Shown here: positions 1-64,000 of the stretch, piece by piece
How positions within the stretch are numbered: the stretch's first letter is position 1
Layout of the letters: each line of letters starts with the position of its first letter
DNA from: an uncultured virus (IMG/VR IMGVR_UViG_3300000154_000005)
Taxonomy: Duplodnaviria; Heunggongvirae; Uroviricota; Caudoviricetes
Reading direction: 5' to 3' (one strand)
DNA: 64,000 nucleotides
IMG/VR virus record: IMGVR_UViG_3300000154_000005
Position numbers and translations under genes: made by a program
Notes under the pieces: generated by a model
What the model saw: the letters and a program-made list of their open reading frames with translations, nothing else
Databases searched by the model: none
Told to the model about the DNA's origin: nothing

Positions 1-54
1 GGGATTAACCCGAAGGTTAAATCTGTGAGAACTAGGACAAGTCCTAATTCTTTA

Positions 55-90
55 TATATAATATCTATATCAAATCTTTGAAAACGTGGT
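55..90 (-). promoter_or_regulatory. Phage promoter motif copy (CCACGTTTTCAAA..ATATAGATATTAT) firing toward the left window edge
   Basis: Near-identical to the copy at 372-403 and to about 17 other intergenic copies. Confidence 0.7.
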
Positions 91-99
91 GATGTAAAA

Positions 100-368
100 A
101 CAAGTAAAAAATGCGCCCTACCGAAGTAGCAACTCTGATGCCGAAGCAACAGCCCATTTTACCAGTTATACCAGCCCGAAAGATAACAAATCTTTCGTAT
201 TTACTTTTCCTATCAGAACAACAGGCACAGTATAAAAGGCGCCTAATGAATTATTAACTTTTCTAATTTCCGAAGAAACTAAATCTATTAATAATTCACT
301 AAACTATTCAATTCCGAAGAACTAAAGGCGCATGGAGAAAAAAGACCATTAAAATGACCCTGATTCCA
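100..368 (-). ncRNA. Unassigned structured non-coding RNA (about 260 nt)
   Basis: No ORF; promoter motif immediately upstream; closing helix 111-117/327-333; four C(UUCG)G-capped hairpins on the minus strand; U-tract after the closing helix. Confidence 0.7.
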
Positions 369-371
369 ATA

Positions 372-403
372 TATTATATCTATATTAAATTTTTGAAAAC
401 GTG
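372..403 (-). promoter_or_regulatory. Phage promoter motif copy
   Basis: Minus strand CCACGTTTTCAAAAATTTAATATAGATATAAT. Confidence 0.75.
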
Positions 404-405
404 GA

Positions 406-666
406 TTAAGTTGCTAATAATCTAGCCCTAAGTAACTGTTTATCAAGGTCTTTAAATAGATGGGGCTTCCGCTGTATGAACTTAATCATTTCCCATTCAT
501 GAATAAAACTAGTTAATCCTGGCGATCTTCCAAAATCAGAAACTCTAACACATACATAGTCTCTATTAAATATTAAATCATATTTATTACTAAGTTTAAT
601 TTCAAATGTTAGAGACTTAGGTCTATATTCATTTAAATGTTTATATACCTCTCTAGATTTTTTCAA
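406..666 (-). CDS. Hypothetical protein with the [KR]Lxxx C-terminal tail
   Basis: ORF abutting the upstream gene; ends DKQLLRARLLAT. Confidence 0.6.
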   Translation of the reverse strand: MKKSREVYKHLNEYRPKSLTFEIKLSNKYDLIFNRDYVCVRVSDFGRSPGLTSFIHEWEMIKFIQRKPHLFKDLDKQLLRARLLAT

Positions 667-1002
667 CTAACTCCACCGCAAGAATAACATATTCTCTTGA
701 GCTGTTGATTCATATAATACAGCAGATCTATTATAATCTCCTCTATCATCACCAGTTTCTTTCTCAATAAAAACATCCATTTCATCACTAATCTCTGAAT
801 TTATAACACTTAGAAAAGCATCTGAATTTCCAGTAGTGTGAATAACAGCAGTATAAATACCGTCACTATTGCCAACTGTACATTGATTATTATGTCTATT
901 ACTAATAACTGGTAATTGGGATTTTAAAAATTTAGTAATTAACTCTTTTGGTAATTGTTTAAATCGTTTTTCACCTTCTTGTATCTCGAATAGGGGCTGC
1001 AT
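667..1002 (-). CDS. Hypothetical protein
   Basis: ORF with GGAG ribosome binding site, in a gene chain. Confidence 0.55.
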   Translation of the reverse strand: MQPLFEIQEGEKRFKQLPKELITKFLKSQLPVISNRHNNQCTVGNSDGIYTAVIHTTGNSDAFLSVINSEISDEMDVFIEKETGDDRGDYNRSAVLYESTAQENMLFLRWS

Positions 1003-1264
1003 TTTCTTTCTCCTGAATTTTATGATATTTATTAAGAGTCTGTTTAACCTGATCTTTTTCTAATTTATCAGTCGTTGTTTTATATAAAAGAGTTAATACA
1101 TAAATACATAAATCAGTTGTCATGATACGAGGATAGCTTTGTGCTGCTAAAGGAAAAAAATTCATACCCTGTAAAGCAATATTAGAGATTAATCCTCTTT
1201 CCATATTATCTTTAAGATTAAATCTAAAAGTTTCCCCTCTAAATGTAAATGGTTTATTACTCAT
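971..1264 (-). CDS. Hypothetical protein
   Basis: ORF with AAGGA ribosome binding site. Confidence 0.6.
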   Translation of the reverse strand: MSNKPFTFRGETFRFNLKDNMERGLISNIALQGMNFFPLAAQSYPRIMTTDLCIYVLTLLYKTTTDKLEKDQVKQTLNKYHKIQEKENAAPIRDTRR

Positions 1265-1287
1265 ATAATCCTTTTAATGAAATAAAA

Positions 1288-1364
1288 TGGTACACTGGAG
1301 AGGATTCGAACCTCTGACCTACGGCTTAGAAGGCCGTTGCTCTATCCAGCTGAGCGACCAGTGC
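1288..1364 (-). tRNA. tRNA-Arg(UCU)
   Basis: Cloverleaf; anticodon loop CTTCTAA; GGTTCGAATCC T-arm; encoded CCA. Confidence 0.95.
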
Positions 1365-1371
1365 CTTTAAT

Positions 1372-1395
1372 TGGGTGACCGTTTAAGGCCACCCA
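1372..1395 (-). terminator. Hairpin downstream of the Hsp20 gene
   Basis: Inverted repeat tgggtgacc/ggccaccca; no clear U-tract. Confidence 0.4.
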
Positions 1396-1404
1396 TAGTT
1401 ATTG

Positions 1405-1839
1405 TTATTGAATTTTAATAGTACCAGCCGGCACTGTTTTTTTAGGGAGTGTAATAGTTAAAACCCCATTTTCAGATGTTGCTGTAATATTTCCAGTATC
1501 AACTGATGATGTTGGGATTCTAAATGCCCTTTCAAATTTACCAATGCGACTTTCGATATGAGTATATTCTTCTTGGGTACCTTCTAAAATAGATCGAGAA
1601 CCACTAACAGTTAATACTCCATCTTCTACTCCCAATGTAATATCTTTTTTATCTACACCTGGAATATCTACTTCAAAGGTAAAAGTATCTGAAGTTTCTC
1701 GAATATTAACACTTACTGATGCTACTTTTGATCCGAATGCCCTATTTAAGATGTTTTCCATCTCATTATTAAGATGTCTATATCCACTGGTTACTTGTGA
1801 ATTTTCATCTGTCATCTGATTAAGTAAAGAAACTACCAT
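1405..1839 (-). CDS. Small heat-shock protein (Hsp20/alpha-crystallin family)
   Basis: DIPGVDKKDI, GVLTVSG, GKFERAFRIP, ENGVLTITLPK motifs. Confidence 0.95.
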   Translation of the reverse strand: MVVSLLNQMTDENSQVTSGYRHLNNEMENILNRAFGSKVASVSVNIRETSDTFTFEVDIPGVDKKDITLGVEDGVLTVSGSRSILEGTQEEYTHIESRIGKFERAFRIPTSSVDTGNITATSENGVLTITLPKKTVPAGTIKIQ

Positions 1840-1887
1840 ATTGTGAAACTCCTATTATTTAATGAAAGAAAAATGTTAATCTTTATA

Positions 1888-2490
1888 TTATTTTTGTATA
1901 ATTAGTTCTATAGCACTTTCAGTATTTGGTAAAGTTGTTTGATCATTTCCATGTAATTGAGGATACCAAAACTCATTCTGTAGTTGAAGTCTTTCAACTT
2001 TATGACCATCTTCTGCAAGTTCTTCTATTAATGTTGTTATATTCTGAGATACTGGTGACCAGCTCTCTGATTTATATATAGTAAAAGTATGCTTGTGGTC
2101 ACTATTAAACTTACTAGGCCAATTACCAGCTTCATATAAATCTTCATCTGGTACTGTAATTATTAAATATCCACCAGGCTTAATAATTCTAACCCAGTTT
2201 TTAAGAGCGACTCTTACGTCTACCATATGTTCTAGACAATGACTAGAGTGTAAGAAATCGAATGTCTCATCTTTTACTGTTTTCATATATTGGGCATCGC
2301 CATCAGGCATGTCCCATTGTTTTATATGTTTAATTCCCAGAAAGAATTGTTGATATTTGGCGAGTGAATCTGGTCCAGCACCAATATCAATACCATTGCC
2401 AACAAAATACCGAGAATGAAAGGCACCATCATAATAACGGCGCCTCGTAGCTTTTGATTGTTCATGCATCGGTTTTACAAAAATCCTCAA
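1888..2490 (-). CDS. SAM-dependent methyltransferase
   Basis: GIDIGAG motif I; FDFLHSSHCLEH; IKPGGYLIITVP. Confidence 0.9.
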   Translation of the reverse strand: MRIFVKPMHEQSKATRRRYYDGAFHSRYFVGNGIDIGAGPDSLAKYQQFFLGIKHIKQWDMPDGDAQYMKTVKDETFDFLHSSHCLEHMVDVRVALKNWVRIIKPGGYLIITVPDEDLYEAGNWPSKFNSDHKHTFTIYKSESWSPVSQNITTLIEELAEDGHKVERLQLQNEFWYPQLHGNDQTTLPNTESAIELIIQK

Positions 2491-2944
2491 ACTGTGCTAA
2501 TAATCGAGGACACTCTATTCCAGATTCGAAAGACATGATAATATCCTGCTGTCTGGTCGCTTCTTCTTGATAAGGTATACATGCTTCTCTAAAAACTTCT
2601 CTTTGAGCTAAGTATATACGATTAGTATCTAGTACTTGATCTTTAAGAGCCTCTTCGTCGAAGTCGAAATACTTGTCATATTTATACCACCCATTTTTAA
2701 AACTATAATCTTTAATAAACTCAATTTTAGATATATCTATTTTAAAGATATAAAATCTTCGTCTAGTTGGTTTTACTTTTCCGCTCTTGGCTAGTTCTTT
2801 TTTAAGATTATCAAGATCACCATAAGTAACTCCACACTTCTTAATATCTTTAAAATATTCATCATCTAAATCATTTTTCTTTTGATTATAGATAGTAGCA
2901 ATACGTTCACAGAAGTACTTTCTTTGATGTTTATCCATTTTCAA
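2462..2944 (-). CDS. Hypothetical protein, paralog of 2931-3320
   Basis: Shared N-terminus QRKYxxER and similar C-terminal helix. Confidence 0.6.
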   Translation of the reverse strand: MKMDKHQRKYFCERIATIYNQKKNDLDDEYFKDIKKCGVTYGDLDNLKKELAKSGKVKPTRRRFYIFKIDISKIEFIKDYSFKNGWYKYDKYFDFDEEALKDQVLDTNRIYLAQREVFREACIPYQEEATRQQDIIMSFESGIECPRLLAQFEDFCKTDA

Positions 2945-3320
2945 ACTTCTTTAATAGAGCCAAGGATTCTTTTTCACCACCCAACATAATTTCATCTTCA
3001 ATATCTTGCTTTTCTTTTTCGAGCAATGCTTTATCTTCTTTGAATTTATCCCATCTTTTAATAGTCTCTGACTTAATTACATTCTCATCAAAATTATAAT
3101 ATTCTTTAAGTTGATCTACATCTGATTCACGAAGATTTTTAGGTAGTAAGAAATGTGCGTTTCCACTTTTTACTTGTTCAAATCGTATAAGAGTCTTAAA
3201 ACTATGCTCATTTACATATCGGGCCCTTTCAAGCCCATGTTTCTCACTAAGATTTTCTTGGCGGATTTGAATAAGTTTTGATAGTCGTTCACGAAGATAT
3301 TTACGTTGAGTTTGATTCAT
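2931..3320 (-). CDS. Hypothetical protein, paralog of 2462-2944
   Basis: MNQTQRKYLRERL; overlapping gene chain. Confidence 0.6.
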   Translation of the reverse strand: MNQTQRKYLRERLSKLIQIRQENLSEKHGLERARYVNEHSFKTLIRFEQVKSGNAHFLLPKNLRESDVDQLKEYYNFDENVIKSETIKRWDKFKEDKALLEKEKQDIEDEIMLGGEKESLALLKKFENG

Positions 3321-3326
3321 CAGTTT

Positions 3327-3926
3327 TTATCCTTTAATTATAACAGCTTGTCGAGTTTCAAGTAATTGGATTTCTTCTGGTTTATCTGAAAAGAATTCAT
3401 CTGCAGCTGCCTTTGCACCAGGACAACTATCGAAACCATAATCATCTAAGATCATAGCTCCACCCACCAATAATCGTGGATATATGAATTTGCAGCAATC
3501 TAATACAGACTGATATATATCTACATCAATATGAGCTAGTGCAATACGAGATTGTTCTAGTCCTTTAAATGTATCAGGAATTAATCCTTTATGATATACA
3601 ATTTTTCCTGGTTCCGGAGGAAGCATCTCTTGAATTTCTTCATATGAGACATCTTTAAAGTCTCCAACCTTATGAATATCTTTTTTTGGATTAACTGGAG
3701 GCATCCCTTGGAAGGTATCGAATAGATGTAGTTCATTATCAGTTATTAATTCTGATAATAACATGGCGGTCCCACCTTTATAAACACCACATTCAAACCA
3801 CAGCCCATCTAAAGCATTACACATAACAGCTGCATCATATAAAATTTTACATCTGTCTTTTGAGACGAGTGTATGTTTACGTGCATTACAGTATATTTGA
3901 TTAAAGTCTTTTGGTTCGGTTAACAA
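3327..3926 (-). CDS. TylF/MycF/NovP-family O-methyltransferase
   Basis: ECGVYKGG, LFDTFQGMP, HIDVDIYQS, LDDYG, CPGAKAAADEF motifs. Confidence 0.9.
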   Translation of the reverse strand: MLTEPKDFNQIYCNARKHTLVSKDRCKILYDAAVMCNALDGLWFECGVYKGGTAMLLSELITDNELHLFDTFQGMPPVNPKKDIHKVGDFKDVSYEEIQEMLPPEPGKIVYHKGLIPDTFKGLEQSRIALAHIDVDIYQSVLDCCKFIYPRLLVGGAMILDDYGFDSCPGAKAAADEFFSDKPEEIQLLETRQAVIIKG

Positions 3927-4221
3927 AGAAATCTCCTATTATATTACGAACATCGGCTATTGCGAGTTCTTTTCCTTTAAAAATTGTTGGTACATACGAT
4001 CCTAGAGGCAATCCAGATATAGAAGGCACTCTTAAAATAGATGGTCTAACCTTAGAATCATTAACATCTTTATCATAATCTAGCTTATCTTCATCATTAA
4101 TATAAGCATTGATAATTTCAGATCCATCTGCTGTTATTAATTTAACATCTATTAAATTAATGTCGGTTGGAATGAAATCTTTAAATTCCTTTGTAGTTTC
4201 ATTATTAAACTCAAATTGCAT
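3901..4221 (-). CDS. Hypothetical protein
   Basis: ORF in an overlapping gene chain. Confidence 0.55.
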   Translation of the reverse strand: MQFEFNNETTKEFKDFIPTDINLIDVKLITADGSEIINAYINDEDKLDYDKDVNDSKVRPSILRVPSISGLPLGSYVPTIFKGKELAIADVRNIIGDFFVNRTKRL

Positions 4222-4227
4222 TATTTA

Positions 4228-4443
4228 TTATTCCCATAAATGTTTAGAAATTGTTTTATCTTTAGCTAGTGAATCAAGCCCGTTTCTAGATATTTCTGCA
4301 AATGTTTCTTGTTTTTTATTTGAATCTAATTCACAAGGGCATGGCATGCCTTTATTTAATTCTTCCATTAATTTTTTAAATGCTGGAGAATCTAATGTTT
4401 TTAACATATCTGATACCATGTCATCTGGATTATCAATATTCAT
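4228..4443 (-). CDS. Hypothetical protein
   Basis: ORF with AAGGA ribosome binding site just after tRNA-Asp. Confidence 0.55.
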   Translation of the reverse strand: MNIDNPDDMVSDMLKTLDSPAFKKLMEELNKGMPCPCELDSNKKQETFAEISRNGLDSLAKDKTISKHLWE

Positions 4444-4463
4444 ATAAATTCCTTATTATAAAA

Positions 4464-4540
4464 TGGCGGGAGAGACGGGACTCGAACCCGCGGCATCTGG
4501 CGTGACAGGCCAGTACTCTAACCAACTGAGCTACTCCCCC
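4464..4540 (-). tRNA. tRNA-Asp(GUC)
   Basis: Cloverleaf; anticodon loop CTGTCAC; encoded CCA. Confidence 0.95.
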
Positions 4541-4550
4541 TTTGAAACTT

Positions 4551-4772
4551 TTATTTTGAAGGTTCTACTTTTTCATTCGATTCTTTAATTCTAGCAAACC
4601 TACTACAACTTTCTAATGCGTTTGTAGAATAAAGATGACCAGAATCCGCCCTTTCTAAACAAGTAGTAGGTGGATAATAATCACTCTTCGGATGTACTTT
4701 ATTAGCAGTCCAATAATAACAATTTGAACACACCCGTTTCAATTTATGTATATTTGGATTCATATTACTCAC
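4551..4772 (-). CDS. Small Cys-rich hypothetical protein
   Basis: CxxC...C...C pattern. Confidence 0.5.
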   Translation of the reverse strand: MSNMNPNIHKLKRVCSNCYYWTANKVHPKSDYYPPTTCLERADSGHLYSTNALESCSRFARIKESNEKVEPSK

Positions 4773-5256
4773 TGTTTAGATATTCTTTCATATTTTTATT
4801 CGACTGATCTCTTAATCGTTTAATCGCATCATCATACTGATTCCAAATAGGAATCATACTAGAACGGTGCTTAGCTTTAAAATCGAGGTATTCTTGTTCT
4901 AGATCATCTGGTTCTGGATAATCATATACAGCATCAGGCCAATTCTTTTCTATTGATGTAAAAGGTACTTCATATGTAATATCTGTTGTCTTGTCATTAT
5001 AAACTTTCGAGAATATTGGAGTTAGTATTTTTGCAAAATATAATCCTTTTAAATCCCCATAGTAATCATTAAAACTAATTTTTTCCTCCCCATCAGTGAC
5101 TTTAATAAAAGATGGAAGAGAAATTGGAGGGATTACATATGCAAGTTTATCTACTAAACAATGAAGAAAAAACCATTTCCACGGTGTTTCACTTACAGTA
5201 ATTTGAGCAGTGTAATATAAGTTATTAGTCCCGAAAGACCAATGTTGATGAGGCAT
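4765..5256 (-). CDS. Hypothetical protein (start revised to ATG 5256)
   Basis: GAGGA ribosome binding site before ATG 5256; the longer ORF would run through tRNA-Thr. Confidence 0.6.
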   Translation of the reverse strand: MPHQHWSFGTNNLYYTAQITVSETPWKWFFLHCLVDKLAYVIPPISLPSFIKVTDGEEKISFNDYYGDLKGLYFAKILTPIFSKVYNDKTTDITYEVPFTSIEKNWPDAVYDYPEPDDLEQEYLDFKAKHRSSMIPIWNQYDDAIKRLRDQSNKNMKEYLNSE

Positions 5257-5279
5257 TTGATAATCCTCTAAGTATGGAG

Positions 5280-5355
5280 TGGTGCCGGAGACATGATTCG
5301 AACACGCTGCCTTCGCCTTACAAGGGCACTGCTCTACCAAATGAGCTACACCGGC
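5280..5355 (-). tRNA. tRNA-Thr(UGU)
   Basis: Cloverleaf; anticodon loop CTTGTAA; CCA end; one U-U mismatch in the acceptor stem; promoter motif at about 5378-5390. Confidence 0.9.
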
Positions 5356-5521
5356 TTAATTTTTTTGATTTCAATATATTATATCTATATATTTTTGGAT
5401 CAAAATTATTAGTGATATAAAATGAAATATATAATAATCAATATATCAAGAATAGCAAACGCTAATATAACAGAAGCCGCTATTTTACCCTGTCTTGTAT
5501 GCTGTCCGAGAAAACTACTCA

Positions 5522-5806
5522 TTAATCTTTATTTAAATTGATCCGATTTATACGAAATAATACACTATCAGCAGATACTCCACTACCATACAACTCTTGA
5601 GAGTTTCCAGGGTATACTTTAAAATTACCAAAGTCAGCAATGTTGCCGTTATCAATAACAACTCTCATTTCTGTACTATTTAAAATTTTTTGAGCCTTAA
5701 TTTTAGCTTCATCAGCAGTCTTACATTCATCGATATTAATATTAAATGAAAACGTAGCAGGTACTTGAACTTGAACATCCCAATTTTGATCAGCCATTAA
5801 ATCCAC
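5522..5806 (-). CDS. Hypothetical protein
   Basis: ORF; AAGGTGG ribosome binding site suggests the ATG at MADQ is the start. Confidence 0.55.
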   Translation of the reverse strand: MDLMADQNWDVQVQVPATFSFNINIDECKTADEAKIKAQKILNSTEMRVVIDNGNIADFGNFKVYPGNSQELYGSGVSADSVLFRINRINLNKD

Positions 5807-6149
5807 CTTTTTAACATCCAGTAACGTTTAGTAAAACAACATCCATTCGGATTCTCACAACAACTAATAAATGGATAAATAATTGGTAACACTACAATAT
5901 AACAACATATTGCCGTTATCAATAAAAACATTATACAAAAATCTTTAATAAAAGTTAACATTAATTTAAAATCCAAGTCCTTAATCTATAGGCACTATCA
6001 ACAATAATAGCTGAAAACATATGAAACATTACAAAAAATACACCCACGGGGTAGAATAAAAACGACAGCATCTCTTTCATTTTATTTCCTTGATATTATG
6101 ATTGGTTACTAAAAGGTATTATATCTATATATTATAATTGAAAATCAAA

Positions 6150-6540
6150 TAAAAACGGTAGTTACTTTCCACTACCAAGTCACGCCTGTTTATTTAATAC
6201 GGCAAGCTTTAACCTTGTCATTGGTCTCAACTCCTCGACGTCCAGCGCAAACATATGTATCGATTTCTATCTAGAACTGACAAATTCTAGTTAATAAGAA
6301 ACGATTGACACAGTGGTCGGCGGCCAGTCCTTTTAAATTAATTAGTCATAGTTGGAGGAATGTGTTTATTTTTGTATATCACACTCCTCCAACTGTAAAT
6401 GGTGGCAACACCCATGCTGTCGCGCTAACAGTAAGTGTGTATAGCGTACATTATTTTATTGGAATGGATGAAAGAGCTTATCCTCTCATCTTTACTGACT
6501 ATATGTCAGTCCGCAGGAAGTTCAGCCACCCTTTCTTCCA
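6150..6540 (-). ncRNA. Unassigned structured non-coding RNA (about 390 nt)
   Basis: Promoter motif at 6545-6575; GC-richer than flanks; many helices; ends in a hairpin plus U-tract (6151-6176); no long minus-strand ORF. Confidence 0.7.
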
Positions 6541-6572
6541 ATTTATTATATCTATATCAAATTATTGAAAAC

Positions 6573-6764
6573 TTAGTAATCTTCTGGGATTTTCTTTGGA
6601 TGAAACTCTTTACAAGAACCATCATCTCTTAGTAATTCTTGAGTATAAATACTTTGACATTGAATAATATGGCGACATTCATTCTGTTGGAAACAAGCAG
6701 AACCAACTCTCATTCGACCTTTAGTCGCAGGTGTAACTACTCCTGTTTGAGGGTTTTTTGTCAT
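6573..6764 (-). CDS. Small Cys-containing hypothetical protein (start revised to ATG 6764)
   Basis: AAGGAG ribosome binding site before ATG 6764. Confidence 0.6.
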   Translation of the reverse strand: MTKNPQTGVVTPATKGRMRVGSACFQQNECRHIIQCQSIYTQELLRDDGSCKEFHPKKIPEDY

Positions 6765-6948
6765 TTTAATCTCCTTTAAATAGCAAGTAAAAAGCAAGGC
6801 ATCCCTATCTACTGAAGAATTAACGTCAATAGAAGGGATATAGCCTCTAAGAATGCCACAAGGATCCAGTACCGCCACTAAGCGAGACCGCGACCGATAT
6901 GGTTCATTCCTAATATATAATATCTATATAAGATACTTAATAACACAA

Positions 6949-7254
6949 TTAATCGGCAACATGTAACCCTTGACTAATCATCATAATTTTAAGAAGATGT
7001 TGTGTTGTACCAGTACTATCTTCTTTCGGTAATGATGCTTTTCCAGTTGTCTGTAGTTGTTGAATAATATTTCGTTTAGCTTTAAAATTATCAGATCTAG
7101 GACCCAATAATTCAGCTAAAACTTGATTATTATCATAAGTAAGAAGATTCCAGACGTCCAATGAGCCTATGCTCTGTCCTCCAGTTTTTGCCTTCCCTTT
7201 GGTCGGTTGACCCGTAGAGCTGACATACCCAGCAATCGACCTGCTGGATTCATA
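6949..7254 (-). CDS. rpoB: RNAP-1 beta-like subunit, exon 2
   Basis: Reads YESSRSIAGYVSSTGQPTKGKAKTGGQSIGSLDVWNLL, matching bacterial beta C-terminal [35 protein letters not shown]; in frame with exon 1 after splicing. Confidence 0.9.
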   Translation of the reverse strand, partial: YESSRSIAGYVSSTGQPTKGKAKTGGQSIGSLDVWNLLTYDNNQVLAELLGPRSDNFKAKRNIIQQLQTTGKASLPKEDSTGTTQHLLKIMMISQGLHVAD

Positions 7255-8276
7255 CCTTTATATTCTATAAAGAACGCTAATCTTTATATGTGAATGAGTT
7301 TTTTCATCACGACTATATATTTCTATATAGAGTAGACTATATCATTAACCAAATAATATATTGTAAATTTCCTCAGTAAAACATTCAGTATACCCTTCTA
7401 TTTTAATAGCTGGTACATATGAATATTCTTTGTAATTGCTTATAAATTCTTGTTCAAGTATAAATGCCTCATATAATGGTAACTTTCGCTGGGCCATTAT
7501 CGCTATACTATAATCGCTTCTATTTAATTCTGGCTGTAATCTAATACTTATACTGCGTATTGTTATTCCAATTTTATAAAACACTTCATGATTATTATAA
7601 AATTTAACTAGATATAAAATAGCTGGTTTTATTTTCAAAGATGGGTTTCTATTAAATATTTTTTCTGTATATACACCTTTCTGATTACATGAAAAACACC
7701 CTTGTTGTTGATTAATATGCATATCTGGGGTTTGTTTAAATTCACCATGTATTGGACATATGATAATTACTTTTTCTTTTGATTTTTTAAATATCGATTT
7801 AGAGTAATCATATTTATCACCATGAATACTTTGTGCTTTTTTAGCAAAAGATTGTCCATTATATGCTATTCTACCACTGCAGGAAGGGCATGTATTTGCT
7901 TTTTGAGTATGGTTCATTGGACGCTGCCAAAATTCACCATGTATTGGGCATATGATACCTATTTTTATATGAGCATTTTTATATATTATATTAGAATAAT
8001 CATATTTGTTACCATGTACTTTTTGTGCTTTTTGTATGAATTCTTCTTTTGTACATTTTCTTGCCATTATATTTCTTCCATAATTTTATTATATTATTTT
8101 TTGGTTATTTTGCGCTTCGGTTCTTTAGCGATTAGAACCTACTCCCTCTCGGGATAGTCGTTGCACTTTCTCCTTTCGGAGCTTAGCTCAGAATTGTCTT
8201 CAGCACTACCTGGTTAGAGTTTCTCTGAGTTCACAAAATTATTAATACACATTCCTGTGTAAGAGGACTTATTCAA
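7255..8276 (-). mobile_element. Group I intron in the RNAP-1 beta gene
   Basis: P1 GGAU|...GUCC with a U.G pair at the 5' splice site; core segments GCAACGACTA and GATATAGTCT; terminal G; removal restores the frame. Confidence 0.9.
7345..8067 (-). CDS. Intron-encoded homing endonuclease (two DUF723-like Zn repeats plus a GIY-YIG-like C-terminal domain)
   Basis: HGxKYDYS..ICPIHGEF..CxxC twice; LYLVKF..FYKIGIT..GYTECF. Confidence 0.8.
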   Translation of the reverse strand: MARKCTKEEFIQKAQKVHGNKYDYSNIIYKNAHIKIGIICPIHGEFWQRPMNHTQKANTCPSCSGRIAYNGQSFAKKAQSIHGDKYDYSKSIFKKSKEKVIIICPIHGEFKQTPDMHINQQQGCFSCNQKGVYTEKIFNRNPSLKIKPAILYLVKFYNNHEVFYKIGITIRSISIRLQPELNRSDYSIAIMAQRKLPLYEAFILEQEFISNYKEYSYVPAIKIEGYTECFTEEIYNILFG

Positions 8277-11200
8277 ATCCTGGGCGGTTTGCTCCATTGC
8301 ACTCATGTAATGGAGGCCAACCGGAACTTTCTCTTTGGTCCATGTTCCAGTACTAGGAATATAGACTCTTTCATCCAATTCAATCTTAAGAGTATCGGCA
8401 GCTTCCTTAATCATATCAAACGACGGAGTATTGAAAGGAGGAACTAAGTAGTTAAGTTGAAATTTCTCTTCTACTAGTTGAGTCTTGAGTTTGTGATCTT
8501 GAATAGTTTCAAACTTCTCAGTAACTGCATTAAGTTGTCGTTTGTCTTTAGTTGGATCGAGGATTTCATAAATAGAAAGTATTAGTTTCTTTGTAGTAGC
8601 AAGATTACGTCCAGCCCGTTTAGCGGCAATCTTTCGTAGGTTCCAGAAGATTTTTCCAATGTAGAGCTCTTTCAAGATACTCGTATTTTTTCTTCCCAGA
8701 ACTCCAGTAGGTGCAAGGAATATGTCAATTGGACCACTATCCTCACCTTTACATTCTTCTTCGAACACGGCCGTCACTACACCTTTAGCTCCATAACGGT
8801 TCGATAATTTATCTCCAGTCTGTAACTTCTTTGGAGAACGAATATAAAACTCAATCAATGCTCCTTCAAATAACTGTCCTCTAAACTTATGAGAACCAGT
8901 CTTTAACTGAGTAAGATCAATATTATCAGTCAACTTCTCTTTTTGATTTTTAGCATTAGCAGTCAAATGACGTTGAGTTGCTTTAATGTCACTAGCAATC
9001 TTCTTATGTCTAGATATAATGAAAGGATCGACATCTTTAGTACCATTAATCTTAATACGAATATCAACAATTTTACCACCAGGAGATATACGTTTGATTG
9101 TCTGCCCTACACCTTTCTCAATGATGGCCGCGGCATCTTCGGCAAAATCTTCATCTTCAATGTCATATGTATTCATATATTCATCGATAGTATTCACATA
9201 TTGAAATTCAATGAGGGAATCACCATTAACCGTATCTGTTTCTTTATTAATCATATCCAATACTTTGGCATTTGGTGGAATAATAATTGGAATTTTAATA
9301 ATAGACTCAGTGACAAAGTTATCAGTCATATCTTTACTAACACAGTATCCATCTTCATATGACTTACCGATATAGTTCATTACTGCCATGATTGTATTTC
9401 TACCACCAGTCATCATGTCACCATTAAACTGTTTACTCCAGGCTAATAATTGATCTTTCTTAAATTTATCGTTCTTTTTTAAAGTATTTAGAGATACTTG
9501 AATAGTTGAATTTCTTTTGGTTGTTGAGTACCGTGGCATTGTATCTAAAATATCAATATCACCATTGTCATATTGAACTTTAATAAATTCATTTTCTTTA
9601 GCATCTATAATTTTACCATTATGTTTAGCTTTATGAACGAATTTAGTACTTGCTAACTGAGCTGTAATATACTCAGCGCCAGTCTGTACAATTGGTGGTT
9701 CATCATCGAGAATAGGAACCTTTTGAGTCATATGTGTTCTAGCCATAACTAATCTATCCGAGTTCATTTGATTAACAAAGGGAATAAGTGCCTCGTCGAG
9801 ATTAAGACTACTATAATTATCAGGATCTGCGCCTTCAGTTGCCCCAGAATAAGTACCATAACGATTACTAAGCATAACCCCTAGAGTGTGGTGATTAATA
9901 GCTCCAACCTGGGCATATTCTGAAGTACTATGACTACTGATATTTCCAATATAAGATGGGTGAATGTTACGTTGTTCTTTGCGGAATGCTCGCTTATTCG
10001 GAATGCCACCTTTTCCAGTTTTCACTACTTTTGCAGCTTTTACTAACTCATCAACTGGACTAAATGACTCAACATATTCAATTGTGCTTCCACCATCAGA
10101 ACCACTATGAGCATGTCTCCCCAATAAATTATCAATAACATAGTTCTCCATTAAATAAATGTGCGCATCCTCATCTCCATAATCGAGATCATTTTTATAT
10201 TTATTATAAGCCATTTGTAGCTCATTATAAAGTATATGCATCATAATTTCAGACTGCCGGACTCTTACATTCTTTAAGTCAGCCGGATGAGATGGTTCAT
10301 CATTGAATAATTTATCCAATAGAGGACCTGCAACTACTTCTAATGGATTTGTTGGATGATCTTGGAACTCTAATAATCCTTTCGTAATCGGATCAACCAT
10401 GTTCTCGGAGAATAGTTCAATATTTACAGTCGCACGAGTACCATATTTCTCATTTAGATAATCTCCAACTGACTCAGTATCCGATAAATCATCTACTCCA
10501 AATCTTGAACGAGACCTTGGAATTGTCATCAATCCATTAACAAATAACTCTTGTTTAGGAGTCTCCGGATAGACGTATAGATTCTTCTTATCTTTTAATG
10601 AGAGAGAAACGTGTGATTTTCCTTTATCCTTCTCTCCAATATCATAATCAATTCCAAATCTAGTTAACGCTTCAATTAGTCCATATTGTTGCCATAATAA
10701 TAAGATTAACGGCAATTTAAAACCAATGAGGTAAATCTCTATATATGGAAAGGACTTCTTAGAAGAGCCTAATGTCTCTTCTGGATTCTCATTCTTCAAC
10801 AGACTAAATAGTTGTTCAAATAAGAACTCATTTTTATTCACAGTTTTGATTTCTTGATCGTCTTTAATTAAACTATATTTACCATTGACAAGCTCGATTT
10901 TAGAATCGTCTTTTTTATACGGTGTTTTAGAGTTAATATCTATAACCATATTATTAGAGAAAGTAACGGCACCTTTATCATTAGTAGAAGTAATTAAAGA
11001 ATTATATTTACGAGACACATAATCAATCAATTCTTGAATCTGAGTAACATTAAATCTAACATTATTAATCTTTAATGTTGTCATTGCATAATGACTAAGG
11101 AATTTTGCTTCATTATTCTTATCTTTAGTTACTGGATTAAGAAACTGTTGAGAAGAGGAGATATATTCTTTACCATTAAGTTTAAAGTATTTCTGATTAA

Positions 11201-12539
11201 TAAGTGCCGGAACACGTACTTTAAGATCATACGCATCTTTTCTACCGCCGACCATATTCTGAACAGTAATTGTAAATTCAAGATACCGATCCATATTATT
11301 ATCTTTATATTCAGACTTAATACTTTTGATTTTAAGAGGTTTCTTCTTATCTTCTAAAGATTTGAATAACTCTTTCACATTTTCTTTGATATTATCACTA
11401 TACTCAAATTCATGTCGAATTGGACCCGTTACTTTATTAAACTTAATAATCTTTGAAGGATCAATAGCCTGAGCATTTCTTGGAGTTGGATAATTAATAT
11501 CAACACTATATGTATTAACTTCAGATAACTTGGCAAATAACTTGGCAGGATCATCTAGATATTCTTGCTTTACTTCTTGATCATTAAATACAGAATAATG
11601 AATAGCTTTTAGAATAATCTGTTCTAACTCATCGTGATTTATATTCTGGGGATTAACAGCAACATATGAGTCAATAGCATGTTTAACATTATTAACAATT
11701 CCAGGATCGCGAATTTTATATTTTCTTAGTATTGCTGATAATTGTTTTTTATTAATCTCGGCTGAAGACTTAAACTCTTGACTATTCTCAACTTTCTTAA
11801 TAGTGGAAGAGATAGCTGGAGTAACTGCTGTTGATAACGGTGTCTCTTTGCTGGATTTTTCTATTTCTATTTGTTGTGGTTCGATATTAGATAGAAGTTT
11901 TCGAATCTTACTAATACCAGGCTTTAGTATTTGAGGTTCGCCTTTTTGACTAAAAGAAGCGAAAGGAAGAATAGTTGCACTATTTTCTCCAGCTATTACA
12001 GAAGCCAACATATATTTATCAAATATATTAATAGAAACACTATCTAATCTTTTCGCTATATCTAATAAATCAAATAACCCATCTGATGATTTGGATAATG
12101 TAAATAGAAGGGTTTGTTCAATACTTGGAAATTGTTTTTTAATAGATTGAAACTGCGCTTTTAAAGTCTCAAATAAATATAATGCAGCTTGTCGTTTATT
12201 TAAATGTTGACTAACTTCAAATATTCTTTTTGTTAATACTGTATGATCAATAATAATATACTTGGTTTCTGGGAGTTTGAATCTAGTAGATGTATATATT
12301 TTTACTGGTGTATTTTTTACGGCACTGGTATGGTAAGTTTTAGGATTAACTGTTTTTCCTGCGATTTTTATTGGGGATGTAGATATTACTATCCCATGTG
12401 CAGAGTTAATATTCAACCCACTATTTTTTATGGTTTTTACTACAGTTGTTTCAAATTCTGGTATAACATGAATAATCATTGGTCTATTTACAATAAGATT
12501 ATTTACAACTGTTGTTGGTTTTAATGATTTAATATTCAT
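8277..12539 (-). CDS. rpoB: RNAP-1 beta-like subunit, exon 1 (spliced product about 1522 aa)
   Basis: YFKLNGKEY, RNIHPSYIGNI, LIPFVNQMNSDRLVMARTHMTQ, SYEDG, GDKLSNRYGAKGVV motifs. Confidence 0.92.
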
Positions 12540-12579
12540 TTACAGATTAAATTTACTCCATTAAATGGTGTGTTTTTAC

Positions 12580-12600
12580 ATATTTTATATAGATATAATA
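12580..12600 (+). promoter_or_regulatory. Plus-strand promoter motif copy
   Basis: TATAGATATAAT upstream of the lone plus-strand gene. Confidence 0.7.
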
Positions 12601-12638
12601 AATTGTGATCATGCCTTACTATTTTATTGGAGACTCAT

Positions 12639-12818
12639 ATGTCTGATGCAAAATCGAAGAACCCATCAAAACAAGCAGCGACTCCTGGAACAACGCCCCA
12701 CTGGAGTGATTTTTGTCATCGACATAATGTGTCGATTCCAAAAGGAACAAAGACGAGTAAAGTGACTCGTCCAGGTAAAACATACGCCAAGCGACATGGT
12801 TTAACCTGTTCCCAATAG
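12639..12818 (+). CDS. Small basic hypothetical protein
   Basis: GGAG ribosome binding site before ATG (MSDAKSK); own promoter motif and downstream terminator. Confidence 0.65.
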   Translation: MSDAKSKNPSKQAATPGTTPHWSDFCHRHNVSIPKGTKTSKVTRPGKTYAKRHGLTCSQ

Positions 12819-12827
12819 TTTGAGTGG

Positions 12828-12862
12828 TTGGGTGGGATATTAATTTATCTCACCCAATTTTT
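12828..12862. terminator. Terminator hairpin between convergent genes
   Basis: ttgggtgggata/tatctcacccaa followed by a T-run. Confidence 0.75.
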
Positions 12863-13206
12863 TATTTGTCTTCAAAGAATGTAGATAGATGTTTCCGTAG
12901 GGAAGTTATATTATCGATAAACCAGAAATTCTCTCCTTTATCTTCTACCCATTTTCGTTTAGTATCTATTTTCTTTAAATAATGTTTACTTGTATATGAG
13001 GAACACTCTACCCATGCTTTATATTCTTCGAAATAAAAATCACAGGTATGTTTTCTTCCATCAGAATGATACTTTTTCTGACGTGAAAAATTAGATCTAT
13101 CAAAATATTCTAATAGTACTTGAAATACTCCTATTTCAAATTTAGAATGGAAGATTTCACCATTGAATGGTATTTTCCTACTTCTCTTATTTCTTCTTCG
13201 TCTCAT
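12862..13206 (-). CDS. PD-(D/E)XK-like endonuclease
   Basis: HSKFE..., CDFYF...WVEC pattern. Confidence 0.55.
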   Translation of the reverse strand: MRRRRNKRSRKIPFNGEIFHSKFEIGVFQVLLEYFDRSNFSRQKKYHSDGRKHTCDFYFEEYKAWVECSSYTSKHYLKKIDTKRKWVEDKGENFWFIDNITSLRKHLSTFFEDK

Positions 13207-13231
13207 ATTATAATATCTTTATATTGGAAAT

Positions 13232-13753
13232 TTACTCAAATATTTCCATGAGTAAATAGTTATCTTTGTATAATTCATAAAAATTATATTTTAATAAATC
13301 TCGCATTTCATAGACGTGAAAAGGAATAGTATTTCCACTATCTTGAATATTAATAGTTAAAGGACTATAGAAATTAAAAGGAGTATCTGTAATTATTAAA
13401 GGAGCTCTTCCATGGTATCTTACTATTAACCAACAAATACATTGCTGTTCTGTCCGTTCTGATAATAACTTCGTAAGCCATTGTCGTAACATCTTTTGAT
13501 TATTAAAGGTTGGAATGTTGTCTTTATATCCATTCTTTCCTTCAATTAAAAACGGAAATGAACTCCATCTAATAGGAGCGACTGGAACTACATCTCCGAC
13601 ATAATGCTGAACTTTTTGAGCGCCACTTGTTGGCTCTCGCTTCAATATATGAGGATCATTAAAAAGCCAAATAGATAAGGATTTAGCTATTTCTCTTTCA
13701 AATTTACCTCCTTTTGCTTTTGATTTTGTTGCTGCTGACATTGCTGCTCCCAA
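13232..13753 (-). CDS. Holliday junction resolvase-like nuclease (PD-(D/E)XK)
   Basis: SKAKGGKFEREIAK, SGA..GD, IEGKN motifs. Confidence 0.75.
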   Translation of the reverse strand: MGAAMSAATKSKAKGGKFEREIAKSLSIWLFNDPHILKREPTSGAQKVQHYVGDVVPVAPIRWSSFPFLIEGKNGYKDNIPTFNNQKMLRQWLTKLLSERTEQQCICWLIVRYHGRAPLIITDTPFNFYSPLTINIQDSGNTIPFHVYEMRDLLKYNFYELYKDNYLLMEIFE

Positions 13754-13764
13754 TAATTTGGTGA

Positions 13765-14421
13765 TTATAATTTACTGAATTCTTCATTTAACACTTTTTC
13801 AATAGGATTATTTTTAATATTCTTTTCAGATACTAAAGCCTTTGAAATAGAAGTGTCGATATTCCTGTATGATATACCAGAAAGCCAAGAATCTTCTAGT
13901 GCGATATTAGTCTGCCCTAATACATTACAGTTTTTATAATTCCCTTTCTCTCGGCAGACTTTACCATCATCAGTTCTCATCATATTCGATATGATTAATT
14001 CCAAATGAACTAAATCACTACCAGGAAGCATTTGCTGAAGCATTTGAAGAAGGGTTGATGGGTCTTTAATGTATTTAATACGACCCTGTAATAACTTAAT
14101 CAATACTCGCATATCTAATCCAGACTCTGCAAATTCTTGATGAATGATAATATCACCTTCTTCATAATTAATATGAATATCATCTTTTTCATCAATTACA
14201 TTTTTTGATTTCATTAGATTAACATCATAATTTAAAATAATATGAATAACGTCATCTTCATCTGGAAAATAAATGTCTATAATACCTGGCAAATTGATAA
14301 ATTTATTAGTATTAAGTATCGTTTCTTTATCATATTCTTTTAAATTGATAGAGACGGTGCATTTTTTCTTAGCTACAATTTCATGATCTGTTATATCTAA
14401 ATACTTCGTTGTTTTTAACAT
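13765..14421 (-). CDS. rpoC: RNAP-1 beta' C-terminal fragment
   Basis: VHLELIISNMMR resembles KHIEVIVRQMLR; SWLSGISYRN resembles SFISAASFQE. Confidence 0.75.
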   Translation of the reverse strand: MLKTTKYLDITDHEIVAKKKCTVSINLKEYDKETILNTNKFINLPGIIDIYFPDEDDVIHIILNYDVNLMKSKNVIDEKDDIHINYEEGDIIIHQEFAESGLDMRVLIKLLQGRIKYIKDPSTLLQMLQQMLPGSDLVHLELIISNMMRTDDGKVCREKGNYKNCNVLGQTNIALEDSWLSGISYRNIDTSISKALVSEKNIKNNPIEKVLNEEFSKL

Positions 14422-14584
14422 TAAGTAACCTTTGGTTTACATAATTAATATTTTAAATTGTTAGAATATATAATAATCACAACTATAATAATAAATAAAG
14501 ATATGATTAAAATTGACTGTAACATTATTAACCTCTTTATAATGTCAAATAAAAGAGTAATGTTACTTACTCTTTAAGGTTGTT

Positions 14585-14942
14585 TGGTGGAGGTGGCGGG
14601 AATCGAACCCGCGTCCAGAATAACTATTTAATTAATCAGGATATACGACTATTTTGCTAGTATTATAGTCTAAAGAACCTAGCAATCCTCTTCGACTCAT
14701 GTACCGTCATGATGCACGATGCCCTTTTGATTAACTGGCGGCTATTATCCAGCTTGTATTTGGTCTTACGACCTTCTGTTGCCACGCCCGGACGGGCGCC
14801 GTTTACTCTTTACTGTTTAAGCAGCGAGAGCAACAGGTGCGTAGAATTCATCATTGGCACCTAAAGTTTTAGCCTGTTACGGTAGCACTATACCGAGTCG
14901 CCTAATCATCGTTCACTACCCTGTCGAAACCAGTACACCCCC
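14585..14942 (-). ncRNA. ssrA: tmRNA, tag (A)ANDEFYAPVALAA
   Basis: 5' GGGGGUG pairs with CACCUCC-ACCA, giving G3.U70; T-arm GGGTTCGATTCCC; tag frame 14858-14817. Confidence 0.96.
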
Positions 14943-14955
14943 AATTAAGACTAGT

Positions 14956-15078
14956 TTAGAAACAAATAGTATCAATACCATCCATTTCATACTTTACCGG
15001 ATTTTCCGGCTTAGGTTTTTCTTGGCAAAGACAAGTTGCACATGTTTCTTCACAGTCACACATATCTTTTGATTCCAT
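14956..15078 (-). CDS. Small Cys-rich peptide
   Basis: GAGGAG ribosome binding site before MESKDMCDC; promoter motif at about 15125. Confidence 0.45.
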   Translation of the reverse strand: MESKDMCDCEETCATCLCQEKPKPENPVKYEMDGIDTICF

Positions 15079-15191
15079 CTTACTCTCCTCTGAGTTAATT
15101 AACAGACGTTTTTGATACTTATTTATATCTATATCAAAACTTTGAAAAAATTGTTTCTGACTCATATTAGTAATCCCGCCGTTAACATTAT

Positions 15192-15764
15192 TTACTCACA
15201 AAACCTACAACTAGTGCCACATTTTAACCATTCTTCAGAACCTTCAGCATAACCATCAATTACATTTTTATCTTTATATGAAGGTACTTTATAAGTATGA
15301 CATAAAACATTCATACATCGTTCACAAGAAGTTGCATATATTATGATTGCATCCCCCAATGAATAATCACCACTATTAGCTATTGCCAACACAGCATCAG
15401 AAGACCAAGAGGATTCGAATCCTATATGGGGATGACAAGATCCGGAATCCCATTCACTTTCCCATTCTTCTTGCCATTCTTTTACTTGTGTTCCACCACA
15501 TAATTTACATTCTCTTCCTACAGAACCTTCAACCCATCCACCAGTTGGTCTGATTTCTTTTTTAGGATGCATACAGTCACGTACTTTTTCATTAGGAACT
15601 ATATACAATGAAGATTCTCTTAATATATTAGAAAATCTAGAAAACTGATAACAAAATCCTCTAGGCGGATCAGGTAATCCTTGCTCTTCTGGGTCTTGAA
15701 ACCATTTCTCTCCATCTTCATTTTCATACCAAATATTTACTAAATGTTCTTTTTTGATTTTCAT
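15192..15764 (-). CDS. Cys-rich hypothetical protein
   Basis: Several CxxC pairs. Confidence 0.6.
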   Translation of the reverse strand: MKIKKEHLVNIWYENEDGEKWFQDPEEQGLPDPPRGFCYQFSRFSNILRESSLYIVPNEKVRDCMHPKKEIRPTGGWVEGSVGRECKLCGGTQVKEWQEEWESEWDSGSCHPHIGFESSWSSDAVLAIANSGDYSLGDAIIIYATSCERCMNVLCHTYKVPSYKDKNVIDGYAEGSEEWLKCGTSCRFCE

Positions 15765-16045
15765 TTTATTCTCAATTTATGTCTCAGAAGTTCTATATCG
15801 AATTTTTTATTATCTTTTCCAATATATTGATGCATATTTTTTGTAGACCATTCAGTCATAATACGATATTCTTCTGTTTCTATATTAAAATGTTTAATAT
15901 ATGGGAGTGGGCCAGTATTACTATGAGCGAATAATGGATTTAAATGAAATGAGTGATATTTATTTAGTGTTATTTCTATATTATCATCTAAATCCATATT
16001 ATTTAATATATACTTACAAGTATCAAAGAATTCAAAAAAAGTCAT
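15761..16045 (-). CDS. Hypothetical protein with the [KR]Lxxx tail (paralog of 16383, 16673)
   Basis: F.EF..TC..I N-terminus; ends ELLRHKLRIK. Confidence 0.65.
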   Translation of the reverse strand: MTFFEFFDTCKYILNNMDLDDNIEITLNKYHSFHLNPLFAHSNTGPLPYIKHFNIETEEYRIMTEWSTKNMHQYIGKDNKKFDIELLRHKLRIK

Positions 16046-16386
16046 AGTGTTCTATATACAAATGTTTTCAACCCTTTATTTTTAGCATCATAGATCATAT
16101 GTTTAGTACCTCTACTTTTACCATCCCATACTGCGATTAAAGCATCAGAATAGTCCGCCATTTGACTATTCCTAATTGGCCCTGCTTTCCGACCATAGTG
16201 ATCCCAATTAGCAGGAAATTGACGTACAAGTACACCATTTTCTCTTGCCCATCGCTCACCAAGAGAATCGACACCTTTAGCCATACCACTAACAACTTCA
16301 GTAATAAACCATCCGGCACCATTTACTGCTTTATATATAGTACCAAGATTAGTAATTGTACGACTTCCAGCTATAATAGTTTTCAT
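16042..16386 (-). CDS. SLOG-family (YspA/DUF2493-like) protein
   Basis: IIAGSR, VVSGMAKGVD, AGPIRNSQM, WDGKSRGTKHMI. Confidence 0.85.
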   Translation of the reverse strand: MKTIIAGSRTITNLGTIYKAVNGAGWFITEVVSGMAKGVDSLGERWARENGVLVRQFPANWDHYGRKAGPIRNSQMADYSDALIAVWDGKSRGTKHMIYDAKNKGLKTFVYRTL

Positions 16387-16676
16387 GATAACTCCAATTT
16401 CTTTTTTAACAACTCATTATATATGTCATTTATTTTATCAGCATTATCTAATATATATCCATAAACACTCTGATAGCATCCAGTAGTAGTATCTTCTATA
16501 CATATTTGGGTTAAAATCTCTTTAATACAAACAGCTGGATAAGTGCCCCACATAGTAGAATGTGCAGAATCGACATATATAGCATGTTTTTCATTTAAAG
16601 GAATAATCATATGTTTTGGATATTTAATCTTTGTGAATATAAAATCACATACTTCCTGAAATTCAAACTGAGTCAT
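16383..16676 (-). CDS. Hypothetical protein with the [KR]Lxxx tail
   Basis: Ends YNELLKKKLELS. Confidence 0.65.
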   Translation of the reverse strand: MTQFEFQEVCDFIFTKIKYPKHMIIPLNEKHAIYVDSAHSTMWGTYPAVCIKEILTQICIEDTTTGCYQSVYGYILDNADKINDIYNELLKKKLELS

Positions 16677-16972
16677 AACCTCTCCAGTTTGTATTTTACT
16701 AACTCATTTGTAAGAGATGGAGTTAGTAACTCTTTCTCTATTAACCAATTATAAATATCCACATACCCATGAATATTAAACACTTGATATAGTTTCCTAT
16801 ATCTATTCCAATATCTAATATAAGGAAACGGGACAGCTCCACCTCTCATATATAGAGTGCTTAATTTTAAATCATATTTATCCGATAATGGAATATGTAT
16901 TTCATTATTATCAATAGGATGTGGATTCATCATTATAAAATGACAAGTATTTTGAAACTGTTCTAATATCAC
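16673..16972 (-). CDS. Hypothetical protein with the [KR]Lxxx tail
   Basis: Ends TNELVKYKLERL. Confidence 0.65.
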   Translation of the reverse strand: MILEQFQNTCHFIMMNPHPIDNNEIHIPLSDKYDLKLSTLYMRGGAVPFPYIRYWNRYRKLYQVFNIHGYVDIYNWLIEKELLTPSLTNELVKYKLERL

Positions 16973-17550
16973 AATACCCCAGACTTAGCTAAATCAATCA
17001 CATCTTTCATATCCATTCCTTGCTTCGTCATCATTAGAATAGTCATAGGATCGACTTTTTTTGAATCAGCTAAGAGTTTTTCAGCTTCTTTCTTAATCGC
17101 TTCTTTCATTACACTATCAAAATTATCTTTTACGGCCGCCATTTCAGTTCTAATAACCTCTTGAATTTCTTCTTTCGATTGAACATGAGTAAGAGTACTT
17201 TCTACTCTATCTAGATTTTTCTGTACTACACTTAGATCATTTCTTAATTTAGATATTGATGAATTAAAATCTTTTGTGTCAGAAGCAACGTCTTCAAAAT
17301 CAGATGTTAATGTATTAATAGATGCGTCGATACTTGATAATTCTTCTTGTTGAGAGTCTAGTATGTCTTTTTTAATTGCTTCAGAAACAGAATTATATAA
17401 TCCAATTGGGTATTCAGTTGTTGAATTTAGATTAAAGAATACAAGTGTATCCCCAGATTTAAATAGTTTATTTGTATATTTAGTTGGATATGTGTAATCG
17501 CCATTTTCTTGCTTTTCCATAGATGGCATTTGAAATAGTTGTTCGATCAT
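16969..17550 (-). CDS. Coiled-coil hypothetical protein
   Basis: Heptad pattern in the central part; GGGAG ribosome binding site. Confidence 0.6.
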   Translation of the reverse strand: MIEQLFQMPSMEKQENGDYTYPTKYTNKLFKSGDTLVFFNLNSTTEYPIGLYNSVSEAIKKDILDSQQEELSSIDASINTLTSDFEDVASDTKDFNSSISKLRNDLSVVQKNLDRVESTLTHVQSKEEIQEVIRTEMAAVKDNFDSVMKEAIKKEAEKLLADSKKVDPMTILMMTKQGMDMKDVIDLAKSGVL

Positions 17551-17576
17551 TAATTCTGCTCCCGTGAATGTATTAT

Positions 17577-17813
17577 CTAACCATTTTCAATTATCTTAAT
17601 AATCGAATCTGAAGATAGATAAATTTGAATTTTATTATTTTGTAATACATGTTCAACTGTGCAATTAAAGTCCCCACTATCTGTGAGGTGACCATCTTTT
17701 AATCGATAGCCTTGTTCTGGTGTATATCCAGTATGTTCCAATAAGAAGTGGAAGAACCCATCATTTTCAGGTGGATTCTTCTCTTCTGAAACAATTTGAA
17801 ATGGATTAAGCAA
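17577..17813 (-). CDS. Hypothetical protein
   Basis: AGGAG ribosome binding site with TTG start; promoter motif at about 17852-17865. Confidence 0.55.
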   Translation of the reverse strand: MLNPFQIVSEEKNPPENDGFFHFLLEHTGYTPEQGYRLKDGHLTDSGDFNCTVEHVLQNNKIQIYLSSDSIIKIIENG

Positions 17814-17875
17814 AGTATTAGTTCTCCTATTTATTGACGGTTCTATAGATTATAATATCTATATATAATAATCAA

Positions 17876-18976
17876 TTACACCAACTGTATCATATCTTTA
17901 TTAAAATCTGTCTTTTGTTTACTTACTCGACTAGCCGAATGTCGGGCAGCCATAGCGTAACCCTCTAATCCTTCAGTATTAATAATAGCTGAGGTAAGAA
18001 CCCCGATGTATTTAGTATCGATGTTTTTACTAAGTTCACCATAACATATTTTACATATGTTATTATTTTTTTGTTTGCAGTATAATGGGGATCTTAGTTG
18101 TATAGTTTTTCCAATTAATTTTGAGGGGTCTTTAATAGTATCTAATGCATTTGTTTTGGGATTAATATAATATCTATTTTTAATTGTATTAGCAATAGAG
18201 GCTGTCACTACTACATTTAAATATTTTTTTGTCTTACAGTCATCACCTTCAATCATAGTATTTGAATTAGCATATACTACATCTCTAGCCAATGCTCCCG
18301 GTTCGGCGGCACCAGAAGATCTAATAAATAGTGCTCCTCTAGCCTCAGCCGCATTATTATAAAACTCTTTAAGAGTAAATCCATCAGTAACACTATTTGT
18401 AGAAACTGGAGATGTGATATTCTCAATATCTACTGCGGCCCCTTTAGCAAGTAATAATAGAGCAATATCTTGAGGTCTTGCTTTACCACTAGCTTTAGAC
18501 ATTATGAATTTATATAATCCTTCGTCATTATCTTTCATATGATCTATTAATTCATTTACCAATTTTAATATTTGAACATTAAATTCAACTGCATCCAGTT
18601 CTTTCGATACAATCTCTTCTTTCTTCTTTTTTATATGTTCTGGTAAGATAAAAGCTGTCGCACTAAAACTAACAGGATTAATACTAGACATTTTAAAAGC
18701 TTCTTTATTTATTAATGATACAACTCTAGAGGCTTCCATTGGCTCATACTTCTTTCCTATTTCAGAAATAATATCGCCTAATACTTGTTTATTGACAGCT
18801 TCATCTATTAATCGAAAATTATCTGGTAATAATATATTAAACCATATTCTACCAATCTTCATGTTATTTGATTTTCCTTTAGTCTTTTTAGGATGGCTAA
18901 AGGAATAGATAGAATTAATAGTAACTTCTTCTTTTTTTAATTCTTCATATACTTCTTCTAATGTTGTTAATGTCAT
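17876..18976 (-). CDS. rpoC: RNAP-1 beta' middle fragment (bridge helix, Zn site, trigger loop)
   Basis: GFTLKEFYNNAAEARGAL..GALAR, DDCKT, LRSPLYC..ICKICYG. Confidence 0.88.
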   Translation of the reverse strand: MTLTTLEEVYEELKKEEVTINSIYSFSHPKKTKGKSNNMKIGRIWFNILLPDNFRLIDEAVNKQVLGDIISEIGKKYEPMEASRVVSLINKEAFKMSSINPVSFSATAFILPEHIKKKKEEIVSKELDAVEFNVQILKLVNELIDHMKDNDEGLYKFIMSKASGKARPQDIALLLLAKGAAVDIENITSPVSTNSVTDGFTLKEFYNNAAEARGALFIRSSGAAEPGALARDVVYANSNTMIEGDDCKTKKYLNVVVTASIANTIKNRYYINPKTNALDTIKDPSKLIGKTIQLRSPLYCKQKNNNICKICYGELSKNIDTKYIGVLTSAIINTEGLEGYAMAARHSASRVSKQKTDFNKDMIQLV

Positions 18977-18985
18977 ATCATTTAC

Positions 18986-20854
18986 CTATTTAGAAAATAT
19001 TTGCCAAGCAATATGAGATAACCGACTTAGACCCATATATACTCTTGCTTTTTTAAATGAACCCATTGGTATAGCAGAAACTCTTCCAACACTTTCTGCT
19101 GGATTACTATCAAACATCATTTTAGTATGTTCATAATCTTCAAGAGGGACATAAATAGTACCCGGCATATCGGCTTTGCGACCGGCTCTATTGACTAATT
19201 GAACAAGTGAAGAAGTATCTATTTTAGTAAAATGTGGGGGTTTAATAGTAGATGGGATATATAAATGTTTAACTGTTAAATTAGCACCAATACCAACAGA
19301 GTCGGTTGCTAGTAGTAAGTATATCTTCCCACTTCTGAATAATTTTTGAATAACCACTTTTTGTGATTGCGCCATTCCACCAACAATAAAACCAATTCCT
19401 CTTAAAACAGACTGATATAATAGATTATTCGGATCTGCCCTTCTTAGTAAGTTTCCTCCGTCGCTTTCTTTACCATCATGTCCTTCAACTCCCTGTAAGT
19501 TAAAGTATAATAGTTCCTCAATATCTGTTTTAGCTGGATTTCGTCTTACACCTTTAACAGGAAGAGGGTTCATTCTATTTTGGCTAACGAAATTTGTATC
19601 TGGATCTTCTATACTATTAAGTCTATCGAATGTCATAGGTTTATTATGTGGATCTTTTTCAAAATCAGACATAGTAATATTAGCATCACTGAATAATGAT
19701 TTAGGATCTCTTGGAGGGAGTTTTGGAATAACATCAGTTAATAATGGAAAAATTCCTTGTGTAGAAGACATTCTCATTCCAAATAAGATCATGGCACTGT
19801 TCTTTTGTTTAGAATTAACAATATTCTGTATTATTTTTAATTTACTATCTCTATGTTTCATACTTTCAATAGGAGCGACTATAACATCTCCTCTATTCTT
19901 CGCTTCATCGCCGGGAGTATTAAAAGCAAAAATTTTATTTTTTGAAAAGTTAGTTCCATATGATGAATCGAAAAATTCTGCTAATTCATCAACTGTTCCT
20001 TTATTCATAGATCCAGTCATTAATACAGTAGTTGCCCCAGACTTTTTAGCCGTCATAATTATTCTATTATATGCTTCATATTTTTTATAATCTTCTGGTT
20101 TTATTAATGTCGTCTCTGGTAGAGGTATTGTATTTTGTACTTCATCAATAACTACCAAGTTGATCATATTACCATGAGATGCTAATATTCTAGCAGTTGA
20201 TTCATAAGTACAGCATAATATAGGCTTAATGGTATTTCCAAAATTTTTGGATCTTAACTTATGGCTATTTTTATCATCACTACCTACAATATCATCGCAA
20301 ATATCTCTAATAAAATCATAAATTACAGGCAGCTCTTTAGCTGTTAATGGTGTATTATTTCCGGTAGAGCCGTGCATATTTGTTGTATTTAAAACTAAAT
20401 TTTTAAAATCCTGATTTGTTGTTATTAATTCAAATAGTTTAGGTTTAAAATCTTGGTGTGCCAATTGGGCTGCTAATTGTTTAGTAGGAGCACAAAATAA
20501 TACTCTAAAGAAATCCTTATGACTTGGATTTAATTTTGTAGTTCCTCCTAATGATGCTTTAAAAGAACTTAACCAGGCATCTAATACTGGCCCAGTTTTT
20601 CCTCCGGCAGGTGGAATTACAACAAACGTATCTCTTTTTTTAAGTATATTAATAGCAATATTATCTTGCCATGGTGCATTCGAATATTTTATTTTTCCGA
20701 GATTTAAATTACGAGTCATCCCACTACTTTTATTTGTATATCCACTTGACTGGAATCCATGATCAAGTTTTCCAAATTTAACTTGCCCAGTATTTGAATT
20801 AAAAGTTGAATTATTAGTTAATCCATATAATTCTTCTATCTTTTCCTGTTTCAT
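18986..20854 (-). CDS. Superfamily 2 (Ski2/DExH-like) helicase
   Basis: PPAGGKT, APTKQLAAQ, IDEVQ, ATDSVGIGANL, QLVNRAGR. Confidence 0.88.
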   Translation of the reverse strand: MKQEKIEELYGLTNNSTFNSNTGQVKFGKLDHGFQSSGYTNKSSGMTRNLNLGKIKYSNAPWQDNIAINILKKRDTFVVIPPAGGKTGPVLDAWLSSFKASLGGTTKLNPSHKDFFRVLFCAPTKQLAAQLAHQDFKPKLFELITTNQDFKNLVLNTTNMHGSTGNNTPLTAKELPVIYDFIRDICDDIVGSDDKNSHKLRSKNFGNTIKPILCCTYESTARILASHGNMINLVVIDEVQNTIPLPETTLIKPEDYKKYEAYNRIIMTAKKSGATTVLMTGSMNKGTVDELAEFFDSSYGTNFSKNKIFAFNTPGDEAKNRGDVIVAPIESMKHRDSKLKIIQNIVNSKQKNSAMILFGMRMSSTQGIFPLLTDVIPKLPPRDPKSLFSDANITMSDFEKDPHNKPMTFDRLNSIEDPDTNFVSQNRMNPLPVKGVRRNPAKTDIEELLYFNLQGVEGHDGKESDGGNLLRRADPNNLLYQSVLRGIGFIVGGMAQSQKVVIQKLFRSGKIYLLLATDSVGIGANLTVKHLYIPSTIKPPHFTKIDTSSLVQLVNRAGRKADMPGTIYVPLEDYEHTKMMFDSNPAESVGRVSAIPMGSFKKARVYMGLSRLSHIAWQIFSK

Positions 20855-20866
20855 ATATAACCTATA

Positions 20867-22144
20867 TTACATTGTAGTTGCAAAAATAGTAGAGACTGCG
20901 TCATCATTAATAGAATATGTAGATCTTCCTGAATTGATAGTATTATTCCATTTGGATTTTGAATGTTGGGGATTCATAGTTTTCTTAGCTTGCTCTTTCG
21001 CTTCTTCTGTAAATAGAGGTAAAATTTCTAAAGTGTCTCCATCACAATCACCTCCAATAGGCTTCAAATCAAGTGAACTAACAACCGCTACCCGACCATC
21101 TGTAATGATTGGTTTCGCTGCAAACCAACTATCCCGTGAGGCTGCAGGATCACGTTTACAAATAACTTGTGCATCTTTAATAATAATATTCACAATATTA
21201 ATTAATTTAGTTTTAAGGTCAATATCAATCAAATCTGGATTTTTATTAACACTTTCTAAAAATTTATGAAGGTCATGATAGTCTATATTATTTTCATTAT
21301 TCATAGATTTCTTGATATCGGGTAAAATATCAGAATCATCTTTAAACACATAATGAGATATAATAGGCTCATATATCAAGACCAGAGTAGACCAAGGAAG
21401 ACCAATCTCCCCCAGATTTACACCAGGGGACGATGTTAATACTAGGCGAGTAGAGTAATCTAACGTTTTCTTTAGCATATTAGATCTAAATACACCTTTC
21501 TTACCCTTAAGGGAATCTTTTACCCATGATATAATTTGTTGAAGAGTTTTTTGAAGTTTATCTATAATAATAGCGTCATAGCTTTCTTCACCACTGATTT
21601 CCCCACTAAGGTATATGAGTCGCTTATAGAATTCATTTACTTCAGACATTGTCGCCTGGGCATTTTTCCTACTAATATCAATATCTCTAGATCCAGCTGG
21701 CATTACTACCCACTTATCAACAAGAATTAATCTTTTATTTTTTTGTAGAAACTCAGCATCAGCTATCTTATCTTTTTTTGCAATTGTAGTTATATCTACA
21801 TCATTGAGAGTTCTAATTAGGAAAGATAATCCAGTTTCTCCTGTTTCATCTTCAATATATTTTTTATTCTGAACAACATATGCCGCTTTCTGACTCATAA
21901 TTTTATTAATAGATTCAGAAGTAGATTTAAGAATAGAGTATGCTTGTGGATGTATTAATTTAGTCTTTAGATTTATATATGCAAACCTACTACGTCTATC
22001 AAAACTACCAACTTGTCCAAAAATTTGAGGATCCCATAATGATCCTAGTTCAAAACCATGGGCACTAGGAGGCTTTGTAGAAGTGACCTCTTGTAGTCCT
22101 TTATTATCAATAAAACGATTTACATCTAATAATTGTAACTGCAT
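20867..22144 (-). CDS. rpoC: RNAP-1 beta' N-terminal catalytic fragment
   Basis: LWDPQIFG, GKKGVFRSNML..DYSTRLV, KRDP, GGDCDGD (DxDGD). Confidence 0.9.
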   Translation of the reverse strand: MQLQLLDVNRFIDNKGLQEVTSTKPPSAHGFELGSLWDPQIFGQVGSFDRRSRFAYINLKTKLIHPQAYSILKSTSESINKIMSQKAAYVVQNKKYIEDETGETGLSFLIRTLNDVDITTIAKKDKIADAEFLQKNKRLILVDKWVVMPAGSRDIDISRKNAQATMSEVNEFYKRLIYLSGEISGEESYDAIIIDKLQKTLQQIISWVKDSLKGKKGVFRSNMLKKTLDYSTRLVLTSSPGVNLGEIGLPWSTLVLIYEPIISHYVFKDDSDILPDIKKSMNNENNIDYHDLHKFLESVNKNPDLIDIDLKTKLINIVNIIIKDAQVICKRDPAASRDSWFAAKPIITDGRVAVVSSLDLKPIGGDCDGDTLEILPLFTEEAKEQAKKTMNPQHSKSKWNNTINSGRSTYSINDDAVSTIFATTM

Positions 22145-22157
22145 AATTAAGTCCTAT

Positions 22158-23312
22158 TTACTGTTGTAATATTTCTAATGTAAAACATTCAGTATGCCCA
22201 CCAAAATGAATAATAGGTTCATATTTTAAATGTTTATATTTTTCTTTTTCCTCTTGCTCTTTACAAAATGCGTCATATAGACTCATATACTCTTCTTTTA
22301 AAATTTCTACTGTATATGGAATAGAATAACTTCTATTTTTAGATGAATTTTGAATAGTAATACCTTTCTTAATAAATTTCTCATTCTTATTACTAAGTAA
22401 AAACATATAGTAAATAGCCGGTTTATTTTTTAGTTCTAGGTTATTTTCTAATAATGAATAAGTATATACCCCTGGATTATTTTCTGTTCCACATATAGGA
22501 CAACCAGCACCATTAATATGACTGGCATATGTTTGATAAAAATTGCCATGGTTTAAATTAACTAAACATTGAATTTTTATTTTCGTATGAGCATTAATAT
22601 ATTTAACATTACTATAGTCATATTTATCACCATGAACTTGTCGACATCTGTAGATCACATCTTTCTGAGATAAAGCTAAAGCACTTCTGGTCTTTTCGTA
22701 ACCACATTTAGGACACCCTCCATTAGGTATATGATTAGCATATGTTTGCTTAAATACCCCATGTTCTGGATTAATTAAACATCCAATACTCATTTTTGTA
22801 TGCGAATCTTTATAAACTGATTTACTATAATCATATTTATTACCATGTGTATTAATACATCGTTTAATTACTTCTTCTTGAGTCAATATTAATATTTTTC
22901 CATGTTGATTTTTTGCGCATAATGGGCAACCAGAACCTTTAATATGGCTAGCATGTGTTTGTGTGAACTCTCCATGTATTTTACATATTATAATTATTTT
23001 CCGATAAGCAGAATCTTTATAAATTGATTTACTATAATCATATTTATCACCATGAATATCTTTACATTGTGCTATTGCAACATCTTGTGATAGGGTACGA
23101 TATTTAGAAGATTTTTCTTTCCCACAATAGTAACAACCAGTTTTGCTATAGAAGTGTTTATTATATGTTTGTTGAAACTCTCCATGTATTCTACATATAA
23201 TTATTAGTTTTTTATGGCTACCTTTATAAACTACTTTACTATAATCATATTTATCACCATGAACTTGTTTACATCTATAAATTACCTCTTCTTGGGATAA
23301 TATGGGAGACAT
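22158..23312 (-). CDS. Free-standing homing endonuclease-like protein (four DUF723-like Zn repeats plus a GIY-YIG-like domain)
   Basis: Four HGDKYDYS..C..HG.F.QT..GCPxC repeats; C-terminal domain similar to 7345-8067. Confidence 0.8.
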   Translation of the reverse strand: MSPILSQEEVIYRCKQVHGDKYDYSKVVYKGSHKKLIIICRIHGEFQQTYNKHFYSKTGCYYCGKEKSSKYRTLSQDVAIAQCKDIHGDKYDYSKSIYKDSAYRKIIIICKIHGEFTQTHASHIKGSGCPLCAKNQHGKILILTQEEVIKRCINTHGNKYDYSKSVYKDSHTKMSIGCLINPEHGVFKQTYANHIPNGGCPKCGYEKTRSALALSQKDVIYRCRQVHGDKYDYSNVKYINAHTKIKIQCLVNLNHGNFYQTYASHINGAGCPICGTENNPGVYTYSLLENNLELKNKPAIYYMFLLSNKNEKFIKKGITIQNSSKNRSYSIPYTVEILKEEYMSLYDAFCKEQEEKEKYKHLKYEPIIHFGGHTECFTLEILQQ

Positions 23313-23315
23313 TTT

Positions 23316-23576
23316 TTAATATCCATCAATTCTGGATACTACTGACATTTTATGACTATCAATTGGACATCTATCTTGTCGTATGTGTCTATTATGAAAA
23401 TCAAAATAACTATTACAATTACGACATTTATAATATCTATTTCTCATAATTTCATCTGCTTCATATAATGGAATTGGCTTAGGTTTATCTCCACATACAA
23501 TACAGAGCCCACCTTCCATATGGTTTTGTTCTCTGGTAAAGAAACTCTTACATCCTGGACATGATACATAGTTCAT
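23316..23576 (-). CDS. Zn-finger hypothetical protein
   Basis: Three CxxC pairs. Confidence 0.55.
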   Translation of the reverse strand: MNYVSCPGCKSFFTREQNHMEGGLCIVCGDKPKPIPLYEADEIMRNRYYKCRNCNSYFDFHNRHIRQDRCPIDSHKMSVVSRIDGY

Positions 23577-24439
23577 ATTAGTTTTAAGATTTCCTGTTGT
23601 AGTTTATGTTTAAATTTATCTAAACTTCCTATCATTTTATAATAAGCTAGATATTTATATATTTCTCTGGGTAAGTTATATTCATGTGTAAATTCTTCAG
23701 TAGATTGGCTAATAGGCTTATATCCAAAAGAGGCATCTTCAGCTGTTGCCCATGCCTTTTTAAAATGAGAACGTATTATTCCGTTATTCCGAGTTTTTTC
23801 TATATAAAAAGCAATACCCCCATAACCACTAAAAGATATTTCAGTTGACTCCATAATACGATCCATTAATTTATATATAAGAGTAACACATTCTTCAGAC
23901 TCTTTTTTAAACTCATCAGAACATTCATTACTATCAATATCATAATATTTTTTAAATTTATTAATATGACAATTATCTATGAATTTTAAGAAATGAGGCA
24001 TTCTATTATATGATAAATCAAATATAGTATATATATCATTATCTTTATTTGAAATGAATTTAATAATATCTAACCAGTTTGAAATAGCATTTAATTGTTT
24101 TCTAATTTTTTTTAGATTTGAAATCTGTTTAGAAATAAAAGATTCGGCTTCTCCGAATTTTAGTTTGCTAATGCTAAATACTTTATCAAATTTAATTAAT
24201 ACATTTGAGTTTTTAATATAAAAACTATAATTAATATTTAGCTGTTTATTTGTTAATTTAAAGGTCATATACTTGGGTATTAACACATTTAAATCACTAG
24301 TCGAATATTCAGTGAGATCCTCACACTTCGTTATCTTCTTGATATCTGATAACGAAGTGTGAAATCCTGGAATCGAATAGAACACTTTTACTTTTTGCTT
24401 TTCTATTAAACAAAAAAGCCCTAAGTGGGGATAAATCAT
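23573..24439 (-). CDS. Hypothetical protein
   Basis: Long ORF in an ATGA-coupled chain. Confidence 0.6.
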   Translation of the reverse strand: MIYPHLGLFCLIEKQKVKVFYSIPGFHTSLSDIKKITKCEDLTEYSTSDLNVLIPKYMTFKLTNKQLNINYSFYIKNSNVLIKFDKVFSISKLKFGEAESFISKQISNLKKIRKQLNAISNWLDIIKFISNKDNDIYTIFDLSYNRMPHFLKFIDNCHINKFKKYYDIDSNECSDEFKKESEECVTLIYKLMDRIMESTEISFSGYGGIAFYIEKTRNNGIIRSHFKKAWATAEDASFGYKPISQSTEEFTHEYNLPREIYKYLAYYKMIGSLDKFKHKLQQEILKLI

Positions 24440-24584
24440 GTAATTTTCAATAATTCCTTTGTTAGTCTATTAATAACTTTCGTATATAAATTCTGATTAA
24501 TAAGAAACGAAACAAATTGTGTAGTATTAATCATTTGTTTAGGTTCTATATATTTACGAATGTCACCAACTCTGTAATATGCTT

Positions 24585-25307
24585 TTAATGGGGTAATTTG
24601 CCCACTACTATTTTTAAACTTATTGGTAACTGTGAAAAAACCCCATCTAATGTCATATTATAATATATCGGCGCTGGGATATTTTTATTATCACTTAATA
24701 CCCATGGATTATCATCTTTAACTATATTTGGTATTTTAGATTGTATATTTAATAATAAATTATGTAATTCAGTAGTTTTTTCAGATATATCTTTATGATT
24801 TGGGTTATTGTTTTCTTTAAATGTATTAAGCAGAGTATATAATCTTTTTACAGATGAAGGAGTTAGTTTAAAATATGTGTATTTATTCTCATAGATAAAG
24901 AAATGTGCACATACTTTTTTCCATTTCTCAATATCTAATTTCTTTAAACTTGAATATGTGTTCCATAGTGTTTGAATTCTAGATTCGAAATATGATTCAA
25001 ATGTATTTAAATCTATATTAGTTGGTATATGTAATTCCGAATATAATTCAACAATTATAGAGGAATCTGGAATTGCGAATTGTTTACTTATTTTAGTATA
25101 TTTTCCCGGGCTAATTTTAAAATTATCTTCTATTTCATATTTAGTACAATCTATATATAAAAAATTTTCAAATTTATAATTTTTAAATAGCCGAGTCTGA
25201 GCCATTTCTTTTGTAATTTTTAAATCTTCAGTAGTACCATATAATAAACAATTTTTATCATCTAATACACCGATTCTATATCCATAGTTTACATCTGGCT
25301 TTCTCAT
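24585..25307 (-). CDS. Hypothetical protein, probably frameshifted (continues in the -1 frame to 24436)
   Basis: The -1 frame is open from about 24655 to 24436, where its stop overlaps the next ATG. Confidence 0.55.
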   Translation of the reverse strand: MRKPDVNYGYRIGVLDDKNCLLYGTTEDLKITKEMAQTRLFKNYKFENFLYIDCTKYEIEDNFKISPGKYTKISKQFAIPDSSIIVELYSELHIPTNIDLNTFESYFESRIQTLWNTYSSLKKLDIEKWKKVCAHFFIYENKYTYFKLTPSSVKRLYTLLNTFKENNNPNHKDISEKTTELHNLLLNIQSKIPNIVKDDNPWVLSDNKNIPAPIYYNMTLDGVFSQLPISLKIVVGKLPH

Positions 25308-26626
25308 GTCAAGTCAACCGGAAAATTAATCTTATTATTAAATCTAGTAAGTAAATCTTCTAGTTTTGCTTCTGTCTTATCTTTCATATACCAATGATGA
25401 AATTGATAAGATATTAAAATACTATCCATTACTTGATTTGCAAATGAACTAGTTATAAAGCTATATTTTCCTTTAAGCCCTGTTAATATTGGATTAAATT
25501 TATTTCTTAGATTGCGTATATTTGGTGCATCTGTAAATATTTCAACCATTTTAAATTTATCTATAATATCACTATAAAAATCATCTAAATTTAACTGAGA
25601 TTTAATATACATAGGAACTGCATAGTTAACATCTGTTAACTTATTACCATTCTGAATTGCCGTTATATTTTCATCAACAATTTGTAATTCATTATCACTT
25701 TGATAAACATCTTCAAGAACATGTCGAGGTATACTTGATACTTTGGTATGTGCCTCCATCTCTTGATTTTCATAATTGAAGTATAGCGCACCATCTCTAG
25801 CTTTATATTGGGCACTTAAGAAATAATTAATAGTATCATAACTAATATAACATTCTTTCCCATACTTTCCTTCAGATATATAATGATTGAATAATTTCTG
25901 AATAAAGAATATCATAAATCTACTAAATCCATGATACACACCCAATAAATGCACATACATAGTATCTGGCCGTTCATCATTGTTAATATAATTATATAAT
26001 GTCATAAAAATTGGACCTAGGAAAGGTGCGAAATTAATCTTTGTAAACCCAATCAAACCCACCATCCCCCCAATTGCCTGATGATTAAAATATTTGGGGA
26101 TCTCTAACTCTTTATATAATCGCTGCCATATAGCATGTTGATTATGCATTTTAAACTGATGAACAAATAACATCTTATCTTTTAATTCTGGATTATCTTG
26201 TATTGCTTCAATAGTTCTGGATAATGATTCCCGATTTTGCCGTTCAATATATTCAACAGTATTGTAATTATCTTGTCCAATAAAAAATGGAATATCCAAA
26301 CTAAAGACATAATCAAAAGTATCACTACTGTCTTGTAAATGTTTAACATAACAATTAATAAATTTACCAATATCATTAGGATTTACATCTCCAACAATAA
26401 TGGAATAACCACCAGAGTCTCTAAACTTAATAGATGTTCCTAAATATTGATCATTAAATTTTCTAATATTTTGATCAAATCTAAATAATGTATCATACCC
26501 AAAACTATTACTATTTAAAGCACTAATTAAACTAATTAATGAAGTACCAGTAATATTGAAAACATTTTGAGTAAAAGCCTGGTTGAGGTTAGGGGAACCA
26601 GTATGGATGTAATTATTTTTTAACAT
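25304..26626 (-). CDS. tRNA-guanine transglycosylase / DpdA-like protein
   Basis: DSGGYS, VFSLDIP, FVHQ, AIGGMVG, VHLLGV, SYDT in TGT barrel order. Confidence 0.75.
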   Translation of the reverse strand: MLKNNYIHTGSPNLNQAFTQNVFNITGTSLISLISALNSNSFGYDTLFRFDQNIRKFNDQYLGTSIKFRDSGGYSIIVGDVNPNDIGKFINCYVKHLQDSSDTFDYVFSLDIPFFIGQDNYNTVEYIERQNRESLSRTIEAIQDNPELKDKMLFVHQFKMHNQHAIWQRLYKELEIPKYFNHQAIGGMVGLIGFTKINFAPFLGPIFMTLYNYINNDERPDTMYVHLLGVYHGFSRFMIFFIQKLFNHYISEGKYGKECYISYDTINYFLSAQYKARDGALYFNYENQEMEAHTKVSSIPRHVLEDVYQSDNELQIVDENITAIQNGNKLTDVNYAVPMYIKSQLNLDDFYSDIIDKFKMVEIFTDAPNIRNLRNKFNPILTGLKGKYSFITSSFANQVMDSILISYQFHHWYMKDKTEAKLEDLLTRFNNKINFPVDLT

Positions 26627-26654
26627 TGGTACTCTTTTATTTTAGTTGGAAATA

Positions 26655-26683
26655 TAAAAAGGACGGATTTTACTCCGTCCCTT
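26655..26683 (-). terminator. Intrinsic terminator
   Basis: ggacgga/tccgtcc hairpin followed by a U-tract on the minus strand. Confidence 0.75.
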
Positions 26684-26698
26684 GGGTGCTTATTTTAT

Positions 26699-26956
26699 TT
26701 AGTCAACAACATGTAGAATAACACGCTTATCTAATCTATAACCAATAACTCTGGCAATTTGGCGAAGTGAATCAATTGTCTTTCCACCTTTACCAATAAT
26801 TTTTCCAGCATCACTTGGATCTGAAATAATATTAAGAGATACCGTATTTTCACCTTCTTCGGTATTAATTTGGATTGATTCAGGTTTATCTACGAAGTTT
26901 TTGATTAAGTCTGAAAGAATTGTTTCTAGATTTAAAGTTGGAGTTGGAGTTGTCAT
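26699..26956 (-). CDS. khpA: KH-domain RNA-binding protein KhpA (UPF0109); start revised to ATG 26956
   Basis: VDKPE..DAGKIIGKGGKTIDSLR with GxxG loop; AAGGA ribosome binding site. Confidence 0.88.
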   Translation of the reverse strand: MTTPTPTLNLETILSDLIKNFVDKPESIQINTEEGENTVSLNIISDPSDAGKIIGKGGKTIDSLRQIARVIGYRLDKRVILHVVD

Positions 26957-26969
26957 TATAAGTATTCCT

Positions 26970-27695
26970 TTATGATTGAAAGTTATTGTTAAGCATTGCG
27001 TCAAAACTTTGAACGGCATTATTATGCTGTTGTTGGTGATTTACTTGTGGCTGTTGCTGTTGTGGTGGATTCGCAGACTGTCTAGTTTGAAATTGTGGTT
27101 GATTATTTTGCTGTTGATGAGGCTCAAATGCCTGCCCATTTTGCTCTGGGGCTTGTCTAGGAGCTGTTATTTGTCTCTCAGCTTCTAATTCCATAGCTTT
27201 CTCTGACATCTTTTCCATTTGAACCGCTAATCCATATGCCTGATCTGGAGTCATAGCAATAGTATGCTTTGCCCCACTATTTTTTTCTTGCATAGTAAAG
27301 AATATTTTTCTAGGTTCAAATGCCTTATTTGGATCAGCTGCTGCTTCGGTTACAGTAACCATCTTTGCAGCTTTATCACTTCTAGCATATTTACTATATG
27401 GAAGAACATTCCTACTATTTCCAGATGCAGTATGTTTTAATACAAAAGAGAGTCCAGATAATTCCGTAATTGAATATTTAATAGATAGTTGCGATTTCCA
27501 ATCAAAAGTTCTATTTTCTCGTCCTCCCACCCCCGGCACTATATTGACGAAGATAAAGCGCTCGGATTTTTGATTTACATATTTAGTATTAGTAACTTGG
27601 GGGGCTTCGTGCATAAGCTGCACCATAAGAAGACTAGAACTGGGTAATGAAAAGGCATACTCGTTGGTTAATGCCCCCCTAGAATTAAAAGACAT
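26970..27695 (-). CDS. Putative Whirly-fold single-stranded nucleic acid binding protein with Q-rich tail
   Basis: FVNIVPGVG..RTFDWKSQLSIKYSITEL resembles, from memory, plant Whirly LQFAPAAGVRQYDWSRKQVFSLSVTEI. Confidence 0.5.
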   Translation of the reverse strand: MSFNSRGALTNEYAFSLPSSSLLMVQLMHEAPQVTNTKYVNQKSERFIFVNIVPGVGGRENRTFDWKSQLSIKYSITELSGLSFVLKHTASGNSRNVLPYSKYARSDKAAKMVTVTEAAADPNKAFEPRKIFFTMQEKNSGAKHTIAMTPDQAYGLAVQMEKMSEKAMELEAERQITAPRQAPEQNGQAFEPHQQQNNQPQFQTRQSANPPQQQQPQVNHQQQHNNAVQSFDAMLNNNFQS

Positions 27696-27878
27696 AGTTT
27701 ACTTCCTTTCTTAAATTTATGAGTAGAGAATTGATTCTAATATTCAACGATTGTCATTTTGATATTTCAGTTTAATACTTTCATTTAATATAGTCCCAAT
27801 ATCAATTTAATAATTAAGAATAAGATAATAGGTAGGAGCTACTATCAACGGTAATTAATCGCTGTCTTCTATTTTAAA

Positions 27879-28583
27879 TTATAAAAACTCTATTAAATGC
27901 TTGGTTGGTAACCAATCCAACTTCTCATTAATCTCTTGCTTTAAGACATCAATTCTCATTCTAAGAGTATCGACATCCAAAGCTACTTCTCCAAATGGAG
28001 TAGATAGATTTTGAAACTTAGTTCTTCTGTTTAATATAACTTCAAGAATAGATTTTTCAGCCATAGGTTTAAGTAATTTAATATATAAATCACTAGGCAC
28101 TTGGTCTAATCTTTGAGGAATTATATTCAATTTAAGTATGACAGCATTCCCATCTAAAGGGGTACCAAACATTACTTTATCTGGTTGAATAAATTCATAA
28201 TTCTGCACTTCCTGCAAGCTACTAATCATATCAGAGTATGTGTTCGCCATCACAGTGTCTCTTGGGTCAGCATAGTAAGATATAATACTTGAATTTATTC
28301 CTTGAGATGCATAATAGGCTTCTGATATTGAATTAATATGGTCTTCATTTTCATTTGGAATAATATAAGTTTCAGTATTAATAGTGTCTGGATTATCAAC
28401 TTTATCATTTTGAGCTATTTTTACATAGCTGTTAAATGGTACATATTGACTAAATTCAGGTAAAACACTATCTCTAATTTTATCTGCTATTTCATCATCT
28501 GTCAACTCAATCGAGTTCACAGGAGCGCCAAGAGCATCTTTACAATGCTTCACTAAACTATTATAATTTTGATAATATGCCAT
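27879..28583 (-). CDS. Neck/head-completion protein (T4 gp13-like)
   Basis: N-terminal LGAPVNSIELTDDEI signature. Confidence 0.7.
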   Translation of the reverse strand: MAYYQNYNSLVKHCKDALGAPVNSIELTDDEIADKIRDSVLPEFSQYVPFNSYVKIAQNDKVDNPDTINTETYIIPNENEDHINSISEAYYASQGINSSIISYYADPRDTVMANTYSDMISSLQEVQNYEFIQPDKVMFGTPLDGNAVILKLNIIPQRLDQVPSDLYIKLLKPMAEKSILEVILNRRTKFQNLSTPFGEVALDVDTLRMRIDVLKQEINEKLDWLPTKHLIEFL

Positions 28584-28592
28584 ATATTTTTA

Positions 28593-29003
28593 CTATACCT
28601 CTTCTTCTAACACCTCATCAATAATATCATCCAGCTTAGTTCTACGCTTAATATTTTCTTGATGAATAGATGGGCCACTTGTATTTTCTGATAAGAAATT
28701 AGCAATACCATCTTTTAGTTCGTTTATAAATTTATGATTTTGGTTCTTTAATATATCACCATCTTGAAATTCTTTATCTACAAATACAATTTGAACTTCA
28801 CAGTCTAATAAATTAGCAATTTTCTGTAGTGGTTTAATACCAAAATCAGAACGGGTTGTCATATCTTCATCTAAAAATTTCAGTAACTGAGTATATCCAG
28901 ATGGTCCTAATAAGGATTTTCCGATATTAGTCTTTTTATGACCCCTACTTAATAAGTCCGCAACTACTTCTCTGATATTACTATTAACTTCTGAATGATT
29001 CAT
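28593..29003 (-). CDS. Putative helix-turn-helix DNA-binding protein
   Basis: LQKIANLLDCEVQIVF resembles the end of an XRE-type HTH. Confidence 0.45.
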   Translation of the reverse strand: MNHSEVNSNIREVVADLLSRGHKKTNIGKSLLGPSGYTQLLKFLDEDMTTRSDFGIKPLQKIANLLDCEVQIVFVDKEFQDGDILKNQNHKFINELKDGIANFLSENTSGPSIHQENIKRRTKLDDIIDEVLEEEV

Positions 29004-29146
29004 TAGTGTTCCTTATCAATTTTGAAATTTCGAAAAATATAAAAACTATTCCTAAAATATTATATCTATATATTTTTGGTTCACACTAGGCAATAAAAAT
29101 TTGAGACCAACCACAAGAGATGTGACTGGCCTCAAACAATATAGAT

Positions 29147-29524
29147 TTATCGATTAGCCTTACGTGAGGCTTTTGCTACTTTAGCAGCAGCTCGATTTTT
29201 TGTTTTTTGTTTTTGTTTTTCCATCGTCCGAATAGCTTCTTTTTGTTTCATCTTCTCAACCATCGCAGCCATTCGAGGATCAGAGGCACCGCTTCCACCA
29301 GCCTGCATACTATTCACAAAATCTTGTGCATTCATACCATCCGGAATTGTAGTAGTTCCACCAGTCTTGATATCATTCATCATAGACTGTTGCAATACTA
29401 ACTGTTCCGGAGACATTTCCGGTTGAGGTGGCGGTGGTGGAATATTATCATCGATAATATCCCCTTCAAGAACTTCACCTATAGCTTCTTTAATATCTTC
29501 TTGGTTATTTTCTGGTATATTCAT
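29147..29524 (-). CDS. Hypothetical protein with polyproline segment and basic tail
   Basis: ORF with GGAG ribosome binding site; hairpin terminator at about 29097-29135. Confidence 0.6.
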   Translation of the reverse strand: MNIPENNQEDIKEAIGEVLEGDIIDDNIPPPPPQPEMSPEQLVLQQSMMNDIKTGGTTTIPDGMNAQDFVNSMQAGGSGASDPRMAAMVEKMKQKEAIRTMEKQKQKTKNRAAAKVAKASRKANR

Positions 29525-29722
29525 TTAATCTCCATTCTCAATGTAAACATTAAAACCTTCACTATTACAAATCATATAAGTAACAGGATCCACAGTGACT
29601 ACTTTTTGTTTTGATACATCGATTCCAATATGATTTAATATTGGAACTAAAGTAGAATCTGACATTTCCTTATTGCAATATATCATAGTATTTTTATTTC
29701 CATTTGAAGAAATTGTAAACAT
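29525..29722 (-). CDS. Hypothetical protein
   Basis: GGGAG ribosome binding site; promoter motif at about 29775-29803. Confidence 0.55.
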   Translation of the reverse strand: MFTISSNGNKNTMIYCNKEMSDSTLVPILNHIGIDVSKQKVVTVDPVTYMICNSEGFNVYIENGD

Positions 29723-29802
29723 ATGTTATTACTCCCATTACTTTTTAGAAAAAGAAAACTGCTCTTTGGACTTTATTATATCTATATATTATAGATGAAA
29801 AC

Positions 29803-30774
29803 TTAAACTCTTAATACTTTCAATTTATCATCAACGGTATTAGTAGTAACCATATCGATACGACTAGCCTGCATTCCAAAGTCTGTTACTTTATAGTTTT
29901 GTTGTATTTGTTTTAAGTAAGGGGAAAGTTCTGATGGTAGTTCTCTTGGATATTCAGCTGGTAGTCGATGCTTCATTATTAGAGCGATTGCCTTTGCATT
30001 GCCTACTCCTTTTAATCCTTTAATTCCATCAGCTTTATCTCCAGCTAATGCAAGTACCAATGGAACATGGGATGCTGTTACTATTCCAGGTTTAAATCCT
30101 TTATGCATAAACATAAGAGCATTCCTATTATCATATATTTGCATATCAATTCTACCTTCACTTTTCTTATATACAGATACTGCTTGTATTGTGTTATTAA
30201 ATTTACAACATTGGAGTAAATCTTTATCTACACTCAATACAACATTCAATGTATCTTCATTTTGTGAATTCATATAGTTATTAGAAATACAATAATGTGG
30301 AACTAAATCAGCTTCGTAATCTTTTAAATATATAACTGTTGATAGGTTTGGTTTAATGAATTTATTTTCTACTTCTTGATAATAATAACTTTTAATAGTT
30401 TTAAACAGTTGCATTTGCTCATCTTCAAGAATATGATATCCTGAAGATTGGCGTCCTTCTTTATAACCTTTTAGTACTGTACTATTTTGTTTATTTACAC
30501 CATTATCAAAATGAATAATAAAACGAGGGTCGTAATATTTAAAAGATGTATACAGACTATTTAGAAATTCTTTAAGTTCATTAAGGAATAATACAGGCAT
30601 TGCCTTATTTGTGACATAATTATCAATCTCCATTAACATCACATTCTGATTATAAAATCCGCGGGCGATACTTGGCATGTCTATAAATATATTTACTTTT
30701 TTATATTTACTATGAAGTAACTCATGAATACCTTTTAAATTGACTCTATATTTTAAATAATGGCTAATAGCCAT
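29803..30774 (-). CDS. 5'-3' exonuclease / RNase H (FEN family)
   Basis: YKEGR, YEADL, SVDKDLLQ, LAGDKADGIKGLKGVG (H3TH). Confidence 0.88.
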   Translation of the reverse strand: MAISHYLKYRVNLKGIHELLHSKYKKVNIFIDMPSIARGFYNQNVMLMEIDNYVTNKAMPVLFLNELKEFLNSLYTSFKYYDPRFIIHFDNGVNKQNSTVLKGYKEGRQSSGYHILEDEQMQLFKTIKSYYYQEVENKFIKPNLSTVIYLKDYEADLVPHYCISNNYMNSQNEDTLNVVLSVDKDLLQCCKFNNTIQAVSVYKKSEGRIDMQIYDNRNALMFMHKGFKPGIVTASHVPLVLALAGDKADGIKGLKGVGNAKAIALIMKHRLPAEYPRELPSELSPYLKQIQQNYKVTDFGMQASRIDMVTTNTVDDKLKVLRV

Positions 30775-31170
30775 TTATTCAGCCTCATATGCATTATGAT
30801 CCTGCCTACTTGCCATCCTATGGTTTGAGATATCTTGTATGAATTTTGAATTATATTTTTCAATCTTATATGCAAATCGCCCACCAAAGTAAACGACAGC
30901 TTCACTACTCATATGGCTAGTTATAACGACGGTTACTGCATTCGTCATAGCAGAACCACCAAGGCCACCAAATCCAAGAGCGGTACTTCCCCAAGTCTGA
31001 GGAAAACTATATACATCTATTTCACAATCTTCTAAAAACTTAGATCGTTCAGGTCCATCTGACTTCTGAGTTACTCTATTCCATTCATTATAAACAACTT
31101 TAGACAAATGGACATATTTTGCCTGTTCAATTGACTTAGATATTTCTGAAATGTAACTATTTATATGCAT
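30775..31170 (-). CDS. Phage hypothetical protein
   Basis: ORF in chain; FPQTWGSTALGFGG segment. Confidence 0.6.
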   Translation of the reverse strand: MHINSYISEISKSIEQAKYVHLSKVVYNEWNRVTQKSDGPERSKFLEDCEIDVYSFPQTWGSTALGFGGLGGSAMTNAVTVVITSHMSSEAVVYFGGRFAYKIEKYNSKFIQDISNHRMASRQDHNAYEAE

Positions 31171-31622
31171 TATTTTACTCCTGTTGATCCAAAACCATCT
31201 TCGCCTCGATTAGTATCTTCTAATGATTTAACTATATTCCATATAATACCGTTAACTGGAGTTAATACTAATTGTGCAATCCGATCTCCATGCTTAACCA
31301 CAAAAGGTTCAATATTATTATTATGATTCATTAAAATAACTCCAATATTACCTCTGTAATTAGAATCAATGGTACCTGGGGTATTAAGAACTGTGATACC
31401 TTCTTTATATGCTAATCCACTACGAGGACGGACCTGGATCTCATAGCCTTCTGGAATAGCTACACTTAGGCCAGTATCAATTAATAATCGTTCTCCTGAT
31501 ATAATCTGAACTGGTCCATTTGGTAAATTTGCTCGTACATCAATGCCACTATCTCCAATTTTTGAATATTGAGGTAATTCATTACTACTTGCATTTACTA
31601 TTTTGACTATTTGATTAATCAT
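31170..31622 (-). CDS. dut: dUTPase
   Basis: SGIDV, RPRSGLA, GTIDSNYRG, RIAQL, RGEDGFGSTG. Confidence 0.97.
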   Translation of the reverse strand: MINQIVKIVNASSNELPQYSKIGDSGIDVRANLPNGPVQIISGERLLIDTGLSVAIPEGYEIQVRPRSGLAYKEGITVLNTPGTIDSNYRGNIGVILMNHNNNIEPFVVKHGDRIAQLVLTPVNGIIWNIVKSLEDTNRGEDGFGSTGVK

Positions 31623-31695
31623 AACTACTCCTGAAAATAAAACCTATTAAATTAATAATAGGTCTAAGTTTAACTGTATTTTAGTTTTAAGCTCT

Positions 31696-34600
31696 TCATA
31701 ATAATAACAATTTCTGTCTTAATAAATCTTTAACTATTTTATCTTTATCCATGCTTTCAAGTATTATATAAATAGATGGTGAGTATAGATTATATTTTCG
31801 TGCTAAATTAGACCAGAATATATAAGATTCACCAGGTGATAATCCAGCATTTATATCCCCATATAGATCAAGAAGATCTTGATAGTTCATGCATTTTCCA
31901 ATTTAAATCTTAAGAATTCTTTAATTATATAATCAAAATATGGTGTTAATATTAGATTATCCCAATCATCTGAATTATCCGGTTCTTTTAAGTTTAACTT
32001 CTTAAACAACTTACTTTTAAATATATGCCATTTTCTATCTCCATATTCAAAAGAATCATATATACTAATTCGAAACTCAAAAAATTCTTTAGGCGTCATA
32101 TTAATTCCAGTTATGAGTATAATAGTTTAAATTGAAGTAACCTCTGAATCACTTGTTCTTTTTTTGGGTTCTGTATTATCTGATCTGTTGGTAAATAATC
32201 ATAATCAGACCAGATATTATAATCCCTTCTAAGTTCTTCATCTAATTCATCCAAAACCTCTATTGAAATAGTAACTCGATTTAAAATCCAAAATATTAAT
32301 TTATCAAGCTCTTTTATTGAAATATTCATAATTGCCCTAATCTAAATTTTAATAAATCCTTGATTATCTTATTTTTTTCTGTATGGCTACATATTTGTTC
32401 TATTGGAAAATATATATTATCATCCCAAATACCATAAACATTGTTTAAATAGGTTTCAAGATCTTGTAGCCCCGAACCACCTTTAAAATTTTCATAGATA
32501 GTTCTTATTAAATTTTCAATATCTAAGTTAGTCAAGATAGGCTCAATTTAAACTTCACTATTTTATTATATACTTCTTTAAATTGAGGGGAACCATATAA
32601 TTCGACCCATCTTTCATCTCCATATAATGAGAATCTGATTTTTGGATAATCAGTTTCTAGATTTTTTACGAACCTACACCAATTAAGATAGTGTGTTGAT
32701 TTTCGAATAACACTAATTTGAAGCATAAATTCATTAAATGTCATAATAAACTCAATTTAAATTTCAACATATCATTAACTATTTTAGATACTTCACAGTG
32801 ATCATATATCTGATCAGCTGGAAAGAATAATTCATAGTCCCATATACCATATTTCGTTTGTAGATACAAATCAAAATCTTTAAGTTCGGTATCTCCTTTA
32901 AAATTCTGACATATATCCAATCCTAATTTTCTAATTTCATCATATGTCATAACAATTCCAATTTCTTTTTATTTAAATACTGAATTATTTGTTTCATATT
33001 ACCAGAAGCTTTAAAATCATCAATAAGATATCTATCAACCATAAAAGTTACTCCATATTCCCATTGAATATATTCTAAAACCTCCAACCATTTTTTATCA
33101 CCATCTCCATCAAACGAGAAATCCCACAATGCGCTAGAAATATTATGTATCAATTTATTAATCTCTTGATCACTTATATTCACTACTCTAACTCCAACTT
33201 AGCCTTTAACATATGATTATATATCTTTTTAAATATTGGAGAATCTGGTACACTATTAATTGAATATGGGCGAGTAATATTATAATAAATAGCCATATTT
33301 TTCCAAAATATATTCCAATGACTGGTGCCTTTATTTATCCTATTAAGATGACTAGCTCTCTTATAAAAAGAATCGCATAATTGTTCCCAATCTTTTCGAC
33401 TTGGAGTGGTCATGATCTCAATAACCTCATTCGTCTTAATTCATTAACAATATATTTAAAATTTTTATTTTCCCTAAATGAACTACTCCAGTTCTTATTG
33501 TTAAATATTATATTATACTCATCACTAATACGAGGAAGAAAAAATCGCCAATCATCTTCATCAATATCCATTATTAGATCTATCATTTCTTCGTCTGAAA
33601 CATACATTATATCTCCGATAATCTTATACGCATTAGTTCATTAATAATAAGTTTAAAATCCTTACTTTCCATAAATGAACTACTCCATGAATGGCCATTC
33701 CATTCAACATCATAGATAATATGAGCATCTGAGATAAACCTATACCATTTAGGAAAAGATATATCATCTATTAAATCTTTAATTTCTTCAGATGATATAT
33801 CCATTAAATCCTCTCTAATTTAACTTTTAACATATCTTGAATAAACAAATCTTTTTTACTGCTATTATATAATGAAGTACTTCTATCTCTACCATCCATT
33901 ATATAAGTTGCGACTGCCATATGCAGTTCATCATCATATTTATATTTAGGAGTCCAATTATGAACAGCACTAGCATGTTTATAGAACATATTTTTGAATT
34001 CTTGAAGAGTTACGAGTGCAGGAGTTTCCATCTTAGTATATCCTTAATAATTGATTCACGATGATGAGAGTTCCAGATTAGTTCACTGTATGGTGGTTTA
34101 GTATATGTAATATTATATTGTTTGAATAGTTCGAAGATATATGAATGCCAATCCCTACCACTTGGAATTGTCATTATTAATTTTTCAAGTTTCTTTTCCG
34201 ACATATGATTCATGAGTGTAGAAGTTTCCATCTTAATATATCACTAATTACTTTTTCTTTATATTTCTACCAGAGGGTTCTCATGGCAAAACTATAGCTA
34301 TTCTTTTTTTCAATATAGTCTGGGGCAGCATCGAGGTCCCCAGAGAATATAAACTCAGCATCGTGAAATGGACCTTTTTCTTCAAACATTTCATCAAAGA
34401 AATCATTAAGAACCAAATCAAGTATATTATCATTTTTAACAGTGAATCCGAAAACATAGTTCTCATCATTAACCTTTTCTATGAAAATTTTAGAGTCTTT
34501 AAATCGTTCATCGGTTTCAATTAATCGTGTAGCAATAATTCTGAACATCCTTACCTGTTCTTCAGCGTTTTGAGGTTCAAACGATTCGTGTTTCATGAGT

Positions 34601-35200
34601 GTAGAAGTTTCCATCTGTTTATATCCCTAATTAGTTTTTCTTTATGAATAGATTTATAAATTTCAAAACTATAAGCCCCAGTGCCTTGAATATTATAAAT
34701 TTTAAACAATCCACATATATAATCATGCCATTCTTCATAATTTGTATCTGTAATTGGTAAATTTATAATTAGATTAGCAATTTCTAATTCAGTCATTAAC
34801 ATACTTCTAATTTTAAACGCAATAACTCTTTATGAATTAATTCATGATCTGGACTTTTTGATAACGCCTCTATCCAAGTAGTGCTATCTCTATCAACTTC
34901 ATAATTATCTACAATATAATCAGTAAATTCCGCCCACCTTTCAGATTTAACAATTTTTAGTACATCAAAAACATCTTCAGCAGTCATTGACTTATCTCCA
35001 ACCTATTATGAATATCTTAGTTTTAGCTTTAATAGAGCAGTACTAATATCCTTGATATCTGGACTCTCTGCAAGAGTTTGAGACCAAGTAGTATAGTCAT
35101 CTGATATATCATACTTATAATGCACAGTCTTAATGAATTCCTGCCACTCTTCACTTGGTATCAAACATACTATTTTATATATTTCAGATCTGGTTAGCAT
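31696..35200 (-). repeat. Tandem array of 16 small related CDSs with a shared C-terminal motif
   Basis: ORFs ending at 31696, 31887, 32111, 32326, 32532, 32741, 32947, 33183, 33410, 33607, 33804, 34010, 34267, 34593, 34796, 35006; mostly overlapping stop/start; promoter motif at about 35232. Confidence 0.85.
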
Positions 35201-35252
35201 CGATTATCTCCCAATATTGCCGTTAAACTCTATTATATCTATATCAAATAAA

Positions 35253-36545
35253 CTATAAATTAAATCTTAAACATTGCCATTTAGCTGAATGTTTCATAAT
35301 AGTCTCTCTTGGGTTCTCTTTTGAAAAGATATTAACTATACTAATCGGAATATATTTTAAATCAAAAGGAACATGTAAGTCAAAGGCATATATTCTATCG
35401 AATTGTAAATAATCAGGGTGACAATCATCATTCTGAAAATCATACACATCCTGAACTTCTTCTCTTACAAATTTAGACATATTTGAAAACCTAGTCATAG
35501 CATTATCAGATTTATGAAGACCAGTAGGGTCTGAGGAATAAATAGAAAATTGTTTAGTTGTGGGCACGGTAACTGATGAGTGAGTGGCTTCAACAGCATT
35601 AATTTTTCTATCTTCATTTATAGAAGATGGTGTTACTTTTGATTTAGTTTTAGGAACTGATGGATCATTACCTTTATATTTTTTAAAGAATGTTTCATAA
35701 TTAGTAGCGATCATAGTTGCATCATTTTCAAGCAATGAATCAAAAACATCTTGAATTGGAGTAATACCGACTTCTTTGGACCCCATTTGAAAATCAGCAA
35801 CACCATCTGAAAATACATTAGCTTTATTAAATTCTGGTAAATTATTAAATGAAATAAAGATTCCACAAATATCAGAACTATTATCATCTGTTATTCTAAA
35901 GTCATCCCAGAAGTAATAAGCAAAGTGATCGATAACCTTAAAGTTGGATTGGAGAAGGGTAGGAATGGTGAGATCATTCTTAGATCTAACCATTATCTGT
36001 TCGTGTATTTTAGTATTAAAGGTAGATACTCCAATCTTATGATCAAAACTAATATCTCCATACTGACTCATAAATCCTTCAAATTCTTTTAGGGCATCTA
36101 ATGAATTAGAATTTTCGATTATCTTATTAAAACTATTAACAGTGGATAAATAGAACAATACAGGATTAGTTAAATACATAGTACAATTCATTAATTGATT
36201 TTCTGCACCTACCTTTTCCCTTGATTCAATATATAATATCTTATATGTTTTTCTAGTTATTAATTTATCATCTTTACGTTCCCGAGTATCGAGGCCATCT
36301 TTTAATTTATTTAGTAATGTTATTGTTAATGTTAACTGTAAGTCTTCGCCTTTTTTTAATGTATCGCTTATATTTAAGAAATTACCAGTAGGTAACGGCA
36401 AAGTTACAGTAGCGAAACTGGCATATTTAACCAATGGAGTCCGATATACATAAAAAGTATTAACATCCTTCGTTACCATTTCTTGTCCATTGAGTAACAT
36501 TTTTAACTCTATACTATAATTATTTGGCGGTGTTGCTGCTGCCAT
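35253..36545 (-). CDS. Hypothetical protein (possibly virion structural)
   Basis: 430 aa ORF with AAGGA ribosome binding site; no motif recognised. Confidence 0.6.
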   Translation of the reverse strand: MAAATPPNNYSIELKMLLNGQEMVTKDVNTFYVYRTPLVKYASFATVTLPLPTGNFLNISDTLKKGEDLQLTLTITLLNKLKDGLDTRERKDDKLITRKTYKILYIESREKVGAENQLMNCTMYLTNPVLFYLSTVNSFNKIIENSNSLDALKEFEGFMSQYGDISFDHKIGVSTFNTKIHEQIMVRSKNDLTIPTLLQSNFKVIDHFAYYFWDDFRITDDNSSDICGIFISFNNLPEFNKANVFSDGVADFQMGSKEVGITPIQDVFDSLLENDATMIATNYETFFKKYKGNDPSVPKTKSKVTPSSINEDRKINAVEATHSSVTVPTTKQFSIYSSDPTGLHKSDNAMTRFSNMSKFVREEVQDVYDFQNDDCHPDYLQFDRIYAFDLHVPFDLKYIPISIVNIFSKENPRETIMKHSAKWQCLRFNL

Positions 36546-36611
36546 TTGTTATTTCCTTAATAAATAAAACATGGCGGTTAAGCCATGCTTAAAAGTTTTC
36601 GGTTTGCATTA

Positions 36612-36857
36612 TTAAATAATATTTAAAATAAGTTTTTGTAATTTATGTTTAATTTTAGGAGGCAAACCGTATAAGTTTAGTGCTTTTTGATAAGCTTCTT
36701 TAAGTGTTGACCCATCTGTTTCATATATAATTTCATCTTTATTATTTTTAATATAGACAATCACATATGATTCCATTCCACCACAATAGCCACCATCTTT
36801 AGTTATATTAGTTATATATGATCTAATACTTTCTTTATATTCATGTATTATATTCAT
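36612..36857 (-). CDS. Hypothetical protein
   Basis: TAATG-coupled to the ligase; ends KHKLQKLILNII. Confidence 0.55.
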   Translation of the reverse strand: MNIIHEYKESIRSYITNITKDGGYCGGMESYVIVYIKNNKDEIIYETDGSTLKEAYQKALNLYGLPPKIKHKLQKLILNII

Positions 36858-38650
36858 TACAATTCTAGAAATTCTTCAATTGTTAGAATTGGAATGCCTC
36901 TCTTCTGAGCTTTATCCAATTTAGAGGTTTGTTCACCAGATGATACTAAGTACGTTAATTTACTTGTCACACTAGCTACTACATTCAATCCTTTAGTATC
37001 GGCGATTGATTTATAGAATGACTTCTTTTGAGGAAGACTTCCACTAAAACATATAGTTTTTCTAGTATCGGCTGCTGTTAATTTAGTATTAACTACACTC
37101 ATCAATCCATATAGTTCACCGATTAGTTCAGAATTTTCTTCTAACCCTTTAATTAAGGTATAACTTCTTTCAAAACTAAAGTTTGGTTGCATTTCTAATT
37201 CTTCAAGAGATAAATTTGTCAATTCACTAAACGTCATTTTAGAGAATAATTGTTTAGCTAAAGTCTTACCTATACCTTTAATATTTAAACTTGCCAAAAT
37301 CTTCCAATCTTCCACTTTCTTAATAACTAACTGAATATTATCATATAATGTATTGGCAGATGTCTCAGCAAAGCCGTCAAGGGTTAATATATCCTCATAT
37401 TCTAATGATAGTATATCTGCTAATGATTTAACTTCTAAGTCATCTACCATCTTCTGAATTGTAGGTTCGCCTAGTTCTTCTATAGAAACTGTCTTTACTG
37501 CATGTACTAGTTGTCGTACGAGAGAGCCACCACAATCTAAATTCAAGCAGTATAATTCTGGCTCTTGATAGTCTAAAGCGCCATCGCAGTTAGGACAATT
37601 ATCAATCTTAATTGGAACCCTATTATCTCCCGGTTCTATACTATCAACATGTGGAATAACATCACCATGTCTTGATACATATGCAATATCTCCAATATGG
37701 AGATTAAAGTCGATGACTCGTTTAGCATTATGTAAAGTTGGACTTTCAATAGTAACTCCATTAACAACAATAGGATCTATAACGGCTACAGGTGTTAGTT
37801 TTCTAGTTCGTCCAACTTGCCATTTAATATCTCTAACAATAGTACGTTTACTATTATCATTAAATTTAAAAGCAATCGATCCTCGAGGATGATGGGATGT
37901 GACTCCAAGAGATTCATGATACTGTTCATCTGTAACTCGAATAACTACCCCATCTAAAGGATAATCAGAGTCTTTAAATCGCTCAACTATAGTTTCCCAA
38001 TTCTTCTCTAAATATTGATATTCCGTTGATATTTCAAACTTCTTATAATCAACCATTGTTAATTTTACAATACCAATTAATTCTGCTGTATCTTTTCTAG
38101 CAGGAGTCATTATACCTGCTGCCATATTCCGTTCAGTTTTAAATGGTTCACCGCTCTTGCGGGTTGCTTTAGTATTTTTAAATTCAGATTTTTTTACTAA
38201 TACTTCTCCAATTATATCAGTAGAAGCAGCATCTTGATCTGATTCAAGATCAATAAGTGGTAATTTATGAGTTACATTCTCTCCATGTAATCCATCTCTA
38301 CCTCTAGTGACTAATAATTGTTTCTTATGATAATATGTACTAGCAATACCATCGAACTTTGGAGAAAGACTAAATTTTTCTTTTGGAGACCTAATAATTT
38401 TACTCCCCCATTTAAGTATCTCTTCTAGACTAAATGCTTTATCAAGAGATAGCATCATTTTAGGGTGTTTAATAGTGTCTCCTACCGCAATAGGTCCATC
38501 AACATCTACTACTAAATAATTAGTTGGATCGATACTTTTTAATTGGTTTATTAAGGAATCATATTCAATATCTGTTATTTCTGGGTTGTTATCTTCCCAG
38601 TATAATCTATTATGATATTTAATAGCCTCCTGCAGCTGTTCTTTATTCAT
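36857..38650 (-). CDS. ligA: NAD-dependent DNA ligase
   Basis: MLSLDK, KFDG adenylation site, DGVVIR, C4 Zn finger, HhH, C-terminal BRCT. Confidence 0.96.
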   Translation of the reverse strand: MNKEQLQEAIKYHNRLYWEDNNPEITDIEYDSLINQLKSIDPTNYLVVDVDGPIAVGDTIKHPKMMLSLDKAFSLEEILKWGSKIIRSPKEKFSLSPKFDGIASTYYHKKQLLVTRGRDGLHGENVTHKLPLIDLESDQDAASTDIIGEVLVKKSEFKNTKATRKSGEPFKTERNMAAGIMTPARKDTAELIGIVKLTMVDYKKFEISTEYQYLEKNWETIVERFKDSDYPLDGVVIRVTDEQYHESLGVTSHHPRGSIAFKFNDNSKRTIVRDIKWQVGRTRKLTPVAVIDPIVVNGVTIESPTLHNAKRVIDFNLHIGDIAYVSRHGDVIPHVDSIEPGDNRVPIKIDNCPNCDGALDYQEPELYCLNLDCGGSLVRQLVHAVKTVSIEELGEPTIQKMVDDLEVKSLADILSLEYEDILTLDGFAETSANTLYDNIQLVIKKVEDWKILASLNIKGIGKTLAKQLFSKMTFSELTNLSLEELEMQPNFSFERSYTLIKGLEENSELIGELYGLMSVVNTKLTAADTRKTICFSGSLPQKKSFYKSIADTKGLNVVASVTSKLTYLVSSGEQTSKLDKAQKRGIPILTIEEFLEL

Positions 38651-39027
38651 TACACCTCTTTTAGTTTATTATATATGATTTCAGCTTCAATTCGATTTGA
38701 TTGCCGTCTAAAATCATCAGTAACAAGGGTTGTTAATTTATGACGGGCTAGCTTATTACATAATTTATTAAAGTCTTTAGTTTCAAATATTTTTGTTTTG
38801 CGGCTACTACAAAACACAATAGTATAAAGAATGTCAACATACGTATTGTAATATATTCCATTAATATTTATATTTTCAGCCCGTCTACTTATATTAATAA
38901 AAATATTTTTTTTAGGTTTAGATATAAGATCAAAATAAGCGGGTCCACTACCGTAATAATTTGTATTATTATGTTCTTTGAATCTTTCAATTTGAGTTAT
39001 AAGTTCTTGTCGTAATCGAGTAGACAT
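38650..39027 (-). CDS. Hypothetical protein with a KLxxx tail
   Basis: Ends IIYNKLKEV; coupled to ligA. Confidence 0.55.
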   Translation of the reverse strand: MSTRLRQELITQIERFKEHNNTNYYGSGPAYFDLISKPKKNIFINISRRAENININGIYYNTYVDILYTIVFCSSRKTKIFETKDFNKLCNKLARHKLTTLVTDDFRRQSNRIEAEIIYNKLKEV

Positions 39028-39038
39028 TATATCAACCC

Positions 39039-39404
39039 CTATTTAAATCTAGTTAATAGATCATCTTTACTTACAGCATAGTGGTTTTTATATAATTTTA
39101 TAAGATATTTATATGTTATAGTTCTCTTACTTTGCCATTTAAAATAAGCTATTGCAAAAATTAGTTTTCCAATTAATGAGAATCTTTGCACTGTCTTCCC
39201 ACCCAGTGCAGATATACAGTAAAAAAAGAATCCGTTACATATCCATACATACATATCTTTATTTTTATTATATATTGAATGTGGCCTATATTGAATATCT
39301 ATACATCCACCTTCACCAGTTTCTTCATTATCAAATACCCAATCATCCGGATTTTCTTTTAAATCTCGAGCAATAGATCTTTCTAGTTCAAATAACATCA
39401 TCAT
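39039..39404 (-). CDS. Hypothetical protein, possibly membrane-associated
   Basis: AAGGAG ribosome binding site; promoter motif at about 39425; hydrophobic segments. Confidence 0.55.
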   Translation of the reverse strand: MMMLFELERSIARDLKENPDDWVFDNEETGEGGCIDIQYRPHSIYNKNKDMYVWICNGFFFYCISALGGKTVQRFSLIGKLIFAIAYFKWQSKRTITYKYLIKLYKNHYAVSKDDLLTRFK

Positions 39405-39449
39405 CTCCTTTAGTATTAAATCATATTATATCTATATATAAAAAGAAAT

Positions 39450-39480
39450 AAAAGGGAGAGGAGTTTTTACACTCCTCCCA
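39450..39480 (-). terminator. Intrinsic terminator after RNAP-2 beta C-part
   Basis: gggagaggagt/actcctccc hairpin with U-tract. Confidence 0.7.
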
Positions 39481-39484
39481 CTTA

Positions 39485-41401
39485 TTAGTTTTCGTTTATA
39501 AATACCATTAAACTATCAATGATGGTTTTGGTATATGATTTAGATTTATCATTTGGTAAATTATAGGTTCCAGTATTAAGCATTTGATTAACTAAGTCTG
39601 ATTTCAGATGTAACGCATCAGACTTTACAGTTCTAATCTCTTTAACTGCTTGTATAGCATCATGACCAAGTAGTGCGTCGAATTCCATATTGCCAATTCT
39701 AGATGCTTTACCAATACTACTTTTACCTTTAATAGTAGGGGTTTTGCTACTAGCACTATATTCTCCCCAGTCTCTAGCATTTAACTTACTTTCTGATAAC
39801 TGCATAAGTTTAAGTGTATATATTGGAGCATTGAAAATATCTTTATATATTACATCTTTAGTTGGTAATGCAATATCATTTTCTAATTGTAATTTTGTTC
39901 TCATATATGTAAGAAGTTCTTTGGATGCTGTTATATTATCATTAGGAGTAACATCAAACAACTCTTTAACAGTATCGTAAATTTCTTTAGTATCAAAATT
40001 AGTAAATCCTGGTACTTCAAAGTATAACCCACCAATCTCTACAGATCTAATAAATTTATCTAATAGTTGTTGATTGGTTTTAACAGTTTCTAGTAATTCT
40101 CTTATTTCAATACTATATTTAGTCGTACCAATAGCGTCTGATAATTTAGCAATATTTTCAAGAGGGGCGAAAACATCGCCATTCTTAATTTGTTCTTCTG
40201 CCTTTCGTATTGCTTTTCCTATGAGACCTTCTAGTAGTTGTCCTAAGTTCATTCTACTGAATACTGAGAGCGGACTAAGTATCATATCAATGGGGTTACC
40301 AGAATTATCCAATGGTCGTAACTCATCTGGTATTATTAAAGATACAACACCTTTATTTGCAAAGCGATTAGCGAATTTATCTCCTACTTCAGTTGCACTA
40401 TCTTTGATTAAATCAATCTCCAATACTGCAATTAAATCATTTGTCTTTATAGATGGTTTCAACATTATATAATGGTTACTGATTAGTTTCTTAGCATAAT
40501 CTTTTCCAAGTAATGAAGCAACATCCTGGTATATCTGTGCATTATTGATTTTATATTCAGAACATAACATATCTACTATTGTTTGTAGATTTGGATCTAA
40601 TGCTTTTATATTGGGATTAATTCTATGTGCCTTAATTCTAGATATTTTTGCATTGTTTAATTTTGATAGTATGTGTTGACTATTAAACTGGAAGTCATTA
40701 TCTCCAATCAAACTGAAATCTACTAAGTTTAATGATTGAAGAACTTGTTTTTTATTTGAACTTCTTGGAATGTATTCAGTTGATAATATTCGTTTATTTA
40801 TCTCTTGCCCAACTTCAGGTATGAATTGGTATTTACTATCTTTATATAGACTTTTTAATAATGTATGACTATATATAGGAATTGTTATCGTTTCTTTCTT
40901 TAGAGAGCGACAAAGATGACTTAGACTTTCACTGATAACCACGGCATCTTCATAGTTAAATCCCATCCAAGGCATGAAAGCAACATTCACATTATATCCG
41001 TAGCAGGGGGTATTTTCGATGAAATTATCATATTCGAAAAGTAAATCCCCTTTTTCAAATTCTCCTGGATCTCTTTTATATCTAAGTTTACTTCCAAAAC
41101 TAAAAGCAGTAGACATTACAGTTGGTATTTCAAATACTTCTATTTTAAGATCTGGTTTATTATCAAATACAACCACCATAATATCATCATTTGTATATAC
41201 AATATTTCCAGACACACCGGCTACTTTTTTAGACATAGCTGTACTATGAGATAAATATTTCCAATCATCTCCAATTACATATGGTCGGCGACAATTAACA
41301 TGTGTAACACATTGCCCTAGTTGTTTAGAAGACATCTGTAGTCTAGTTGAATCCGTTAATGATATTAATGGAATTGATGAAAGTGCAGATGATATAATCA
41401 T
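39485..41401 (-). CDS. rpoB: RNAP-2 beta C-terminal subunit
   Basis: DSTRLQMSSKQLGQ, GFNYEDAVVIS, GDKFANRFANKGVVS, SRMNLGQ, RIGNMEFDAL. Confidence 0.93.
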   Translation of the reverse strand: MIISSALSSIPLISLTDSTRLQMSSKQLGQCVTHVNCRRPYVIGDDWKYLSHSTAMSKKVAGVSGNIVYTNDDIMVVVFDNKPDLKIEVFEIPTVMSTAFSFGSKLRYKRDPGEFEKGDLLFEYDNFIENTPCYGYNVNVAFMPWMGFNYEDAVVISESLSHLCRSLKKETITIPIYSHTLLKSLYKDSKYQFIPEVGQEINKRILSTEYIPRSSNKKQVLQSLNLVDFSLIGDNDFQFNSQHILSKLNNAKISRIKAHRINPNIKALDPNLQTIVDMLCSEYKINNAQIYQDVASLLGKDYAKKLISNHYIMLKPSIKTNDLIAVLEIDLIKDSATEVGDKFANRFANKGVVSLIIPDELRPLDNSGNPIDMILSPLSVFSRMNLGQLLEGLIGKAIRKAEEQIKNGDVFAPLENIAKLSDAIGTTKYSIEIRELLETVKTNQQLLDKFIRSVEIGGLYFEVPGFTNFDTKEIYDTVKELFDVTPNDNITASKELLTYMRTKLQLENDIALPTKDVIYKDIFNAPIYTLKLMQLSESKLNARDWGEYSASSKTPTIKGKSSIGKASRIGNMEFDALLGHDAIQAVKEIRTVKSDALHLKSDLVNQMLNTGTYNLPNDKSKSYTKTIIDSLMVFINEN

Positions 41402-42481
41402 TTATTCTTCCTTATTTAAGTATTCCCATTTAAACCCGCCGGCTGTTTTAATTTTTTTTGTTAAACAATTCGTAATTGTTGATATATTTAGTTCTTTTTT
41501 AGCTTTAGTTTGTGAACACCATGTTTTAATTATTTTTCCAGTTTTTAAATCTATTTGATTAATAGGCTTATTTGTTGTTCTTCTAGATAATTTAACCGGG
41601 GTTTCTGTATCAAAACAAAAGCCAAACCCTCTGCTTGATTTTCTTTTATTATTACAAATATTTGATATATTAGATACTGGTATTTTTAAGATATCTTCTA
41701 TCTGGGTCATTGAATCCCATACTTTAATTACTTCTAATGTTTTTAAATTGTACTGCTTAATTTTTCTTATTTTATTATTACTATATATTATAGGGGAGTC
41801 ATTAATATGACACCATCCAAATCCACCGGCCGATTTAATTTGTCCATTGACACATGATGAAATATTAGTAATCTTTAAAAGATCTCTTGCTTCGATAATA
41901 GAATCCCATACTTTAATTACTTCTAATGTTTTTAAATCATACTGTTTAACTTTTGTTAAACATAAATTAGTATATATGGGTGGGGCATCATCAATAAAAC
42001 ACCACCCATATCCACCACATGATTTAAAGTCTTCTGGATTTCTACAACAAGCAGATATATTAACTCTGTTATTATTAGTTTCTATAGATGCTTCTGTTAT
42101 CGATTTAAATATTTTAATTATTTTACCGGTCTTTAAATCATATTGTTTAACTTGTTTTGTATTTGCACCAGAAGAACCTTCTCCACCAAGAGTCATATTA
42201 TATCCATTACTATCTTCAAAATTAACATAAGTACGGAATCTTAATATTTCATCTTGTTCTATCTCTAATAATTCTTTTTCCGTTACTAATCCTGTATAGT
42301 CATAAATTTTAAAGTCGAAATTATCTATACCATATTTACGAATGGCTCTATGGAAAATACAATCAGATCCATTATTAACATCTTCCATATGTCTTTGTTT
42401 CCGTTTTTCAACAGATCCGATTGTTTTCCCTATATATTGTTTGCCATTTATTCTATTTATAAATTTATATATAATTCTCAT
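41402..42481 (-). CDS. Free-standing GIY-YIG homing endonuclease with NUMOD1 repeats
   Basis: IIYKFINRINGKQYIGKT, GYNMTLGGEG, four VKQYDLKT..SITEA..SAGGFxW-type repeats. Confidence 0.9.
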   Translation of the reverse strand: MRIIYKFINRINGKQYIGKTIGSVEKRKQRHMEDVNNGSDCIFHRAIRKYGIDNFDFKIYDYTGLVTEKELLEIEQDEILRFRTYVNFEDSNGYNMTLGGEGSSGANTKQVKQYDLKTGKIIKIFKSITEASIETNNNRVNISACCRNPEDFKSCGGYGWCFIDDAPPIYTNLCLTKVKQYDLKTLEVIKVWDSIIEARDLLKITNISSCVNGQIKSAGGFGWCHINDSPIIYSNNKIRKIKQYNLKTLEVIKVWDSMTQIEDILKIPVSNISNICNNKRKSSRGFGFCFDTETPVKLSRRTTNKPINQIDLKTGKIIKTWCSQTKAKKELNISTITNCLTKKIKTAGGFKWEYLNKEE

Positions 42482-42528
42482 TTTTTGTTATCTAATCAAT
42501 ACCTTTATAAAAATTACAATCAATTCCA

Positions 42529-42837
42529 CTAACGAATAACAATATCATCAATAACATCAGTCTTTTTCTCATTACTCTTCTCCTGTTGAGCATCATAGTA
42601 TCTGCAATTAATCATAGACATTCCTGAAATTTTATATCCATGATTATTATGGCTTATATATCCATATACTACTTCGTAACAATTCCCAGTATTAGTTTTT
42701 ATTATCATGTTTTTATCCATCCTAAAAATCGGGAGATCTTCTTTCTCTAATTCTAATTCATCATCATGATTAACATTTACACTACAACTACATGCAGGAA
42801 TAAATAATACTAATACTAAATATATCCATTTTTTCAT
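42529..42837 (-). CDS. Putative lipoprotein or secreted protein
   Basis: MKKWIYLVLVLFIPACSC signal-peptide-like N-terminus. Confidence 0.5.
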   Translation of the reverse strand: MKKWIYLVLVLFIPACSCSVNVNHDDELELEKEDLPIFRMDKNMIIKTNTGNCYEVVYGYISHNNHGYKISGMSMINCRYYDAQQEKSNEKKTDVIDDIVIR

Positions 42838-43958
42838 TGGAATATTCCAAATTTAAGATTGATATTTTGGTTAGGTACTAATGATACAACTTGCCCAGGA
42901 GCGGCATTACTAATAGTCACTGGACATACTCTACCTTTATGCGACTTATGAATATTAGATACTTCCGCTGGAAGTTCACTTTTACCCCCTGGATTTTTAA
43001 ATGATGCTTTCATAGCAAGTAGACTACTAAATCCATTAGTGGTGTCATAGAAGAAATTTCTACCTAGTCCTGTTTTACTAAAGAAGTGATTTGTGATAGC
43101 ACCAACTTCAATGTTAATGTTCTTCGGCTGAGTCCCTGCAACTAGACCATTAACAGCTTTAGATACTGCTTCAAATAATGGCTTCATCAACCACTCAATA
43201 AATACAATTCTTTTATGATCTAAGTCAATAAAAGAATTTCTTTTAACTTTACGTTTGATAATTAAGTCAAGTATATTTTTTATTGATGGATTCTCTAATT
43301 TATAACAAGTCTGGTATAGTTCACGAGTCCAATTATCAAAGAATAAATCATCGATTCTAGTAGTAATATCAGTTAAATTATCAGAGGTACCAATAATACT
43401 TGCAATATTTCTACGAACAGTGTCGAAATCTTCTTCTATGTATCCAGTATTAAATGTATCACTAACTATATCTCGTACTTCCGCATCTGGATAGTATAGT
43501 CTTAAGAATCTAGAAACTGGAATATTCGATCCCAGGAAGATAATACGACCATCTTTAGAATAGATTGTTAGTGGTTTAAATAATGATTCAACTTTATATG
43601 AATTTTTCTTGATTGTAATTGGAAAGTCTGCAACATAAAATGCTGGCACATAGAAACAACCATTCATCTTAAAGAATGTATCATGTAATAGTGTTGGAAT
43701 TGTAATATGTAGAAATGGAGTAGGATCTGTTTTTTGTAAGTAAATTTTTACAACTTTAACAGAATAATGATTCTGACTATAATATGCATAATCATCTATA
43801 ATATCATATTTTATTTGGCTTCTATCGAATTTGAATCCCATAGTTTCCATATACTGAAAGCATATATTAAAGAAATCAGGAATTAATTCATATTGGTATT
43901 TTCTATATCCTAATATATTTGATTCACTATTATCTACTTCTCTTTTAAGAAGATTCAT
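42834..43958 (-). CDS. rpoB: RNAP-2 beta N-terminal subunit
   Basis: IPTL..FFKMNG, DLDHKRI, IHKSHKGRVCPV resembles beta VHPTHYGRVCPIETP. Confidence 0.8.
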   Translation of the reverse strand: MNLLKREVDNSESNILGYRKYQYELIPDFFNICFQYMETMGFKFDRSQIKYDIIDDYAYYSQNHYSVKVVKIYLQKTDPTPFLHITIPTLLHDTFFKMNGCFYVPAFYVADFPITIKKNSYKVESLFKPLTIYSKDGRIIFLGSNIPVSRFLRLYYPDAEVRDIVSDTFNTGYIEEDFDTVRRNIASIIGTSDNLTDITTRIDDLFFDNWTRELYQTCYKLENPSIKNILDLIIKRKVKRNSFIDLDHKRIVFIEWLMKPLFEAVSKAVNGLVAGTQPKNINIEVGAITNHFFSKTGLGRNFFYDTTNGFSSLLAMKASFKNPGGKSELPAEVSNIHKSHKGRVCPVTISNAAPGQVVSLVPNQNINLKFGIFQ

Positions 43959-44143
43959 TCATCCCTCATTGAAGTATAAAATTCGCATAATCCATTCCAT
44001 TTAACAATAGGAGTTGTAGGTGGTTCTACAACACACACATAATCAAGAGTCATTGCTAGCATATAATTATTACAATTACTACAACAATTCGAAAGTTCAA
44101 TATCTATGATTCTATAAGAATCTAACCTTTTATTTTTCATCAT
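43955..44143 (-). CDS. Small Cys-rich hypothetical protein
   Basis: CSNC..C..C pattern like 4551-4772. Confidence 0.5.
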   Translation of the reverse strand: MMKNKRLDSYRIIDIELSNCCSNCNNYMLAMTLDYVCVVEPPTTPIVKWNGLCEFYTSMRDE

Positions 44144-44414
44144 CTTCCCTTTGACAAGCTTCTATAAATCCAAGATCCATACTGACTAAATTTACTCTCT
44201 GTGGTCCAAATTCCCAACACATATACCCAAACCACTTATATGAGGGAGCGTTTTTAACAGTATTCCATTTCATTTTTAATATTACAGGGTCTTTATAATT
44301 AGTTAAGTATATATCCTCTAATATTTCTATATTGGGTTTAGAGACACCTAAATAATATAAGATAAAATTTCGGGTAGCCCTCATTTGAGGCCTATATGTT
44401 CTAGTTCTCATCAT
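44130..44414 (-). CDS. Hypothetical protein, paralog of 44411-44698
   Basis: RNFIL..GV..IE.L.DIY..LKMKWNT shared. Confidence 0.6.
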   Translation of the reverse strand: MMRTRTYRPQMRATRNFILYYLGVSKPNIEILEDIYLTNYKDPVILKMKWNTVKNAPSYKWFGYMCWEFGPQRVNLVSMDLGFIEACQREDDEK

Positions 44415-44698
44415 ATGGGTCCAGACAGTATCATAGGCATTATGCCTGGTGAATCACTAATAGAGTTATACCAATCATAACTTATTCGAGGTTTAATAGT
44501 ATTCCACTTCATTTTTAGAAGGTCTAGATCATACTCTGTTCGATATATATCTTGCAGTACTTCAATATCTTCAGAATTAACTCCACAACAACGAAGTATG
44601 AAATTCCGACATCTTTTTTGTGTAAGTGTTGTATATCTCATTGGCATTATACTAGATTTATCTACCTCTGTTACATATACACCTGGAGTAATTTCCAT
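44411..44698 (-). CDS. Hypothetical protein with a tail-sheath-like N-terminal peptide
   Basis: Starts MEITPGVYVTEVDKS; rest is paralogous to 44130-44414. Confidence 0.55.
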   Translation of the reverse strand: MEITPGVYVTEVDKSSIMPMRYTTLTQKRCRNFILRCCGVNSEDIEVLQDIYRTEYDLDLLKMKWNTIKPRISYDWYNSISDSPGIMPMILSGPI

Positions 44699-44809
44699 TA
44701 GTAAAAATTACACCCAGTTACTTTCTTATACCAAGTTAAACTTACTTTTGGTTTAATTGTTAGCCATTTTATCGAACTCTTAAATATATTTGGATTAATA
44801 TACGTTTTA

Positions 44810-45442
44810 TTAACCACACTTCCCATCACCACACTCCAGACAAGTATCACAATTATCCATTCGGACAACGGCAATCTTCAGACAAACTAAACACTGACTG
44901 GCATTTGCAATTATTCCAGGAGTGTTTAATGCCTGCTTCCGTTTTTCTTGTACATATTCAGGCAATTCTTCTGGTTTTGGCACACATCCGATTTTTTCTA
45001 AATGGATTTCAAGAACATCTCCAAATTCAGCAATAATAGATGGTACTCTCCTACCTTGTTTTAAGTATCCCCCACCAGGACTAAATACAGCCTGTAATTC
45101 TTCAACTAGAAAAGTAGCACCATCTTTAAAATGAAGAGAATTTCTAAATACACTTGAAATAACCCGTGTTAGTGCGACTACGTATTCCTGAGCCGACATT
45201 TGTTTTGAGTTAATAAATATTTCAAATGGATAAAGTTTGCCTTCAATCTCGATATTATTAATTGTAATATAATGAGCATGTTCAGTTAAAGGGGTTTTAA
45301 GTTTATAAGTACTACCATCTAAACAATCAGGTCTCTCAATAATTGTAAGTTGATTAGTACTTTCGGGTTTTACTATAATTGAAGGATTATCATTTTTTAA
45401 CAACTCTGACGATACAATTTTACTGGATAGTGATAATGTCAA
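44810..45442 (-). CDS. nrdJb: Class II RNR C-terminal subunit (NrdJb, TSCPD-like domain plus Zn ribbon)
   Basis: ERPDCLDGSTYKLKTP, YITIN, PFEIFINSK, ALTRVISSVFR, C-terminal CxxC..CDTCLECGDGKCG. Confidence 0.85.
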   Translation of the reverse strand: MTLSLSSKIVSSELLKNDNPSIIVKPESTNQLTIIERPDCLDGSTYKLKTPLTEHAHYITINNIEIEGKLYPFEIFINSKQMSAQEYVVALTRVISSVFRNSLHFKDGATFLVEELQAVFSPGGGYLKQGRRVPSIIAEFGDVLEIHLEKIGCVPKPEELPEYVQEKRKQALNTPGIIANASQCLVCLKIAVVRMDNCDTCLECGDGKCG

Positions 45443-45738
45443 TCTCTTCTCCCTAATTCTGGTATTTTATAAACTGGAATTTTATATGTATTACATTTAC
45501 ATGTCGGACAAGTTGTAAGAGGTTCATTCGAATCTTTTACTAATTCTAATTCAACAGTACCAGGACAAACTCCAGTATCTTCATCGATGCCATTAGTCTC
45601 ATCGATTGCATTCCACCAGACTGCTTTTTTACCACATACTCCACATTTCCAACTATTAAGATTTGGAGCCATATAACAATCAAATGCTTCATGATGTCCA
45701 TTTTCACATAGAATTTCTTCAGTACCTTCGTAACTCAT
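45439..45738 (-). CDS. Zn-ribbon hypothetical protein
   Basis: CENGH, CGVC, CPTC. Confidence 0.55.
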   Translation of the reverse strand: MSYEGTEEILCENGHHEAFDCYMAPNLNSWKCGVCGKKAVWWNAIDETNGIDEDTGVCPGTVELELVKDSNEPLTTCPTCKCNTYKIPVYKIPELGRRD

Positions 45739-45995
45739 GATAATTCCTTTATATCTTTTAGAATGAGTTTTTTGATTTTATTCTTCTTAATATGTGAATA
45801 TAAAAGTGTTAACATATCTTTTTTATCTTTATTTCGACATTCACGAGTAATAAGAGTCAACATATCATATTTCTTTTTATCTTTTTTTGCAAATAATATA
45901 ATATTAATATATGCTTTTTTTTCTTGTTCAGTTAATATATTGGGAAGTGCATATTCAGTGTTTATATAAAAAACTGGTCCATTTGGGTGAGTCAT
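45735..45995 (-). CDS. Hypothetical protein
   Basis: AAGGA ribosome binding site; ATGA coupling. Confidence 0.55.
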   Translation of the reverse strand: MTHPNGPVFYINTEYALPNILTEQEKKAYINIILFAKKDKKKYDMLTLITRECRNKDKKDMLTLLYSHIKKNKIKKLILKDIKELS

Positions 45996-46096
45996 ATTAT
46001 TCCTTTTAGAGTCATTGTAAAAATAAAAATAATACTAGCCTTAGAGTTTTGAAGTCTAAGACTAGTGTTAATAATGATTACAACATTGGTAATTTA

Positions 46097-46174
46097 TGGT
46101 ACTCCAGGCCGGACTCGAACCGTATGCACTCGGCCCGTTATGAGCGGGCGGCTTTACCTTTAAGCTACTGGAGT
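46097..46174 (-). tRNA. tRNA with CAU anticodon (Ile2 or Met), atypical T-arm
   Basis: ACTCCAG/CTGGAGT acceptor stem; CTCATAA loop; CCA end; promoter motif directly upstream. Confidence 0.85.
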
Positions 46175-46210
46175 AAAAATTATAATATCTATATTAGATC
46201 TTTTAAAACG

Positions 46211-46459
46211 TTAATCTTCGCCAGCATATCTTGAATGCTTCTTCACCGCTGTCCGACTTGGTTTTTCTGTTGGAGTATCGCTTTTAGTAATAGCCCTAAA
46301 CATTCTATTGCTATACACTACTGCTCCAATTAATAAATCCCTTTTCATATTACATAATTTGCAACTTGGGCATAGTTGTGGTTTATCTCTATCTGCTATT
46401 TTAGCTGCAATTTCTTCTTCGTAATTACAACCTTCACATTTAAATCCATAAAGTGGCAT
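46211..46459 (-). CDS. FmdB-family zinc-ribbon protein
   Basis: MPLYGFKCEGC...CPSC. Confidence 0.8.
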   Translation of the reverse strand: MPLYGFKCEGCNYEEEIAAKIADRDKPQLCPSCKLCNMKRDLLIGAVVYSNRMFRAITKSDTPTEKPSRTAVKKHSRYAGED

Positions 46460-46768
46460 TTAATTTAACTCCAATAATTGTTTAGTAATTTTATTCTTAT
46501 ATTTAGATGATTCAATATGAGGAGATACCCCTTTAATAACAAGTATTTTATCTGCATTATTATGGATTCTATAAATAACTTCTGTTAATATACCATATAT
46601 CATACTATCTCCAGTTCCATATAAACAATTATCAATAGATTCACGTATTTCCCGGACAGACATTCTTTGTATCATAGCTTTATATATTCCATTATTTCGC
46701 CCAGACGGGGTACTATAAATTAATATTCTACCATTCGCTTGTACTTTAAAACCGCCTATTTCTAACAT
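46460..46768 (-). CDS. Hypothetical protein
   Basis: Ends KNKITKQLLELN, tail shared with the neighbour. Confidence 0.55.
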   Translation of the reverse strand: MLEIGGFKVQANGRILIYSTPSGRNNGIYKAMIQRMSVREIRESIDNCLYGTGDSMIYGILTEVIYRIHNNADKILVIKGVSPHIESSKYKNKITKQLLELN

Positions 46769-47089
46769 TTAATTTAACTCCAATAATTCTCTAGTTATTT
46801 CATTTTTAAAATTAGACTCGGATTCAGTTTCTAGTAATACTGTTAATATCTGTTTTTTTATAACTTGATCCAATACTGGGCCATTTCTCTTTAATGATTT
46901 ATACATAGGATAACCATTAATATCAATCATTGAACATATTAATCCAATACCAACAAGATGAGTATTTGGAATATATATTGTTTTCCCTTTAATTTCTAAA
47001 GTATAATCATTATTTTCAGAAGTACCTTCGACCGAAGCCGAAGGCATTTCATCAAGGCTCAATAGATCAGAATGATCACATTTTGCCAT
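46769..47089 (-). CDS. Hypothetical protein
   Basis: Ends KNEITRELLELN. Confidence 0.55.
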   Translation of the reverse strand: MAKCDHSDLLSLDEMPSASVEGTSENNDYTLEIKGKTIYIPNTHLVGIGLICSMIDINGYPMYKSLKRNGPVLDQVIKKQILTVLLETESESNFKNEITRELLELN

Positions 47090-48281
47090 ACAACCCTTCT
47101 TTTAGTGACTCGTGAAGATTTGCAACATTATGCATTTGTCCATCATATTCAATTTCTTCATCACCAGATAATTCAACAGTTGAACCATCTTCAAGATTAA
47201 ATCTATATTTCTGCTTTGCTAATTCATCTTTCTTTACTAATACGCCTACTTGACCACCGTCAGGATTATGTCTATATGCTGCTAATCCTTTAAGTCCTTG
47301 TTCGTAAGCATACATATATAAATCTTGAAATTTCTCATATGGATAATCAGTAGGGATATTTACAGTTTTACTGATACTTGAATCAATCCATCGTTGAGCT
47401 GCGGCTTGCATATCAATATGTTCTTTTGGAGAAACATCATGCGCAGCTACAAAGTAATCAGGTAATCCATTAGCAATAATATCTTCAATCTTATTATCTA
47501 CTACTGTATGGGGGTTATCAGTATTATCTAGAAATTCTTTATATTTTAGAATTTCATAACTATAAACATCTACCATATCTTTAGTATTTTTACCTTCTTT
47601 AATAATATTACGTTGATAATAATGACTAAATGATGGTTCAATTCCATTACTGCAATTATTAAAGAAACTTAAACTAATAGTACCTGTTGGTGCAATACTA
47701 GTAGCATGACTAAATCTACAACCATATGCTCCAATATCATCTACTAACTGTTTTGGAAAATCTTTAAAATACTTCGAAGATGCCATAAGCCAACTACCTT
47801 TAACTTCCCCTTCTTTTGGAGAACTTAAACTAATATAGTCAGAATCCATACCAGCTTCTTCTAAACGATTTTCAATTTCAAAATTAATTGGAAATGTTTC
47901 AAGTAAAATAGGAGCAGCACCTTTTTCTTTTGCTAATTCAACACCAGTTTCATAACTTTGAATTGCCATAATCTTAGTTATTTTTTCTGTGAATTTAATA
48001 GCAGTTGGTGAGCCATATTTAGTTTTTAACATACATAGTGTACTTCCAAGTCCAGCAATACCCAGACCATGTCTGCGTTTTCTATATAGTTCTTTCTGTT
48101 GCTCATCTAATGGGAGTCCATTAATTTCAACAACATTATCTAAGAATCTTGTAGCAATAGCGATGACTTTCTTAAACTTTTCACTATCAAATTGCGGATT
48201 AATACTAAATGGGTTATTAACAAAATGAGTTAAATTAATAGAGCCAAGTAAGCATGCTCCATGGGCGGGTAAACCTTGTTC
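47076..48281 (-). CDS. nrdJ: Class II (B12-dependent) ribonucleotide reductase NrdJa, exon 2
   Basis: EQGLP..ACLLGSINL, RRHGLG, SIAPTGTIS, DSSISKTVN. Confidence 0.93.
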   Translation of the reverse strand, partial: EQGLPAHGACLLGSINLTHFVNNPFSINPQFDSEKFKKVIAIATRFLDNVVEINGLPLDEQQKELYRKRRHGLGIAGLGSTLCMLKTKYGSPTAIKFTEKITKIMAIQSYETGVELAKEKGAAPILLETFPINFEIENRLEEAGMDSDYISLSSPKEGEVKGSWLMASSKYFKDFPKQLVDDIGAYGCRFSHATSIAPTGTISLSFFNNCSNGIEPSFSHYYQRNIIKEGKNTKDMVDVYSYEILKYKEFLDNTDNPHTVVDNKIEDIIANGLPDYFVAAHDVSPKEHIDMQAAAQRWIDSSISKTVNIPTDYPYEKFQDLYMYAYEQGLKGLAAYRHNPDGGQVGVLVKKDELAKQKYRFNLEDGSTVELSGDEEIEYDGQMHNVANLHESLKEGLYGKM

Positions 48282-49141
48282 CAAAATGTTAACTTCTTAT
48301 TTCTAAGAAGATCGGACTATATCATCAATATGTGAATATTCTATCACATAATGTTCTGCATTCGGTAATGACATATCAACATATAATTTCGTTTTATAAT
48401 ATAGACGAGTCTTGTATTTGAAATCATCCAATATATAAGGATACACCAAAGACATAAATCTTTGTAAATGTGGTCCCATAAAACGAACTCTGTATCCATG
48501 TCCCCATGGTACTTTTATAAGTGTTGAATGGATATTAAATAAATTTAAACGATTAACTAATAATTCTAATTCTGGAATTGTAAAACTCTCTAAACAGAGA
48601 ATACCATTATTTTGAATAGTATTTTTTACTCTGTTTTTTGTATGTTTCAACGTACCATCTCCCATCCATATATGGGCAAATGCTTGCGCATCTAATCTAT
48701 TACAGATGTATGGAGTAAGTGTTTTTTTCCCATTTGGGTAAAAGATCTTGCGTAGTTTTCGAAAATAAGGATGTTTATTTGTATTGTTTAATTGATGCCC
48801 AGTAGTACTGTAATTTTTATAAAATCGTTTAGTAATACTTGAATTCACACCAGTTATTTGATCCAATACACTCTTTGTATAATCAACATATTCTTTTGAT
48901 TTATTTCCAAACCCAAATCTTTGTTCTTTTATAATATACCCATCAGATACTAAAATACCTAAAATTATTTTTTTAATCTGTTTTGATGTTAGTATTTCCA
49001 TTGGAATTACTTTCCTTTAAATTGATGTCATTACCTGTAGTCTCTGAACCTTCCTACTATTAATTAGGTTTGGCTGCTGATTACCAGTTAAGGCTTCCAG
49101 CAATTAACAGAATTTTTTAACGTGAGGCAAACAATTTACCT
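48282..49141 (-). mobile_element. Group I intron in nrdJa
   Basis: P1 GGU|..GCC; conserved AATTGCTGGAA, AATCAGCAG, TTCAGAGACTAC and GATATAGTCC segments; terminal G; splicing restores NPCG|EQ. Confidence 0.93.
48303..49001 (-). CDS. Intron-encoded LAGLIDADG homing endonuclease
   Basis: Two motifs: ILGILVSDG and FAHIWMGDG. Confidence 0.88.
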   Translation of the reverse strand: MEILTSKQIKKIILGILVSDGYIIKEQRFGFGNKSKEYVDYTKSVLDQITGVNSSITKRFYKNYSTTGHQLNNTNKHPYFRKLRKIFYPNGKKTLTPYICNRLDAQAFAHIWMGDGTLKHTKNRVKNTIQNNGILCLESFTIPELELLVNRLNLFNIHSTLIKVPWGHGYRVRFMGPHLQRFMSLVYPYILDDFKYKTRLYYKTKLYVDMSLPNAEHYVIEYSHIDDIVRSS

Positions 49142-50188
49142 ACCACACGGGTTAGTTGCTCTAATAAGTTCAGCCCACCATAGATTATTCTTATCATTAT
49201 ATTCGTCAATTAGAATAAATCCGGGATCTCCATAATCATAAGTAGATTTCATTATCTTATTATATAAATCTCGGGCTTTAACAGTTTTATATACCCTGCA
49301 AATAGCTTCTCTTTTATTTTCAGGTTCAGGAGATTCATAATATAGATGATTTTTATCGTATATTGGCCATTCTTTAGCAATAGTCTTTACTTTAGTCGGA
49401 TCCTCAGCCTTAGACATTGGAAAATATAAATCCCAATCAGCATCATCTTTAACTGCTTCCATAAAATCTTTAGTAATAAGAATGGAAATATTGAACTTGC
49501 GAAGACGACCATCTTCACGTTTAACATTAATAACTTCTTCAATATCAGGATGTGAAATTGAAAACGTCATCATCTGAGCTCCACGTCTACCGCCGGCGCT
49601 ACTAATCGTCCGACACATCGCCTCAAATATGTCGCTAAAACTCAAAGGTCCGGAGGTACTTGCCCCCACACCATTAACCATCGCACCTTTTGGGCGAAGG
49701 GTACTAAATTCATAACCGATTCCGGCACCACTTTTCAGTGTAAGTGCTGCTTGATTCAATACTTTAAAGATACCCTCCATACTATCAGGCATAGTATCTG
49801 AAACTGTGCAATTAATTAGACTTGTCCCTGGTTTATATTCTTCGGCTCCAGCATTAGCCATGATACGACCAGCGCCAAGTAGTCCATTATTTAGTGCCCA
49901 GTTAAATTGTCCTTCCCAGAATGTTACTAAATCAAAATCTCCTTCAGATTTTTTACATCCATTAGGACATGGTACATCTGGAGGTTCTGGGGCTATTAAT
50001 GGCTTTACACATACGCCTGAACCAAAGCATATATTACATTTTACTGGCATATTAACTTCTACACTAGCGACTGCTTTAGCCACTCGTCTAAATGTATCAT
50101 TTACATCTTTATCAACTTGATTTCCATGTAAATCTTTTAATTGATATTTTTGTTCATAAATAACTTTGGATGCATCTTGTAATTTCAA
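49142..50188 (-). CDS. nrdJ: Class II ribonucleotide reductase NrdJa, exon 1
   Basis: AGRIMANAG, SLINCTV, GAGIGYEFSTLRPKG, GGRRGAQM, ATNPCG. Confidence 0.93.
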
Positions 50189-50226
50189 ATTTTAAATCCT
50201 TAAAATAAAAAGAGGTATTACCCTCT

Positions 50227-50859
50227 TTAAAGTTTATATTGTTCTAATTCACTTTCAATTTCTAATGTGGTTGTAATAACTTGTATATTTTTATTCTTTT
50301 CTATTTTATTATATAGCGCATCTATAAATTCAGAATCTGTAAGTAGCTTTAGAAACTCTCCATGATGTAATTTAGTAATACTTCTTAATACATAATGGGT
50401 TGATTCTTCTTTTGTATGATCTCGTTTCCAATATTTAATATCAGCAAGGGTGGATGTAATAATATTATCTAATTTTTTAATTTGTTGTTGTTTTTTAAAT
50501 AGTTGCCCTACTGCAAAATTAATAAAAGTATTAGTATCTGACCATTTACTATTTAAAGATCCAATAGTAATAAGGATATCTTTCTTTTCGGATTCTTTTT
50601 CTTTAACTACTACAATAGCATCAACAAAAACAAAACTAGCAAGTGTAATATATATTTCTATACTTGTAACGTCTTTTGTATGTTTAATATTACCTTCACT
50701 ATCAGCCCATACTGTCTCATAATATGTGTGAATACCAACAGGGGATCCTTCAACAACATCTCCAATTCGCCATTCATCCATATTAGAACCGAATCGTTTA
50801 GTCTGGATTTCTAGTTCTCGTCCTTTATATTCAACGATAAACGTATCAAACATTCCCAT
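50227..50859 (-). CDS. Phage hypothetical protein
   Basis: ORF with GAAGG ribosome binding site; MGMFD..QTK N-terminus. Confidence 0.6.
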   Translation of the reverse strand: MGMFDTFIVEYKGRELEIQTKRFGSNMDEWRIGDVVEGSPVGIHTYYETVWADSEGNIKHTKDVTSIEIYITLASFVFVDAIVVVKEKESEKKDILITIGSLNSKWSDTNTFINFAVGQLFKKQQQIKKLDNIITSTLADIKYWKRDHTKEESTHYVLRSITKLHHGEFLKLLTDSEFIDALYNKIEKNKNIQVITTTLEIESELEQYKL

Positions 50860-50912
50860 TTAATTTTTACCTTCCTATTTCAAAATACCCTTAAAGTCAA
50901 TATGTAAATTCT

Positions 50913-51517
50913 TTACTTATCATTTGTTTGTATTCCATGATCAAACCCAGGTTTATAATTATTTTGATTATCTGATTCTTTTAATTTTTCAAATAAATCT
51001 GGATAATTCTTTGATAACCATTCTAAAGCACTACTATTATGTTTTTTATGTGTACATATATTATATAATATGGCCGCCATCGATTCTAAATCATTTTGAA
51101 TACCTTGATAATTATAACATTTAGTTAAGCAATCTGGATTGTTCATGTGTTATTATATCCTTTTCAAATTTAAAGGGAATCAATATACCAATAACTTCGG
51201 TATTTAAACATGCATGATGCCTATAATTCATAGAATACTCAGATTGTGAGGATCTATGTTTAGTAAAAGACTCTGCGGTAACTGCTGAAGTAATAATCAC
51301 TTCTTGACAGTTACCGCATCGCCAATAAACATTAAATCGATGCGACACTTTTAATAGGTAATGTTTTAATCATATCATTACATACTTTAAGAGTTTGTTT
51401 AAAGGTATCCAAGCTATTAGTAGATGTATATAATCCATATACTTGAATATCTTCAACTTCTTGTTTTAAATAATTGATAAAATCTTGCATACCATCATAA
51501 ATGGGGGAATTCGACAA
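50913..51517 (-). other. Three small overlapping hypothetical CDSs (50913-51146, 51121-51348, 51332-51517)
   Basis: Chain of overlapping ORFs downstream of clpS. Confidence 0.5.
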
Positions 51518-51518
51518 T

Positions 51519-51824
51519 CTAGTTCTCCTGCATTGTTACAGTAAATGGATGATTATGCTGTTTAGCATACGTATTAACTTGTTCTACTTTGGTTTCTGCA
51601 ATTTCATGAGTATATAGACCAGCGATACCCTGTCCTTGCTCATGGACATTCATCATAATCTGTTCAGCTACTCCTGCTGATTTTCCAAAGAATTTTTGCA
51701 GTACATCAATAACAAAATTCATAGGAGTAAAATCATCATTCTTTAATATTACTTTCCAGAATGTTGGTTCTTTTACCTTTTTCTTATTCTTCAATTCGGG
51801 TTCTAATACATTTATATCTGACAT
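51519..51824 (-). CDS. clpS: ATP-dependent Clp protease adaptor ClpS
   Basis: KVILKNDDFTPMNFVIDVL..IMMNVHEQG..EIAETKV..HPF. Confidence 0.95.
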   Translation of the reverse strand: MSDINVLEPELKNKKKVKEPTFWKVILKNDDFTPMNFVIDVLQKFFGKSAGVAEQIMMNVHEQGQGIAGLYTHEIAETKVEQVNTYAKQHNHPFTVTMQEN

Positions 51825-51885
51825 ATAAATAATCCTATTTAAGAGTGATTGAATTCCATTATATCTATATCAAATTTATCAATAC

Positions 51886-52566
51886 TCAAGCAGCTTCTTC
51901 AACAGCTTCTTCTGGGATTACAATGTCATTAGTTTTAATAAACTCTGTTTTAAATAAAGGTTCTTTTGCATCTAATTGTTTTCCTGAATATGTTAATGTA
52001 CCATATTGTTGACCATGGACTTCAGCGGTTAATGATTGCCCTTTATTAAGAATAGCAAAACATTCTGCAGTTTCCAAGCTATGTGTAGTATTTACATCCA
52101 TTGCTACAATCTTTGCATTTGTTGTAGAACTAATAGTAACGGCAGAACTAAATGGGACTCTCCACAATACTAGTACACGATCACTATCATCATCTATATT
52201 TTCTCTTGGAGCCACTAATAAATATTTACCAGTTCTCTTACCGGTCTCTTTATCTCTTAAGAATAATACATTAGCTTTATTAATTCTTCGAGTCATACCA
52301 GCATCCGGATGGTTACCATCAGTATTTAGAATTTCACCGCATAAACGACAATTCTTAGATACACCTTCCCCTACTTCTGTAACAAACTTCCCTCTCTGTG
52401 GGCAAATATCAACTTCTTCTGTAATTTGAGGTACATCTTTAGTACCGATTGGCATCCAAGTTGAACGCTTGTCTTTACCTTTTCCAAGTACAATTTTATG
52501 AAAAGGGCTATGATCTATCATTAGGCCATCACTTACTTTATGCTTATTAATTCTATAAATTTTCAT
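51886..52566 (-). CDS. Hypothetical protein
   Basis: ORF with AAGGA ribosome binding site; CxxR..CxxC..H possible Zn site. Confidence 0.6.
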   Translation of the reverse strand: MKIYRINKHKVSDGLMIDHSPFHKIVLGKGKDKRSTWMPIGTKDVPQITEEVDICPQRGKFVTEVGEGVSKNCRLCGEILNTDGNHPDAGMTRRINKANVLFLRDKETGKRTGKYLLVAPRENIDDDSDRVLVLWRVPFSSAVTISSTTNAKIVAMDVNTTHSLETAECFAILNKGQSLTAEVHGQQYGTLTYSGKQLDAKEPLFKTEFIKTNDIVIPEEAVEEAA

Positions 52567-52617
52567 GCTTGATTATCATCCTTAGTCTGATTGACAAATA
52601 AAAAGTGGGGATTCCAC

Positions 52618-53680
52618 TTAAACTTTAATGTTAATACTATGTCCGATTCCTCGGTCAAGTTCTACTTGATTACGAAATTGAACCTGCTCCACGACACTAG
52701 TCGTAGAGCGGGCATCACTTCCATTAGCTACTTCTTGAATTTTCTGGTCTCTTACTTCTTTAATATGATCAATAAGAGACGTCATATTCATATCTTTCCC
52801 ATATAATAATCTCATCTCATTAGTATTTATCTCCATATTATTTATTTAATATATTAAATAATACTATAATATCATTTGTATTCTTTTTATGATTACATGT
52901 TTCGGAAGAATTATTTCCTACTAATTTACCAGTTTTTTGATCATATTTAAGACAATCAGTAGCTAAAAATTTATTAGTAATTGTCTTTGTGTAATACTGT
53001 GTAGCTGTATTATTACCTTTGTTAAATACAACAACTGCAATATATATAGCTATTCCAAAAGCCATAATAATCTTAAATGCGTTCCAAACTAGTTTATTAT
53101 CTTGTTCAGTAGACATACTATAATCCTTCGATTAAGGCTTCAGTAAATTCTTTCCTTCTTTTCATATGTTTAACTGATTCAGTATATAATGTATTATAAT
53201 AAGGTAATTCATCTTTAAAGGCTACTGTTGCTTGCATATGAGTGAGTAACTCTTCCGTTTTAGTAGTCTTTATTCTAGTTCGTTTTAATATTTTATTACA
53301 TTCTTCGAATTTATTATCCGCTAATAATTCAAGATGCTTATCTATGATATTATTAAGTTTATGATCCATTATACAATAATTTTAGGTTTTGGAGGTGTAG
53401 CAATACCTGTAACAAATGTAGTATATGCCGCTTCTAATGTAGTATCCAATGCATATGAAAATAGTACAGATGTTCTAGGTAAATCCATTTTAATACCTTT
53501 CTCACCATTTTTTGCAAACATAGTAAGTGGAGCGAATTCTTTCTTCAATTCTTGAGTCTCTGGATTCTGAGAAACTACAATACTTATCACATTCTTAAGA
53601 ATAATCACTGACTCTTTATCTTCGATAAGGGTGCCAATAATTTCTCTATTATTTGTTAACATGAATGATACAACTTTCAT
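52618..53680 (-). other. Four small hypothetical CDSs (52618-52836, 52838-53116 with a transmembrane helix, 53118-53369, 53369-53680)
   Basis: Contiguous ORF chain ending at terminator hairpin aagtggggattccactt (about 52603-52619). Confidence 0.55.
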
Positions 53681-54174
53681 ATTCTAAAATTCTCCATTAG
53701 TTGGTTAATTGAAATTGGTGTATAATTATGACACATGGTGCCAACATCTACTTGGTTTCTAAGATCTAGATAGGTACCGTGACAATGTCCATGTAAATTC
53801 ATTGAACCATAATGAGAACGATTCCAAGTTGCAAATGGATAATGACAAAGTACAAATACCTGTTTATTATATTTAAGTTCATAATAATCCTTCACCCATG
53901 TAAATCTGGATGAAGAACTATTAAGAGCTGTTTTCTCATGATTACCTTTTAAGAGATAGATAGTGCCGTTCAAACTATTTAAAATTTCTAGGCACTCATC
54001 ACCTCTACCAAATGCAACATCCCCTAAATGGTAAACTTCATCCATGGGGGAGATAACATTATTCCAGTTTCTTATAATACTACTATTCATATCTTCAACA
54101 TCTCTAAATGGTCTATTATCATATTCAATACACTTAGCATGATTAAAGTGAGTATCTGATGTAAAGTAAATCAT
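53677..54174 (-). CDS. Calcineurin-like metallophosphoesterase
   Basis: SDTHF, LGDV, KGNHE, LCHYP, HGHCH. Confidence 0.92.
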   Translation of the reverse strand: MIYFTSDTHFNHAKCIEYDNRPFRDVEDMNSSIIRNWNNVISPMDEVYHLGDVAFGRGDECLEILNSLNGTIYLLKGNHEKTALNSSSSRFTWVKDYYELKYNKQVFVLCHYPFATWNRSHYGSMNLHGHCHGTYLDLRNQVDVGTMCHNYTPISINQLMENFRI

Positions 54175-54368
54175 TCTAATAATTTAATAATTTCATATAT
54201 AATAACGGCAATTCCAATACCTATCATAACTATTAATACAATATCTTCATTTAATTTAGATCCCATATGTTGCCATAACTAATCCAATAACAATAATAAC
54301 ACCTATTATAAATATTATTGGATGGATTGTCCGATTAAATGAAATCAAATCTAGTAATAATTCAAAGA

Positions 54369-57300
54369 TCATAATTTATTAGCCCATATTCTTTCAAAGA
54401 TACTAACATCATCAACAGTACCTGTTTGTAGTTTACGATATAAGTTCTTTATTGTTTTATGATTTGGTTGAAATAGTAAAGATAATGTAGAAGATAAAAT
54501 ACTATGCACTTCTCTAATACTATATTTCTTATATTCAACCCAATCTTTCGGATCAGCACTATTTGCAAGAGCATATCTAAGCACAACATTATCTTTATTG
54601 ACAAACAAATTAGCCAATACAATTTCACAGTAAACAGAATAGATATCACCCACAGAAAGTGTATTAGTAATAAAACTACTATAAGTTTCTGCTAGGTTAG
54701 GGTTCTTATCTGTATTGAGTAGATTGTTGATATCTTGAATGACTTTTGTAATGTCTGAATTGTCTACTTCTCCAGTATTAGAATAACTAAGAATATTATC
54801 ATAATTCGCTGTCTTAACAAAGCCTTCAACTTTCTTAAACTCTTGATATGTATGATTATCTACTTTAATATCGAATATTAAATTACAATGATCATCATAA
54901 TTAACAATTTCAACTAAATGATTTTTAATAAATGTTTCTATATTATTGTTCACTGGTAGTGTAGCACTTCCACTTGTGTGAAATGATCTCATACTTAGCT
55001 GAGTCAGTCGTTCAGCAATATATTGGCCGGCTAATATTCCTACAAATTTAGAGCGTTGTTCATATCTACCAAAACATTTTTGACAAATCTTAAAGTTTGG
55101 AGAGGCACATGTAATAGGACTTCTAAAAGAATAACTATTTCCAACATGTTCTGCTCCACCATCAAATAATACCCAACCAGTATTATTACTATAATATCTA
55201 TTCTTTAGACTTTTAGAATGTCTAATATCTTGTATTTTAATCATAAATCCATGAGTAGAGTTACAATCTTCTTCTGCTATCTCGATGGGAGATAAGTTTA
55301 ATACTAATGATCTTTCCAAGTATCCAGACCGGGGTGTTGCATCATGCTTGTCAACAATACCTTTACGACTTCCATATGATGTTCTGAAAAATTCTTCTTC
55401 AGTTAATCCACTAAGTAGAGCAGTCGTTACTGGTTCTGGTGAGATGATATTTCTATCATCTGCAATATATCCAATAGATACAAGAGATCTTGAAAATTGT
55501 ACTTTATTATATTTAGACTTGGCTAATTTGGCAAGTTTAAACTCTTCCGGAATATTTTTATATGCATCATTTACAAAAGTTTGATGTACTTGATGCCCTA
55601 TATGTGGATTAGATGGTAGATGTTGGAGAAGATGATTCTCACGTGCACTATGTACAATAGTAATTGCTTCGTTAAAAGGTAAAGTTAATGTTTCCTTTGA
55701 ATGAGTAGATACCAACCAACTTAACAATTGATTTACTTTATTTATTCTATTAAAGTAATCTTCATTAGACAAACTATCTTTATGTATTTCTTTCGAAAGA
55801 TCATCAGATGATGATTCTTTAGTTAGTATAATATTATCAAATCCACACCATTTATTTAATAGACATACTCCATATGAATATCTCTTCTTATTAAATAGTA
55901 CTAATTTATTTAACTCTGGTTCTTCATATATTGGTAGTGATTTTAAAGAATCTATAGTGATATATTCTAAATCATTATTTATCTTGGAGTAAGTTAGAAG
56001 AACAAAACTATATTTAGATTCCATTGATAAAGTATTAAGATATGCTGTATTATGATCATATTGAATATTATTTAAAGTGTAAGCATTTTGCGATATTTCT
56101 TGAATAGCTCCTCTATCATGTAACCGATAAAGAGCATATGTATCACCATCAAAGTCAGCATTTAATGGTTGTGTGCTAATAGGGCTAATTTTAATTACAT
56201 TCTCTTCTGTAATTCCAGATACAATAACTCCGGGCATACCGTATCGCCACAATGTCGGTTGTCTGTTTACGAGTACAATTCGTTGTCTATAGTCACTTTC
56301 TCTAAAAAAGTATTCAATAAATTCATCAACATATTCTAATTCATTCGTATATGAATTTTCTGTCTTCGTAACTGATGATAATATCTTCGCTGTCTGAAGA
56401 GTGGCCCATTCATCTTTAAGCATAGTTCTTAAATATCTATAGTATTCTATAAGCCATAGTTTTAAGAATATCTTACGAGGAATTATTATTTCATGAGCTT
56501 TTAAAGTTGGATCTGGTACAATTACTGCTCTGCTACTAAAGTCAATAGATCTACCTAAAAATTGATCCCGAATCAACCCAGTCTTTCCACTAAGAGTTCC
56601 TGTAATATGAGAATATACATCATCGCAATAATAAGTAATTTTACTTGTTAATTGATCAAATGTAATTAAAATATCATCAGTAATTGGAATCCCAATCTTA
56701 TTATCTAATGATTGAATTATCATATCAGTATATTCTCGAATCTGTTGATATGTATCAAACTTAGTGCAATAATGCTTTAGTCTTAGAATTTTAATATAAA
56801 TATTATCTAATTCATGAGTGATCATAGTCATCTTACTATCCTTCTCTACAAGTATAGACATACGTGTATTTGGAGGGACAACTAAAAGATCAAAAAAGAA
56901 ATTAGATAATAGTTCTTCTGCTGATTTAGAAGTAAAGTATACTTGTGCAATATACAATCCTAAATATAATGTAAATAAGCCAGTTATTACTAATGGTATA
57001 CAGTTTCCAGCATCATAATCAGTAACTAATTCCAGTTTATCTGTATCTTTAATATATTGAATATAAAATGATGTAGTTGTTAGTCGATCTGACTGAACCG
57101 GATCTAATATGTGTGCATTCTTCCGCTTTACAAATTTGAGTAGTTTTTGTCTTTCGAGTTTTTTGAGTATTGGAAATGGTAAACTGATTTTAGCAAATCT
57201 AGTATACCTAGAAGCATTATCAATACATTCCACTTTACACTTAATACATCTTTGATTCTCATGAATAACTTTGGAATTAAGATTACCACATGAGCATTTA

Positions 57301-57422
57301 TAAGATTTAACCGGTCCAAAGGCAATTTCAGAAATTAAACCGGCTTGATCTACTTGCGACTTCTTACTATCTAAATATAATTTTGATGATGTAATTTCAG
57401 GTAGATCTTGTTTATTAATCAT
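54369..57422 (-). CDS. rpoC: RNAP-2 beta' subunit (intact)
   Basis: CSCG..CIKC Zn finger, GRSIDFSSRAVI, NRQPTL, NADFDGD, GSRKGIVD, TQLSMRSFHTSG. Confidence 0.95.
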   Translation of the reverse strand: MINKQDLPEITSSKLYLDSKKSQVDQAGLISEIAFGPVKSYKCSCGNLNSKVIHENQRCIKCKVECIDNASRYTRFAKISLPFPILKKLERQKLLKFVKRKNAHILDPVQSDRLTTTSFYIQYIKDTDKLELVTDYDAGNCIPLVITGLFTLYLGLYIAQVYFTSKSAEELLSNFFFDLLVVPPNTRMSILVEKDSKMTMITHELDNIYIKILRLKHYCTKFDTYQQIREYTDMIIQSLDNKIGIPITDDILITFDQLTSKITYYCDDVYSHITGTLSGKTGLIRDQFLGRSIDFSSRAVIVPDPTLKAHEIIIPRKIFLKLWLIEYYRYLRTMLKDEWATLQTAKILSSVTKTENSYTNELEYVDEFIEYFFRESDYRQRIVLVNRQPTLWRYGMPGVIVSGITEENVIKISPISTQPLNADFDGDTYALYRLHDRGAIQEISQNAYTLNNIQYDHNTAYLNTLSMESKYSFVLLTYSKINNDLEYITIDSLKSLPIYEEPELNKLVLFNKKRYSYGVCLLNKWCGFDNIILTKESSSDDLSKEIHKDSLSNEDYFNRINKVNQLLSWLVSTHSKETLTLPFNEAITIVHSARENHLLQHLPSNPHIGHQVHQTFVNDAYKNIPEEFKLAKLAKSKYNKVQFSRSLVSIGYIADDRNIISPEPVTTALLSGLTEEEFFRTSYGSRKGIVDKHDATPRSGYLERSLVLNLSPIEIAEEDCNSTHGFMIKIQDIRHSKSLKNRYYSNNTGWVLFDGGAEHVGNSYSFRSPITCASPNFKICQKCFGRYEQRSKFVGILAGQYIAERLTQLSMRSFHTSGSATLPVNNNIETFIKNHLVEIVNYDDHCNLIFDIKVDNHTYQEFKKVEGFVKTANYDNILSYSNTGEVDNSDITKVIQDINNLLNTDKNPNLAETYSSFITNTLSVGDIYSVYCEIVLANLFVNKDNVVLRYALANSADPKDWVEYKKYSIREVHSILSSTLSLLFQPNHKTIKNLYRKLQTGTVDDVSIFERIWANKL

Positions 57423-57928
57423 TAGTCCCTATTTTTTTAATGGTTCCATCACTCACATCGTATATAATATCATCGATACTAATATTAAACCCTTTTCCAA
57501 TAGGCTTTATTTTCAATAATTTTTTATCTCTAGTTTCTATAATAATAGTATCTGTAACATCTAAAAATTTTAATTCTTTTTTTGTTACGTTCAGTTTCAT
57601 TACGAAATCCTAATAATTAAATTACTTTTCCAATAACCATTTGATCTTTAAGTTTGGCAAGATGAACAATCGCTTCTATAACAATCATACCATCTCTAAC
57701 ATTTAAAATGTGTATTCTTTCGGAAATATCACCTTCTACTTTAATTACATGATAATCTTTATAATTAAGTTCTTTATTAGTGATGGGAATTTCATATAAG
57801 TGAGCTCTAGTTAGTAATAGTTCTTTACTTGTGAGAGCATGTACACTTTTTTGTCCATTAGTAGCAGATATAACGTTAATTTTAGTACCAGGACTAAAAT
57901 CAAGTATTAAACGAGTATCAATATCCAT
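57415..57928 (-). other. Two hypothetical CDSs (57415-57600, 57617-57928) upstream of RNAP-2 beta'
   Basis: ORFs with AGGA ribosome binding sites. Confidence 0.55.
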
Positions 57929-58099
57929 ATTAATTATCCTTTTATGTAAAGTTGAAAAATTATAGGAAAGAACTGGGAGGAGCCCTAAGTTCTTCCTATA
58001 AAAATATAAATGTAAATAACAAAAAAATTACCTTTCAATATATTATATCTATAGGAACATATTTCAAAACGTAGTTGTGGACTTTTTCTATGAACAAAT

Positions 58100-58142
58100 A
58101 TAATAAATTGGACGACACTCTTTCGAATATCGTCCAATCTTT
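58100..58142 (-). terminator. Terminator hairpin
   Basis: attggacgacactc/gaatatcgtccaat inverted repeat with U-rich tail. Confidence 0.7.
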
Positions 58143-58148
58143 AATATA

Positions 58149-58199
58149 TCAGTCAGCCCCAACCCAGCCGCCTGATCCTTCAGTTGATGCTTGAATCAA
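58149..58199 (-). CDS. Candidate 16-aa peptide MIQASTEGSGGWVGAD
   Basis: AAGGA ribosome binding site 8 nt before TTG; promoter motif at 58250-58280; terminator directly after. Confidence 0.45.
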   Translation of the reverse strand: MIQASTEGSGGWVGAD

Positions 58200-58284
58200 T
58201 TATTTAGTCCTTAATTTATTTTTAATAAGGATTCTTATTACTACAATTGATTATATCTATATAAGATTGATGAAAACTTAAATT

Positions 58285-59219
58285 TTAATATAATATTCGT
58301 TCATTATCGTATTTTGGTTTGCGATCTTCTTTATACATCCATTCTTCAATCGCAGCTAGCCTTTCTATAATTGGTTTATTAGCCAATGCCAATAAATATT
58401 GAGATTTCTCTTTTGCCTTTGCTAGTTTCTCGCATTCATTACAAGTAGATGGATCTAGACCACAATATCCAAGTGAATAGGTAACATACTTTTCTTTTTT
58501 ACATACTTTACAGATAATCATCTTCGATACTGCCATTATTTTATTCCTTATAAAAACATATTCAATACAAATATGGCTTCTATTAATATTATAATTTCTA
58601 TTATAATAAATGTGCCCCCATATGATTTAATCTTACTAATGATAGAATCATATGCCTCAAAATGTTTACCTTCTTTACCACAAGACTGATGTTCTAGTCT
58701 AGCAACATTACATGTCATATATTCTCCATTATTATATTTAGTCGTTCCTGTAGTATAATCCGTCTCATTTTGCGGTTCTACACGCCAACCGACATTCTTT
58801 ATATTTTTACATATCATAGTTCGATATTTCATAATAAATAACTGCTTCTTACCAGCCCATCTACAATTTTTACATGCTTTAATCATTAGTAAATACCTTA
58901 TTTATGATAACGTTTGTATTAATACATATATGACCTGTATAAGACTAGCAGATCCCACAGTCAGAAATATGATAAGTGAGAATACAATTATCATATATTT
59001 AAATATTGAATATAGCATTACTCAATCCCAGTCCTCAGCATCTTTTGGTATTTCAGCAAGCACATCTGCCATATTACCAAATTGTTCTTCTAATGCATTT
59101 AAATATTGAATTATTTCATTAATTTTATCTGCTACTGCTTCTATATTATGTTCATTGTGAAATCCTTCGATTTCAAGTCTTAGTTCTTCAATCATTATAA
59201 CCTCATTAGTGAAATACAT
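58285..59219 (-). other. Small hypothetical CDSs (58285-58536, 58548-58886, 59022-59219)
   Basis: ORFs with ribosome binding sites; two are Cys-rich. Confidence 0.5.
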
Positions 59220-60822
59220 CTATGAACTGAGTTTGTCCATGCATATTATGAATATGTGGTATTACTACTTGATATAATAAAAATAGGAGGGTATATGTAC
59301 TTGTACTTTTACTTACAAATGGAATAATAAACTTTTTCATTAATAATAATGTACTAACATTAGTCTTTACTAGTTCTTGATTATTGTCAATTTCTTTAAA
59401 TATCTTAGTTGTAATTATATCATAATATTTCGAGACAATCAAATTCATATTTTTTATCGCAAGATTCGTACCACTTTGGCTAATTTTTAGTAATTGATTA
59501 TATGACTGACTAATGACTTTGTGTCTAGGATTTTCAATAACTTCATATGCCAAAAGACGTTTATCATTTTTCCAATCAATAGTAGTACCAAAATACTTAG
59601 TAATATCAATCACAGTAGGTGTATTAATCAAGGGTAATTCTAATTCTTCTTCAGTTGTTTTAGATGTTTTAACATCCGCCAGTACACTATCGATAAATTC
59701 ATCTTTATCAATTTTTAATAGATAATTGTATTTCTCAACTGATGAATTAATAGTCTTAATTTCTTCATCATAATCTAATTCCAAATAATCTTTAAACTTA
59801 AAGAGGATTGAAGTCTGACTTTTGAATACATTAATCATAATTCTTTGAATTGAACCATTAATAATGTTCTCGAAGTTATCCGATTTAGTATTTGGCAATT
59901 TAATACGGTAAAGATAGATTAAGAATGAAACCACTTGTAATGCCGCCGTTAACAATAATGGTTTCACATTTTGCCGTTCATTAATTATATAATTTAAATG
60001 TTGACATGCTGTTTTAATCTTAATAATAATATCATCTTGATTAATATCAAAAGAATTAATAACATTATTCAAATCACTAACATTAGATAGAGAATAACTA
60101 TAAAGTTCAACATCTATAAGGGGGATTATCCCAATGGTGATATTATTCCCGTTCTCTTCTATGATACAGCTGTGACTATTATTAATGATTTGCTTAGTTA
60201 AGTAGAAATTAACAATTTTATTAGGAGAAAGGGAAAAAGCCTCTTCTAAAATATCTGTTATTTCTCCGTTCTTCTCGGGCAACAGTGATTTATCAACTCT
60301 ACTAGGAACAACAGGAACATCGTTACGAACATCGCCGGAAGTAGTAGATCTGCTAGCATTACTTACTTCCTCCTCTTTAGTATCTTCATTCTTTTTATTA
60401 TTTCCTTCATTTTTTAAATTAGATAATATTATTTCATATTGTTCAGATACGGATTTAATAAATGTATATATTAAATAGATTTGAGACTTTTGTAGATATA
60501 ATTTTAAATTTGGTAAGTCAATCGGGATAAAATCTTTCGGATCTTTTAATTTATTCTCAAGATAAAAAACCAGAGATGCTGCTTGAGCCACAGAGATGTC
60601 ATGTTTAAATAACATTTCTAGTGGTAGAGTATTAAATATATTATTAGCAGAGGGGTCCTCTAGAAAAGCTTTCTCCACAGTTTGTATTAGTTGTGGCTGT
60701 TTGAGGTCATGATAACTATACTCGATCCGTAGAGTATTTACCATTGGTTTAACGGTTATCTTAATAACTGCTCTAAAAGTTTGATAATTTATTGGAATAT
60801 ATCGTACTGGTAAATCCATCAT
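59206..60822 (-). CDS. Large hypothetical protein
   Basis: 538 aa ORF; no motif recognised. Confidence 0.65.
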   Translation of the reverse strand: MMDLPVRYIPINYQTFRAVIKITVKPMVNTLRIEYSYHDLKQPQLIQTVEKAFLEDPSANNIFNTLPLEMLFKHDISVAQAASLVFYLENKLKDPKDFIPIDLPNLKLYLQKSQIYLIYTFIKSVSEQYEIILSNLKNEGNNKKNEDTKEEEVSNASRSTTSGDVRNDVPVVPSRVDKSLLPEKNGEITDILEEAFSLSPNKIVNFYLTKQIINNSHSCIIEENGNNITIGIIPLIDVELYSYSLSNVSDLNNVINSFDINQDDIIIKIKTACQHLNYIINERQNVKPLLLTAALQVVSFLIYLYRIKLPNTKSDNFENIINGSIQRIMINVFKSQTSILFKFKDYLELDYDEEIKTINSSVEKYNYLLKIDKDEFIDSVLADVKTSKTTEEELELPLINTPTVIDITKYFGTTIDWKNDKRLLAYEVIENPRHKVISQSYNQLLKISQSGTNLAIKNMNLIVSKYYDIITTKIFKEIDNNQELVKTNVSTLLLMKKFIIPFVSKSTSTYTLLFLLYQVVIPHIHNMHGQTQFIDVFH

Positions 60823-61058
60823 ACTTCTTTTAGTTTCCTATATAATTGTTCACGTTCCCAAAACTTAGTTACTTCTGGAGTTGGATTATTTAGATAACTC
60901 ATTAAAGTACTTTGCATTAGGCCTCTATCAGATGCTAATATATTCAATACTTCAGTATTAGAAACTGGAACGTTTGTTGACCAATAAATAGTCCCAGGGT
61001 CATTTGGAGCATGTTTATTTTCAATCATCATACGATAGACCAATCGACTAACTGTCAT
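60819..61058 (-). CDS. Hypothetical protein with a KLxxx tail (start revised)
   Basis: Start at MTVSRL avoids overlap with 61063-61269; ends LYRKLKEV. Confidence 0.5.
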   Translation of the reverse strand: MTVSRLVYRMMIENKHAPNDPGTIYWSTNVPVSNTEVLNILASDRGLMQSTLMSYLNNPTPEVTKFWEREQLYRKLKEV

Positions 61059-61062
61059 TTGT

Positions 61063-62075
61063 TTAGGACCAGAAGAGTTTGTGATAATTCCGAACATTAT
61101 CCGTAGGGTTCTTAATAAATAACGGTATTGTGATTTCATAATGGCGACAAAATTCATAAGCATTCTCTTCAGTTGGATTATCATTAAAATTAAGTACTAA
61201 ATGTTTAAGTTTACTATCTATATTAAATTTAGTTCTTGCAATATTTAATACTACTTTATTAACATGCATTATACTATCCATTTTAATTTATAATAATTTT
61301 GAATATCTATAGATGGTGATTCAATATAATGAATAGCATCCTCAGATTGAGTAATAGCCTTAAATATTAACTCATTATTCCATGGTTTTGGGTACCAGAG
61401 AATATTCCGATAGTCATCTTCTACTATTCTACCTTTAATTGGAAAGTCTAATATATCACAAGTATGTCTATATGTAGTTGGTAATCGTCTTACCCATTCC
61501 ATTACATCCATAATCTTCTCTGTAGGGATCCATCCGGCTACTTCATCATCTAATCCATTAGCAACTCTGCCAAATGTCATCATATCGTTATTTTCATAGA
61601 ATTTAATATCTTTATCTTGATGCAATATAGCAATTTCAGCATTTATTGATTTATGTGGTTTGTGATTTAAAGATAAATAATCAACTGGCTTATCTAATGT
61701 CTGATCAACACTTCTATTCTCACAATAATTACCATATCCATATTGAATACTTAATATAAATTTATTATCAAATGTAAAATGGATACCACTAGCATCTTGA
61801 GTTGAAATCATTTAAACTTCCCATAATAGAGTATGATAATTAGTAACTGCAATTGTCGGTTCCTCAATATATTTAATTGTGAACTTCCACTTGCGGATTA
61901 ATTCTAATGCTTCATCTTCATCAACTTCGACATAGTTTAAAAGTTCTATGCAGTCTTCCATTGACACAACATCTGGATTATTTTGTATTTGTTTATCAGA
62001 CGGTAATCGACCAAGTTCAAATAGATCGAGATCATATACATGTAATACTCTTAAATCATTCTCATCAATCCACAT
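61063..62075 (-). repeat. Three tandem CDSs (61063-61269, 61269-61811, 61812-62075) with a shared tail I..P[ST]....NY..L.W
   Basis: IKNPTDNVRNYHKLFWS, IESPSIDIQNYYKLKWIV, IEEPTIAVTNYHTLLWEV. Confidence 0.65.
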
Positions 62076-62182
62076 ATTAAATTCCTATAATTCTTAAAAA
62101 TTTATTTTCAATATATTATATCTATATATCTTTGGTCCAAAAATAAAAGCCCCTAGGAAAGTCCTAGGAGCAGTTGAAAAGA

Positions 62183-62680
62183 TTAACAAACGCCGGAGAT
62201 CATCTTTAGAAATTCTTTGCGGGTAATATTAGAGCCACCTTCCCATAATTTTCTTAGAGTAATTGCCTTTCGTTTGGCTTTATCATTCCCGAATTTTTTA
62301 ATAGAAAAAGATGCGCTTTTATGAGTAGATGTACTAGGTGTTCCAAAATAAGCTCGCCAGCTATTGTTATTTTTAGTAAAAAAAACCCCAGCAATCCCAC
62401 TAGTATTTGTAGAATCTAATCCACTATATTCTAGATGTGATAATTCTTTATGGTTTCTTATAGTACTTTCAACAGTTGCATCTGGATTTCCAAATGATAT
62501 ATCCATTCGCAAGAATTTCCCTATCTTGAATGCATCTTTTTTATCATACCTTCCATCAAGAGGTATACGATGGTTTCTATAATTATCGTTTCCTCGTCTC
62601 CCATAAGTAACCGATATATAAGGAACCTTATTAATTACCACTTCATTAACTCCGCGCATATGCTGATCTTCAGTATTCAT
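62183..62680 (-). CDS. AP2-domain DNA-binding protein
   Basis: NTSGIAGV..SWRAY..FSIKKFG..AKRKAITLR. Confidence 0.75.
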   Translation of the reverse strand: MNTEDQHMRGVNEVVINKVPYISVTYGRRGNDNYRNHRIPLDGRYDKKDAFKIGKFLRMDISFGNPDATVESTIRNHKELSHLEYSGLDSTNTSGIAGVFFTKNNNSWRAYFGTPSTSTHKSASFSIKKFGNDKAKRKAITLRKLWEGGSNITRKEFLKMISGVC

Positions 62681-63310
62681 TTTGAGTATACTCCCTGTAT
62701 TTAAGTTAAGTCTGAAAAATAACCCTATTCTTTACTTTATAATATCTATATATAAGTTTTAAAAAATACAGTAAAAATAAGGACTTATTAGGTCAAAGTG
62801 TGAAGAACCAAGAATATATATATATAATATTCCATAACCAAAAGAAATTGAACTAGATAGTATCTATTACTCATTATATCTTTCTTAAAGATTTTAAAGT
62901 AAACTAAGACAATAAGTTAATTAAATTAAAAAATAAAATACTAAGAATTAATAGAAATAATAAACTTGTACTTAAGATAATTCAAAGTGAGTTGTCTTAA
63001 CTCTTCCTATTCTAAGGAGCTAAGTAAAAGTAGCACTCTGGTCTCAGAAGTGAAACTACTTAATAGAAGTTAGAATAGTTTTACGGGGCATTTTTTTCTA
63101 AAAATTTTTTAAGTGGGAGGTCTAACTCAGTATTTGATATAGTTAAAAACTTAACAGCTTTTGTTAGGGTTTCGCCGTCGCGCTGAAACTCTGTTTTTTT
63201 AAGTTAATAGTTAGATTTATAAAAATTATGTATAATTACATTAAAATTTATGATTTTTTATTGAATATACATAAAAAATAAAGGAAGAGAGGAATCCCCT
63301 GGCCGCTTCC

Positions 63311-63340
63311 AAGTTTTCAAAACTAATATATAGATATTAT
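63311..63340 (+). promoter_or_regulatory. Plus-strand promoter motif copy
   Basis: AAGTTTTCAAAACTAATATATAGATATTAT upstream of the plus-strand gene array. Confidence 0.75.
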
Positions 63341-63493
63341 TTTAATGAAAGGGTTTTAAATTTAATCTTTTCATTTGCCGTGGGAGGCTCAACGACGTGT
63401 TTGATGTATCTTCGTTTATATTTTCTTCATCTTTGATAAAATATAGCGAAAATGTATTTTTACAGCTAAATAAATTAACGAAGGAAAAATATA

Positions 63494-63733
63494 ATGAAAC
63501 TAACTCATGATACAGAAAATACAGTAATGCATAGCTATTGGAAAACTGATCCAGAATGGAAAAATAGTTTTATATTATTTATGAAAGAGCCTACACTTGA
63601 AAATGCTATAAATATATATCATTTAAAATCGAAACATTTTGAGAATAACGCATGGACTTCAATCGGCTTCCTCTCTTGGTTCGAAGACCCATCTCAAGAA
63701 CTAATCAACTACGTAAAACTAATGGATTCCTAA
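63494..63733 (+). CDS. Small repeat-family protein
   Basis: AAGGA ribosome binding site; ends WFEDPSQELINYVKLMDS. Confidence 0.7.
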   Translation: MKLTHDTENTVMHSYWKTDPEWKNSFILFMKEPTLENAINIYHLKSKHFENNAWTSIGFLSWFEDPSQELINYVKLMDS

Positions 63734-63978
63734 TGCAATTATCAAAAGAAGTACTTTGCGATTTAATAGATGTTGATGAAGATGTATGGAAACATGATGA
63801 TTGGAAAGAAGTGTTTTTAATATTCCACAATAATCCAACATTCGAAAATGCCATAAATATATACCAATATAAAATTAATAATTTCGATAATGATATATGG
63901 GATAAGGGTTCTTTCTTCACCTGGTTCGAAGACCCATCTCAAGAACTAATCAACTACGTAAAACTAATGGAGTCTTAA
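63733..63978 (+). CDS. Small repeat-family protein (start revised to ATG 63733)
   Basis: TAATG coupling; paralog of 63494-63733; another ORF starts at 63978. Confidence 0.7.
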   Translation: MQLSKEVLCDLIDVDEDVWKHDDWKEVFLIFHNNPTFENAINIYQYKINNFDNDIWDKGSFFTWFEDPSQELINYVKLMES

Positions 63979-64000
63979 TGCACTTACGAGAAGACATAAT

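What the first reader, a model, noticed from the sequence alone, without database searches (positions are those of the whole stretch)
100..403. Unassigned UUCG-rich structured RNA gene with its own promoter
Seen: no ORF, and a promoter motif at 372-403 firing leftward. The minus-strand transcript is closed by AUGCGCC/GGCGCAU (333-327 with 117-111) and followed by a U-run. Inside are four C(UUCG)G hairpins (plus-strand cgaa at 122, 142, 271, 315), a long interrupted helix (about 244-301) and the hairpin CGAAAGAU/AUCUUUCG. A loop UUAUACU could pair with GGUAUAA as a pseudoknot. Established: C(UUCG)G is an extra-stable tetraloop and reads only on one strand. Inference: a functional multi-branch ncRNA; it does not look like tRNA, tmRNA, RNase P, 6S or a group I intron.
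Basis: partly seen in the sequence, partly recalled or inferred. Interest (0 to 1): 0.82.

Follow-up and report, generated by a model that had tools for sequence, protein, structure and literature searches.

The report
Orphan folded RNA gene, marine jumbo phage
A gene-free stretch of an uncultivated marine giant phage looks like a self-contained gene for a tightly folded RNA of about 230-270 bases that matches no known RNA family, but no relatives or transcripts could be found to prove that it works.

Summary
On the minus strand, window 111-333 folds into a 223-nt multi-branch RNA. It is closed by AUGCGCC/GGCGCAU and has a 27-bp interrupted hairpin. Four hairpins are capped by C(UUCG)G. MFE is -75.8 kcal/mol, z -5.7; the plus strand gives -42.7, z -2.8.

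Upstream lies a motif found 9 times in the window, each time between ORFs and pointing at a downstream unit. One copy sits directly before tRNA-Met and one before the tmRNA unit. After the closing helix comes U6-ACUUGUUUUUA. I saw the same tail at three other non-coding units in two related phage records.

The proposed pseudoknot is better read as an ordinary nested helix. Rfam and ARAGORN give nothing here.

No homolog turned up in any collection searched, so covariation could not be tested. The RNA-library contigs laid on the region do not settle transcription.

Best reading (0.55): a stand-alone stable phage ncRNA of a new family, in a phage clade rich in such units; mechanism unknown, scaffold or decoy guessed. 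Main rival (0.22): a cis-acting 3' stabiliser and insulator for the upstream operon.

The parts
373..398 (-). Recurrent phage promoter motif TTTCAAAnATTTnATATAGATATAAT; -10 TATAAT at 378-373; predicted start about 366-365
   Evidence: 9 matches in the window against 0.01 expected. At tRNA-Met the -10 hexamer ends 8 nt before the mature 5' end. The start site here is inferred by analogy.
334..366 (-). Predicted 5' leader with a hairpin (361-354 with 349-342) followed by UUUUUUCUCC
   Evidence: Fold of 366-96. It could also be a weak terminator for the upstream operon. An RNA-library contig covers 356-522.
327..333 (-). P1 5' strand, AUGCGCC
   Evidence: Pairs with 117-111; pair probability 0.82-1.0. 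Forbidding P1 costs 7.8 kcal/mol.
307..326 (-). P2 hairpin, 8 bp, C(UUCG)G cap (CTTCGG at 314-319)
241..304 (-). P3, AU-rich rod of 18 bp + 3x3 internal loop + 9 bp, C(UUCG)G cap (270-275); 6 G.U pairs
   Evidence: Pair probabilities 0.91-1.0. Folded alone: -23.5 kcal/mol, z -7.3 against mononucleotide shuffles.
161..240 (-). P4 domain: GCC/GGU, UUAUACUG/UGGUAUAA, GCC/GGC, a purine-rich internal loop, and the hairpin CGAAAGAU-UUGUU-AUCUUUCG (197-177)
Evidence: The outer helices have pair probability about 0.5, the inner hairpin 0.9-1.0.
135..152 (-). P5 hairpin CUG-U-UGC(UUCG)GCA-U-CAG
   Evidence: pair probability 0.5-0.75.
118..129 (-). P6 hairpin CUAC(UUCG)GUAG, flush with the P1 3' strand
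   Evidence: pair probability about 0.79.
111..117 (-). P1 3' strand, GGCGCAU
95..110 (-). 3' tail UUUUUUACUUGUUUUUA, the putative termination signal
   Evidence: UACUUGUUU preceded by a U-run and a structure also ends three other non-coding units: G001 (L021 at 4078) and G002 (L035 at 19589 and 18983). The other 7 of 11 matches in 171 kb lie in other contexts.
58..83 (-). Next copy of the promoter motif (1 mismatch), which bounds the RNA gene on its 3' side
1..50 (-). Start of a second small hairpin RNA: CUUG hairpin 31-49 and C(UUCG)G hairpin 5-20. It lies in a 93-bp module repeated 100% in G001.
   Evidence: The G001 copy runs on to a 125-nt three-hairpin unit, z -6.0. DNA depth over 1-200 is about 2.5 times that of the rest.

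Best explanation
Window 96-398 (minus strand) is a self-contained gene for a stable, non-coding phage RNA.

How the unit is built:
- Transcription starts about 7 nt downstream of the TATAAT of a recurrent phage promoter, near 366.
- A 33-nt leader forms a 5' hairpin.
- The 223-nt core (333-111) is closed by a 7-bp helix that pairs its two ends. From it radiate five branches: P2, the 27-bp rod P3, the P4 domain, P5 and P6.
- Four branch tips are C(UUCG)G tetraloops.
- The RNA ends at U6-ACUUGUUUUUA, a tail shared with other non-coding units of this phage clade.

Proposed mechanism (inferred, not shown): the RNA works in trans as a folded scaffold or decoy that binds a protein, not as an antisense regulator. 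The UUCG caps are inert folding nuclei and nuclease blocks. The paired ends protect against exonucleases. The likely working surfaces are the long AU-rich duplex P3, which is long enough for a dsRNA-binding protein or RNase III, and the purine-rich internal loop of P4.

Shown here: the sequence anatomy, the strand-specific excess of structure, the promoter recurrence and the shared 3' tail.

Inferred: the start site, termination, stability, trans action and the partner.

I put 0.55 on 'discrete functional ncRNA gene' and only about 0.2 on the scaffold/decoy mechanism.
For: Structure:
- Minus strand -75.8 kcal/mol, z -5.71, 0 of 200 shuffles as good. Plus strand -42.7, z -2.77.
- The best fold of 366-96 has 15 G.U among 89 pairs. 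These become A.C mismatches on the other strand.
- Four CTTCGG within 199 nt against 0.023 expected, each on a stem. Only 1 of the 10 CTTCGG outside 1-320 has a stem longer than 2 pairs.
- The region ranks 4th of 3190 sliding windows.
- P1 is strongly favoured: pair probability 0.82-1.0, and +7.8 kcal/mol if it is forbidden.

Promoter:
- The motif occurs 9 times in the window.
- All 9 copies lie between ORFs and point at a downstream unit: tRNA-Met, a small ORF plus tmRNA, small ORFs, ClpS, another non-coding stretch and a short unit at 58250.

The 3' end and context:
- The tail is shared with 3 other non-coding units in G001 and G002.
- G002, a 51-kb record with the same promoter motif, carries at least 5 consecutive promoter-to-terminator non-coding units. 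Such RNA genes are therefore a habit of this clade.
- A DNA unitig spans 64-1344 at the same depth as the rest of the phage (18.5 against 20.1; 28.7 against 24). The region is therefore real phage DNA.

Against antisense action:
- No complementarity to the window's transcripts above chance. There were 10 matches of 11 nt against 14.2 in shuffles, and 2 overlapping matches of 12 nt (one 13-nt stretch) against 2.6.
Against: - No homolog was found, so not one compensatory change supports the fold.
- Function and a discrete transcript are unproven.
- An RNA-library contig (X3, 356-522) runs from the upstream gene across the promoter motif. Read-through transcription therefore exists, if that contig is RNA-derived, and the unit need not depend on its own promoter.
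- The leader hairpin plus U-run (361-338) lies downstream of the predicted start and could stop transcripts early.
- The outer P4 helices, P5 and P6 have only moderate pair probabilities, 0.3-0.8.
- A mid-sequence palindrome GGCGCC (241-236) offers an alternative fold only 7.8 kcal/mol worse.
- The consensus terminator scan called nothing on the minus strand here.
Confidence: 0.55

Rival explanations
1. It is a cis-acting 3' structure rather than a gene. On this reading the cluster of hairpins ends and stabilises the upstream operon's mRNA (genes 1264-406) and insulates it from the next promoter, as C(UUCG)G hairpins do between T4 genes.
For: - The upstream genes are tightly packed and end at 406.
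- An RNA-library contig covers 356-522, across the promoter motif.
- The UUCG tetraloop was first found in T4 mRNA as an extraordinarily stable element (PMC4371310, passages read).
- A hairpin plus U-run sits at 361-338.
Against: - A 223-nt, six-way junction closed by pairing of its own ends is far more than a terminator or 3' protector needs.
- The hairpin plus U-run at 361-338 already lies upstream of it.
- A full promoter copy sits between the stop codon and the structure.
- The same promoter-RNA-tail layout occurs without any upstream gene link in the run of non-coding units in G002.
Confidence: 0.22
2. It is a very diverged member of a known RNA class that Rfam models miss in this AT-rich phage. 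Candidates are a 6S-like RNA, a packaging RNA, a Y-RNA-like RNA, or a fragment of a group I intron.
For: - The phage lineage is remote. Its RNA polymerase beta-like protein is only 22-27% identical to those of named phages.
- The window carries homing-endonuclease genes and a split ribonucleotide reductase, so introns are plausible in this genome.
Against: - No Rfam hit better than E 5.2 with permissive filters. In the same window Rfam found the tmRNA at 114.6 bits and four tRNAs.
- The fold is a closed multi-branch, not a 6S-type rod with a central bubble.
- It interrupts no gene.
Confidence: 0.07
3. It has no present function. On this reading it is a decaying mobile element or duplicated hairpin module that happens to fold.
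For: - It is an orphan: no paralog or homolog in the window, in 56 kb of G001 or in all 51 kb of G002.
- It lies next to a 93-bp module repeated elsewhere in the genome.
- It sits at the very edge of the window, which is all I can read; at least 16 more letters lie to the left of position 1 in the DNA unitigs that cover 1-83.
Against: - Decay of a DNA palindrome should give A.C mismatches on this strand as often as G.U pairs. The best fold keeps long helices with 15 G.U pairs, and the plus strand loses 33 kcal/mol.
- Four intact C(UUCG)G caps at helix tips are hard to get without selection on the RNA.
Confidence: 0.08
4. It is a DNA-level element, such as a replication origin, packaging site or protein-binding hairpins formed in single-stranded DNA.
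For: - It is a gene-free, AT-rich region with inverted repeats between promoters.
- CGAAG-type DNA mini-hairpins are known to be very stable (recalled from memory, not from a call).
Against: - The stems are in register for a four-base loop, not for the GAA triloop of the DNA mini-hairpin (read).
- G.U pairs are not available in DNA.
- DNA depth over 201-400 (24.3 and 36.9) stays close to neighbouring bins (18.5-22.9 and 28.7-29.9), so there is no sign of a terminus.
Confidence: 0.05
5. It encodes a small protein: the 48-aa ORF at 111-257 on the plus strand, or the short minus-strand ORFs.
For: Mechanical ORFs exist.
Against: - The 48-aa ORF lies opposite to 82 of the 87 long ORFs of the window.
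- It has no ribosome-binding site upstream and no PHROGs family.
- It overlaps the helices of the minus-strand fold.
Confidence: 0.02

Closest known systems
C(UUCG)G hairpins of phage T4 mRNA (PMC4371310, passages read; the original 1988 T4 paper is recalled, not read)
   Same: The same extra-stable CUUCGG hairpin cap, in a large virulent phage, on the transcribed strand, in gene-free DNA.
   Different: In T4 they are single hairpins in mRNA. Here four of them cap branches of one closed 223-nt multi-branch domain with its own promoter copy and tail.
Small stable RNAs of T4 (species 1 and 2, rnaC and rnaD) in the tRNA gene cluster (recalled from memory; not tested, not in any call)
   Same: Phage-encoded stable RNAs of 100-150 nt with unknown function, lying among tRNA genes. 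Here tRNA-Arg is 950 nt away, and the tmRNA and three more tRNAs are in the same window.
   Different: No sequence comparison was possible. The T4 RNAs are processed from a tRNA precursor, whereas this unit has its own promoter and tail.
Large phage-associated structured RNAs GOLLD and ROOL. That these are Rfam families comes from recall and from the earlier findings listed; I did not check Rfam's family list.
   Same: Elaborate multi-branch RNAs without a known function, often carried by phages and often near tRNA genes.
   Different: They are much larger (hundreds of nt) and conserved across many genomes. No Rfam match of any kind at E <= 10 other than two junk hits.
phi29 packaging RNA (pRNA) (recalled; its presence in Rfam is recalled too)
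   Same: A phage RNA of about 170 nt with its own promoter, paired 5' and 3' ends and a multi-way junction.
   Different: pRNA is known only in small phi29-like phages. The proposed loop pairing here is an ordinary nested helix. No Rfam hit.
6S RNA
   Same: A stable RNA of about 200 nt with paired ends that acts as a protein decoy, which is the kind of mechanism proposed here.
   Different: 6S is a rod with a large central bubble that mimics an open promoter. This RNA is a closed six-way junction, and no Rfam hit was found.

Membership tests
Any Rfam 15 family (4227 models) | Score at or above the family's gathering threshold | tested here: not met
   No match over 1-700 at gathering score. 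With permissive filters the best hits are MIR530 at 15.2 bits (threshold 85, E 5.2) and eeev_FSE at 13.7 bits (threshold 80, E 8.2).
tRNA / tmRNA | Cloverleaf or tRNA-like domain detected by ARAGORN or the Rfam tRNA and tmRNA models | tested here: not met
   ARAGORN finds 4 tRNAs and 1 tmRNA elsewhere in the window and none in 1-1287. Rfam agrees. P6 plus P1 form an 11-bp stack, but P6 has a 4-nt loop, not a 7-nt T-loop.
6S RNA | Long rod with a large central bubble between two irregular helices | tested here: not met
   The best fold and the centroid are a closed multi-branch with five branches.
Group I intron | Insertion within a host gene, with a conserved P3-P9 core | tested here: not met
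   It lies between a stop codon at 406 and a promoter at 58-83 and splits no ORF. No intron model matched. The core pseudoknot was not searched for by hand.
Intrinsic (rho-independent) terminator | GC-rich stem directly followed by a U-run | tested here: inconclusive
   GGCGCAU is followed directly by U6, but its partner lies 210 nt upstream. The consensus scan, which needs a loop of 3-8, calls nothing on the minus strand.
T4-type C(UUCG)G stabilising hairpin | CUUCGG on the transcribed strand at the tip of a complementary stem | tested here: met
   4 of 4 sites in 121-319, and the site at 10-15, sit on stems of 3-9 pairs.
Antisense / base-pairing sRNA | Extended complementarity of an exposed segment to a target mRNA | tested here: not met
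   Within the window only: 10 matches of 11 nt (shuffles give a mean of 14.2), 2 overlapping matches of 12 nt (shuffles 2.6) and one of 13 nt inside helix P3. Host targets could not be tested.
Conserved structured ncRNA (any new family) | Compensatory base changes across homologs | not testable with these tools
   No homolog was recovered.

The most novel reading that the evidence does not exclude
The RNA is the first described member of a new class of phage RNA genes. On this reading a clade of marine jumbo phages with their own RNA polymerase carries 'RNA islands': several promoter-to-tail units that each make a compact, UUCG-capped stable RNA. This 223-nt six-way-junction RNA would be the RNA part of a phage ribonucleoprotein, or a decoy that disarms a host RNA-binding enzyme or an RNA-sensing defence.
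Probability: 0.3. Interest if true: 0.75.

Novelty: new variant of a known kind. Interest (0 to 1): 0.5.

Why it matters
Jumbo phages with their own transcription machinery are known mostly through their proteins. Their non-coding RNAs are almost unexplored.

If this unit and its neighbours are real genes, then this marine clade spends several kilobases on stable RNAs of unknown role. The neighbours are a 390-nt candidate at 6150-6540, the small hairpin RNA at 1-50, and at least five units in G002.

The shared promoter and the shared U-run-ACUUGUUU tail would give a simple rule for finding such genes in uncultivated phages. The compact UUCG-capped design would also be a good subject for structure work.

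As it stands it is a well-formed orphan without proof of function.

Tried and rejected
Homolog searches (all empty or spurious):
- blastn, distant mode, of 90-410 against 50,697 phage records: only matches of 25-43 nt at E 0.3-4.
- Exact 20-mer in viral contigs: 0.
- Flanking ORFs 406-666 and 667-1002, and the 1441-aa polymerase subunit, in viral contigs: no relative.
- The 86-aa ORF in metagenome contigs: 1 locus, L018. It matches only 35 residues at 49% identity and lies in ORF-poor, unrelated DNA, so I treat it as spurious.
- A pattern of four spaced CTTCGG in viral contigs: 9 loci, all GC-rich coding or repeat DNA.
I scanned the 80 listed in the answer (L159-L238) with model R1. The best was L167 at 33.5 bits, then L191 at 24.8 bits in 63% GC repeat DNA.
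- L167 lies in a Woesearchaeota MAG. It is a row of five separate UUCG hairpins plus a terminator, without the closing helix, in a genome with only one promoter-motif match. The hit is biased because the pattern pre-selected for it, so I do not count it as a homolog.
- Promoter motif in viral contigs: the strict form gave 3 loci, 2 of them in G002. R1 found nothing in the 80 fetched.
- The 3' tail pattern in viral contigs: G002 plus 4 unrelated coding loci.
- R1 over the window, 56 kb of G001 and all of G002: only the query itself, plus weak partial matches: L035 19585-19632 at 14.1 bits (E 0.027), the AU-rich hairpin that ends one of G002's units, and two more at 7.6 and 5.7 bits.
- Earlier findings of this scan: nothing at this place or by sequence.

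Expression:
- Two metatranscriptomic runs of the same study were laid as contigs. No listed contig covers 94-355.

Other:
- The G002 unit that ends GGCGCC-U5-ACUUGUUU aligns with the target only at its 3' end and folds weakly (z -1.5). I read this as a shared tail, not a shared RNA.
- Search for antisense targets in the window: nothing above chance.
- Two literature searches found no paper describing such an RNA. That is only two searches.

Full report
**What the window is**

The window is AT-rich DNA with 82 of 87 long ORFs on the minus strand. It carries:
- two beta-like and two beta'-like RNA-polymerase genes;
- NAD-dependent DNA ligase, dUTPase, a ribonucleotide reductase split by a LAGLIDADG endonuclease gene, a GIY-YIG endonuclease, ClpS, Hsp20 and a KH-domain protein;
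- four tRNA genes and a tmRNA.

The largest polymerase subunit is only 22-27% identical to those of phiR1-37, phiKZ-like and PBS1-like phages. The nearest record held, G001, is 106 kb at 41% estimated completeness. The runs that hold the DNA are labelled marine metagenome. So this is an uncultivated marine jumbo phage of a poorly sampled lineage.

**The observation**

The minus strand of 95-345 folds to -75.8 kcal/mol, z -5.71, with no shuffle of 200 as good.

The core is 333-111:
- P1: AUGCGCC/GGCGCAU.
- P2: 8 bp, UUCG cap.
- P3: 18 bp, a 3x3 internal loop and 9 bp, UUCG cap.
- P4 domain: three short helices, a purine-rich internal loop and the hairpin CGAAAGAU/AUCUUUCG.
- P5 and P6: both UUCG-capped. 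P6 is flush with the 3' strand of P1.

P1, P2, P3 and the inner P4 hairpin have pair probabilities of 0.9-1.0. The outer P4 helices, P5 and P6 have 0.3-0.8.

**Strand and chance**

- The plus strand of the same stretch folds to only -42.7 kcal/mol, z -2.77.
- The best fold of the full predicted transcript has 15 G.U among 89 pairs.
- Of the 15 CTTCGG in the 64-kb window (both strands), five lie in 1-320 on the minus strand, and all five cap stems. Only one of the other ten has a stem longer than two pairs.
- Four within 199 nt has a Poisson probability of 1.2e-8, or about 8e-6 after correction for position.
- In a GC-corrected scan of 3190 windows of 230 nt, this region ranks fourth.

The structure is therefore selected at the RNA level on the minus strand.

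**Promoter**

The motif TTTCAAAnATTTnATATAGATATAAT occurs 9 times against 0.01 expected. Every copy lies between ORFs and points at a downstream unit:

| Motif copy | Strand | Downstream unit |
|---|---|---|
| 373-398 | - | the target RNA |
| 58-83 | - | a small hairpin RNA |
| 6545-6570 | - | a 390-nt non-coding stretch |
| 6118-6143 | - | a 39-aa ORF |
| 12574-12599 | + | a plus-strand small ORF with its own terminator |
| 15122-15147 | - | a 40-aa ORF followed by the tmRNA |
| 46182-46207 | - | tRNA-Met |
| 51858-51883 | - | ClpS |
| 58250-58275 | - | a short unit |

At tRNA-Met the -10 hexamer ends 8 nt before the mature 5' end. This places the start about 7 nt after the hexamer. By analogy the target RNA starts near 366, with a 33-nt leader that forms a hairpin followed by a U-run.

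The conserved upstream half sits only 13 nt from the -10 hexamer. That is not the usual sigma-70 spacing, and the consensus scan pairs TTCAAA with a non-conserved TATATT instead. Which polymerase reads this motif is unknown.

**The 3' end**

P1 is followed directly by UUUUUUACUUGUUUUUA and then by the next promoter copy.

The word UACUUGUUU occurs 11 times in the 171 kb of window, G001 and G002 that I held. Four of these follow a structure and a U-run at the end of a non-coding unit, just before another promoter: the target, one in G001 and two in G002. The other seven lie in other contexts. About 5 are expected by composition, so the count is not remarkable but the placement is.

One G002 unit even ends GGCGCC-U5-ACUUGUUU, with a GCGCC partner upstream. 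I read this as a shared 3'-end signal of RNA genes in this clade. Termination itself is inferred.

**Clade context**

G002 is a 51-kb viral record at 18% estimated completeness. It shares nothing with the window at the DNA level except promoter copies. It carries at least five consecutive promoter-to-tail non-coding units. None has an Rfam match better than E 0.035; the listed weak hits are microRNA, snoRNA, sRNA (frnS) and leader (Phe_leader) models.

In the window itself:
- A second candidate RNA of about 390 nt lies at 6150-6540 (z -5.0, classic terminator, no Rfam match).
- The 93-bp module at 1-93 is repeated 100% in G001, where it starts a 125-nt three-hairpin unit with z -6.0.

The target is thus one of several similar units. 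This raises my prior that it is a gene.

**What could not be shown**

No homolog of the RNA was found by any route (listed under Tried and rejected), so there is no covariation evidence. G001 does not cover this part of the genome. It ends at window 12816, so it says nothing about presence or absence.

DNA unitigs from two runs span 64-1344 at the same depth as the rest of the phage, so the region is genuine phage DNA. An RNA-library contig covers 356-522. If it is RNA-derived, some transcription reads from the upstream gene across the promoter motif.

**Mechanism**

No antisense target stands out within the window. UUCG caps are described as making no protein or RNA contacts (PMC4371310, passages read), so the working parts should be elsewhere. 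Candidates are:
- the 27-bp AU-rich duplex P3, which is of a size bound by dsRNA-binding proteins and RNase III (established knowledge, not tested here);
- the purine-rich internal loop of P4;
- the junction.

Paired 5' and 3' ends are typical of stable RNAs. I therefore commit to a trans-acting stable scaffold or decoy RNA, with low confidence in that last step.

The main rival is a cis-acting stabiliser and insulator for the upstream operon. It explains the UUCG hairpins and the read-through contig. It does not explain the closed six-way architecture, the promoter copy, or the gene-free runs of like units in G002.

**Known families**

It is not a member of any Rfam family, nor a tRNA, tmRNA, 6S-type rod or intron. 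In use of the tetraloop it resembles the T4 CUUCGG hairpins. In being phage-encoded stable RNAs of unknown role it resembles the T4 small stable RNAs and the GOLLD and ROOL RNAs (recalled). A large comparative screen of viral sequences reports over ten thousand candidate structured RNAs (PMC10690425, abstract and passages read). An orphan such as this one would not be found by such a comparative method.

**Verdict**

This is a real, strongly structured, strand-specific element with a credible promoter and tail. It is most likely a new orphan ncRNA gene (0.55). Function and transcript remain unproven. Interest 0.5.

Noticed in passing
window 6150-6540 (-): A second candidate ncRNA of about 390 nt lies between promoter copies 6545-6570 and 6118-6143. 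It folds to -116.8 kcal/mol, z -5.0, and ends in a classic terminator (GGUAGU...ACUACC followed by U5). Its only Rfam hits are weak microRNA, snoRNA and lncRNA models (best E 0.0059, all far below gathering score).
   Followed up: partly
window 1-93; G001 44130-44222 (L001 1428-1552): A 93-bp module (promoter copy plus CUUG and UUCG hairpins) is repeated 100% elsewhere in the genome in the opposite orientation. The G001 copy runs on to a 125-nt three-hairpin unit (z -6.0) that ends CUUUUACUUGUUUUUA. DNA depth over 1-200 is about 2.5 times the phage average, and the DNA unitigs break at this repeat.
   Followed up: partly
L022 and L023 (G002, about 38.6-40.5 kb of a 51-kb viral record): An 'RNA island': at least five consecutive units of promoter motif, 130-230 nt of non-coding sequence and a U-rich terminator. 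Rfam gives only weak hits here (best E 0.035). G002 shares only the promoter motif with the window.
   Followed up: partly
window 95-109; L021 4078; L035 19589 and 18983: The motif U-run-ACUUGUUU(U/A)U ends four non-coding units in three related phage records. It may be a clade-specific termination or 3'-processing signal.
   Followed up: partly
window 14943-15147 (-): The tmRNA (tag ANDEFYAPVALAA) is preceded by the same promoter motif and by a 40-aa cysteine-rich ORF with a good ribosome-binding site. The two appear to be co-transcribed.
   Followed up: no
window 47076-50188 (-): The large subunit of ribonucleotide reductase is in two ORFs (49136-50188 and 47076-48284) separated by a LAGLIDADG endonuclease gene (48303-49001). 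This suggests an intron or intein, but no group I intron reached Rfam's gathering score. A 10-bp hairpin with tandem CUUCGGCUUCGG lies at about 47023-47046.
   Followed up: no
window 41402-42481 (-): A GIY-YIG/NUMOD homing-endonuclease gene lies directly after an RNA-polymerase beta-like gene (39485-41401).
   Followed up: no
window 46097-46207 (-): tRNA-Met, with an encoded CCA end, starts 8 nt after the -10 hexamer of a promoter copy. It may be made with almost no 5' leader.
   Followed up: partly
L279 2905-3125 (-) (G004, Woesearchaeota MAG contig): A 220-nt intergenic row of hairpins, five of them capped by C(UUCG)G, is followed by a strong terminator in an AT-rich archaeal MAG. It has no Rfam family (TD-1 at 29.2 bits, below its threshold of 64.5). 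It resembles the target in design, but homology is not demonstrable.
   Followed up: partly
window 12574-12870 (+): This is the only plus-strand promoter copy. It drives a 59-aa ORF (starting at 12639) that ends in a terminator at about 12825-12870, and it converges on the minus-strand gene 12862-13206. G001's contig ends here, at window 12816.
   Followed up: no

Follow-up and report, generated by a model that had tools for sequence, protein, structure and literature searches.

The window, by which we mean the whole 64,000-nucleotide stretch analysed, carries on its minus strand, from 35200 down to 31696, a run of 16 consecutive ORFs, of which 15 encode paralogous proteins of 63-78 aa according to the ORF list (Table 1). 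The odd ORF, at 34267-34614, encodes 115 aa and has an end unlike that of the other 15. Neighbouring ORFs overlap, by 1-22 nt, at 12 of the 15 junctions, the other three being gaps of 18, 35 and 11 nt. The initial annotation had described a 16-gene array with 15 ORFs of 63-78 aa, mostly translationally coupled and placed behind one promoter, and the ORF list, the overlaps and an exact promoter-motif match upstream of g01 bear this description out.

Table 1. Features of the array and of its longer relatives in the window
Feature	Position	Strand	Length (aa)	C-terminal end	Remarks
Phage consensus promoter motif ATATAGATATAAT	35232..35244	-			exact match, 32 nt upstream of g01
g01	35006..35200	-	64	..ALLKLKLRYS	family member; profile E 4.4e-21
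g02	34796..34987	-	63	..ELLRLKLEVC	family member; profile E 4.8e-20
g03	34593..34802	-	67-69	..DINRWKLLHS	family member; start likely 34796; P0009; AF2 model; profile
g04	34267..34614	-	115		acidic ORFan, pI 4.46; body unrelated to family; insert within array
Tail remnant KYKEKVISDILRWKLLHS-stop	34210..34266	-			in frame, behind g04 TAG stop; belongs to 57-nt direct repeat
g05	34010..34231	-	67-73	..DILRWKLLHS	family member; profile E 1.6e-22
g06	33804..34031	-	75	..DMLKVKLERI	family member; 22-nt overlap with g05; profile E 3.8e-16
g07	33607..33804	-	65	..ELMRIRLSEI	family member; profile match
g08	33410..33607	-	65	..ELRRMRLLRS	family member; profile match
g09	33183..33413	-	76	..HMLKAKLELE	family member; tree partner P0024
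g10	32947..33183	-	78	..YLNKKKLELL	family member; tree partner P0016
g11	32741..32950	-	69	..DMLKFKLSLL	family member; profile E 5e-25
g12	32532..32744	-	70	..KIVKFKLSLS	family member; tree partner P0021
g13	32326..32535	-	69	..DLLKFRLGQL	family member; TTG start; profile match
g14	32111..32329	-	72	..RLLQFKLLYS	family member; shares starred clade with P0015
g15	31887..32099	-	70	..EFLRFKLENA	family member; profile match
g16	31696..31890	-	64	..DLLRQKLLLL	family member; final gene of array
A/U-rich hairpin and U-run	31640..31665	-			10-pair stem with only 2 G-C; precedes dUTPase gene
L1	16673..16972	-	99	..NELVKYKLERL	longer relative, common tail
L2	16383..16676	-	97	..NELLKKKLELS	longer relative, common tail; profile E 3.4e-4
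L3	15761..16045	-	94	..ELLRHKLRIK	longer relative, common tail
L4	406..666	-	86	..KQLLRARLLAT	longer relative, common tail

With at most one mismatch, ATATAGATATAAT occurs 27 times in the window, repeatedly in intergenic gaps, against 4.0 occurrences expected (none of 100 shuffles reached 27), and no such match lies inside the array. A sigma-70 promoter scan of the window showed no enrichment (31 found vs 42.8 expected). In every profiled RNAP-encoding jumbo phage covered in section 6 of PMC7598289, conserved AT-rich motifs lying upstream of operons presumed to be early turned out to be early promoters, and by analogy the motif upstream of g01 is probably an early promoter, used by the virion RNA polymerase. 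The initial annotation had also ended the array near a hairpin. The stem and the U-run are present, but the structure is weak (segment z-score -0.96) and was not called by the terminator scan; it is possible that it acts as a leaky terminator ahead of the dUTPase gene. In three DNA runs, covered as contigs only and belonging to one study that is possibly the source of the window DNA, the array has no variant letters. Three metatranscriptome contigs fall within the array with 0 mismatches. They are a weak sign of transcription, as they are strandless and may represent carried-over DNA. In the scheme that we propose the injected virion RNA polymerase would transcribe the array early into a single polycistronic RNA, transcription may continue past the weak hairpin into the dUTPase gene, and translational coupling would lead to similar amounts of each array protein.

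The gene g04 is a foreign insert in the array, flanked by tail-junction repeats: in a 57-nt direct repeat (family D1) the copy at 34206-34262 is 89% identical to the copy at 34589-34645, and g04 lies between the two. A search with the g04 protein matched only itself. Read-through of its TAG stop into the tail remnant was considered and rejected, there being no suppressor tRNA among the window's four tRNAs; TAG also ends g09.

The 15 paralogs are homologous along their entire length. In a search against 1110 six-frame ORFs the family profile spanned HMM positions 1-68 in all 15 members (E 4e-16 to 5e-25), and in an alignment of 25 sequences conserved core columns are found all along the protein, e.g. 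a Tyr in 23/25 and a Trp in 16/25. The bodies had been called hypervariable; they are strongly diverged, with an average identity of 19.6% over the 105 pairs of window paralogs, but the conservation of core positions over the full length does not fit that term. The best conserved part is the C-terminal tail. Columns 76-85 average 41.9% identity in the same 105 pairs, the highest value of 46 sliding windows.

The tail of the 15 paralogs follows the pattern h-x-x-[DE]-h-L-[RK]-x-[KR]-L-x-x-x-stop. The tail pattern with exactly three residues after [KR]L, as recognised in the initial annotation, was found in 29 of 29 sequences: all 15 array paralogs, the ten metagenome relatives described below and four longer paralogs. 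Of the 25 aligned sequences all have Leu in column 85 and K/R in column 84, 24 have R/K in column 82, and 18 have D/E in column 79; over all 29 sequences the charged pair is R/K in 28 and K/R in 29, and 27 end in a small or hydrophobic residue. Drawn on a helical wheel, the Ile/Leu positions -12, -8, -7 and -3, together with hydrophobic residues at -5 and -1, span about 200 degrees. Altogether 22 of 111 ORFs end in [KR]Lxxx-stop (P 2e-21, the dipeptide having a frequency of 0.0108). A proteome-wide signal of this kind was rejected: among non-family ORFs the ending occurs in 4/93 vs 1.0 expected (P 0.018), and these four include one pair explained by a Shine-Dalgarno (SD) sequence and one doubtful ORF. 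Sliding-clamp-binding C-terminal motifs are of the QL[SD]LF type, with Gln first, in an extended unstructured peptide. No motif of this type was found in the tail, where the residue preceding the invariant Leu is K/R in 29/29 and the peptide is predicted, with high confidence, to be helical.

The tail conservation acts at the protein level, because at the fixed positions Leu is encoded by each of its six codons and K/R by four different ones. That the tail is conserved only in the DNA, serving the following cistron as ribosome-binding and start region or providing homology for recombination, is very improbable and largely refuted as a full explanation, even though the SD of the next gene sits within the tail codons at most junctions, the next start lies inside the R-W codons at the g03/g04, remnant/g05 and g05/g06 junctions, 57-nt junction repeats stand on both sides of g04, and a C-terminal ..KLKEV, encoded by AAACTAAAAGARGT immediately before the next start, is all that two unrelated genes (38650-39027 and 60819-61184) have in common. 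The SD is strong (-5.6 kcal/mol or better) at six junctions and weak or absent at nine, and this, together with the codon usage, largely refutes the SD as the full cause of the tail, a case that the initial annotation had named as refuting its own reading. The conserved stretch of at least 13 residues is far longer than an SD; g01, g14 and g16 keep the tail without an overlapping or closely following downstream start; the metagenome relatives preserve the pattern at the protein level; and ahead of 86 starts outside the family there is nothing but a G-rich SD at -13 to -8, without AAA-YTR. At most, SD overlap accounts for the last few tail codons.

AlphaFold2 (25 sequences; g03) returned a compact four-helix bundle with a pLDDT of 96.2 and a pTM of 0.82, the helices of the 67-residue model being 3-11, 20-33, 42-48 and 52-66. 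The conserved tail is thus predicted to be the fourth and longest helix of a compact fold, not a free docking tail. We infer burial of the tail residues in the bundle solely from their sequence pattern and from how confident the model is. The initial annotation had seen a constant tail on a variable body, and the tail is indeed the most conserved part, but the whole protein is homologous and the model makes the tail helix 4; the idea of a separate appendage is contradicted by the model, which puts residues 52-66 of 67 inside the bundle. The net body charge varies from -8 to +5 across members, and the pI is below 6 in 15/25.

Four longer relatives lie elsewhere in the window. In the model of this subfamily (pLDDT 85.8) the tail is again the last helix (85-98), and the body architecture includes a four-stranded sheet. 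When the longer and the short family were compared by hhalign, only the last 22 columns aligned (probability 59.6%, E 8.9e-5). The order of motifs, an N-terminal helix, L..KY.h and the tail, is that of the short family, which argues for a diverged member with an insertion and not for a new body with a transplanted tail. The Protein Atlas gave no usable match for g03 and scores of at most 0.76 for L1.

Ten metagenome relatives match individual window paralogs. Body identity is 34-51% in seven pairs of one window and one metagenome member, compared to the 19.6% average among the window paralogs. In the tree the window and metagenome members are interleaved (10 label changes) and do not cluster by origin; there are three starred one-to-one pairs (g12/P0021, g09/P0024 and g10/P0016) and one starred mixed clade. 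This pairing with individual paralogs indicates, as read from the sequences, that the expansion of the array is old and that each copy was retained. Family-profile matches to P0022 (an 804 aa repeat protein, eight weak stretches) and P0026 (3793 aa) were set aside, as they look like weak matches to helical repeats added together; for P0022, Pfam returned nothing but scattered rows below threshold. That the relatives are syntenic is suggested only by the equal lengths of their longest contigs; four short relative contigs measure 2.1-6.2 kb. Scans of viral, metagenome and genome contigs with single relatives or neighbour genes yielded no true locus, only false positives; locus L001 holds a eukaryote-like ORF sharing YHDILRKKL, and locus L002 is without a family match.

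The family is new. Pfam gave nothing above gathering. In PHROGs the 16 array ORFs had no match below E 0.004, and the four long members and ten relatives none at E ≤0.01. The family was without a match in NCBIfam and in the PDB and fold comparison, and we found no account of it in the literature. Prior characterisation of the family, the other refuting case foreseen in the initial annotation, was thus not encountered in Pfam, PHROGs, NCBIfam or the literature searched. Protein word-index searches returned only the query's own proteins. Against GenBank phages, blastn of 31000-37000 matched the dUTPase gene alone and tblastn of two neighbour genes found nothing, while the GenBank relatives of the window's RNAP gene are only 22-33% identical to it. 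RNAP beta/beta' PHROGs are matched by five window ORFs, the phage encoding its own multisubunit RNA polymerases; the window also codes for dUTPase, NAD ligase and ribonucleotide reductase.

A few candidate similarities were examined, two of which were rejected. A BLAST match linking g09 with a piece of RNAP (28.5 bits, 45% over 31 aa) was put down to chance. In EF-hands two helices enclose the canonical Ca-binding loop of 12 residues, and a four-helix domain contains this arrangement two times. A pair of EF-hands as in troponin C or calmodulin came into question through a PDB profile match to troponin C (E 0.009-0.05), which covers profile positions 2-31 only; in the family the loop between the first two helices varies by up to 17 columns, the second loop has three residues, and the VIA list contains no EF-hand chain. 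Death-fold domains (CARD, PYD, bacterial death-like), which are six-helix bundles of about 90 residues, were a further candidate.

The array is most likely an early-expressed set of small binding proteins. The fuller account that we favour, an old lineage-specific family of small cytoplasmic proteins that is expressed from an early operon, uses the tail as the spine of the fold and binds different targets with different copies, we regard as about evenly poised between right and wrong. In this account the tail would be conserved mainly for its part as hydrophobic spine of the fold; the Arg/Lys pair of the tail possibly forms a bridge with a conserved Glu of helix 1, and the three residues after the Leu would be fixed by the end of the helix and by the locked stop/start and SD geometry of the next cistron. 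The diverged surfaces, each kept between phages, would let each copy bind its own target in the infected cell, and distinct targets would serve a host-takeover or counter-defence role. The conserved charged pair and the fixed C-terminal length exceed the usual need of a core helix, and fit a shared interface equally well.

Such an interface is central to the reading of the initial annotation, a variable target-binding body with a constant C-terminal helix that docks on one common partner from phage or host (for instance a polymerase, protease or chaperone). We consider this unlikely, yet a good deal speaks for it: among the paralogs the tail is conserved twice as well as the body, its conserved residues include charged, probably exposed ones, its distance from the C-terminus is fixed, the character of the last residue hardly varies, it recurs on the second body architecture with the four-stranded sheet, where hhalign aligns nothing else, and a remnant of it stands in frame behind the unrelated g04. 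However, the predicted structure builds the tail into a compact domain as one of its helices, the longer subfamily agrees with the short family in additional motifs and their order, as would be expected of a diverged member that has gained an insertion, the g04 remnant is cut off by a TAG that the window's tRNAs would not suppress, and a common partner was not found. We hold it for rather improbable that a constant two-helix clamp of the N- and C-terminal helices, carrying different inserts (two helices in 15 copies, a four-stranded sheet and helix in four), docks at least 19 early proteins on a single hub, belonging either to the infected cell or to the transcription machinery of the phage itself, the junctions providing homology for cassette swaps as in gene 4. 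If true, the array would be a scaffold-display effector library with a common address.

Two further readings seem improbable to us. The paralogs might co-assemble, with the conserved N- and C-terminal helices as subunit interface and the coupled operon feeding near-equal amounts of subunits into a mixed oligomer or lattice. The coupling at 12/15 junctions and the wide hydrophobic arc of the tail helix are in line with this, as is a weak match of the tail profile to the coiled-coil neck of DC-SIGNR in the PDB (E 1.3e-4), but the monomer is predicted with confidence, and phage operons made up of unrelated genes are commonly coupled too. Alternatively, they might be small nucleic-acid-binding regulators, the basic last helix (R-x-K) being a recognition helix that would direct the paralogs to different sites. 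In favour are the conservation of the basic pair, the helix-turn-helix-like order of helix 42-48, a three-residue turn and helix 52-66, and a sub-threshold match of one member to Mor (E 0.053). There is also a precedent in the zinc ribbon of phage G, with about 35 copies that are proposed transcription factors in section 15 of Iyer et al. 2021 (PMC7824862). Against this reading, the pI is below 6 in 15/25 members and the body charge goes down to -8, and the match to Mor is limited to 1/25 members. Helix-turn-helix proteins do not stand out in the fold comparison.

What we have to date is a well-documented new family. In jumbo phages a large share of the genome goes to small early proteins, of which tandem paralog families are a recurrent and unexplained part. 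The family described here is tractable: the proteins are tiny, the prediction is of high confidence, and the shared basic helix can be cleanly mutated or removed. The individual conservation of each copy between related phages is an argument for fifteen non-redundant jobs. If the copies bind different host proteins, they would be a natural set of mini-binders from a marine phage lineage without a cultured member; if they share one partner, that partner would be an infection hub.

It is useful to compare the array with known systems. The internal proteins of T4 carry a capsid-targeting sequence, a short conserved terminal peptide that is N-terminal, unstructured and cleaved. With its otherwise different small proteins it would be an analogue of the docking-tail idea, but the conserved part of the present family is C-terminal and a predicted core helix. 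The host-takeover module of Bacillus phage SPO1, like other early small-gene operons, consists of many small coupled early genes behind early promoters. The array resembles it as a translationally coupled operon of many small genes with a probably early type of promoter; the SPO1 genes are, however, mostly mutually unrelated, whereas 15 of the 16 genes here are one family. Among large eukaryotic DNA viruses, the MGF families of ASFV and the host-range families of poxviruses are tandem diverged paralogs with individually kept orthologues and presumed roles in host interaction. The present paralogs are likewise tandem, strongly diverged and kept individually between related viruses, but they belong to a bacterial virus, are much smaller, and have no demonstrated kinship to those families in sequence or fold.

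Tandem arrays of small paralogs in jumbo phages, among them the zinc-ribbon copies of phage G named above, are themselves of a known kind, and the present case belongs to it: the window proteins sit on a contig of 284,614 bp, and a single profile is matched by 15/16 ORFs at E ≤4e-16. Hua et al. 2017 (PMC5646251) describe in phage G and 121Q arrays with upwards of 30 closely similar genes. The likeness lies in a jumbo phage with head-to-tail copies of a small gene, in the restriction of the family to a lineage and in the unassigned function. Our array differs from those described there in being made of a separate family with fewer copies (15 and 4 in the window), in the far greater divergence of the copies, with body identities of about 20%, and in its host phage, which represents an uncultured marine lineage encoding its own RNAP.

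On the minus strand, 16 consecutive ORFs extend from 35200 to 31696 (g01 first, g16 last), 15 of which encode proteins of 63-78 aa. These 15 are alignable over their whole length, and in a search of the window's 1110 six-frame ORFs the family profile matched them with E values of 4e-16 to 5e-25, covering profile positions 1-68. Their common C-terminal stretch, the tail, follows the pattern I-[IVY]-x-[DE]-[LMI]-L-[RK]-x-[KR]-L-x-x-x-stop. In a 25-sequence alignment the tail Leu was invariant, it was preceded by K/R in all 25 sequences, R/K was present two positions earlier in 24 and D/E in 18. Exactly three residues followed the Leu in all 29 family proteins (15 from the array, four longer window paralogs, ten metagenome relatives), which, together with the conserved tail positions, confirms the initial annotation of a mini-protein operon with a fixed C-terminal tail.

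Main features of the window referred to in the text
Feature	Coordinates	Strand	Remarks
Promoter motif ATATAGATATWAT, exact copy	35232-35244	-	32 nt before g01
g04	34267-34614	-	115 aa; sequence unrelated to the other array ORFs
Hairpin after g16	31640-31665	-	weak; 10 pairs, 2 G-C, then U-run
dUTPase gene	31170-31622
Longer family member	16673-16972	-	profile and tail pattern
Longer family member	16383-16676	-	profile and tail pattern
SLOG protein, YspA/cpYpsA-related	16042-16386	-	second operon; Pfam PF10686, E 3.7e-13
Longer family member	15761-16045	-	profile and tail pattern
tmRNA, phage-encoded	14585-14942	-	tag peptide ANDEFYAPVALAA; ARAGORN; Rfam RF00023, 114.6 bits
Hsp20/alpha-crystallin protein	1405-1839	-	Pfam PF00011, E 1.9e-19; near the long member at 406-666
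Longer family member	406-666	-	profile and tail pattern

The window belongs to an uncultured jumbo phage. Its proteins were found on a 284,614-bp contig, the GC content is about 30%, and three DNA runs from a single marine-metagenome study contain the whole stretch. Five ORFs, in two sets, matched phage RNA polymerase (RNAP) beta/beta' PHROGs, the large RNAP gene being 22-33% identical to its nearest cultured phages, and endonuclease genes of the HNH and GIY-YIG types (22158-23312, 41402-42481) lie next to RNAP pieces. Further genes encode an NAD ligase, homing endonucleases and a split ribonucleotide reductase, the large subunit of which (47076-50188, minus strand) consists of two ORFs (49136-50188, 47076-48284) with the gene of a LAGLIDADG homing endonuclease (48303-49001) between them; the Rfam search gave no group I intron above threshold. 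Besides the tmRNA there are four tRNAs (Arg, Asp, Thr, Met).

When 1.84 billion representatives were searched exhaustively with the profile, 26 proteins reached E 1e-3 or better. Of these, fourteen come from the window itself or are a near-identical variant (six identified by sequence, the rest by length), ten are metagenome proteins of 64-74 aa bearing the family tail, and the other two, long repeat proteins, matched only in part, which we regard as spurious. One entry from a public protein collection, P0014, is a 63-aa variant of g02 (34796-34987) with two substitutions, Trp and Ser each to Arg, therefore closely related strains of this phage exist. Each of the ten relatives is a singleton, the contigs being 2.1-6.2 kb long, and for several of them the longest contigs are of equal size, which suggests arrays there too.

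In the maximum-likelihood tree window and metagenome members were interleaved (10 label changes, no clustering), with starred one-to-one pairs (g12/P0021, g09/P0024, g10/P0016) and a starred mixed clade of g11, g13, g14, P0015 and P0019. Identity in seven window/metagenome pairs was 34-51% in the body and 38-69% in the tail, whereas the 105 pairs of window paralogs averaged 19.6% in the body vs. 41.9% in tail columns 76-85, the highest value of 46 sliding windows. What all family members share is the tail. The interleaved tree and the difference in body identity between pairs and paralogs indicate that the expansion is older than the split of these phages, every copy being kept under its own constraint. 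The bodies had been described as hypervariable, which is not borne out by the pair identities, nor by the three DNA runs, whose contigs (from one study, possibly the source of the window) contained no variant letters in the array.

Twelve of the 15 array junctions overlap by 1-22 nt (ATGA, TAATG, TAGTG, TTGA or a 22-nt overlap), the other three leave 18, 35 and 11 nt between the ORFs. The 13-nt motif ATATAGATATWAT occurs 27 times in the window at up to one mismatch (4.0 expected; 27 reached in 0 of 100 shuffles), most copies being intergenic and ahead of minus-strand genes, and the same scan found no copy inside the array. There are a few exact plus-strand copies (12587-12599, 63328-63340); one plus-strand copy lies directly upstream of the 1441-aa RNAP gene, yet faces away from it. 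According to section 6 of PMC7598289, all jumbo phages that encode an RNAP carry, ahead of their presumed early operons, a conserved AT-rich motif of ~10 nt, which turned out to be the early promoter wherever transcripts were profiled and is ascribed to the virion polymerase. By analogy, the array would be expressed early from one operon. The weak hairpin after g16 was not called by the terminator scan and no promoter motif was found between it and the copy at 29775-29787, thus transcription may proceed past g16 into the dUTPase gene and two genes beyond. A metatranscriptome run of the study that produced the DNA runs contains three short contigs within the array with zero mismatch (32040-32275, 33589-33739, 33837-34081), which are compatible with transcription, and also with DNA carry-over and either strand.

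The AlphaFold2 model of g03, built from the 25-sequence alignment (pLDDT 96.2, pTM 0.82), has helices at residues 3-11, 20-33, 42-48 and 52-66 of 67. Judged by this model, the tail is helix 4 of a compact domain, the longest along with helix 2, and not a free peptide. On a helical wheel the hydrophobic tail positions (-12, -8, -5, -1 and -11, -7, -3, 0) span ~200 degrees, K/R at -4 falls between them, and R/K at -6 and D/E at -9 are on the polar side, a pattern suggesting a helix buried on two sides. In helix 1, a conserved Glu (E/D in 21 of 25) could pair with the basic tail residues. Of the proposed constant tail on a variable body, the tail as the most shared stretch stands, and the model speaks against a separate appendage. 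That the tail docks on a common partner, as the initial annotation suggested, would fit the conservation of the basic pair and the constant distance to the C-terminus, and for these reasons we keep it as a possible role, but this analysis showed no partner and we consider it rather unlikely.

The Shine-Dalgarno (SD) sequence of the next gene falls within the tail codons. Strong SDs (-5.6 kcal/mol or better) precede g04, g06, g07, g08, g09 and g10, weak ones (-1.9 to -3.4; mean of random 22-mers, -2.06) precede g11-g16, and g03 and g05 have none. At three junctions the R-W codons of RWKLLHS contain the start codon of the next gene, and the K/R-D codons its SD. As a control, two otherwise unrelated ~125-aa proteins (38650-39027 and 60819-61184, minus strand) have in common only their last 12 residues, E.E..Y.KLKEV, and their ..KLKEV-stop is encoded by AAACTAAAAGARGT directly ahead of the next start; AAACTAAAAGARGT serves the following gene as ribosome-binding site, i.e. 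coupling has shaped a C-terminus here. Elsewhere, a small tandem pair, the genes ending at 46769 and 46460 (region 46460-47089, minus strand), has an identical junction, aattattggagttaaattaa, ahead of the next start. The SD positions, the R-W starts and the control pair indicate that coupling partly shapes the last few tail codons and contributes to fixing where the stop falls. That the tail is conserved merely as a ribosome-binding site, for which the six strong junctions and the control pair could be cited, is extremely improbable, because the 19 window members use all six codons at the invariant Leu and four at the K/R position, conservation extends over at least 13 residues, g01, g14 and g16 retain the tail without an overlapping downstream start, and the regions upstream of 86 non-family starts have the usual G-rich SD only, with no AAA-YTR. 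The SD explanation covers at most the last few codons, not the tail as a whole. Most likely, the tail forms the structural spine of the fold, and translational coupling has additionally shaped its last codons.

A search of the window with the profile and the tail pattern identified the four longer proteins bearing the family tail. In profile-profile comparison only the last 22 columns of the long and short families aligned (probability 59.6%, E 8.9e-5); the N-terminal MT..EF helix and the L..KY.h motif recur in the long members in short-family order. The AlphaFold2 model of the long subfamily (four sequences only, pLDDT 85.8) consists of a helix, four strands, a helix and the tail helix (85-98). 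We read these proteins as diverged family members with a sheet insertion, the alternative being a transplanted tail. Three of them are in a second operon (15192-17864, minus strand) behind a motif copy at 17852-17864, along with a 78-aa ORF, a 193-aa coiled-coil protein, the SLOG protein and a Cys-rich 190-aa protein. Elsewhere in the window, the genes of another small tandem pair (44130-44414/44411-44698, minus strand) are paralogs of one another by BLAST, as are two overlapping plus-strand ORFs (63479-63730, 63652-63978) at the end of the otherwise almost wholly minus-strand window. The proteins of these two ORFs end in ..FEDPSQELINYVKLM[DE]S, i.e. [KR]L plus three residues.

The unrelated array gene, g04, encodes an acidic ORFan (pI 4.46) matching only itself. 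In frame past its TAG there is a tail remnant, KYKEKVISDILRWKLLHS-stop, which is part of a 57-nt direct repeat 89% identical to the g03 end; the first seven g04 codons are supplied by the tail junction. The remnant and the repeat mark g04 as a fairly recent insert flanked by tail-junction copies. No suppressor tRNA was found among the four tRNAs and the tmRNA of the window.

No Pfam, PHROGs or NCBIfam family matched at threshold, the PDB profile search matched short parts only (coiled-coil neck, E 1.3e-4; troponin C, E ~0.01), the long-subfamily model gave no better match, and no description of the family was found in the published literature searched. The family is a real, old, lineage-restricted set of small four-helix proteins. 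Their surfaces have diverged, yet each is conserved in its own right, which suggests that the fifteen proteins bind different targets during infection. Jumbo phages with tandem small-paralog arrays have been published before: arrays of more than 30 similar genes are mentioned for phages G and 121Q in the Discussion of Hua et al. 2017 (PMC5646251), and a zinc ribbon in ~35 copies for phage G in section 15 of Iyer et al. 2021 (PMC7824862). The protein family is new, the kind of array it forms is known.
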